Below the pieces are notes generated by a model. That model was not told where the DNA came from. It did not search any database and saw only the letters and a list, made by a program, of their open reading frames with translations. A DNA stretch of 63,891 bases, filler included, from Sluysia triapertura (lineage: Eukaryota), in the NCBI GenBank assembly GCA_046118255.1. It is 5 parts of 5 records of this genome, joined end to end, with 100 filler letters (N's around TTAATTAATTAA, not from the genome) between each part and the next. Parts side by side here need not be neighbours in the genome. Positions count along the whole stretch, not along the records: positions 28,437 to 40,561 come from JBJNIA010137173.1; positions 40,662 to 52,702 come from JBJNIA010145610.1; 3 more parts are not named here. One strand, written 5' to 3'. A program made the position numbers and the translations under genes. Positions 1 through 63,891 of the stretch are shown piece after piece (positions within the stretch are counted from its first letter, which is position 1; each line of letters begins with the position of its first letter).

Positions 1-28508: not shown

Positions 28509-29003
28509 TCATAGAGAAAGGAATAATCGAACCGCAAAATTAGGAGAGTACCTGAGGAGAAATTAAACGTTAAAATTTAGTTATTTGTAAACAAAAATGA
28601 AAAAATAACTACAGAGTTAGGATTTAAGTTACCTACTGTAGGCAAACTAGAATTCATTAGAGAAAAACTTACAAATTTATGAATCGAAAAAATTGTGATT
28701 TGTAAAGGATTTAAATAAATTGTAAATACCTTTACTTTTTGTTTAATCGAAAAAATATTCAGTAGCTATTCTGCGGCTGAAAGATCTTCGAAAACCATTC
28801 GAATAAATGTACACAGTTGTGCGATATTCGTAAAATTTACAAATTCATCAAACGACAAGGAGAAGAAGCAGAATTTATTAAAATTATTTTGCAAAATAGC
28901 TTCCAGTATTTTACTGCTGAAATTTTCTCTCTTTTATTTCAACAAATATAAACTTAATAACTTAATGGTTCGTCTGCAGTCTGAGATTTTTAATCGATGG
29001 ATT

Positions 29004-29149
29004 ATGTTTGGATATAGACATAAGGTGCCATTTTGTATAATTATATATAGTAATCTAAAAATTGTTAGACGGGGCTGATACCTCATTGGTAGAGCATCGA
29101 ACTGCGCAGCTAGAGGTCCCGGGTTAGTCCACTTTATGAAGTCTAACAA
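29004..29149 (+). repeat. tRNA-Ala-derived repeat copy (T arm deleted)
   Basis: ggggctgatacctcattggtagagc...agtccactttatgaagtctaaca with the shared leader. Confidence 0.75.
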
Positions 29150-30696
29150 TTACACAGCTACAGGTTTTTAGAATGAAAAGATTGGACAGTATACATGTAA
29201 GAAATTTTTCTCTTAATTCTTGTGTCAATATGGAATTTGCAAATTCTTAATAATTTTACAATTATCTCTTCTATGAAATAAATACAAATAAGTTACCAAA
29301 TTTTAATAAAAATGAAAATAAACTTTTTGCACTAAAATTAAACACAATTAATTATAAATTAATTATAGTATATAATAATGACTTAAAAGTTAAGGTTATT
29401 TCCTTAATTTACAATTTAATTTTAACCAGGTTTTAAACCAGGAATAATAGAGAATTTGAGTTAAATTTTAACCATACCTAATCGAAGGAAGAAATCCATA
29501 ACAAATAAACCCAAGACTTCGATTGAAAAGAATGTTTGATAAACAAATATAAATATTATTCCAGTTAACTAATACCCATTTGATATAAAAATAACTTCGA
29601 AGATAGGTGAAACAATTAATCTCGAACATGGAAACTATTATGTCAATATTGCAAAGTAATCCTGACCAACGTCGAAGTGAATATTCATCAAGTCGGTTTT
29701 TCATGTTGTGTGTTTACAGATGATTTTGTTTATTTGTAATCAGTAACAAGAGAAATAAAAATGCTATATTAAATTTGACAGTGCTGATTATGAAAATTTT
29801 ATTTGTATTAAATTAAACAAAGTTGAGCAAAAAAATATCATTAAAATTTTCATTTCTATTTTTCTGAGCATATAAAATTAATTATTCTTATTTGTTAATT
29901 TTATTTAGTTTATTTTTAAATTTATTTTAAGATTTAAAATTTATTCCTTGACATTCTGTTTTTCTTCTTATAATATCATCTTTACCCACCGTTCGATGCA
30001 TAATAGTGAGAGTGATATATTATTGATATAATCCAGTATTTTTAAAATCTTTAGATAATACTTCACCAGCTTTTATAAATGTTTCTTTCTATATTTCGCC
30101 ATCTTCTAAAAGTTTTGTATATTTTATCAAAACATTAGCTACCATTTTATAAAGTAAAAAATAAATTTATTGATATAATTAATTACAATATGGAACAATA
30201 TATCAAAGTGAAATGCCCAGTTATAGAAATTTTTTCCCAAAAAGAATACTATTCAACACTTACTAAGAAAAGCAATTTTGTTCTTATTTCTTCACGCCTA
30301 TTAATAATATTCAAAATTAATTATACTTAATAACTTTGTGACAAGAAAATAAAAGTGCATAAATACAATGTTTGTTATGGGATATGAATTTTTATTTGTG
30401 GGCGACCAGTCCACCGCGATCAATGTATTGTCATCTGTTATTTTTATTTTATTTTTCGAATTTTGTTTGATATTCTGTTTTGTAATTGTTGCATCAATAG
30501 TTCCACATTTACTCTCAATATGTCACTCTCAATATTTTAAGAAATATTGTTAGTGAAGTAAAAATAAGCAAAGTATTCCTATAAGACATTCATATCTAAA
30601 GTTTTTGTTAAAAAATCCTATAAGATTATATACCGAAATGTCACCTAACTTTCATGACGAACCCAATATTAACTATTTTTCTGAATTAAGTTCCAC

Positions 30697-30758
<62 letters not shown>

Positions 30759-31037
30759 TCATAAGTTTATTTAAACGACTTTGTGTACTTGTCCTAAAGT
30801 AGATATAAACAATGTACTAAACATTGAAATGCCAAAAGATGATAATATAATGAAATTGTCATATAATGAATTCATATTTGAGATTTTTAGAAAGTTTAAA
30901 AATTGTTACGTAATTACTATAAGTGGTTTATAGTTTTAACTGAATTAAGATATATTTAAGGCTTATAACTGAATTAAAAAAGTTTACATTATTAGCTCCT
31001 TACTTCCTGCAATATCAATATGAAGTTTTATTATTCT

Positions 31038-31190
31038 GTTAGACTTCATAAAATAGACTGACCGGAGATCGAATCCGGGACCTCTCGTGTGCAGTTCGAA
31101 ATCTCTACCACTGAGTTAACGATTTTATTTTATTATAGTCAATTTTATCAAATGGCACTTTAGGCTTTTTTATCCCAACAATTCTACTTA
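31038..31190 (-). repeat. tRNA-Ala-derived repeat copy
   Basis: ctcagtggtagagatttcgaactgcacacgagaggtcccggattcgatctccggtcagtc plus shared leader and tail. Confidence 0.75.
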
Positions 31191-31779
31191 ATTTATAACT
31201 TTTCAAATGTAAATAAACTTACACTATTAACACGATTTTAAGTTATTTTTATTACATTAAATAACATACATTCTTTTATACTTTTAAATATTAATACTTT
31301 AGAGAAAATTTTCTAATTTAATTGAAAAAATTTATTAAAATATTCTATTAACATGTATTTCGGTTTTTTGTTTTTTGTAATTAGTTATAACTTGCAAAAC
31401 ACTTACTCTTTAACAAATTCAAGAAGATAATTTTGTACGTGTACTATTACTACATATCTGATAGATGCAAAGAATTCGTTGACAATGAAGCACTAAGTAA
31501 ATTTAGGAAAACTTTATCATTTACATAATCATTTATTTTATTTATTTGTAAGACAATTTAAAATTTTTGAATTTCAAGCACTTCATGTTTTATTTAGGTT
31601 TCACTGTTTAAGAAAGCACACTTTGTGTTAATCAGTAAATAAGGCTAAACTGATAATCTCTTTCATTTATTTTTAAATTTGTAAAATTTTAATTGTTTTA
31701 ATATTTGTAGTTTTAGCTTTCTACATTTTTGATTAGACATGGTAAAATTGACGCTTTTATAAAATGTAATTTTATTTAG

Positions 31780-32214
31780 AGCAAGCGAAAAGTTGAAATT
31801 AACATAACTGATCAGTTTGTGAAATCAATGGAAAATCAAAGCGAAAGTGAATTTAACAATCTTGATGTACCTGAACATTTTAAATATGGTGTTCATTACG
31901 ACGATGGATACAATTACATGCAACATTTAGTCAGTATGAAAGATTTCAAAAATCCTAATTTTGAGTTACCAGTAATTAATTTTCGCAAAGATTCTATCGC
32001 TTCTGTCTATAAAAGTGAAGTTGAGGACAATTTATTTGACGAAAGTAATAGCCTGAATGAAGAAGAAGCTGACGAATTTTTTGAAAATTTTGTTAACAAT
32101 AATGAAGCAAAAACTGTAAAGGAACAGCCACAAAATGTAAGGAACAAAAAAGTGTCATTTATGGATGGTTTTGTAAAATGTCTTTCAGAAATTACAAACG
32201 ACATTCATAAAGAA
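31780..32214 (+). CDS. LTV1: LTV1-like 40S ribosome biogenesis factor, internal exon (gene partial or degenerate)
   Basis: KYGVHYDDGYNYMQHL matches the LTV1 YG.F.DD.YDY.QHL motif, followed by an acidic region; ag/gt boundaries. Confidence 0.7.
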
Positions 32215-33974
32215 GTAAGCATTTCAGTATTTTAAGGCAATGAGCCATTTTTTTAAATGAATGTATTTTTTAACATTATTGAACCATTTTCATTACTACT
32301 AATATACACTTTGTCATTAAACAAATAAAAAATTTTATATGCAAATGAAAAAATTATTCAAGTGTAATTAAGATTAATAAGCTTAATTAAATCACTCATT
32401 CTAAACTTTAATAGAGTATTCTTTAATTGGATTCACATCAACTTCGTAAAATTATCCTTCATGTTTATAATGACTGAAACATTTAAAATTTTCAAAAAGT
32501 ACGACAATTTTACTGAAAATAATTTAAAACGAAACGAAAACATCTTAGTAATATTTATAGCTTTAAATATATTTTAGACTTTGAAATTATGAAAGAAATA
32601 TATCTCAAAATCCATAAATGTGCAGCCAAAGTAATTCTTCATTCACTGATAACTAATATAAATTTTAATAATTGTATTTTGATTTTGTGAGGAAATCAAA
32701 CAGCAAGTATACTTTTAGAAATAAGAATTCATAAAAAAGGAAAAGGGTGGTAGTAAAACCATATTCTAGCAACGAAGATTGTCAATAAAATAGAAGTTGT
32801 GTCCGGACAGTCTGAGGCGACTTTGAAAGAAATTAAAAGAAAAATGAAATGAGTTAACAATAACAAAATCAATCATTCGTCGATGCCTAAGATACTCAAG
32901 TTATCACAGAGAGAAATAAAAGGAGTAAATGAATTGAATAAAATACAGTTAATGCTTAAATAAAAATGCAAATATTGGATTCAACATATATAAATTTTTA
33001 TTGTGTGTTTCATGGACATCTTATTTTTATTACTATGATTTTATTAAAATCAAATTGTACAGATTATTATAAAAATTATCTAATTAAATTATATTTTGAT
33101 GAGTTTCATTAAAGATTTTACTTTACTGAAACAAAATTTGTTATTAATTTTTTGTTACAAAAATGTTTAGGTTTATTCTATACATTTTTATGCGTTACAT
33201 TTATTTTTTATGTATTGTAAATGAACAGCATTTTAAATCGTAAAAAGTATTTATGTATCTTGAACATTCGCGCTGATATGGCTATGTGATTAAACATTAG
33301 ATCTAATCCGAAGTTTTATTGAGGTACGTAGAATTTTTATTAATATTAAAATTATTACTGTAACTAATTAATACTTGCAAATTGACAGGAAAATGTTTAT
33401 TTCATTTTTATGTAATAACGATAATTAAACAACATTTTTAAAACTATAAAGTAATAAAATATCATGTTTTCGACATATTGAATGATCCTTGCAACCAATT
33501 AAACAAGAATTTCAATCACTTAGCTGAATAATCCCTTTTCAAAGGAAATAGAACTTATAGGAAGATACTAAATGTTCAGGAAACTTGGTCGAAGTGAATT
33601 TCTATATTAAACTTGGTCAATAATAGAATTTCGAATGTATAAACTTATAATAAAAACTTATAAAACTTTCACTTTTACGAATCATGATGTAAGCTTTAAC
33701 ATTATTGGATATGAACTTATGCTTGTCCTGGTATTTTAACTTATGGGTTCGTTTATAGTCTACGGTTTATGTCTGAACGAGGTGGTAGTTCTAAATATGA
33801 CTCCTTAATTTTCTTTTATAAATCACTATCCTAAAATTCTTACTCTTTTAACTAACATGAACTTTTCTGGAGTCTTAACTAGATTTATGAATATTTTACT
33901 TTAATTTGAGTAATTGCTACAATACACTTTCCAAATTAAATAACTAATAAGACGCAATTGCAAATAAATTAATT

Positions 33975-34330
33975 GTATAATAATAATATATTAATTTATA
34001 TTGCGTTCATACCTACTGCGAAAGTACTCAAAAGCGCTTATGGTAAATCATTCACCATAATATTTCTGAAACAGAAAGAACTTTGCCTTTCTTTTAAATG
34101 CTTCATAGTCTTCTAATAATTTGACATTCTCTGGTAACTAGTTGTATATAACCTATCACCTAGCTTGTTATCACTCTGGATTCTGTATAGATTATCATGC
34201 TTCAATGAAATATTCATCTTTCCAATTTTTTTATTTCTAAAAGATAACCAGGATTTCCGTAATTTAAGCATTTGTAAATTAATGTCATGATTTTGAATTC
34301 TATTCTTGCTTTTATTGGCAATCAATGTAA
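33975..34330 (-). mobile_element. LINE 3' end, same family as 925-1900
   Basis: High nucleotide similarity to 925-1220 including the tail. Confidence 0.75.
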
Positions 34331-34920
34331 TTCTTTAAGATAAGGTGTTACATGAGATCTTCCAATAACAAAACTATAACATGTAAGTGTTGTGAATTAA
34401 ATATGTAAAATTAAGTGAATTGTAAAGAAAAATTAAATGCAAATCAAATAAAATGTACAATGTGTAAATAAAATTAAAAAGAAATATAAAATGTAAATTA
34501 TATAAATTAAAATTTTTATTATTTTGCTGAATAAAATATAAATAAATTTAATTACTATTTTTAATTTATGAAAAATCATCTATTGTTTTATGAATAGTAA
34601 TTGTTTTTATTGTTTAAAATTAAATTATAAATGGCTTATTATTACATTGAATAAACCATAACTTTCATTATTTTATCGTTTAATTATTTTATAATTCAAT
34701 AAAAATACATGCTTAATTGTCTTATAATTACTTTTTGAATGAAAATATATACAAACCATGATAATATCAATATAAAATGAATTGCATGTATATTATTCTA
34801 TGAAAATTAAATATACAAAAAATTTGCCCCGCACTGAAGAAAAGAATATAAATAAGAGAGGATAGTTCAAGAGAAGTGTTTATAATATTAATACAAACAT
34901 TACATCATTTAGTTATAGAA

Positions 34921-37379
34921 AAGTGTTTCCTAACGTGGGGCCAATTTGAAAATGGAATCGACAAAACTTTAACCCTTTCGTCCCGGGCTATTTAAATGCA
35001 GTGCTAGATATCGGTGCCAAATTTAACAAAAGAAGCAAATTCTTAAATAATTATCAGATATAATTTCGTTTGACGAGACCAAAATATAACTGGGTGATTG
35101 GTCTCGTCGAATAAACTTGGCTCGTGGTTTACCGCGAAGTGTGCAGTCTGACGGGGTGGGGCGGAACCCGGCCAGTCAAGAAATTCGCACCTAATTGGCC
35201 TATCATTACAGCTGTAGTGTTTCACATCATTCTGAAATAAATGTCCGTCAAAATTGTAGTAGAAGCTCGTTTTTTATAAATATACATATTTATTATATAG
35301 ATATAATTGGTAAATATTTTAATTTATTTCAATTTTAGAAGCATAACTTTGCAGAGTTTTTTCAAATAGAAAAAATTTAGGTACCTATGGATTTGCGGTG
35401 GCAGTATAGTAAATGTGTTATATACATTTAAATAAATATGAATTTTTAGTATACATTTGCTCTATGTCACAGTGAATTAATTTTAACACATTTTAATATT
35501 ATTAAAATGAGTAATGCAAGCAAGAAAAAAACTCGTCAATGTTCGGAGGAATACTTAAATTTGGGTTCATACCTGCTGTTCAAGATACGCGGATTCTTTT
35601 TTGTCTTTTATGCCAGCAATACTTGAGTAACAAATCAATGAAACAAAGTCGTCTTGAGGCGCATTCGAAGGCGAAACATAGTGCTCATATTAATTCAGAT
35701 TTGAGTTACTTTAAAACATTGAAGGAAAACTTTGAAAAAAGAACAAAGTCGCTAATTACTGCCCATACTTAAACCAATAATCTTGTTCTTGAGGCTAGTT
35801 ATCAAATTTCTTTATCGCTAAAACTGGAAATCACACTATAGGAGAGAATTTAATAAAACCGTCAGTACCAGCATTTCTTAAAATGGTTCTTGAAAAAGAT
35901 GTAAAAGCTATGCCACTCAGTAAAAATACTGTTAGCAGAAGAATAGACGAAATGAGTGAAGATATGGAAAACAACTTGTTGAAAAGCTGAAAACAAGAAA
36001 ATTTTCAATGCAAATGGATGAATCAACTTTGAGAGATGGTGGGGCAGTATTGATAACTTACTTAAGATATATTGATAAAGATATATTGTAAAATATTAGA
36101 AAACGCCGCTACTCTCAAAGATATATTTAATAAGCTAACAAAGCTACTTAAATGTCAATATGACAATGAAAAATATAACATTTTGTGCTGCAGATGGTGA
36201 TCCAAATATGATGGGCAAGAAAAATGGTTGCTTAAAATTGGTGAAAGATGCGAATCCAGAAATGATTCTTGTGCATTGTGTTATTCATAGGCAAAACTTG
36301 GTAGCTAATAACATATAAACATACTGTAATAAAATGTGTTAATGTTATTAAAGCTAGTGCCAAATATGAGTCTTTTCAAGCTATTTTGTGAAGAACAAAA
36401 TGAAAACCATGTAAGGCTTTTACTTCATACTGAAGTAAGGTGGCTATCTAAAGGAAACTGCTTGAAATGATTTAAGGAACTGTTTGATACTCTTAGTGAT
36501 TTTTTAAGCGACAAACCAGAAATGAAGCATCTATTAACAATCGATGGTAAAGCCTTTGTGAGTTATTTAGCCGATATCTTTAACAAACTAAATATATTAA
36601 ATAAGCAACTTCAAGGAACAAATAAAACTCTTGTCGATGCAAAAGCGAAGATATTTGAGTTATGGCAGAAACATATTAACAACAAAAATTTGAACAGTTC
36701 CACTGGCTCCAAAAATGTGAAGTAACTGATAACGCTGTACTTGTTATTGTAAATCATTTGAATAATTTATCTGCCGATTTAAAAGAAAAATTTTTAGATT
36801 TAAAACAAATTTATTTCCCAACATGGATGATGCAGCCAATGTTAGTGGATTTGTCTGATATATCAAATATGCAGTATCAAGTTAAACTCGCCGAATTGCA
36901 AAATGATGACTCAGTTATATAGTATAAAAGATGCGATGGCATGGCTCAACCATCTTCATTTTTGGCTGAATGTGAATTTAGTGCTGTAAATGATTTACTG
37001 ATAAAAAAGAAATCGGCTGGATATAACACAACGTGGGGATTTGAGACTGAAATTGGAACCCAATATAAAATCTCTCTGCAGCAAGCATCAAGCACAAGGA
37101 TCTCACTACATTAAAATAACAAATTAATATAGAAAAATTATTATTAAAATTATTTGGAATTTGAATTTCAGTTTTTCATTATATGTTTTGAAATTTTACT
37201 TACTCTGTTTTTTTTAACAATTTGATAGTGATTTATTCTTAGAATCCATCATTTATGTTTCTTAAGTGAACAAATCAGTTTTTTTAATGTTACATATTAC
37301 GCATGTTACATAGGGAGAGGCATAAAAACTTTCGAAAGATTAAAGTGGGGCATGGCACAAAATAGGTTGGGAAACACTG
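34921..37379 (+). mobile_element. Near full-length hAT Charlie/Buster transposon
   Basis: TIRs (c/a)AGTGTTTCCTAAC / GTTGGGAAACACTG enclosing a transposase. Confidence 0.92.
35507..37113 (+). pseudogene. ZBED5/SCAND3-like hAT transposase, frameshifted
   Basis: BED finger CLLC...HSKAKH, QMDES, ADG.PNMMG, HCVIHRQNL, LLLHTEVRWLSKG, YLADIF, QAQGSH. Confidence 0.92.
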
Positions 37380-37419
37380 GTCTATAACCTATTAACACTA
37401 AAGCTTACAATGATTTCTT

Positions 37420-37545
37420 TAAACAGGCGAGATATACAACTTTTCAACAAACAACAAAACGTAAAAATATTAAGCCAATGTCAATTAATAAGCCTAAATT
37501 TTGGCAATATTATAAACAACGAATTTCATTATTGCCAACCTAATA
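37420..37545 (-). mobile_element. mariner terminal fragment, related to 17430-17556
   Basis: TIR TATTAGGTTGGCAATAATG; shared aagccaatgtcaa segment. Confidence 0.6.
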
Positions 37546-39221
37546 ATTAATACAAAATATATAATGAAAATAATTTATATATAATAAATTTATAAATAAT
37601 TTTCTATTTAAATAAAATAAAATTGTAATGCAACAGTTTAATATTACAATTAATACCCATTTATAAAATCTATAAATAAAACAAAATATTAATAGTAATA
37701 ATAACTGTAATTGTTAAATGAATAGATTAAATACAAAATGATTGTTGGAATTTAATAGCAATGATCTTCAATAAAATTTCCGCCGTTTAATGCAAATTAA
37801 GTTTTTATTGTCGTATCTTTAAATGAGTTCCATATGAACAGTAGCATGCAATTTTTTAGTTTAATTGGAACGGATTTTGTCCGGATATANNNNNNNNNNN
37901 NNNNNNNNNNNNNNNNNNNNNNNNNNNNNNNNNNNNNNNNNNNNNNNNNNNNNNNNNNNNNNNNNNNNNNNNNNNNNNNNNNNNNNNNNNNNNNNNNNNN
38001 NNNNNNNNNNNNNNNNNNNNNNNNNNNNNNNNNNNNNNNNNNNNNNNNNNNNNNNNNNNNNNNNNNNNNNNAATGTTTTACATTAACACCCTAAATTAAG
38101 AAAGAAATATTTAGAAAAATGCATGTAAGCTAAAAAGAAAAAATAAAACAATAATAGAATGATACCAATATAAAATAGAATTCACAACACTTAATTAGCA
38201 AGTAATGAAGGTGGTGGGTTAAACGAAAATACTTATCAAGTCGCAAATCTAAATTAATGAAAATAGAAAAGTTTTGATAATTAAAAAGTATAATAATATG
38301 TATTCAAAAAAGTAAGTAACAATAAAATGATAATAAATCTATACAAACTACAATTCTGGTAATACTGTTCGATCAAGCTATGACCAACTTTACGATTAAG
38401 TACATATATTTTATCCAGCAGATTTTTTGTACGCTTTGTTCATTTAAGGTTTTCCTAAATAAAATTTTTGGTATAAAATCAGACTTAATAGAGTAACATT
38501 TTACACTAACTTTAAGTTAGCGACAAACTATTTACCAAAATCTTTATAAATTGTAATTAGTATGTATGCTTTGTATAAATAAGTTCTTATTTAGTGTAAT
38601 AAATATTTCTCTTTTTCGTATTTTGTTACATAATGTAATTATTAATATTGGAAGTAATCTGAAAGTTAAGTTATTACAAATCATTTAGTAATTTCAATAT
38701 TTAAATATAAAAGCGAAATTGTCATAAATAATTCAGAATTTTGAATGTTCAGAAAAGATTAAATTGTTACAAAGAATTCTAGCTAACTTCTTTGTGCACG
38801 GTAATGCGCAAAGTAAATTTCATAACTTATAGAAAATAAAAAATTATTGGTCTTGTTATTGAATTAGAGAGTTTAAAGCATGCCTGGTTAATAAAATTTA
38901 TAATGAAATATAAAATTACGAAGTTACAATTTAAATAGAGTTTATTTATTTGTAAGGAATTGATTTAATCTAATTATAGAATACTACACAGATATTAAAA
39001 GAAATCTCATAGAAAAATCGTTGACTAGAAGTGAACCCTAAGTTAGTTTTTAAATAAAAAACAGCTTGCATACTGCAGAAATGAAAAAACAGGACAAAAA
39101 TGAATGCTGTCACACTGATATTCACAAACTAACACACTACAACTAAACAATGGTATACAAATAAATTTATCTTAATATGGCAATACCAGCATTATAGTAC
39201 AGAAAAAATTGGCCATTATTA

Positions 39222-39252
<31 letters not shown>

Positions 39253-41390
39253 TAAAATTATTTTTGATCTTACAAAATTATTTTTGATCCTAACTAAAGA
39301 AAAGTTATTACAGAATAAAATAAACATTGACAAAGAAATAAATAAATTTCCATAAGTTATTTTAGTTAGATTATAAGTTATTAAAAAAATTAACTGTATA
39401 ACTTAATCGTACTACTCAATGATAGTTAATAGTATAGTATAATTAAAGCACAATTATTACTAAGTGAAAAAAATTCTTTGAATTTGAAATTACATTGATT
39501 AAAAATTGTCAAGCTTTGAATAAATGAAACTTTAACGAAATTACGTAACTCCAATAAAATGTAAGAGAAAAATATATACAATTTGAAATTTAAATTAAAT
39601 TAATTAATTTTATGTATATAATTCTTATTTATATTTTATAATTTTTGATTTATTTTATTGGAACACATAATAATCATAAAATTATTTTGTAATTTTCTTT
39701 TTTTGATCAACAAAAACATTTGAAATTCTTTTTCAGATATTAAACTTTTTATTTATTTAAACTTTTCATTATTATTTTATTTTTATTAGTATTATTTAGA
39801 TGAATATCGTTTCTATATAGAAATTGAAAATTTGGATTACCTTGAGAATTAATACAGATGTTTCCAATCGGATTTAAAAATTTTCCAACATACATAATTC
39901 TTGTTTGATTCAAATTATCAAAAACTTAAAATTAATGATTGTTTTGAATTTTAAGAGCATAATACAATATATAACTACTTTATCAATATAATAAATAATG
40001 ATATTTGAATTATATTTTTAAATTAATTTATAAAATGTTATTATTATTTTTATTTCTTTATTTAGTTAATAATGTAAAATTAAAAAATATGAATTTACAA
40101 TAAAATTCAAACATTAATGTAAAGATTTGTTCATAATTATATGTAAGAAATTATTATAAAACAAAAGAAAAATAAATGACAAATTATAAAATTTTACAAT
40201 AGTATTAAAATTGTAATTTAAGCCTTTACAGCTTACAAAAATCAGATCTGTTTTTTTGTTGCAATATAACTAATTATTTTCTTCACTTTTTTTATAAGTA
40301 ATTTATTTTAAATAACATATCATAAATTTGTATTATTTATATCACACAATTCTTTTGTATTTTAAAATAAATCTTATTTAAATGAAATGTAAATATTTAA
40401 GAAGTAAATGTAAATATGTAAATTTTATGTAAATTTAATTTTAATTTTTAATAATTTCTAATTTTGTATTAAATTATATCAAATTAAATGTAAATTAATT
40501 ATTAAATTTAAACTTTGAAACCAAATATTTATAAAAAGGAAATTAGCATTAAAAATAAATGNNNNNNNNNNNNNNNNNNNNNNNNNNNNNNNNNNNNNNN
40601 NNNNNTTAATTAATTAANNNNNNNNNNNNNNNNNNNNNNNNNNNNNNNNNNNNNNNNNNNNGTTGCGTAATTTATAAAATATAAAAGTCTTATTGAAAAC
40701 AACACCTAATAAAGGGTTGTAGAAGTAATTAACTAATATTAAATATAACAGTTAATAGTTTAAGAAAACCTAATAACACGTCTCCAATTTTTGTGTAAAA
40801 CGTATATATTAGGCGAACCGACCTATCGGATAATTTGTTAAGTATAAGAAAAATACTAGCAATATTTTAGTTAGTGCATGACTCGAGATGGATGGTAAAC
40901 CATCACATACAGTCATATGCACGATCTTTACTATATTTACAAAATTAATTCTTTATGATTTTAATATTACATATGACCCAACATGAGTGGGAGTACCATT
41001 ACATATGGTCAATTATGCAATATGTATTAAAAAACCTATATGAAGAAATGAGCCCTATACCTGATAAACAAATAAAATTTCGGGATAACGAAGTTAATTA
41101 TTAAGGTTAACAAAGAAGTTATTATTAAAATATAGTTTATAGTTGTGATGAAGTTATTGTTGGGCTCTCTCGTAATTGGACAATTAGTGTTTTCTTACTT
41201 ATATTCATACCTATATTGGTAGAATTCGCACTTAGGTTCCTGTTTCTATTGATAGCGACTGAAGTGATATTCGTATTCTTGTCATAAAGTATATTCGTAG
41301 CATTGTTAATGATTTTAAGTATTTTTCCTAATTTTATGTCCGAACCATTTTCGTTCTTATCTATGATTGGTACTTATACATCATGGTATC

Positions 41391-42260
41391 TTATTGTTGG
41401 CCATCATGTAATTCTGTTTTTCTCAATATCCAAAATTTGATAAACATGAGTCTATTAGTCGGGATATGATATAGACAAACAGTATCATTAGGCAATGTCA
41501 TTCCGAAACGTAAACCGTCAGATAGTTCGTACGCAATTATCAATGTATTATTGTATAACGGGTTATGAATACGTATAACATTTCCGAGATAGCGATATAT
41601 GATCATTGGAAACTCAATTACTGTTGAAGATTGTCGGAAAACAAATGGTTTAGTTCTTATCTTGTAATACCGTATCAAGATAGTTTTGGAGTTACTTTGA
41701 GAGTCATATTCTAGTTCCATAGTTATTGTTACGCTAATTAGTTGGTATTCGGCAAGATCAATGCAAGATATAAACCAATAGAAATCCTGTTTAATTGCCC
41801 TTGTCTCAATTTCACACCAATCCATTGTACAACATTTTATTTTAACGGAAAATAATTTAATTTTGTCTGTTAATATCTTAGCATAAACATCTTTCCGAGT
41901 GGCTACTAAAATTATTCTAGGTGTATTGTTTTCTGATAAATAATTTGCGCTTGATATACAAGATAGATAGATACATATCAAGATTGTAGATTTTACTTGA
42001 ATCATTTGACAGTCTCCGTATATGAGAGGTATTTGATTATTTGTAGCGTATTCATAAATTGGAGGTGGAAATATTGGCATACCTGGAGGAGGAGGAGCGT
42101 AATTGTTTCTGTGAGGAACTGTATACGCGTCGTCATCGTCATTATTTTTGTTATGCGGTAAGCATGGGTATCGACATCTATTCGAAACGAACATAATAAT
42201 AGTCAATATCACTATAACTAAAGCAATTACGAATAGTATTGCCGCACAATTAGTATCACT
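41391..42260 (-). CDS. Element-borne membrane protein: TM, proline-rich PPxY tail, second signal-like segment and ~180 aa domain
   Basis: 273-aa ORF whose open frame extends upstream to AAILFVIALVIVILTIIMFV; APPPPGMPIFPPPIYEY; ILICIYLSCISSA. Confidence 0.6.
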   Translation of the reverse strand, partial: SDTNCAAILFVIALVIVILTIIMFVSNRCRYPCLPHNKNNDDDDAYTVPHRNNYAPPPPGMPIFPPPIYEYATNNQIPLIYGDCQMIQVKSTILICIYLSCISSANYLSENNTPRIILVATRKDVYAKILTDKIKLFSVKIKCCTMDWCEIETRAIKQDFYWFISCIDLAEYQLISVTITMELEYDSQSNSKTILIRYYKIRTKPFVFRQSSTVIEFPMIIYRYLGNVIRIHNPLYNNTLIIAYELSDGLRFGMTLPNDTVCLYHIPTNRLMFIKFWILRKTELHDGQQ

Positions 42261-42754
42261 AACGCTGGATCATTCCGTAATATCTCCAATATGGTTAGAT
42301 GTTTTCTTGTTCCTTTAAATGCAAAGTGCAAGTATTTTGATGAGTGACGGTATTTCAGTATAATATGTCTATCTTCAACAGGTAAAATATCGGACAGGTA
42401 AAACCAGACAGGGTCCTTTAGTTCACTATTAATATAATTTTCGTATATAACCCATGCGCTAAAGTTAAGTCTGGCAGGTTTCAAACATGCAAATTTGGCA
42501 TGAATGTTTTCATTCAATATTTTAACTTTTACTTCATTGTCTCTATTATAGAATTCAAAATATTCCGTTTTAAAAGATTGTTCGTGACATTGAACTACTG
42601 TAATTATGGTAATCAAAATTAAAGGTATAAGATTTTTATTGTTTGCGGGAACCCGTATTTTCTTACCTATTTGGTACACATAGAGTATAGTCCAAAATAT
42701 GTATAGTAACGTAAAAGTTAGTAATATTATAAAGAATTTATAAGATTGTTCCAT
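42227..42754 (-). CDS. Element-borne membrane protein (TM, signal-like segment, ~115 aa domain)
   Basis: FFIILLTFTLLYIFWTILYVY then LIPLILITIITVVQC. Confidence 0.6.
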   Translation of the reverse strand: MEQSYKFFIILLTFTLLYIFWTILYVYQIGKKIRVPANNKNLIPLILITIITVVQCHEQSFKTEYFEFYNRDNEVKVKILNENIHAKFACLKPARLNFSAWVIYENYINSELKDPVWFYLSDILPVEDRHIILKYRHSSKYLHFAFKGTRKHLTILEILRNDPALVILIVRQYYS

Positions 42755-42786
42755 TGTACCGTTTGCAGTTGAATTGTTTAAATTAC

Positions 42787-43248
42787 CTATTGATTTTTTA
42801 ATCGTGCCATAATCAGATAAGGTGTCTGTATTTTCGTTGTTTCCTCGTTTCGCAACTGATCTATTTGCTTAATAAATTTCTGAATATCCCGTGTATTTCT
42901 TGGAGTGTCAAAAGAGAAAGTTATTAGCATTGGTCTATAACCGTAATCTAGACAATGTGGGATACCGTCTAAATGATATGGCTTTCCCAATAATAATTGT
43001 TTCAAATAGATACAATAGATTTCGAATTTGTGTCCAAGAATCATTTTCTTAGAAATGAATTCGAATTTCCAATATTGATTGTAAATATCAGTAATCATTA
43101 TTTTCTGTTCCCTGCCATGATTTATAGCTATATTCATATTTTTATATTCTTCGTCCGTTTCTGTTGCCATGACATTAGTTACAAGTGATAGAAAAATCAC
43201 AATTAAGATAGAAAACCAACAAGTTATTTTCCCAAAACGATTTTTATT
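42787..43248 (-). CDS. Element-borne ORF with signal-peptide-like N-terminus
   Basis: Open frame KNRFGKITCWFSILIVIFLSLVTNVMA-TETDEEY..., overlapping the end of the protease ORF. Confidence 0.55.
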   Translation of the reverse strand, partial: NKNRFGKITCWFSILIVIFLSLVTNVMATETDEEYKNMNIAINHGREQKIMITDIYNQYWKFEFISKKMILGHKFEIYCIYLKQLLLGKPYHLDGIPHCLDYGYRPMLITFSFDTPRNTRDIQKFIKQIDQLRNEETTKIQTPYLIMARLKNQ

Positions 43249-43908
43249 AAGACAGTTTCTTCATTATGGTATCCTGAATATATGAACTGATTTCTGAATC
43301 CGAATTCTCTTCTGGTGTAATTGATGATGGTGAATCCCATGACACGTCTGATAAATGAAGTGTAGATTCGACGATGTCAGGTAATGGTAAGTCTGGAACT
43401 TGTAATGGTGGATTTGACATTGGCATTTGATATAGAGTTAATTCATCACCAACCTGTGGAACTAATAGTTGCGGTCTAATCATGTTTGAACCTGGTGGTT
43501 TTTTTATAAATCCATATTTGCTGTGAATAACCATATCTTCCAATTTGTTGATAACATCCATTCCCAGTATTAATTCATATGGGCTATTATCCCAAACATT
43601 TACTAAAGTTTGTACCTATTGTCCTAATATTTTTATATAGCATGATAGAGTTCCACTGATATTTATAGGTGTTTGATTTACATTATATGTTATTAAACTT
43701 GGTCTGTTTGGGAATATTTATGAACCACAGTAATAGTAGCGCCGGTATCTACAATTGTTCTAACCCATCGTCCATTAAATCGTACATTTTGCATTATATG
43801 AGCTAAGTCATTTCCATGAGAATTCATCATAAATACCACTTGTTTATTTCTTGGTGCATGAATTGAGGGCGGTTTATCTTGATCCTTATGTCTTAGTTGA
43901 ACCTTCAA
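43247..43908 (-). pseudogene. Retropepsin-like aspartic protease plus Pro/Ser-rich tail
   Basis: VRFNGRWVRTIVDTGATITVV ... YELILGMDVI; interrupted by stops/frameshift. Confidence 0.85.
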
Positions 43909-43968
43909 TTTTGATTTTTGTACCTTTCTATTTCTTAAATTGTACTCTTCTTTTGGTGCAATTTTACA

Positions 43969-44660
43969 TCAATTAACGTGTATTACGAATGTTTCGGAAT
44001 TAATTTTGTTAGGATCTTTAACAAACACATTTGTATCGTTAACTTTTGTTATTAAATAAGGACCTTTAAATGGTTTATGCAGTTTAGGTGAATGTCCGGG
44101 TTTAGTTATTGGATAATATATTAATACTTCATCACCTATTTTAAAAGTGTGTTCCTTCACTGTTTTATCGTATACATCTTTATATATTTCTTGAGAATAT
44201 TTAATTTGAAGACCTGCACGTTTCCATGCATCTTGTAATTGTTCTCTCATTGTTGTTGCATATTCCGGAATTTCCAAGTATTGTGAGGTTCCAAATCCAC
44301 TGGCATATTAGAATGTCTGCCGTACATTAAATAGAATGGAGTAAAATTGGTTTCTGGATGTACAGAACCCTTGTAATCAAAAAGACATGGCGCTATATAT
44401 AAGTCCCAGTCAGTCTGTCTATCGTTTACATAAGATTGAATCATATTAATAAGAGTTCTGTTGAAACGTTCCACTTATCCGTCAGTTTGTGGATGGTAAG
44501 GTGATGTGTAAATTCGAAGAATATTAAAGATTTGATTACATCACTGGTAAAGTTAGTTCCTTGATCTGTTAATAATTTTCTAGGAGTTCCATATCTGTAA
44601 ATTATCTTTTCTACCAATATTTGAGCCACCGTTTCGGCTTTTTGATTAGGTTTTTGGTTA
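43969..44660 (-). pseudogene. Gypsy-type DDE integrase core plus GPY/F domain
   Basis: AETVA, YGTPRKLLTDQGTNF, TSPYHPQTDG*VERFNRTL, TPFYLMYGR, FKIGDEVL, KLHKPFKGPY, IHVN. Confidence 0.95.
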
Positions 44661-45279
44661 ATGTGCGGATTTTGGACCACCAGGTACGTTTATCCGCGAG
44701 GCTTCCAGTGAGCCACTGAAGTGCTTGTGTTAGGTTTCCGTCACAACCCTACAAAATAATTTTAAGATGTCATAATGACACCTATTTAAAACTATTTAAA
44801 GTTACAAAAAAAATCGTTTGAAACCATGGAAAATATTTTAAAATCCTTTATTAATCCTTAAAATTATTTAAAAAACAATTATTTTCCAAAAAATAAATCA
44901 TTTTTCCTAAAAAAGAAAATAAAAATTCTAAAAAAGAAAATTAGCTTATATAAATAGCTTCTATATTCTAGAACATTCCATCGATTTTCACTGGATGATG
45001 ACTAGTATATAAACTAGCATCAATACAATGAAAATCGCCATTTTTAAAATCTTTATTAGTCAGTCGTTAAAAAATTTATCACGTGACGCAGTTATTCGCA
45101 TTCGTAACAAAGCAGTTCGAAATCAATTAACAGTAAATGCCATTCAAATCTACGCTAGTTAAATATTCAAAGGATATTGGAAAGATTATTCATTCGGATT
45201 TTTTGATCAGTTACAATCCATGCAAAAAGTAATTTGTTTGTGTTAAGATTGGTATTAGTTTTGATTAAGGAAACTAATA

Positions 45280-46704
45280 TCACAAAATACACTTAAAATC
45301 ATATTCTGTTATTTGACACCAATTTAGTATGGTTTTTATGAAATTGCTTAATATTACTTTTAGATTAGTAAAATCATTTATTGAATTTAATATTCTTTCG
45401 TACAGAAAATTGTTAGATCTGATTACTAAATTTAAATAAACTTCGTTATTATTATTAAAATTTTTAATAGGTATTAAATATTTAAAATTATCAAATAATT
45501 TACAAAAAAACAATTTACGTAAATAAACAAAAGACATGTAAAAAACTCTGAAGAGATTTATTTTTTATTAAAGCATGAATTATTAATTTTGTCACTATAT
45601 CTCTGTGTACATCACGAGTTCCATCTTCTAATCGATCGTCTAAACAAAAAAATTGGATATCCAATTTATGAAAAATTTTAGTAATATAAAAATTTACATT
45701 CTTCGGTCTCGAATAGTATATACCTAGTTTGCCAATCTTCATAATTCCGATTCTCCAATGGTTGAGTAATGAACGAGTTTGTTAGTGGTTCTACTGGTCT
45801 AGTAAGTGAAAAGATAAGCGTAAGCTCTGATGTTACACGCATTTCATACAAAGCTTTGATCATTAAATTTACTTCTATGCAATCCTTACGACCCTATTTT
45901 ACATATATATATATCAACGAAGTTAAATATTTCATGACTTCTAGAATCAGTATCATCTTGGAGTGATTTAATAATCTTTAATTTTGTTCAAGCATTTGCT
46001 TTCTTTTTATAAACATAACTTTAATTTTAATACGCTTAAATGAATAATGATGATATAATGATTTGGGAATGTAAACCACTTGATACACAATTGACTGAAA
46101 AAATAGACTGTCTTCTTCATTATCATTAACTAAAACATATTTGTTGGATCTTTTAGACTTTCTATACAACCCAGTAAGTACACTTACAGATTAATGGTAC
46201 TATATCGACTATTATAAGCTGAATTTATTAGTAGTTCTGATATAATAATTGGTTTTATCATGTTTGTGTATTTATAACATTTGAGAAATCTTAATCGCCA
46301 TAAAAAATTTAAAATTTGAACCGATACAATGATCAACTTAATTAACTCTGCATTTGACTCTAATTTTAATTTTTTAATTATATCACGATTCCCATGGGTA
46401 CATTATAGTAGTTAGTACGACTATGATCATTTGATGAGGATATTGATTTACAATTTTTCAAGCATTTAGATGCTAACCAAATCTTAACAAAAGTAAACAG
46501 TTTTGCCACTGTGCGTGAATATCTTGAATCATTAAACCAAAATTTTTTATTGTAGGATTCTATAAACAAAGTCTCACTAAGACACTGCCTAATTTCCAGT
46601 ACATTTGATGCATTATATAAAAAACTTATAGTCGTTGCATTGTTTCTCTTGAATTTAGCTTTGATAATAACTATTTGATGATCCGGAATTTGAGAATAAA
46701 ACAT
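45280..46704 (-). other. Cluster of intronless, overlapping orphan ORFs (probable decayed element cargo)
   Basis: Five same-strand ORFs of 61-108 aa, three overlapping as if frameshifted; no recognisable domain. Confidence 0.35.
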
Positions 46705-47906
46705 ATCTATAATGATTTTTAATTTTTTGTCTCACTTTTGTAATGTCTAATTTTTTTGTTTATTTTTAGAATTTTATTTTGTGTTAGATGATCGGTAATT
46801 GGTCATCCAACCAAAATTGTTTATCTGGAAATTTATAAACTTGATTCTGGTTGGATGGCCAGTAACATTGAGGCGAAATTTGCAATTACAACAAAAATGA
46901 CTGCTGTGAATGATTAGCCATCATCAGTGCTGACATAAATGTAACGACAGTAATGAACAGTGTCAACACTGGTGATGATAGTAACAATTTTTAATGGTTA
47001 GATTATTGAATTAAACGAAATATATGAGATTTTATAATAATAATAATAACATTAATGTTGTTATCATTATTAATGTTATTTTACTAAGAAAATGTTTTAA
47101 AATGCATAAATCTCTTGTTTCTTTTACAAAACATGATCTTCCTTTAAATATTCTAGGTTTCTTGACATATTGCAATATCTTTAAATGTGTTATGAACTAA
47201 AATCTCTGAATAAAGATTAGTTTAAATGAAATTTATATATGTAGTTGACGTCTCTAGGTTTTATAGTATTTCTTATACAATATAATGAAATGCGGAACAC
47301 TAGAATGAACTTTTAGATATTGACTTATGTTTTTGATTGAGAATAATATTTGAATATGGGAAGATCGTGAATGAAAGACCTGTTGAGAAGAGCGTAGTTT
47401 GGTAAGCGTGAAAAGGTAAATTATAATACAACTCTTGATATATTTGAATGGTTATAGTGCACTGTTTTACGTGATTTGTTTTCTTGTTGTTTTGAATGTT
47501 ATTGTCTTTTGTGTTGTTAGTAGTTATGTAATGATAAATGATGGATTTAAAGTGTTGTAATTGACTCGAAGGTATCGAGTAGATAATTTCGAATGTAGTT
47601 GTTGTTTGATTTCAGGTTTACAGAAAGTTTTAGGAATATTTATAACCTATATTAAAAAGTATCGGTATATAAGTGACACCGATATGATTTTGATTTATTT
47701 GTTTTTATTTTTATATCTAAGGTAAATTACATAAAATATTTAAGAAAATATTAATAATTAATATTTATCTATGCCTTAATATTACATATTATGCTAGTGA
47801 AAAATAATAAAAGGGTTTTTTATACATTGCATTTAGTAAAACATATTTGACATATTTATATTTTAAGAATAATTATAATAATCTATATATTTTTTTATAA
47901 TTTAAA

Positions 47907-50900
47907 ATGAAAGTGGATTTGATATGGAGTGGTATCGTTTATGATAAAGACAAATCAGAGAAATGGTAAGATAACTTATAAATAAGTTTTTAAGTATATT
48001 TCAGTATATGGGATGCTAGTTTTAGTCCGAACGGTGAAAAAATCATAATTGCGACTGAAAAACTTGTGATTGTTTATAATTCATCTGATGGTTCAAAAAT
48101 CAAAATCCTAAAAAACCATCGTAGTTTAGTATATTGTGTTAGCTTTTCGGCAGATGGTAATACATTTGCAAGTGGTTCTGCGAATGGAGCAGTAATTTTA
48201 TTTAACAGTGAAAATTATGAAGCAATATTAAAATTTGTGTATAATTATATTTTTATTAACTTTTTTAAAGTTTAAGTAATGCAATTCAATGTTTGTCATT
48301 TAATCCAATCACCAATATATTGATAAGTGGTGCTGTAACTGAGTTTGCTTTATGGACACCAGAACAAAAGGCAATTACAAAAGTAAGAGTATCTGCTAAA
48401 GTAACTTGTTGTAATTGGACTACGGATGGTCAGTATATGGCATTAGGTTTATATAATGGTACAATTAGCATACGAAATAAGGTATTTTAATTTTGTTAAT
48501 TATTTAATAAGAATGGAGAAGAAAAAGTAAAACTCGAAAGAAGTGGTGGTGCAAATATGCCTGTTTGGACTTTGGAATGGACTAGGTAATCTCTTTTTAT
48601 TATATATGTTAAAAATAGGGCAGACCAGGTTGACATTTTAGCTGTTGGAGATTGGAGTCAAAAGTTGACGTTTTATCAATTAACCGGTAAAAAAGTAAGA
48701 TATTGCACTGATTTAACATTTTAAAGGTAGTTTATTCTGATGGTACAACTGATGTACAGTTAGCTTTAAAACAAAGGGTACTATAATTTTTCGTTTGAAA
48801 TCATTTTTGATTTACAAATGAACCTCATTAATAAATGATAATAGTTTTATTTTTCAGTAATTATAAAATACTTTGTAACTTCGATTGACGACAAAAATAT
48901 CTAACATAATTAAAGGTTCGTTTGTTTTCAAGTTCAGTTTCAATTTGATTTTACATGACAAATTTAATGATATAGGTAATTAGAAGAAATGTTAGGTTAT
49001 TGTATTATTTAATTTAAGTTTTTGTTCATACTAATTTATTTTATCAATATTTTTCAATAATGATAGCAAAACATAGCTTTAATTCTTTCGGCGCAGTTGT
49101 CTCAATTGTCTCAATCGCCTTTGATGAGAAAACGTAAGTAATCATAATGTACGTTCCATTCGCTAGATAAAGCTCTAGTTTATTTATTAAGAGATAAACA
49201 TTTAAAATTTAAAATATGTTTTATTAGTACTCTGGACTGGCCAAAACTTCATTCTTAATATATATTTTAAGATACTTCATTAAACTTATTATATAGTCTC
49301 ATTCTGTATAATATTCTGCACCACATATTCATACAAAACAACCTAAATGTATAGAAGTATAACTATAATTAATTAATTTTCTCTTGTATTTGTTGAACGA
49401 CAATTCTATCATGTACTTCGAATTGTTTTAAAAATATTTTTTCTGTTGAGAATGTATTATTTTCAATCCACTGATTTATTAACTGACGTACCTGTTCAAT
49501 TTGTGTACGCTTACAAAACAAGCTATATATTACAATCTTCACATAAACAGTGAAACGATTGCCACTTATTTGTCTTTATTATTTTATAAACAAATATTTC
49601 TTTTAACTAATACCGAATCGATTAAAATTCGAAATTCTATCTATCCTAACGGAAGGATGAAAGTGAAGTTTAACTATATTAAAAGTAAGTCTAAAGTTAA
49701 CTGAGTAAGTTTTATTTACCATAATAAATATAATTCGACTACGATGATTATAAATATACAAAATGTAACAGATAAAACATTTAATGTTAGGCACTTAATG
49801 CTTTGTTTAAATATATGAATATAAGTGAAAAGTCATAATTTATTTTTAAGTTTTGTAACAAAAATTATTGTATAACGAGCTTTGAAAATCATTTAATAAA
49901 ATTTCAGATTTATTTTGGACTTATAATTTAGCAAAATAAGATAGGTTTCAAGACATTCTCAAACACAGTATTGACTGAAATATCGTGAACTTGCGCCAAA
50001 TAAGTGAGATATAGAATAACATTTAAATTTAAATTTATTTTGCAAAACTCAGTAGTAAACATAGTAAATAAAAAGATAAAATTATTAAATAATATAATTA
50101 ATTATTATTGTTGTTAGTGTTCTAGCAACCTTATTTCGAAACTATGTGTGTAACTTAGTCAATATTCGAAATCTTATTTTTCATATGACGAATCAGCATT
50201 TAAAAGTAAAATAATGGTAACATTAATGAATAGTTATTACATTTCTACTGACAATAAAAATAGTAATAATAATAATAATAGCAAAAATATATTAATTATT
50301 AAATCTTAAAAGCTTCCCCCGAAAGCAGGGTAAATTAATGTTTTCAAAACCAAATGTGTCATTGATATTTCATAAAGAATGCCGTTTGTTATCATTGGCC
50401 AGAGTAAGGTTTTTGGAATAACCGGAACATGGTCTGGAGCTTGAGTTGAGTCAGCAGACACAGCAAGTTCTGACTGACGGATTTCTGGGTACCGGGAAAA
50501 AATATGATTCATATAGATCCGATATGACATCTTCAGCACTCCAGTAGAAATTTCAACCAGCAATTTGTTTATTGCCGATTTACCGAACTCAAAAGTCCTA
50601 GGAATGCTAATGTTATCAGGATGTATTGTGCCAATAACCGGAAAAGATGAGTAAATACCGAATAAATACTTAATTACAAAGCATTATTAATATTAAATAT
50701 AAATATTTGTTACCTTGTAGTCTAGTTTGGAAATTTTTAACTATTCGTCTTCTAATCAACGTTTTGTATTTAAATGTGCATATTTTGTAAAAATATTTAC
50801 ATATTTTAAGAATTAAGTAACCTAAAATAATAGTAATTCAATAACATTAAATAATAAATAATAAATAAAAGATTTATGTATTATAAATATCTAATAAAAA

Positions 50901-51867
50901 TGTTTTGTTTAATTGTTTTAGATTGGTAAAGAAATAAATCTAAATTTTGATCCTTGTCGTGTGTCATGGATGCGTAATAATTATTTGTTAGTTGCTGGAT
51001 CCAACAAAACGTTACAGCTTTATTCAAAAGATGGCATCAAATTAGACGATATTTATGAAACAAAATCTTGGATATGGTGCTGTAAAGCGAAGCCAAAAGA
51101 TGAAAATCGTGTAGTTAGTTTAGGTTTTAAATTAAAGTTTTTATCTGACAATTAAAGGTTCATAATATTGGCATATAAAAATAATTATACAATTAATACT
51201 AATAATAGCAGTAGAAATAGAAATAGAAATAATTGTAATAATAGTAATATTAACAATTATAAGTAATATAATTATAATAATAATTATGTGATAGTTCTAA
51301 ATTAGTGGACAAATATCCAAATAAATCTTCAATATTGTTAAAAGAAAACCTTTTGTCACTAATCAATATAAACCAAATAATCGTAAAATTTTGTAACAAT
51401 GAACATTCTTAATTTAACGTATTTTCATTATTGTAAGTCATTATCATGGATATTGTGCGGAAAAGGAGAAATGTATTGTTAATTGCTAATAAAATCTTAC
51501 TTGGAAGATTAACTGAAAGTGAATCATAATCAGAATTTTGTTATAATCAATCATAGTCAGAAAATGAACCAGAATGCTTTGACATTGAAAGTATTGTAAT
51601 TTAAAGCTAAAGTATATGCTAAATAAAGCAGTGAACACCCTCTCTGGTCATTCATTGACTTTAATTAGGCATCTTAATCGACTATCAACTAAGTCTTAAA
51701 TTAGAATAATCCTGAAACATCATACGAGTCTTATTTTAGGGGAAGCAGTATAGATTTTAACTAGATGTTATTAACAATAACAACATTTTTAGATTTCCAT
51801 ATTCTTATACAAAATATTGGATTGAATAATAAATATTTATTTTCTAATAAAAATAAAAGGAATAAGA

Positions 51868-51928
<61 letters not shown>

Positions 51929-52105
51929 TAATAATAATGAAAATAAATACTTTATAATTTATTTAGTTAATATGTGGTCAAGACGGAACATTAAATTATC
52001 TACAAATTCAATTTTTAATGATTCATAGTTTGTATAGAGATCGATATGCTTTCAGAGATGGGATGACAGATGTTATTATTCATCATTTAGTTACAGATCA
52101 AAAAG
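47907..52105 (+). CDS. IFT122: Intraflagellar transport protein 122, N-terminal WD40 region; exons 47907-47965, 48005-48238, 48271-48481, 48512-48585, 48619-48694, 50922-51113, 51967-52105; 3' part missing
   Basis: [95 protein letters not shown]; all splice phases consistent. Confidence 0.97.
50306..50650 (-). mobile_element. Probable Gypsy pol fragment (region of the integrase zinc finger) in IFT122 intron 5
   Basis: GC-richer open frame GVL..YR...VIPKTL...ILYE...HL..KTL. Confidence 0.4.
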
Positions 52106-54059
52106 GTATGGTTTCAAATTATTAGTTTTAATTTATTTTATGAAATTTAATATTAATTATTTATCACCATTTTCATATAAATAATATTAATTTCTTAAAT
52201 TTTTATTTTCTCTCTGTGTGTGTGTTGGATGGAGATTTCATTAATTATAAAATAATACAAGGACCTTTAAATAAACCTTTATCTTCGTGATAACATTTTT
52301 TCTTCAAGTGTTTGTGCATGTATAAGTCACACTAGAACTTTTTGGAAGTTATGTATAGAAGATCCCAAGGAAAACTTGATGATGCCTTGAAAATATTGAT
52401 ATTGTATGTGAAATATAAAGTTTTAGATTGTTTTAGAAAAATGGCAAAATGTTTACTATTGTTTCTTTGCAAGATTTTTCAATCTTCTGTCGTAATAACA
52501 ATTTATTATATTATAAATGACAAAACTTCATTATAAAGCATGTTAGAATAAAAGTATACAAAATGTTCAAATAAATTTCAATAAAAATTACTACTTAATT
52601 AAAAAATAAGTAGTAATTGATACTTAATAGATTAATTAAAACAAATTCAAAATTTTAAATAATATAATAGAAATTACGATTAAAATCTTTTATTGTCATT
52701 TANNNNNNNNNNNNNNNNNNNNNNNNNNNNNNNNNNNNNNNNNNNNTTAATTAATTAANNNNNNNNNNNNNNNNNNNNNNNNNNNNNNNNNNNNNNNNNN
52801 NNTAATAATACAATAATAATAATGTAAAAATTATGAAAAATTTGTAATATATCCAATTATTCTCTACGTTGAGTTCTTATGTCTCAAATGAGTGTCAATA
52901 ATTATATACCACCATTAATTCACTTAACTTGTTTAAAAGTTTAACTTAATCTAAATACTTATCTTTAATGTCGTGAATCTTATACTTGTCTCAGTTGTTC
53001 GTAAAAGTTTTCTTGAATTAAATTTCTATTTTTACAGAGTCAATTGAACTTTATTTAATTTATATTAATTTATGAATCATATTGGATTATCTCTTTATTT
53101 GGTAAACTTTACTTTGTTTTACGAAGCTTCAGTTTATCTTATAACACTGTATTTTGTTTCGTAAAACTCTATCTTACTCCTAAAAAACTATGTTATTTCT
53201 ACAGAACTTTATTTCTCAAAGATCTTTTTTATTTTGCATCAACTTTGTTTTATCGTAACTTTTAATTTATTTCCCAGAGGCTTTATTATATTTAAAACCT
53301 ATTTTTTTCAATCCTTTTAATATGAATAAAATATGATTAATATGATTAACTTTTACAAATGAATGTTAAAATTATATTATATTATTATATTATATTAAAC
53401 TAAAAAACATTTAAAATATGCAGAAAAAAAAAATTTAACAAAATATTTGCTTAATTCGGAGTTAGTTAAACCTTCTTCATTAATAACCGCTATATATTCC
53501 GCGATTAATCTCGATCAATAACAACAATGTATTCAGCGAAAAATCTCGAAAAATAACCAAAACGTAAGTTTTTGTACTGTCTTTACTTTATTGCTATACG
53601 AAAATTTTAGTGACATTACAGTTTTAGTTTCATTAGTCTTGGTTTTGCATTTGGATCATTTTAGTTTTGTTGTGTTCCGTGATCATAATTAATAAGTGAC
53701 TTTTTGTGTGCTGCGTTGGCACCATTTATTAGAAATTATTTTATACGATAAATAGTTGTAGTGACCTTTTTTGCATCGAAGTAATTTAAAAGTTTGCTTA
53801 TTTCAATATCTTTTCTATTATATTAATATTAAAGGCTTTTTATTCTCAGAACAGAATAAAAATATATTAAATTTTATAATTTTAATCATAAAATGATTTA
53901 TATACACCAATCTTAGGTTTGACTGTACTTCTTATTGTACCTTAATATTGTGTCGTTTTTTGATGTTTATTTTCGGTTCTACTGAATGATTAGGTACGCT
54001 TAGTTCCAGTCTACATCATCCATACCCTGATTTTCATTTTCTTTGTTCATTTGTTTTTC

Positions 54060-54420
54060 AAGGCTTTTCAAGGCCACTATTGGAGAAAGAATTTGGAAGC
54101 ATAATCAATTACCAAATTTGAAACGTTGAAAACAAAAGTAGGGTAATACCGTGAATTAAACAGAAATGGTTCATAAAGGTAAATATGATCTGGAAGACAT
54201 GCCTCGTTCTGGATGACCAATGATTTTGGATGAAGGAAACTTTCATCCAGCCATAGTCCAAATATCGCTCCTCCATCTGAGTCATTCGATGAAGTTGAAG
54301 AAGCTTGTTAAGAATTTTTCGATTCAAAACCGATTGAGCAATACTGTAACCAAATCCAAAACCTCCGGAAGTTGCTTGAAGGCCATATGCAATGTTTAGT
54401 TGTTGTTTTTGAATATATTT
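54060..54420 (+). mobile_element. Internally deleted mariner remnant
   Basis: QKWF, DLEDMPRSG*P, SPNIAP, FDEVEEAC*EFFDSKP. Confidence 0.7.
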
Positions 54421-54718
54421 TTCCATAAAAATCATTATTTTAGCACTCTCTTTTATTAACTCATTTAAGTTTTCTCTAAGGTCAAAATTTAGAAAATATC
54501 ATTTTCAACACAAAAAATTGTTTTGTCATTGATTGGTAAATGTATGAAAGTAAAACTAATAAATATATAATTGTTGCTCAATTTTTATTGATTAAAAGAA
54601 AAAGAAAAACTATGTTTTAAAGATTATCCTTCAAAATTAATCCAATTATAATTTTTATAATTAATTACGCATTGAATTAATTAATTGAACTGTTTGTTTT
54701 ATAACTTAATTAATTTAG

Positions 54719-55814
54719 ATTTAATGAATGCAAAGTATTCAAATATGTTTTTATGGAAGATTTGCCAAATTTGATACTTAATGTAAAGATATATGATTGG
54801 AATCGTATAAATAGTGAGCACTTCATTGGTGAAATTAATTATTCGCTCGATATTTTATTACAAAAAGATGTCAGTAATTATCCCGAGTACACTGCTACAA
54901 CGCATAAAAATTTAGTCCCATCAAAAGATTATACGCAGTATGAATCTATTTTGTATTTAGTTTGTTAATAAATATCACGTATTTACTGTTAATAATCAAA
55001 TCGTTTAGTCATAGATAATCACAATATTATAATCGCCATTATTATGGTTTTATTAATTTTTTAATCAAAATTCAAGCAGACATCGAAGTGTTAAATTAAC
55101 TATCTATCGGAATTCTCTGCTTGATGGAAAGTGAAATTTTACGAATTTAAAACAAGATTCAGAGTAATAACAAAATATGTACTATAAACTTAAATAGTTT
55201 ATTGATAATTAATTTATTAGAAATTTTATTAAAAAATACCGTATTATAAGTCTTTTTACTGAAAGCTCACTGAATAAACATCTAAATTATTTAATATTTT
55301 TGATGAAATATTTAAAAACAAATTATCTATCTACTTATAAATGTGCTTTTAACTATAAAAATTATTAATTAATTGTTATGAAATCATAAAAAGCCTTTGG
55401 TTTGTACATTATACATACATTAATTTGAGTAGTCCATATTGGTAATCAGACACGTGCTTTTGTTTCACTTATATATGCAATTATAAAATTGAAATTTTTT
55501 TCTGATAATTTGAATATTAGATTTTCTATTTTGAATTTTGTAATTTATAAATTAATTATTTTTATGTTCATATAATTATGTTCAGTTCTATGTTAATTAA
55601 TTTAAATATAGTTTCTTATTTATACTCGTGTTAGCTAAAGGACATTTTTATTTTGCTACCTTATTTAATGATTTAATGATTTATTAGATTCCTTGGCTCA
55701 ATACTTGTGCTTCTTTCACTGGATATCATTTCGAAATCTTTGAAAATAACTTTAGTGAAAGGTCGAGATTTAAAAACTAAGAATCACAATTATTTACCAG
55801 ATCCGTGTTGTAAA
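54719..55814 (+). CDS. Tandem C2-domain (synaptotagmin-like) protein; exons 54719-54952 and 55688-55814, partial
   Basis: FNE..F...LNVKIYDWNRINSEHFIGEI (end of C2A), then LGSILVLLS...LKITLVKGRDLK.....DPCCK (start of C2B); phases compatible. Confidence 0.75.
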
Positions 55815-55956
55815 GTGAATTTGTGTTAGTTATTTAATTTTGTTTCATTTTTTATTGTTATTGAGTTTATAAGCAAATGATTGTAAAAAGCATTAAAAAT
55901 TTTAATGTATAGGTCTCTAAATGAGACAAGTCGTACGCTAATACAATTAATAAAAT

Positions 55957-58420
55957 TTATCGTACATGGCAACGCATTACGCAAAAATCAGAATGGTGAG
56001 CAAAGAAACATTTATAATATTTACGTGAGGGAAGATTAAAATTTATTTTGTAGGAAAAGGAATGTAATAAACTCAAGTATATCATAAGAGAAGTTGGGTT
56101 ATAACTTAATTCGTCCTCTGTGGATCGTTTTAACATCTTAGTTATTTGATGCATGAATTAAACAGAACTACTATTTTCATTGTTGTATCTGTGTGCCCTA
56201 CATTATTCATATCTATGCAAAGTTTTAAACCACTTATCAAAATTAATTCAAGATTGTTGGTGAAGTTTATTCCTACTATGACTAAAGTTTAATACATATT
56301 TAATACATATTAAAAACAATAATACTTATTTTAAAAGGGTGAACTACCCAATAACAAAAAAGATAAGAGAGTTTATCAAATAAAAATTTTTAACTAAGAT
56401 TCTTTACAACACAAGTACGCACGTACTTAGGTGAAACATGAAACTCGAGCGAAACTCTGGTTAAACCGCTATCCGAGAAAGCAACGATATTTACCATTCT
56501 CTAATCAGGAACGGCGGCCGGTTCATCCATACATCTTCTTTAGTTCGCCGTGGTGAGTATAGCCACGAAATGTGACTTCATACTTAGAAACCGAGTATTT
56601 AATGCTTTTGCATTTGAAAATCATTTATAAGTCAACGTTTTCATCCTTTGCAACGCAATGTCATTCAACAGCTTTAATTACTTCTTTACAATGATCAAAT
56701 ACTTGAAACTTTCTTCGTATGTTACGTAAGGGTCTTTAATACACATTCGCTTTAAACACATGTTAACATCAACACTTTCATCTCTTAAATCATCATATGG
56801 TTCAATTGTTCCATTCAGCTATTTAGAATAATCACATTCTTGAAATTGACCATTACATATCACATCGAAGTCTAGAATGCATTCTTGCCTGAAACTCAGG
56901 TTAAGATCGACGTTATCAAAATATTTTCTTCTGAAATTAGCACCTAAATAAAAACACTGCCGATATTGTATATAATTTAAAAAATTTATCTTCTACTAAT
57001 TTTTAATCTTTTAATAGTCTTTTAGAACAACCTTGACTCTTCCTTTTATCACAATCTTTATGCAATGTTTATTTCGGCGGTTTATTCTGCAAGACTAGTT
57101 TTAACAATTTGCTACTTTTTAGCAACCTTTTTACTATTTCATTAATTTTTAAAAATCAATTCTTTTAATAATCAGTTTTCTTTAATTATGAAACTTTTAT
57201 GCAGCAACGTTAGTTTTTATTTAGTTGAAAATAAATTTTATTAATTCTCAGGTCACTTATTACTCATGAAGCTTCTACAAAAATCCTAGCTATAGAACGT
57301 GATGATTTACATACATGTGAAACTTCCTTTTGCTCATAGAATACGTTGTTGTGAACATAACATACGCAAACAAAAATACTTAAATATAGTACAAAAATAT
57401 TAAGGATATTTATGCAAATAGCAAAAATCTAATTGTTGTACGAGTTAAACAAGATACATCTTTGTTATTTAATCGTTTCGACCAATCCAAGGATGCTTTT
57501 TCCGTCAATTTATGAGTCAATTTTGTTTGAAATTTACTGTCAATATAATTATCGACTATAGTAATAGTTGTGTTATTTGATATAAATAAAACCAATATTT
57601 CTGATAAATGTTTCAATTTATTCTTTTACTGTGTCAAAAATTTATTCTTCAATTATAGATGAATAATTTATTAAACTTTATTGGAAAATTAAATTTTGGT
57701 AAACTAAAAGGCGATGTTTATTTTGATCAAGATTTACTACTTTTGAATAACTATGAGGCAAATGAAACTGTTTCAAAATGATTTTGTAGATTACTGCTTC
57801 TGATTATCACTTCCACTTGAATTTGTTAGAGGCAAGCAGGAGAAACGCCACCTTTATTCGATTTCTTCTTTGGCTGTCTGTTTCATGTCTCCTGATTGTA
57901 CATTTTGTTTAATAAAGTGGTTTTCATTATTTTTAACTATATATTTTACAATAGTTAAATGATTCCGTTTGATTTTTTATTATTGCTATTCTTAGAGACA
58001 CTAATTTGAATGCAGATTTTGAAGGATTTGAACTTATGTCGGCTCGCTGACCTTGAGTAATATTAGTAAGTTTTGATTGGCTTAAATCAAGTAACTGGGT
58101 GAATAAAATTATTTGGTTGGTTAAGGAAGTATTAAACAATGCTGTTTCTAATTGAAATGTAGTGATTAAATCGTTGCTAAACTTGTCACCATTTGTGATT
58201 CTGAAATAGATTGCATGAAGATAGATGACGATATTTGCTTAGTGATATAACTATTATTGATTACAGTCAAAATAGAAGGACAATTCTCTTCATTATATGC
58301 ACTAATGCTAAATTTTGATTTAAGGTCAAGATTTAAAGCGTTTCTTTTGATAGTTGGAGTTTGAGGTTCAGTTTCCACCTTGATCTCATTACTATTTGAC
58401 ATTTCTATTTGATTTCAAAT
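55957..58420 (-). pseudogene. Coding-like region broken by stops; unidentified gene remnant
   Basis: Series of minus-strand ORFs and an acceptor-like site near 56945, with in-frame stops. Confidence 0.3.
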
Positions 58421-59279
58421 GTTGGAGTTTTTGATTCTAATACTTCATTCCTTTGTTTGATTTACGAGGTTATGATTTCTCTCAATTTTTAAGACGTTAC
58501 AAATCAAAATCAATCAAAATTTTGTATGCCAATGTAAAATGTATAATAATTTTGTAGAATTATTATAGAAGTATTTTGTAGAATTAGTAATAACATAATT
58601 AAAAGATAAAATTAATGAAATAATAAATTTATTTCTCATAGGAATCTTTTGCACAATACGTTGTGCGTAAACCATAAGTCGCACGTCAAGTTCAATAACA
58701 TATTTGAATTAGTATCTTTATTAGCATTAATTTGATGTATAACTTTATTAATACTTAAACATTGGAACACATTTAACTTTAATTTTAAAATATAAAGACT
58801 AATTAAAATAACTAATTTTTACGTTATCTACGTTCTTATCTGCTTTGTAATACTTCATCATTAAAAATATTAATAAAACTCAGGATTATAATATTATAAT
58901 ATCGTGAGAAAATATTTCTTATTAAGTTATCAAATTAAACAAATTTTAATTAAGTTAATTAACAAATAAAGCCCTTATTTCTTATTCCTTGAGCCGAAAA
59001 TACCGAATTTCTGCTAGCTTCATTTACTGTGAGGATCAAATAAAATTAAATATTAAATGCAACATCCTTGGTGAAAACGAAGTCATATTAAATCGGTTTC
59101 ATAAAGAGAAAGTATGTAAATATATTTATGAACTTATTAAAATTTCCAATAGCAACATTTGGAAATCCCACAAAATCTAAGATCGCTTTGTAGAATGCTT
59201 CATGAAAGTGCTCTATCTGATCGCGCGTTTTCCTTACAATTAAACTGCAGTTGGATTTTTACGATTGAAGCTAGAAATG

Positions 59280-61300
59280 GTATTGCGAGTATTTTTCTAT
59301 ACCTAACAAATTATCCGAAAGGTCGGTTCGCCTAATATATACGCTTTATACCAAACTTGGAGACGTATTATTAGGTTTTGGAATTTTAAAACTTAACTTA
59401 AAGTCTAAGTAAATCGATTAGTTACTTTTAGCGTTTATTTGATAATACAATAAATTGATTCTACACTTAGTGTTTATTTTATACTTATAACTAAACAACT
59501 AAATAAAAATTAAATTGACTTTTCTAAGTCGTTGGATTTTAATTATGTTCCACAACCCTTTTATTAAGGTGTTGTTAAATAAAAGTAGGTTTCACAACTC
59601 TCTTACTGAGATGTTGTATAGAAAATATGATTTTATGAGTTTACACAACCCTTCTTTAAATTAAGGTGTTGTTGAATGAAATAGATGTTTATTTATTTAG
59701 TTGTATTACTTTATTCGATTCTCAACAAAACAAAAAATCGCTTAACACACTAAAATTTTATTTGTTTCAAAATACTAAATACTTACAACTAACTTATATA
59801 ATAACAATATTCAATTTACTTAATTGAACGCTGTGGTTGATTAATCAGATTTTATTAGAAGTTACTCAACCCTTTATAAATTAAGGTGTTGATAGAAAAA
59901 TAAATACTTTAATTTAAGTGCAAATTTAAATATCCCTGTTTAAGGTGATATTACAATAACCTATGTAATAAAAAATTACTTTTGTAACATGGAAATTGAA
60001 TAAATCGATTCTTCAAATGATATTTTTCCTTAAAAACTTCGCTTCTAAATTTTTAAATCTTTTTCCTAAAATCTTCGATTCTAATTTTTCAAATCTTTTT
60101 CCTAAAATCAAAAAATTTGGTTGTCTGCTATCTAAATGTTCATTCTGAAAATTTTATATAAAGCTTACCTACTTATAGAAATATTTTTGCAATATGGCTT
60201 CTAATAAAGCTTTTTAAAATAAACAAAATATTTTCCAAAATTTAAACAAATGAATTTTTTACTACTTTAAAATTATTATTTTTAGTTTTGTTATTAAAAT
60301 TATAAATTATTATTTAATTATTATTTATTTTTTATTTAATAATTTTATTTAAATTTAAAATTAGAAATTTTATTTAGATTCATTTTAAAAAATTTATTTA
60401 ATTATTAGAAATTTTATAATATTAATTTTAAAAATAAAAATAAAACACAACAAAAATTACACATTAAAAAACATAAAAAACCTTTACAAAATTAATAAAT
60501 GAAATAAAATAAAATCTTTTAAATTAAATAAAATTAAATTTTACTTTTAGTTTCCTTTAAATAATTTAAATTTGGTTTTTGTTCAAATAAACTAATTTCA
60601 ATTTCAAATAGCAAATAATAACAAACAAGAAAACAATACGGCGACTGAAAAGTTTGCTATATAATGATAAGAATTCTAGCGAAATTTTCAGAAATTCATA
60701 TTCTATAATTTGAAAATAATCGTCGCAAATTTTCAGTTCCATGTCTAAAGTAAGATTTTGTTATATAGATTGCTCATTCTCACCGTAGCCAGCATGATAT
60801 AAAATACACGAAAAATTATTAATTTGTTTTGACTTAGACCGTAAATGGCTAAGTTAATTTCTAATTAAATTTATCGCACTAAATCAATAGATTTAAGTGC
60901 TAATTTAATTGTTATTATCTTCATTTGTATCTGTAAGAATTCCTATTTATGTCATTTGTATTTGTAAAATTTCCTTTTGTAATATACTTTGAATAAGTTC
61001 ATAGTTATTTATTAAACAAATAAAATATCATTTATCCTCGTTAGACCCTAACAACGTTGGCTAAACATATTAAAATATAAAGAAAATTTTACAATTAGAC
61101 CGTAAAGGCTAATTTAAAATACAAGTTTCAAAGTTAGAACGTAAAAAGGCTAACTCAAAATCTTGTAAATTATTCTCATTATTAATTAAATAATTCCAAC
61201 GATTTAGTAACTAAGTGTTACATAACTAATAGTGCTGCTTACGTGACTGATTCATACGTGACTGTTTACAAAATTGCTAAGATGATACGTGACCCATTTA
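59280..61300. repeat. Non-coding retroelement-associated region with hairpin arrays; left end homologous (inverted) to 40700-40865
   Basis: aaattatccgaaaggtcggttcgcctaatatatacg...ggagacgtattattaggtttt matches the reverse complement of 40765-40865. Confidence 0.7.
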
Positions 61301-63723
61301 AACTAGAATTGCACGATCAATCTTAGTTACGCTGATTAATATTAAAAGCCAAATAGACTGCCTTCGATCAGATATAAGACGTTTCTATTAGGTGGACTCG
61401 TCTCTAGAATTATAATTTGCATTTTATAAGTGAAATATTCGCATTAATAGATTGAAATTCAAATTTTATGCGAGCAATAATATAAACCAGTGGTTTGGTA
61501 CTATTTAATTGTAATACACGTGTGTAATAGTTGAAAAGTGAAACGTGATCTCTTTAATAATTAGTACTTTAATAATAGCGATTGTTAATAGTTTCAAAGA
61601 TAATAAATACATAATTCATCATTTATTTTGTTTAAACTGAAGAATCTGCTACGAAATTGATTTTTTTTATCAATTTCAATTATTTATCATTATTTAAATT
61701 TTATATTTTCAGGTACTTGGAAAAAGGGTTCCTTAAACATGATCAACTATTTTTCCTAAATCTGATTTTATTGCATCAAATTTAGTTATCATCTCAAAAG
61801 CTCGAATTTCAATTATTTTTTCATGTTTCTATAGATCTTTAGTAGCAAAAACTCTGTAGCTCTAAAGAGAATCAGAATAATTAACTATAAGGCCCAAGTA
61901 CTTTTAGCATCATCGAATAATTCTTTTAAATATGCATCTCTATTGTAACTGGTTTCAACAATACTAATTTTTTTTGTATTTTAATGAGTCTATTAACTTC
62001 ATTTTCAATAATTTCAAACTTCTCAATAAGTTTCTCAGGGCTTCTAAGACTTTAATTCGAGATTTTGTATCAAAATTACATATTAATTCAATCAACTGAT
62101 CATTGTCTTTTATTAACATTACACTAAGAAACATTCGTAAATTGTCAGACATCATATTTTCCGGATTTAAACAATTTATAGTAAAGTTGAAGTTGATTCT
62201 TTCTGTTGGTATTGCCTTTCAAATTTCATAAGCAAAATGCACGACTGGGTAAAAATCCGTTTTTAAAACATTAGTTTACTTCCTAATTATTATTACCTAT
62301 TATAGTATTTATACATGAAAACACATAAAAATTACTTTTAAAATTATTTATTTTCTTTTTTAATTATGTATTTTCCTTCTCTATGTATATTATAAATTTT
62401 GTTCTCTTTATCCAGCACAAAATCCCAACAGACCAAAAATCCAAAAGCCAAAACAATCAGTCAGATGAAGATCTTCTACACCTCCATTGACAGATTCTGC
62501 ATTGATAATCCTACCCTTAAATTCTTTCCTAACAAATTTGCCACAGACTGTAAACTAAAGTCCGAGCTTACTGATAATGTGAGAACCCATATTTTCTCCC
62601 TGGCGTCAGAACTTCCACTATCTCCTTACATGGTTTGACCAACGCGCCCGATGACTTTGACACATTGTACGTGCTATCCGCGCGAGGAGCAATTAAGGTA
62701 GCTGTGATGGTCGAGGGAGTCCCACTGTTATTACGCATAGAGAATTATGTGGTTGCCAACCTTTTTATTCAAAATTAATAAACATCATTTTACCTAAATA
62801 TCATAATCACTAACATTTTATATCTTATATTGCTCAGATCTATTAAAACCTTTTCACACTTCAAAACATCGCAAATTCACAACTTTACAACATTAAAATT
62901 ATACTTACATTCGAACCATTAATGTACACTTTAAATTTCATAATTCTTCATAAAATTTCTTAAGTCATAATTTCACAACATTAGAATCACATTTTACAGC
63001 TCAAATTACCAAACATACAATTCAAAATTAATCAAAACACTTCAAATTCACAATCCTTCAACACTCATTTTTTTATTTCATTGAAAAGATTTTGAATTTA
63101 GATTATTTTTAATTGCTATATTAATTATACGATATATAATATTCACGAGGCAAAAAATGTGAAGAGAAATGACATTATTGCCTAACATTACTGAGAAACC
63201 TGTCTTATTGTATTGAATATTGTTTCAAAATTTACCATAAGATATGTATTTTTGTGTTCACTTGTAATAAATAAATAGCTTGATTATTTTTTATGTTCTT
63301 GCGTTATTTACTTTATAATTACTTATATTATTATATTTATATTTATAATATACTCATATTGATAATTCTCTTGAATTGTGTTTTTTCTGATCCTTTCAAA
63401 GAACATGAAAATATTACAAGTTTGATCGCACGTGACGTAGGTAAAGCGAAAACGCTCGTAGCTGGTACTTAAACATAAACATCGGTCTAGGAGATAACTC
63501 GTAGTTAGCAGCGAACGAATTAAGTATTGCAATACTAAAATTTATTTTAGTTTTTAATAGACTTTAAAATATCTTCGAAATGCACTTTTGAAATACTAAT
63601 TTCATAAATGTACTAAACATTTTAAACGCATTTGTATTCAAATAAAGGTCGAATAAATCAGTCACAACAAAATTTAAAAATAATTAATAATACCAATCGG
63701 TAACGCAAATTTGATTTTGTTGC

Positions 63724-63891
63724 TTTAATCCTTTCAGCCCCGGGACCGCCATATGGCGTCAATGGCGATTTTTTTCTTACACAACTTCTATGCAAGATCC
63801 TACTAAAGTAATATGAAGAGCATAATTTTATGTTTGAACTTTGACCTATATATTTTTACTTCACGTCAATATTTACAATTTTCATACATTT
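63724..63891. mobile_element. Left end of a piggyBac-like MITE
   Basis: TTAATCCTTTCAGCCCCGGG, similar to TTAACCCTTTCGTCCCGGG at 34969. Confidence 0.4.

What the first reader, a model, noticed from the sequence alone, without database searches (positions are those of the whole stretch)
41137..43260. Modular env-like membrane polyprotein cassette downstream of INT-PR
Seen: three consecutive ORFs whose open frames overlap at each junction, so single frameshifts would join them. The pattern is signal-domain-TM-signal-domain-TM-Pro tail-signal-domain. I recognise no similarity to baculovirus F-type errantivirus env. Inference: a signal-peptidase-processed polyprotein of secreted or surface modules occupying the env position of an undescribed retrovirus-like lineage.
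Basis: partly seen in the sequence, partly recalled or inferred. Interest (0 to 1): 0.85.

Follow-up and report, generated by a model that had tools for sequence, protein, structure and literature searches.

The report
Retrotransposon with triple membrane-protein cassette
A decayed Gypsy-type jumping gene in a small-intron animal genome carries, where retroviruses keep their envelope gene, an extra protease and a chain of three small membrane-anchored surface proteins unlike known envelope proteins, which may be a different way for such elements to reach or act on other cells.

Summary
On the minus strand a 5'-truncated, decayed Gypsy-type integrase runs into a retropepsin, a Ser/Pro linker and five frame pieces.

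The cassette was real protein: a diverged second copy at 4774-5022 gives dN/dS about 0.21 over 53 codons, and 13 of 13 counted N-glycosylation sequons fall on the predicted lumenal side. The nearest integrase relative (P0006) is an intact PR-RT-RH-IN protein that continues in frame into signal, ectodomain, TM and Pro-rich tail. Pol-fused membrane modules therefore exist in this lineage, although P0006 has one module, no second protease and no significant ectodomain similarity.

One ancestral ORF is the simplest reading but is not proven: both copies share the same net frame offset at one junction. No homolog or trustworthy fold was found, and nothing shows fusion activity; size, missing furin site and Pfam argue against F, gB or Gc envelopes. 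No gag, RT or LTR survives. Verdict: a new variant of an env-position cassette, function inferred.

The parts
43972..44650 (-). Gypsy-type integrase, core 3' half and GPY/F C-terminal domain; 5'-truncated; broken by two frame changes and a stop, with another stop directly after it
   Evidence: rve E 1.1e-4; three pieces 58%, 65% and 48% identical to P0006 947-1187; GPY at 44056-44064
43820..43968 (-). Integrase tail with Y-x-L-R motif (43924-43944) and basic linker, same frame as the integrase C-terminal domain and the protease N-half
   Evidence: collinear with P0006 1189-1240, blastp E 0.015; coordinates
43530..43790 (-). Retropepsin-type aspartic protease placed AFTER integrase; DTG motif 43738-43755, ILGMD motif 43556-43573; broken by one frame change and one stop
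   Evidence: Pfam gag-asp_proteas E 1.9e-4, RVP E 1e-3, both under curated cut-offs; motifs
43250..43520 (-). Pro/Ser/acidic linker between protease and first signal peptide; frame change at its end (11-nt overlap with ORF A)
43165..43230 (-). Internal signal peptide 1 (basic n-region, hydrophobic core, small residues at -3/-1)
   Evidence: hydropathy; coordinates; cleavage site read by eye
42737..43164 (-). Module 1 ectodomain (about 110 aa) and short stalk with 3 sequons; A/B frame change lies in 42790-42868
   Evidence: no Pfam, PHROG or PDB match
42674..42736 (-). TM1, followed by a 13-aa basic cytosolic loop
   Evidence: KD 2.32
42587..42637 (-). Internal signal peptide 2
42272..42586 (-). 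Module 2 ectodomain, 105 aa, probably beta-rich, 1 sequon; B/C frame change follows in 42230-42269
42186..42245 (-). TM2
   Evidence: KD 3.45
42006..42185 (-). 60-aa cytosolic tail: juxtamembrane Arg/Cys, acidic run, Pro-rich Y-x-PPP stretch (42048-42101)
   Evidence: conserved in the sibling copy; 0 sequons among 8 Asn
41946..42005 (-). Internal signal peptide 3 (starts with a Met)
41394..41945 (-). Module 3 ectodomain, 184 aa, probably beta-rich, 5 Cys, 3 sequons
   Evidence: AF2 pLDDT 40; no homolog
41140..41373 (-). ORF D: Asn/Ser/Thr-rich stalk with 6 sequons in 78 aa; separated from ORF C by a stop and a frame change
   Evidence: 116 of 10000 residue shuffles reach 6 sequons
41039..41139 (-).
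4774..5022 (-). Second, diverged and independently broken copy of the module 2 end, TM2 and Pro-rich tail
   Evidence: tblastx E 5e-13 against a 5-kb subject; DNA alignment score 103 vs maximum 54 in 300 shuffles; dN 0.26, dS 1.24

Best explanation
This is the 3' third of a dead Ty3/Gypsy (Metaviridae-type) element. In the active ancestor pol continued in one frame through integrase, a retropepsin and a linker into a membrane polyprotein. An internal signal sequence would take the ribosome to the ER after the cytosolic part is made. Signal peptidase would cut behind three internal signals and release three small type I glycoproteins: M1 (about 140-aa ectodomain), M2 (105 aa, with a Cys/Pro-rich tail) and M3 (about 270 aa with a heavily glycosylated stalk). 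The retropepsin beside the first signal would free integrase, which otherwise stays tethered to the membrane-embedded signal peptide. The three proteins most likely acted together at the surface of the particle or the producing cell, in attachment or cell-to-cell transfer, with M2's tail linking to cytosolic trafficking or budding factors. SHOWN: coding nature, past purifying selection on part of module 2, topology signals, link to a Gypsy integrase, decay, and a pol-fused membrane module in the nearest relative. INFERRED: one ORF, signal-peptidase cleavage, the protease's role, and any envelope or transfer function (about 0.4 for the last).
For: ORF lengths beyond 2000 of 2000 shuffles. Sibling comparison over three ungapped blocks (167 nt, 53 codons): mismatches 18/56, 7/56 and 25/55 at codon positions 1, 2, 3 (pos 2 vs 3, Fisher p 1.4e-4); dN/dS about 0.21; 0 stop codons in frame against 6 and 10 in the other two frames. 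Sequons: 13 of 42 lumenal Asn against 0 of 23 cytosolic Asn, p 0.002. Basic residues follow each TM (sequence). Lesion density is not different between INT-PR-linker (7 in 1406 nt) and the cassette (5 in 2205 nt), p 0.24; 7 of 8 frame changes go the same way on both sides, as expected from one decay process. P0006 is the best of 120 listed integrase relatives for the query (69% vs 59% next) and for two other integrase pieces. It is an intact 1644-aa PR-RT-RH-IN protein continuing in frame into a signal (1232-1251), ectodomain, TM (1552-1571) and Pro-rich tail with Y-x-PPP. Precedent for a pol-fused env with tandem glycoproteins: Atlas belpaovirus (PMC9094657, passages).
Against: No intact copy was seen. 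The sibling covers only 11% of the cassette and has the same net frame offset across B/C (anchor distances 86 and 56 nt, both 2 mod 3); chance gives this one time in three, but it does not support one ORF. Three of four cassette breaks sit shortly before a TM (post hoc pattern). P0006's ectodomain shows no significant similarity to any module (85 to 354 of 500 shuffles reach the score; tail alone 8 of 500, compositional); it has one module and no second protease; 0 of the 5 hits with long post-integrase extensions carry a D-T/S-G motif there (119 of 120 hits examined). The modules are not detectably related to each other. No furin R-x-K/R-R site in pieces A-D. The focal PPxY motif is not kept in the sibling. 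No gag, RT, RNase H, PPT or LTR survives. Segment boundaries for the sequon test and the blocks for dN/dS were chosen after seeing the data.
Confidence: 0.55

Rival explanations
1. Same polyprotein, but the three proteins are accessory surface proteins (receptor blocking, immune or signalling modulation, adhesion) and have no role as an envelope or fusogen.
For: Ectodomains of 105-270 aa are far smaller than Atlas Gc (498 aa) or the TelKA F-type env (about 600 aa); no furin site; few Cys. PMC5408684 (passages) warns that TM domains and glycosylation sites alone misassigned bdelloid ORF3s as env.
Against: Env position, fusion to pol in the nearest relative, and small TM proteins can mediate transfer (sORF2, PMC11952523 passages). 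Nothing tested separates the two readings.
Confidence: 0.25
2. The frame changes are native. Recoding (frameshifting, slippage or splicing) between ectodomain and anchor makes secreted and anchored forms of each module, or the pieces are separate overlapping ORFs.
For: All four cassette breaks lie between a globular domain and its TM; the same net B/C offset occurs in both copies; one in-frame slippery heptamer lies in the A/B overlap, one of only 2 in 653 codons; one short GT-AG candidate at D/E has a consensus-like donor.
Against: No in-frame slippery site at 4 of 5 junctions. C/D also holds a stop. Integrase and protease show the same kind of breaks at similar density. Domain ends were partly defined by the ORF ends, so the pattern is partly circular. 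Pieces A and D lack a Met-led signal.
Confidence: 0.1
3. Chance chimera: the protease and cassette belong to a second element or gene inserted behind an unrelated integrase fragment.
For: A protease after integrase is non-canonical and absent from P0006; the integrase itself is cut at its 5' end; the sibling fragment has no integrase within 3000-8000.
Against: The integrase tail, Y-x-L-R motif and protease N-half share one 91-codon open frame. The protease begins about where P0006 begins its signal peptide. GC is even at 0.29-0.37 across 41100-44700.
Confidence: 0.07
4. Captured or resident multi-exon host gene whose introns mimic frameshifts.
For: The host has very short introns (IFT122 intron 1 is 39 nt). 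Some 28-69-nt GT-AG candidates of frame-compatible length exist at B/C (3), C/D (3) and D/E (4).
Against: 0 candidates at PR/A and A/B; control junctions in INT/PR give 2, 2 and 1 by chance; all B/C candidates would cut into TM2. Junction GC is 0.25-0.42 against 0.10-0.18 in IFT122 intron slices. A repeated signal-domain-TM chain is typical of viral polyproteins rather than animal genes (established knowledge). Longer introns were not scanned.
Confidence: 0.03

Closest known systems
P0006 (unnamed 1644-aa Gypsy Pol)
   Same: Closest integrase (48-69% by piece); Y-x-L-R tail followed in frame by internal signal, ectodomain, S/T stalk, TM, Cys and Pro-rich Y-x-PPP tail.
   Different: One membrane module, not three; protease only at the N-terminus; ectodomain not detectably homologous (it has two repeats that look FN3-like by eye; Pfam gave no FN3 match).
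Belpaoviridae Atlas/Cer13 with phlebovirus-like Gn-Gc (PMC9094657, passages)
   Same: Env region fused to pol in one ORF and holding tandem membrane-anchored glycoproteins: the closest 'works like' precedent.
   Different: Different family; two large proteins (421 and 498 aa) of traceable viral origin with a class II fold; here three small orphan modules and a post-integrase protease.
Errantiviruses with F-type or gB-type env (PMC13524379, passages and section 5 part 1 of 2)
   Same: Ty3/gypsy pol with a signal- and TM-flanked glycoprotein region after integrase.
   Different: That survey reports F and gB envelopes, as one large ectodomain; none of the modules matches these in Pfam, size or furin site.
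Bdelloid Vesta4/Vesta6c TM-containing ORF3 (PMC5408684, passages)
   Same: Orphan TM proteins in the env position of invertebrate LTR elements.
   Different: Single 210-230-aa separate ORF with RXXR and coiled coil, or weak gp41 likeness; no signal-chained modules.
Oikopleura Tor Env (PMC4402516, passages)
   Same: Membrane glycoprotein of a Gypsy-like element in a compact-genome invertebrate.
   Different: Own mRNA (spliced or internal promoter), furin-cleaved gp60-65.
MDG1-group sORF2 / FAST-like proteins (PMC11952523, passages)
   Same: Small TM proteins with basic juxtamembrane tail used by LTR elements, some downstream of pol.
   Different: 63-107 aa, myristoylated, tiny ectodomain, no cleaved signal.
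Alphavirus structural polyprotein and bunyavirus/Flaviviridae glycoprotein precursors (alphavirus recalled; others seen only as search listings)
   Same: Logic only: a cytosolic protease just ahead of an internal signal, then membrane proteins released by signal peptidase.
   Different: RNA viruses; serine or cysteine rather than aspartic protease; no sequence relationship tested or expected.

Membership tests
Ty3/Gypsy (Metaviridae) | Gypsy-type DDE integrase with GPY/F C-terminal module | tested here: met
   rve hit; 48-65% identity to P0006 over three pieces; P0006's best PDB match is Ty3 Gag-Pol, E 5.7e-129
Ty3/Gypsy (Metaviridae) | Order PR-RT-RH-IN | tested here: inconclusive
   Everything 5' of the integrase core is missing; a protease lies after IN. 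P0006 has the canonical order.
Ty3/Gypsy (Metaviridae) | gag, LTRs, PBS, PPT | tested here: inconclusive
   No LTR pair in self-BLAST; no purine run of 8 or more in 41036-40662; 3' flank runs into another repeat and an assembly gap
Errantivirus (F- or gB-type env) | Env homologous to F or gB, one ectodomain of several hundred residues | tested here: not met
   No Pfam fusion-protein family at E<=1 or E<=10 for any piece; ectodomains are 105-270 aa separated by TMs
Errantivirus (F-type env) | Furin site before a fusion peptide | tested here: not met
   0 R-x-K/R-R in pieces A-D and the linker
Errantivirus / any viral fusogen class | Class I, II or III fusion fold | tested here: inconclusive
Belpaoviridae with Gn/Gc env | Bel/Pao pol and phlebovirus-like Gc of about 500 aa | tested here: not met
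   Integrase groups with a Ty3-like Pol; no module near 500 aa; no Pfam match
sORF2/FAST-like | 63-107 aa, N-myristoylation motif, very short ectodomain | tested here: not met
   Modules have signal peptides and ectodomains over 100 aa; feature list
Ginger DNA transposons (features recalled) | Gypsy-related integrase without RT, terminal inverted repeats, optional cysteine-protease extension | tested here: inconclusive
   No inverted repeat pair around the element; protease is aspartic; nearest integrase is part of a full Pol; 5' end missing
Signal-peptidase-processed polyprotein | One ORF and cleavage after each internal signal | not testable with these tools
   No intact copy and no SignalP/DeepTMHMM; hydropathy and sequon sidedness are consistent

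The most novel reading that the evidence does not exclude
A lineage of Gypsy-type elements uses a third kind of envelope or transfer apparatus, neither F nor gB: several small signal-peptidase-released surface proteins fused to pol, with a dedicated second retropepsin between integrase and the first signal. The number and identity of modules vary between elements (one in P0006, three here).
Probability: 0.25. Interest if true: 0.85.

Novelty: new variant of a known kind. Interest (0 to 1): 0.6.

Why it matters
[quoted passage not shown] An element with three small orphan membrane proteins chained by internal signals, plus a protease after integrase, would be missed or misread by such homology-led searches. 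It suggests a simple screen: look for internal signal plus TM in the C-terminal extensions of Gypsy pol, which already returns one intact case here (P0006, 1 of 119 hits examined). If the modules mediate transfer, they add an env-independent route next to sORF2; if not, they show retrotransposons carrying multi-subunit surface cargo. The protease-after-integrase order was not found in the searches named in the Full report section.

Tried and rejected
Homolog searches with no hit: ORF C against longer proteins (0 of 644 candidates); ORF C by phmmer against 1.84 billion representatives (0 at E<=0.001); integrase C-terminus plus protease N-half against longer proteins (0 of 146 candidates; a weak negative, since it also missed P0006); Atlas for module 3 (no usable hit) and ORF B (best 0.82, beta-trefoil/CdtA-C-type clusters, in the range shuffled proteins reach a third of the time, rejected). 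Structure: two single-sequence models too poor to use, and fold searches uninformative. Internal duplication of modules: rejected (455 to 999 of 1000 shuffles reach the scores). Polinton-like element bounded by the inverted 100-nt repeat (40765-40864 / 59281-59379): rejected, the host IFT122 gene lies between them. Linking the gag fragment at 12319-12693 to this element: no shared flank. PPxY late domain: not kept in the sibling. Planarian Burro elements (recalled) could not be checked; the paper is not held. The organism behind P0006 is unknown. The host is unidentified: an orthonectid would fit the short introns (PMC6543705 passage), but this is a lead only. No complex prediction was run.
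Full report
Setting. The window is AT-rich eukaryotic DNA (GC 0.17-0.37 per kb) with an IFT122 gene from about 47908 and an LTV1 exon at 31780-32235 (Pfam E 2e-18 and 1.5e-6). IFT122 intron 1 is 39 nt, and three more of roughly 31-38 nt can be read by eye. The host is therefore a ciliated, probably animal, organism with very short introns. An orthonectid would fit (PMC6543705, passage: short introns mostly over 30 bp), but this was not tested.

Observation. On the minus strand ORFs A (157 aa), B (213 aa) and C (292 aa) exist and overlap by 79 and 40 nt. 0 of 2000 base shuffles give such ORFs. A fifth piece at 41039-41194 carries a third TM. Read in order, the pieces give signal 1, domain 1, stalk, TM1, 13-aa basic loop, signal 2, domain 2, TM2, 60-aa Cys/Pro tail, signal 3, domain 3, glycosylated stalk, TM3, short basic tail. 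That is three type I membrane proteins in series. Of 42 Asn on the predicted lumenal side 13 are in sequons, against 0 of 23 on the cytosolic side (p 0.002). Boundaries were drawn from hydropathy after I had seen the sequence, and one sequon in the A/B overlap was left out because its frame is uncertain.

Upstream. An integrase begins abruptly near 44650, followed by a GPY motif, a Y-x-L-R tail and, in the same frame, a retropepsin with DTG and ILGMD motifs, then a Ser/Pro linker. No gag, RT or RNase H lies upstream, and no LTR pair or purine tract was found. The enzyme part is dead: 4 frame changes and 3 stops in 1406 nt, against 4 frame changes and 1 stop in the 2205-nt cassette (difference not significant, p 0.24). 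Seven of the 8 frame changes go in the same direction. One decay process acting on one former ORF is the simplest account.

Sibling copy. A second fragment at 4774-5022 matches the end of domain 2, TM2 and the tail. In the three long ungapped blocks (167 nt, 53 codons; ten shorter blocks were dropped) mismatches are 18/56, 7/56 and 25/55 by codon position, dN 0.26 and dS 1.24, with 0 stops in frame against 6 and 10 off frame. Against my reading: the sibling has its own indels in TM2 and the same net frame offset between domain 2 and the tail, so it does not show an in-frame junction. The focal PPxY is not conserved there; a Y-x-PPP stretch is.

Nearest relative. The integrase core, read with X at its stop, matched 146 of 148 candidates; 120 were listed. 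P0006 stands out (69% identity, E 4e-30; next 59%) and is also first for two other integrase pieces. It is an intact 1644-aa PR-RT-RH-IN protein (best PDB match Ty3 Gag-Pol). After its Y-x-L-R motif it continues in frame into a signal peptide, an ectodomain of about 300 aa, a TM and a Cys/Pro-rich tail. Of 119 hits examined, 5 had long post-integrase extensions, 1 (P0006) had TMs and 0 had a protease motif there; most hits are short integrase-only proteins, so this set is not a fair sample. The focal protease starts about where P0006 starts its signal. P0006 thus supports pol-fused membrane cargo in this lineage, but not the three-module form or the second protease, and its ectodomain is not detectably related to the modules.

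What the modules are. Unknown. ORF C has no homolog among 1.84 billion representatives or among longer proteins. Pfam, PHROGs, PDB sequences and the Atlas gave nothing credible. ORFs A, B and D were not searched in the large sets. Single-sequence models of domains 2 and 3 look beta-rich but have pLDDT 46 and 40, and fold searches were uninformative. The modules are not repeats of each other. There is no furin site.

Mechanism. Most likely (0.55) the ancestor made one cytosolic-then-membrane polyprotein. The internal signal engages the ER, signal peptidase releases three anchored glycoproteins, and the adjacent retropepsin frees integrase from the first signal. This follows from established handling of internal signals in viral polyproteins; none of these steps was observed. 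Whether the proteins served entry or cell-to-cell transfer (about 0.4) or were accessory surface proteins is open. Native recoding (0.1) is kept alive by breaks clustering before anchors, one slippery site at A/B and the shared B/C offset, but 4 of 5 junctions lack a slippery site. A host multi-exon gene is unlikely: no short intron candidate at PR/A or A/B, and junction GC of 0.25-0.42 against 0.10-0.18 in host intron slices.

Comparison. It works most like the pol-fused tandem Gn-Gc region of Atlas belpaovirus (PMC9094657, passages) but fails membership on integrase type and module size. It is not an F- or gB-type errantivirus env (PMC13524379, passages and section 5 part 1 of 2). It differs from bdelloid TM ORF3s (PMC5408684, passages), Tor Env (PMC4402516, passages) and sORF2 (PMC11952523, passages). 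PMC8220671 (passages) and PMC2678813 (term search, 0 hits) added nothing. I found no description of this architecture in eight full-text searches, aimed at a protease after integrase, returned 0 papers, but exact-phrase matching is narrow and most subscription journals, Repbase reports and the planarian giant-element paper were not visible. No supplements were opened; the element tables of PMC13524379 could bear on novelty.

Verdict. A real, once-selected, triple membrane-protein cassette with a post-integrase protease in a dead Gypsy-type element. New variant of a known kind; interest 0.6. The bolder reading, a third envelope or transfer system in a distinct lineage, has probability about 0.25 and would merit 0.85.

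Noticed in passing
window 12319-12745 (-): Separate Gypsy gag N-terminal fragment (recognised by eye; no Pfam match) preceded by a primer-binding-site-like motif near 12742 resembling the recalled tRNA-Lys site; upstream DNA does not match the focal element's 3' flank.
   Followed up: partly
window 6175-7225: Decayed Tc1/mariner-like element on the minus strand (recognised by eye) with 120-nt inverted repeats at 6175-6292 and 7106-7225, 88% identical.
   Followed up: no
window 35515-37114 (+): Fragmented hAT-like transposase remnant (recognised by eye; the one piece scanned gave no Pfam match).
   Followed up: no
window 40765-40864 and 59281-59379: 100-nt repeat in inverted orientation, 91% identical, at the element's 3' flank; could be a separate short interspersed repeat or a piece of an LTR.
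   Followed up: partly
window 45280-46731 (-): Several broken ORFs of 70-117 aa upstream of the integrase with coding-like stop depletion, no Pfam match and no copy in the window; unexplained.
   Followed up: partly
window 47908-52110 (+) and 31780-32235 (+): Host IFT122 (introns of about 31-39 nt plus multi-kb ones) and an LTV1 exon, both divergent-looking.
   Followed up: partly
window 21916-22104, 29022-29148, 31028-31203: Three copies (about 75% identical) of a repeat with a tRNA-like segment, probably a SINE; not scanned for tRNA genes.
   Followed up: no
window 15925-16024, 28337-28436, 40562-40661, 52703-52802: Assembly joins of 44 N, a 12-nt all-frame-stop linker and 44 N; the element's 3' flank ends at one of them.
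   Followed up: no
P0006 residues 1251-1550: Ectodomain fused to a Gypsy pol, with two segments that look FN3-like by eye (around 1305-1316 and 1435-1446); Pfam gave no FN3 match. An intact, foldable case worth its own study.
   Followed up: partly
window 19185-19289 (+): Weak match to the integrase core (tblastn E 0.083); possibly another integrase remnant.
   Followed up: no

Follow-up and report, generated by a model that had tools for sequence, protein, structure and literature searches.

Retroviruses and Ty3/Gypsy retrotransposons normally encode one protease per genome, and the domains known to be added to their integrases are chromodomains. Dimerisation of the aspartic protease times particle maturation in retroviruses and LTR retrotransposons. 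In Gmr1-like Gypsy elements, the integrase is located upstream of the reverse transcriptase (RT). In the planarian Burro elements, an Env is placed in frame after gag and before the protease, a SUMO-like domain and ankyrin repeats are present, and the open reading frame (ORF) of Burro/GYPSM1 spans 4,873–5,140 aa (PMC6431247). Burro/GYPSM1 elements exceed 25–30 kb and occur in many copies. In the accessible text of PMC6431247, only one protease is mentioned, with nothing behind the integrase, and decayed remains of Burro are reported for Dugesia japonica. GAG-ENV-POL errantiviruses have been described in nematodes, bryozoans and flatworms (PMC13524379); within the accessible part of this source, the word 'protease' is used once, for the standard layout. 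In Ginger1 DNA transposons, a protease domain of the OTU or Ulp1 cysteine type comes after a Gypsy-type integrase with GPY/F, and, as far as the accessible text goes, these transposons have terminal inverted repeats of 40–270 bp and no RT (PMC2836005).

Here we analysed 63,891 nucleotides, filler included, of the Sluysia triapertura assembly GCA_046118255.1; this whole stretch is referred to as the window. Its minus strand holds a Gypsy-type integrase that is followed by a retropepsin and then by putative membrane-protein cargo, arranged as follows.

44540–44698, minus strand: integrase core, first piece (rve), with one stop; tblastn matches of relatives end at about 44698
44292–44537, minus strand: integrase core, second piece, in another frame, 58–67% identical to relatives, with a stop at 44477
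43972–44286, minus strand: C-terminal part of the integrase with GPY motif and SH3-like domain, assigned by motif and match to relatives
43969–43971, minus strand: premature stop, at a position that is open in relatives
43795–43968, minus strand: open integrase-protease linker with a hydrophobic stretch at its end, of a length as in relatives
43696–43794, minus strand: N-terminal half of the retropepsin with DTG, in the integrase frame, assigned by Pfam and the relatives' profile
43541–43681, minus strand: C-terminal half of the retropepsin with ILGMD, after a frameshift and with one stop, assigned by motif and the relatives' profile
43250–43540, minus strand: Pro/Ser-rich spacer from the protease to the first signal peptide, with no RT after it
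42790–43260, minus strand: cargo piece 1, a signal-peptide-like segment and ectodomain predicted by hydropathy; no Pfam match at E <0.01
42230–42868, minus strand: cargo piece 2, a transmembrane segment (TM), short loop, second signal-peptide-like segment and ectodomain predicted by hydropathy
41394–42269, minus strand: cargo piece 3, a TM, Pro-rich tail (PPxY), third signal-peptide-like segment and beta-rich ectodomain predicted by hydropathy
41140–41373, minus strand: short last ORF piece, possibly the cargo end, without a match to Pfam or relatives
40662–41139, minus strand: 3' non-coding sequence, possibly part of an LTR, meeting the gap of N at 40562–40661

The C-terminal frame of the integrase, which includes the GPY motif, runs into a stop at 43971–43969, past which the same frame stays open for 91 more codons and enters VDTGATITVV, with the catalytic Asp codon at about 43749–43747. 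The second half of the retropepsin (ILGMD, at about 43573–43559) lies in a different frame owing to a frameshift near 43696–43681, and holds one further stop at 43618. Motifs and profiles thus confirm the sequence-only reading, which had seen the integrase frame resume beyond its stop and the ILGMD motif follow a lesion. Specifically, Pfam applied to the N-terminal half of the protease alone returned gag-asp_proteas (E 5.5e-4) and RVP (E 0.006), both under the curated cut-offs, while a profile built from the relatives' proteases matched both halves with E values of 1.4e-7 and 3e-8. The window has a single instance of the paired protease motif, and none of 100 dinucleotide Markov resamples produced it.

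The integrase belongs to the Ty3/Gypsy type with GPY/F, as judged from the GPY motif and a Pfam rve match to the core (E 1.1e-4 at 44444–44689). This core is broken across three frames and ceases to match relatives at about 44698. The element is cut off 5' of the first core piece, where neither a zinc finger nor RNase H or RT was found, and the stretch from 44700 to 52000 yielded no RNase H, RT or upstream protease. The order protease, RT, RNase H and integrase is present in relatives; of these domains, the window copy retains part of the last, where its truncation lies. Downstream of the protease, the window contains membrane-protein cargo instead of an RT, in agreement with the earlier statement that no RT follows the fusion. 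The window copy is decayed and dead, and is without its 5' two-thirds. The linker from the integrase end to the catalytic Asp measures 73 aa, within the 47–76 aa of 12 relatives, and a hydrophobic stretch precedes this Asp by 30 residues, compared with 26–32 residues in 11 of the 12. This stretch is a putative retropepsin cleavage site.

To collect relatives, we used the window fusion in a phmmer search against 1.84 billion representatives, which gave 1,566 matches, and the best 150 of the 1,566 were examined; the integrase end and the protease were covered in one stretch by four of the six top matches. Two region searches for long proteins gave 7 and 43 matches, and a word-based protein search with the fusion found nothing in 146 candidates (proteins of 358–2000 aa). 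A PDB sequence search yielded a chance match only. Among the matches listed, at least 12 relatives have the integrase and then the protease in one open frame, namely 11 of the 58 examined proteins of at least 1000 aa and, additionally, P0003 (550 aa); three pairs of them are closely related, leaving about nine lineages. Since all 12 are open in one uninterrupted frame, the stop after the integrase is a lesion of the window copy, as had been suspected. The window integrase is 47–58% identical to those of the twelve and nests among them in the integrase tree.

The fusion is family-wide but optional. Each of the 11 long fusion proteins has an integrase at least 53% identical to that of P0008, a level reached by 19 of the 58 proteins; a protease after the last integrase is found in 0 of the 39 remaining proteins of at least 1000 aa, a contrast that is partly built in because many of these distant proteins stop shortly past the integrase. 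Eight close relatives pass from the integrase to a signal peptide or hydrophobic segment without any protease, which makes the protease optional, and the window linker shows no repeat, LTR-like piece or junction; of the two observations that would have counted against the fusion in the sequence-only reading, the former was thus made and the latter was not. At least five changes are needed to place the post-integrase protease on the integrase tree, so it has been gained or lost repeatedly (the integrase trees comprised the 40 best of 57 long matches and, in a second tree, 36 chosen rows). Together, these comparisons indicate that the integrase-protease fusion is an optional family trait and not debris. 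The window cargo was found in none of the relatives examined, and hence the window's ORF of integrase, protease and cargo has not been seen intact.

The domain after the integrase had been taken for a second or relocated protease; a real second protease is borne out by the 12 relatives with an open fusion and by the pre-RT enzymes that they keep (see below). All 12 post-integrase proteases retain D[ST]G. So do 36 of the 40 protease-like domains in long clade members, and of the four that do not, one is truncated by the protein start. The post-integrase domain of P0003 lies above the Pfam cut-offs, and its predicted model resembles Ddi1 (Z 9.1, rmsd 3.1, 100 aligned) and the EIAV protease (Z 8.9), although Z values of 8–9 are near the level that the tool flags as a possible common arrangement. 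The top eight rows of this fold search are all retropepsins. The model has a pLDDT of 59–75 over the protease domain and 43 overall, with a low-confidence integrase linker, and the region corresponding to 43972–44286 is predicted to fold like integrase C-terminal domains. The window motifs (D[ST]G and ILG.D), combined with the Pfam match and modelled fold of P0003, point to a retropepsin of clan AA, A2-like. In five of five pairs, the post-integrase protease is better conserved than the sequence following it (73 vs 49%, 33 vs 22%, 69 vs 55%, 34 vs 32%, and 36 vs 28%), the weakest by 2 points; in the same pairs, it diverges much faster than RT or integrase.

The proteases of this clade fall into two groups. 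Held-out profiles correctly sorted 16 of 16 proteases located before the RT (pre-RT) and 20 of 20 accessory proteases, and the pre-RT enzymes form one side of the second protease tree (96/76), which left out four distant pre-RT rows, one degenerate domain, the near-copy P0003, P0159 and two other motif-less domains. The accessory proteases mix across positions; for instance, P0005 has a post-integrase protease whose sister group is the post-Env proteases of P0008 and P0153 (99/96). A single clade for all post-integrase proteases was rejected (p-AU 0.0006). As a group, the accessory proteases are separate from the pre-RT enzymes, and their recurrence at varying positions is that of a shuffled module.

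The fullest relatives (P0155, P0156, P0158, P0159, and P0164) are single ORFs of 2,871–4,029 aa that encode, in order, gag, Env (PF24664), one or two proteases, RT, RNase H, integrase, and a protease. The Env is gB-type and lies after gag, between a signal peptide and a TM. Behind the post-integrase protease, two hydrophobic segments, predicted as signal peptide and TM, bound an ectodomain, and such a second type-I-like membrane protein ends most clade members (P0004, P0006, P0008, P0009, P0017, P0153, and P0155–P0165); by eye only, its repeats look fibronectin-III-like. The hydropathy scan thereby predicts two membrane passages in the relatives. All eight fusion proteins that reach upstream of the RT carry both the usual pre-RT protease and the post-integrase one, and the idea of a relocated protease is therefore rejected for the family; seven of these eight have three proteases. 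Motif-less protease-like domains stand just before ankyrin repeats in P0006 (948–1053), P0160 (1197–1286), and P0161 (1956–2058), the pair being located after the integrase in two proteins and before the RT in the third.

The relatives keep the protease, RT, RNase H and integrase core and the retropepsin fold of canonical Ty3/Gypsy and retroviral pol (PMC12440569). They resemble Burro/GYPSM1 in the one huge ORF, the gag with CCHC knuckles and the in-frame Env, as well as in a SUMO-like Ubi2 domain (P0161, PF11976, E 0.0015) and ankyrins (P0006, P0160, and P0161); Pfam found neither the Ubi2/SUMO-like nor the ankyrin domains in the remaining window part. In contrast to the single protease named in the accessible Burro text, the relatives have up to three proteases and a C-terminal membrane protein, and their ORFs of 2,600–4,060 aa are shorter than the 4,873–5,140 aa given there (PMC6431247). 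A conserved block between protease and RT, to which Pfam gave no name, occupies the place of the dUTPase-like domain of Burro in the accessible description, and bears this label by review only. BIR, BCL2-like and MATH domains were found by Pfam in none of the window pieces or 27 relatives, so the element is called Burro-like and not Burro itself. As for the errantiviruses with an HSV/gB-type Env in the accessible part of PMC13524379, the relatives share their order, with an Env of class PF24664, whereas the window copy has lost both Env and gag. By eye only, the printed Env pieces of Smed_errantivirus_1-6 resemble the relatives' Env, and YQES occurs in four rows of the accessible supplement, all of them S. 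mediterranea elements (PMC13524379); the likeness would suit a planarian host for the window element.

We consider it probable that a Burro-like GAG-ENV-POL Ty3/Gypsy element left its decayed 3' third in the window; in such an element, the post-integrase protease would be an optional extra module from the accessory retropepsin group with a part in polyprotein processing. The polyprotein would cross the ER membrane twice, leaving Pol as a cytosolic loop tethered at both ends, and the accessory proteases would adjoin the membrane tethers around Env and after the integrase. The extra protease would not be a working part of the integrase; it may be excised at the hydrophobic site just upstream, dimerise like other retropepsins, and help to release the integrase from the membrane-anchored C-terminal protein. 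This cutting free of the integrase would be its likeliest role. By established topology, cargo behind signal-peptide-like segments would be lumenal and separated by signal peptidase, so that a cytosolic retropepsin would have access to no more than the junctions on the integrase side and short loops in the cytosol. The earlier proposal that the extra protease processes the downstream cargo is consequently not supported as it stood, the cargo ectodomains lying behind such segments. Since eight relatives manage without a post-integrase protease, it would be an aid and not a requirement. More tentatively, the second retropepsin family could be a mobile, self-excising module that is inserted at membrane anchors or with new cargo and gives rise to multi-protease processing, a generalisation that we regard as possible but doubtful. 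If true, it would imply different specificities or mixed dimers, nearer to the polyproteins of large RNA viruses than to any retroelement described, and would explain how the elements came to have single ORFs of giant size that encode two surface proteins.

The same architecture could have a separate origin, in which a copy of the pre-RT protease came to lie after the integrase in the window lineage, without connection to the accessory group of the relatives; to this history we assign a real but minor chance. The best identities of the window protease (32–33%) are to pre-RT proteases, it scores 65.9 bits with the pre-RT profile vs 57.5 with the accessory profile, a lead of 8 bits, and it stands among pre-RT rows in the first tree (83/76); the five or more changes on the integrase tree point the same way. 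However, the larger tree places it on the accessory side, basal to the accessory rows (96/76), its grouping with accessory proteases is not rejected (p-AU 0.28), and the window sequence is decayed and forms a long branch. The window protease appears to fall between the two groups, and it may stem from an independent duplication. The leaning towards pre-RT enzymes, together with the truncation and decay of the copy, would also suit an accidental junction, made by nested insertion or by a deletion joining the integrase of one copy to the pre-RT protease of another. A precedent of sorts is the fish gene model P0167, where a protease lies between two tandem pol copies, the integrase being followed later by protease, RT and integrase. 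Yet the window linker is open, has the family's length and hydrophobic stretch, and contains neither repeat nor LTR-like piece, and a spacer and signal peptide, not an RT, come after the protease as in relatives; an accident is thus very improbable, and what chance it keeps comes from the window cargo being found in none of the relatives examined.

The extra domains may alternatively serve purposes other than polyprotein processing, as released host-directed enzymes or as partners or decoys that tune the main protease through heterodimers. They are optional, fast-evolving and mobile, the three copies beside ankyrin repeats lack D[ST]G, and many host-directed domains are reported for Burro in the accessible part of PMC6431247. 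On the other hand, the first post-integrase copies keep the motif in 12 of 12 cases and sit at a polyprotein junction beside a membrane anchor. We know of no host substrate for extra retropepsins, which we count against a host-directed function, and we hold this explanation to be unlikely. Least credible of all is membership of the Ginger1-type DNA transposons or of the Gmr1-like elements, which have the integrase before the RT. The combination of GPY/F and a C-terminal protease domain recalls the Ginger1 transposases, the window copy is without RT, and an inverted match of 8 bp is located close to its two ends, but the window domain is a retropepsin and not a cysteine protease, the nearest integrases reside in RT-bearing polyproteins of protease, RT, RNase H and integrase order, and neither a longer terminal inverted repeat nor a downstream RT was found in the window. 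In contrast to the one aspartic protease described for retroviruses and LTR retrotransposons, this clade of enveloped Gypsy elements keeps two or three motif-intact retropepsins per chain, with the accessory group shuffled around Pol.

In the accessible literature, we found no text on several retropepsins per retroelement polyprotein or on a post-integrase one, although published Burro drawings may show it; the layout is apparently undescribed in text. Its architecture is well supported by the sequences, and the mechanism is the more conjectural part. With the extra retropepsins, the processing of giant Burro-type polyproteins gains a proposed explanation that can be tested, and the second membrane protein after the integrase is an addition to the accessible Burro and errantivirus texts. 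For annotation, an integrase followed by a protease is not necessarily a nested insertion.

The cargo consists of four ORF pieces, whose hydrophobic segments recur in the order signal peptide, ectodomain, TM; these signal peptides and TMs were called by a simple hydropathy scan and are predicted segments. The cargo gave no Pfam match under E 0.01 and no match to any relative examined. For cargo piece 3, the Atlas was blank, and a single-sequence model (pLDDT 44) had no fold match. For cargo piece 2 (42230–42868, minus strand), the Atlas leads were beta-trefoil lectin-like clusters at 0.80–0.82, under the 0.9 threshold. PPxY occurs in predicted cytosolic tails of post-integrase membrane proteins, in the window at 42050–42070 (minus strand) and in P0014, P0164, and P0165; we take these motifs to resemble late domains or NEDD4-binding sites. 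A decayed second relative of the cargo region 42050–42471 lies at 4774–5154 (minus strand), with the Pro-rich tail kept, and is 62% identical to it over 374 aligned bases (score 144.5 vs a shuffled maximum of 82).

At its 5' side the window copy is truncated, and its 3' end meets a gap of N that hides any target duplication. The true element ends are missing from the window, where no terminal inverted repeat was found beyond the 8-bp match; this 8-mer, ACAACCCT, is inverted near both remnant ends (40713–40720 and 44743–44750), appears again at 16048–16055, and may be due to chance. A non-coding block at 40765–40864 is 91% identical to 59281–59379 (plus strand). After this 100-bp block, the region 59281–59900 (plus strand) repeats a short hairpin-like motif, also present at 40700–40720, three to four times, and the region is possibly a solo LTR or the 3' end of a related element. 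Rfam gave no match in 40000–46500. A gag-like fragment at 12273–12693 (minus strand) matches the gag of P0156 and P0164 (E about 1e-4). The window is AT-rich (20–32% GC) and has gaps composed of 44 N, a 12-base spacer and 44 N at 15925–16024, 28337–28436, 40562–40661, and 52703–52802. By eye, remnants at 6300–7100 (minus strand), 8023–8572, and 35500–36950 (plus strand) read like Tc1/mariner and hAT-type transposases. Host exons of LTV1 (31780–32235, plus strand) and IFT122 (47994–48275, plus strand) are also present.

What the first reader, a model, noticed from the sequence alone, without database searches (positions are those of the whole stretch)
59550..59955. Array of five bulged hairpins with compensatory substitutions
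Seen: ACAAC-CCTT..AAGG-T-GTTGT (59552, 59645), CAAC-CCTT..AAGG-T-GTTG (59867), ACAAC-TCTC..GAGA-T-GTTGT (59594) and AATATC-CCT..AGG-T-GATATT (59929). Stems change sequence but keep pairing and the single bulged base. The same hairpin lies at 40700-40719, 3' of the INT-PR-cargo element. Inference: a multimeric protein-binding RNA signal (packaging, export or localisation).
Basis: partly seen in the sequence, partly recalled or inferred. Interest (0 to 1): 0.75.

Follow-up and report, generated by a model that had tools for sequence, protein, structure and literature searches.

The report
Bulged-hairpin array of Burro-like retroelement
Five short hairpins that keep their pairing and one unpaired base while their sequence changes lie at the tail end of a very abundant, likely Burro-type retrovirus-like element, and they likely serve as repeated docking sites for a protein that would handle the element's RNA, a signal we found in no RNA database or paper searched.

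Summary
Five hairpins (8-9 bp, loop 5-9 nt, one bulged T on the 3' arm) lie at 59552-59952; shuffles give 0.03 on average. A sixth lies at 40720-40699 (-). Across the six, 52 of 54 pair cells pair, five pairs change on both sides (0 of 500 shuffles) and the bulge never varies. Both sites follow the same 100-nt structured block, on the coding strand and downstream of the last ORF of an integrase-protease-cargo element. In two public runs that block, the first hairpin and the integrase draw summed depth of one order, far above the flanks, and contigs join the non-coding tail to the ORFs. The closest proteins are giant gypsy polyproteins; two of ten carry env in frame before pol, as planarian Burro elements do. 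So this is likely a cis-acting RNA signal in the 3' tail of a Burro-like element. Protein binding, the partner, expression, and 3' UTR versus LTR position are untested. Only six related copies were compared, and neutral duplication plus template switching is not excluded. No Rfam family matches. New variant of a known kind; interest 0.45.

The parts
59552..59575 (+). hairpin H1 (5+4 bp, bulged T, loop 5); the family-wide form
   Evidence: summed depth 185,156 (X1) and 365 (X2) in bin 59515-59595
59594..59617 (+). hairpin H2; two upper-stem pairs changed on both sides
59645..59672 (+). hairpin H3, loop 9; shares 5' flank with H1 and H4
59866..59892 (+). hairpin H4, loop 8; outer pair changed on both sides
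59929..59952 (+). hairpin H5; two lower-stem pairs changed on both sides, loop-closing pair lost
59281..59379 (+). conserved 100-nt structured block upstream of the array (4-bp tetraloop hairpin plus a long G-U-containing stem)
   Evidence: 91% identical to 40864-40765; folds; depth 313,153 / 257 in bin 59272-59352
58990..59270 (+). medium-depth repeat segment upstream of the block; possibly the end of another cargo ORF (weak)
   Evidence: depth 10,000-15,000 at 59029-59190; 9 of 15 variant places at third codon positions, p 0.03, but known ORFs showed no such bias
59967..59989 (+). AATAAA then TGTAACA; possible polyadenylation signal and element end (not shown)
   Evidence: depth falls from 3,555 to 298 across 60000; no target-site duplication seen
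40699..40720 (-). hairpin H0, first hairpin of the second locus; any further copies are lost at the N spacer 40562-40661
40765..40864 (-). second copy of the 100-nt block, 275 nt downstream of the last ORF
43972..44790 (-). broken gypsy-type integrase (core in pieces, GPY module); element cut off upstream
   Evidence: Pfam rve E 1e-4, below cut-off; 58-76% identity to top relatives
43250..43968 (-). broken aspartic-protease-like domain directly after the integrase
   Evidence: Pfam gag-asp_proteas E 2e-4, below cut-off; same order in 4 of 10 relatives
41140..43260 (-). four overlapping cargo frames (157, 213, 292, 78 aa) with hydrophobic stretches; no family found

Best explanation
The five hairpins lie in the non-coding 3' tail of a very abundant gypsy-type element that is likely Burro-like, and they likely form in the element's RNA as repeated docking sites for one protein, predicted to act on the long unspliced RNA as retroviral 3' export elements do. 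Shown: the hairpins, their covariation in six copies, the invariant bulge, the shared upstream block, and their place behind the last ORF on the coding strand. Supported by read-derived contigs: membership of a family with depth some hundreds of times that of the flanks. Inferred from relatives: the element is an LTR retroelement with RT, RNase H and in some cases env. Inferred only: the array grew by tandem duplication of a unit of about 45 nt; selection kept stem and bulge while loop length and stem sequence drifted; a protein reads the bulged stem by shape; several copies raise avidity; the job is export or stabilisation of the genomic RNA rather than 5'-type packaging.
For: Pairing kept in 52 of 54 cells, 5 double changes, bulge T in 6 of 6, loops 5-9 nt. 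Same block-then-hairpin order at two loci whose upstream sequence differs. Both stem changes between the two block copies keep pairing only through G-U on the coding strand; joint fold -15.5 sense against -7.4 antisense. Summed depth: block 313,153 / 257-266, H1 185,156 / 365, integrase up to 160,355 / 446, nearby flank 185-230 / 0 (X1 / X2). Single contigs join 40932 to 41536 and 40939 to 43058; others carry hairpins in tandem with other spacers (table 5c). Of 10 top relatives examined, 6 have RT, 8 RNase H, 2 an in-frame fusion glycoprotein before pol, 1 ankyrin repeats, 1 a CCHC knuckle, matching the Burro description (PMC6431247 section 7). Cis elements for export of unspliced RNA are known in simple retroviruses (PMC3856414 section 5); that they lie near the 3' end is recalled. 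Ty1 packaging signals lie at the 5' end (PMC4974528 passages).
Against: Six related copies only; each double change is seen once; the tool warns that related sequences can beat such shuffles. H2-H5 draw only 1-17% of the integrase depth in X1 and 2-4% in X2, so a five-copy array is not shown to be family-wide; the other copies may be absent or under 80% alike. Single hairpins fold about equally well on both strands. Summed contig depth is not a copy number. No relative's 3' tail could be read: none of 25 integrase loci holds such an array, but they are distant or end inside the coding region. No LTR, RT or env lies in the window's own copy. Export over packaging rests on position and analogy alone.
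Confidence: 0.45

Rival explanations
1. The array lies inside the LTR (U3/R), so it would stand at one or both RNA ends and work like TAR or a poly(A)/strand-transfer/packaging hairpin set bound by the element's own Gag or accessory protein.
For: Block depth is 1.95 times the integrase maximum in X1; AATAAA at 59967 and an end TGTAACA at 59983-59989 fit the gypsy terminal pattern TGTNR read backwards (PMC2836005 passages); depth drops to flank level after 60000.
Against: The ratio is 0.6 in X2; no purine run of 10 or more between the last ORF and the array at either locus; no target-site duplication or primer-binding site seen by eye at the candidate ends.
Confidence: 0.25
2. The array is neutral: a quasi-palindrome was duplicated in tandem in a repeat tail, and template switching copied one arm onto the other, giving apparent compensatory changes without selection.
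For: H1, H3 and H4 share 5' flanks (78-84% over 45-54 nt); array make-up differs between contigs; template switching can make multi-base compensatory changes in one event (PMC8794818 passages).
Against: The bulge survives in 6 of 6 copies although arm copying across it should remove it (inference); no one-sided break in the 8 core pairs; H1 and the block stand out in depth from the spacer between them (5,887), as conserved parts do.
Confidence: 0.17
3. The motif is a DNA site for a dimeric protein, two inverted half-sites with a spacer, repeated as an enhancer of the element.
For: Four of six copies carry AGGTGTTG, which resembles a T-box half-site (recalled, no call); DNA hairpin energies are modest, -3.8 to -6.0 kcal/mol.
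Against: Spacer varies from 5 to 9 nt and both arms change together, which a sequence-reading dimer would not need; H2 lacks the motif.
Confidence: 0.08
4. Block plus hairpin is an independent rolling-circle (Helitron-like) repeat whose 3' hairpin was captured several times and which happens to sit beside the integrase element.
For: Very high depth confined to the block and H1; different sequence upstream at the two loci.
Against: 0 of 6 hairpins is followed by CTRR within 20 nt (read; the CTRR rule is recalled); the integrase element is as abundant; contigs join the tail to the ORFs.
Confidence: 0.05

Closest known systems
Burro / GYPSM1 giant gypsy-like LTR retroelements of planarians (PMC6431247, section 7 read)
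   Same: Closest relatives of the window's integrase have gag knuckle, in-frame fusion glycoprotein, PR, RT, RNase H, integrase, ankyrin repeats and accessory domains in one long frame; very abundant; decayed copies with stops and frameshifts; host about 25% G+C, like dugesiids (24.1% in a table of PMC13238120).
   Different: No direct comparison with a Burro sequence was possible; the window copy lacks everything upstream of the integrase; an extra aspartic protease after the integrase and a hairpin array are not in the section read. The primary Burro paper was not held.
Retroviral cis export elements: MPMV CTE and RSV direct repeats (PMC3856414, section 5 read)
   Same: Structured non-coding element of a retroelement RNA, repeated in the RSV case, proposed here to serve the unspliced RNA.
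   Different: No sequence or model match (no Rfam hit at gathering score in the window except one tRNA); units here are 22-28 nt, not 115 nt or more; NXF1 use untested.
Egalitarian-BicD localisation signals, including the I-factor ILS (PMC13186709, abstract and passages)
   Same: Bulge on the 3' strand, free loop, little sequence constraint, more than one stem-loop per transcript.
   Different: Those have helices of at least 6 bp above and below the bulged segment; here 3-4 bp above and 5-6 bp below.
Phage coat-protein operator hairpins (MS2, PP7 type) and HIV TAR (recalled, no call)
   Same: Small stem-loop with a bulge read by one element-encoded protein.
   Different: Those need a defined loop or a larger bulge; here the loop varies in length and sequence and the hairpin is naturally arrayed.

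Membership tests
Burro-like giant gypsy LTR retroelement | gypsy-type integrase with GPY module | tested here: met
   rve hit below cut-off on an 82-aa piece; GPY motif in the frame; 58-76% identity to top relatives
Burro-like giant gypsy LTR retroelement | env-like fusion glycoprotein in frame between gag and pol | tested here: inconclusive
   present in 2 of 10 relatives; the window copy is cut off upstream of the integrase
Burro-like giant gypsy LTR retroelement | RT and RNase H | tested here: inconclusive
   6 and 8 of 10 relatives; absent from the window fragment
Burro-like giant gypsy LTR retroelement | paired LTRs, PBS, PPT, length over 20 kb | not testable with these tools
   no genome held; no purine run of 10 or more in the tails read
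Burro-like giant gypsy LTR retroelement | very high copy number in a planarian host | tested here: inconclusive
   summed depth hundreds of times the flank, not a copy count; host inferred from composition and relatives only
Egalitarian-type localisation signal | upper and lower helices of at least 6 bp | tested here: not met
   3-4 and 5-6 bp against PMC13186709
Egalitarian-type localisation signal | bulge on the 3' strand, two or more stem-loops per RNA | tested here: met
CTE / DR export element | match to a described RNA family | tested here: not met
   Rfam gathering search of the window and E-value search of 58900-60300, best E 0.28, none at gathering score
CTE / DR export element | NXF1-dependent export of unspliced RNA | not testable with these tools
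   needs a reporter assay
Helitron 3' terminus | hairpin followed by CTRR about 10 nt on (recalled) | tested here: not met
   0 of 6 within 20 nt, read
Ginger1 DNA transposon | integrase with C-terminal OTU or Ulp1 cysteine protease, no RT | tested here: not met
   C-terminal domain is aspartic-protease-like; closest relatives carry RT; PMC2836005 passages

The most novel reading that the evidence does not exclude
A giant env-bearing animal retroelement tags its own RNA with a natural array of operator hairpins, read by shape through one bulged base by an element-encoded protein, an animal counterpart of a tandem phage-operator tag that sorts a very long genomic RNA for export or encapsidation.
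Probability: 0.2. Interest if true: 0.7.

Novelty: new variant of a known kind. Interest (0 to 1): 0.45.

Why it matters
How retroelements with RNAs of tens of kilobases get them out of the nucleus and into particles is open, and no cis-acting RNA signal for Burro-like elements turned up in the searches made. A 22-28-nt unit with built-in compensatory variants is a cheap handle: it can be probed, mutated and used as bait for its binding protein without touching the element's genes, and it marks the 3' tail of an abundant repeat family for annotation. If neutral, it is a tidy case of false covariation. Structured signals in retroelement tails are a known kind, so the surprise is moderate.

Tried and rejected
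No genome is held, so genome-wide mapping was replaced by two contig lay-overs. No RNA holder listed. Rfam: one tRNA hit in the window at gathering score, five sub-threshold hits at 58900-60300, none credible; ribozyme folds were looked for by eye and not seen. A covariance model of the six copies found only those six in the window at E below 0.01; the next 27 matches had E 0.68 or worse, so the lone bulged hairpins at 45022-44996 and 41225-41203 are not counted. Pattern scans: the conserved block has 0 matches in metagenome contigs; the hairpin pattern gave 51 viral and 74 metagenome loci, each a single match, none of the 125 with similarity over 40 nt to the element or with more than two such hairpins in 431 nt: chance. 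Integrase-related loci: 2 viral and 23 genome loci; the closest (L128, 60%) ends inside the coding region; none of 25 has an array, maximum 3 hits in one 67% G+C locus. Word-index protein searches found nothing for a cargo frame or for integrase-protease; Atlas gave no usable hit; cargo frames show no similarity to relatives; a single-sequence fold of one cargo part was unusable, pLDDT 39.6. The codon-position test for segment 59030-59160 is not relied on. The repeat at 58620-58970 has no folding signal (z 0.26) and is treated as separate, although one contig joins it to the block. Five look-ups of earlier findings returned nothing. Ten paper searches (listings of up to 25 rows seen) listed no paper on hairpin arrays in Burro-like elements; the primary Burro paper and its extended data were not held and may bear on this.

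Full report
1. Observation. Gaps between them are 18, 27, 193 and 36 nt. A sixth lies at 40720-40699 on the - strand. All six are the minimum-energy RNA fold of their stretch. A scan for this shape finds 5 in 59540-59970, against a mean of 0.03 and a maximum of 2 in 2000 dinucleotide shuffles; no other 431-nt stretch of either strand holds more than one of the window's 18 hits. On an alignment of the six 52 of 54 pair cells pair, 5 of 9 pairs show a change on both sides (0 of 500 shuffles), 4 never vary, and both failures are in the loop-closing pair. The bulged T is invariant. This is six related copies chosen for being hairpins, each double change seen once, so it supports but does not prove selection.

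2. Surroundings. The window is A+T-rich eukaryotic DNA, about 25% G+C, with IFT122 and LTV1 exons. Four identical 100-base N spacers cut it into blocks of 11-16 kb, which may be separate scaffolds; one such spacer ends the sequence 37 nt after the sixth hairpin, so that array may be longer. Upstream of both hairpin sites lies the same 100-nt block, 59281-59379 (+) and 40864-40765 (-), 91% identical. It folds into a tetraloop hairpin and a long stem; of six differences in its 64-nt core four are unpaired and two keep pairing only as G-U on the strand on which the hairpins were named; the joint fold is -15.5 kcal/mol on that strand and -7.4 on the other. At the 41-kb site that strand is the coding strand of a broken integrase, an aspartic-protease-like domain and four cargo frames, and the block begins 275 nt after the last frame.

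3. Link to the element. No genome is held. Two public runs hold related DNA. Laid on 58300-60700 at 80% likeness (8,375 and 168 contigs), summed depth in X1 / X2 is 185-230 / 0 at the left flank, 313,153 / 257 over the block, 5,887 / 8 over the spacer, 185,156 / 365 over H1, 26,600 / 14 over H2-H3, 843-3,555 / 0-16 from there to H5, and 130-298 / 0-1 beyond 60000. Laid on 40662-44900 (8,752 and 276 contigs), the integrase draws 57,000-160,000 / 176-446 and the protease and first cargo frame up to 84,000 / 154. So block, first hairpin and integrase are of one order of abundance in both runs (ratios 1.95 and 1.15 in X1, 0.6 and 0.82 in X2). The tool warns that summed depth is no copy number; it shows only that all are highly repeated. 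Single contigs join 40932 to 41536 and 40939 to 43058, tying the non-coding tail to the ORFs in other copies, and others carry hairpins head to tail with different spacers. Against a fixed five-copy array: H2-H5 draw only 1-17% of the integrase depth, so they are either subfamily-specific or too diverged to be laid.

4. What the element is. An HMMER search of 1.84 billion proteins with the integrase end and protease start gave 1,566 hits at E up to 0.001, the best at 1e-35. Of ten top hits examined (P0002-P0008, P0012, P0013, P0016), six have RT, eight RNase H, all ten an integrase core, two a Monjiviricetes-type fusion glycoprotein in frame before the protease, one ankyrin repeats, one a CCHC knuckle, and four an aspartic-protease motif after the integrase, as in the window. 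Nine are unnamed; one is filed under a bacterial bin, likely a stray eukaryotic contig (inference). In-frame env between gag and pol, ankyrin repeats, accessory ORFs and thousands of copies describe the planarian Burro elements, and decayed copies are reported from a dugesiid (PMC6431247, section 7 read), whose G+C is given as 24.1% (PMC13238120, passages). The element is therefore likely Burro-like and the host likely a planarian; neither was tested against a named sequence.

5. Mechanism. Most likely (0.45): the tail of the element's RNA carries a conserved structured block followed by a variable number of small bulged hairpins, multiplied by tandem duplication (H1, H3 and H4 share 5' flanks). 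Pairing and bulge are kept while loop and stem sequence drift, which is what a protein reading a kinked helix would impose; repeats would add avidity. Position behind the last ORF suggests a role like the cis export elements of simple retroviruses (PMC3856414, section 5 read; their 3' position is recalled), whereas Ty1 packaging signals are 5' (PMC4974528, passages). Every step after the folding is inference. Rivals: the array lies in the LTR and works TAR-like or in packaging (0.25; AATAAA at 59967 and TGTAACA at 59983-59989 fit an end, but no purine tract or target duplication was found); neutral duplication with template switching, which can make compensatory changes in one step (0.17; PMC8794818, passages), though the bulge survives everywhere; a DNA site for a dimeric factor (0.08); an independent Helitron-like end (0.05).

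6. Comparison. No Rfam family matches. Egalitarian-type localisation signals share the 3' bulge, free loop and multiplicity but need helices of at least 6 bp on both sides (PMC13186709, abstract and passages); these hairpins are too short. Ginger1 transposons carry cysteine proteases and no RT (PMC2836005, passages). Other papers seen as passages only, with nothing on the hairpins: PMC11410931, PMC8532177, PMC8797187, bioRxiv 10.64898/2025.12.11.693146. Ten searches, seen as listings, showed no description of such an array in Burro-like elements; the primary Burro paper and its extended data were not held and no supplements were read.

7. Negative results. A model of the six copies finds nothing else in the window. 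Collection scans gave only chance single matches. None of 25 integrase-related loci has an array, but none reaches the tail of a close relative. Cargo frames have no recognisable family.

8. Verdict. A real, non-random, covarying hairpin array in the 3' tail of a highly repeated, likely Burro-like retroelement; function untested. New variant of a known kind, interest 0.45; 0.7 if it proves to be an operator-like tag for an element-encoded protein (probability 0.2).

Noticed in passing
window 43250-43968 (-); P0002, P0004, P0005, P0007: An aspartic-protease-like domain follows the integrase, and relatives carry up to three such domains per polyprotein; this order is not in the Burro description read.
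   Followed up: partly
window 41140-43260 (-): Cargo frames with signal-peptide-like and membrane-like stretches; one hydrophobic stretch is followed by a proline-rich tail with a PPxY motif (late-domain role recalled). No family or homolog found.
   Followed up: partly
window 40870-41010 (-): Two further long hairpins between the last ORF and the conserved block; the 479-nt tail folds at z -2.78, 1 of 100 shuffles as good.
   Followed up: no
window 58620-58970 (+) and 2487-2824 (-): A separate very high-depth repeat (330,000-430,000 in X1) with no folding signal; one contig joins it directly to the conserved block.
   Followed up: partly
window 12322-12745 (-): A gag-like frame preceded by a 9-nt tandem repeat and a site resembling a tRNA-Lys primer-binding site (recalled; no Pfam hit): likely another LTR element remnant, without these hairpins.
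   Followed up: partly
window 15925-16024, 28337-28436, 40562-40661, 52703-52802: Identical spacers of 44 N, a six-frame stop and 44 N every 12 kb or so; neighbouring blocks may not be adjacent in the genome.
   Followed up: partly
window 21916-22099, 29022-29148, 31028-31198: Three copies of a repeat, one with an Rfam tRNA hit at 21942-22013: likely a tRNA-derived SINE.
   Followed up: no
window 45022-44996 (-), 41225-41203 (-): Lone hairpins with a bulged T of unrelated sequence near the element; not scored by the model.
   Followed up: partly
window 47994-51152 (+), 31780-32232 (+): Host exons of IFT122 and LTV1; transposase-like remnants at about 6400-7100, 8000-8700 and 35500-37100 named from recall, no Pfam hit on the short pieces tried.
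   Followed up: no
L128 1-4655; P0016: Close relatives of this animal-type retroelement sit in records filed as bacterial genome bins, likely stray eukaryotic contigs.
   Followed up: no
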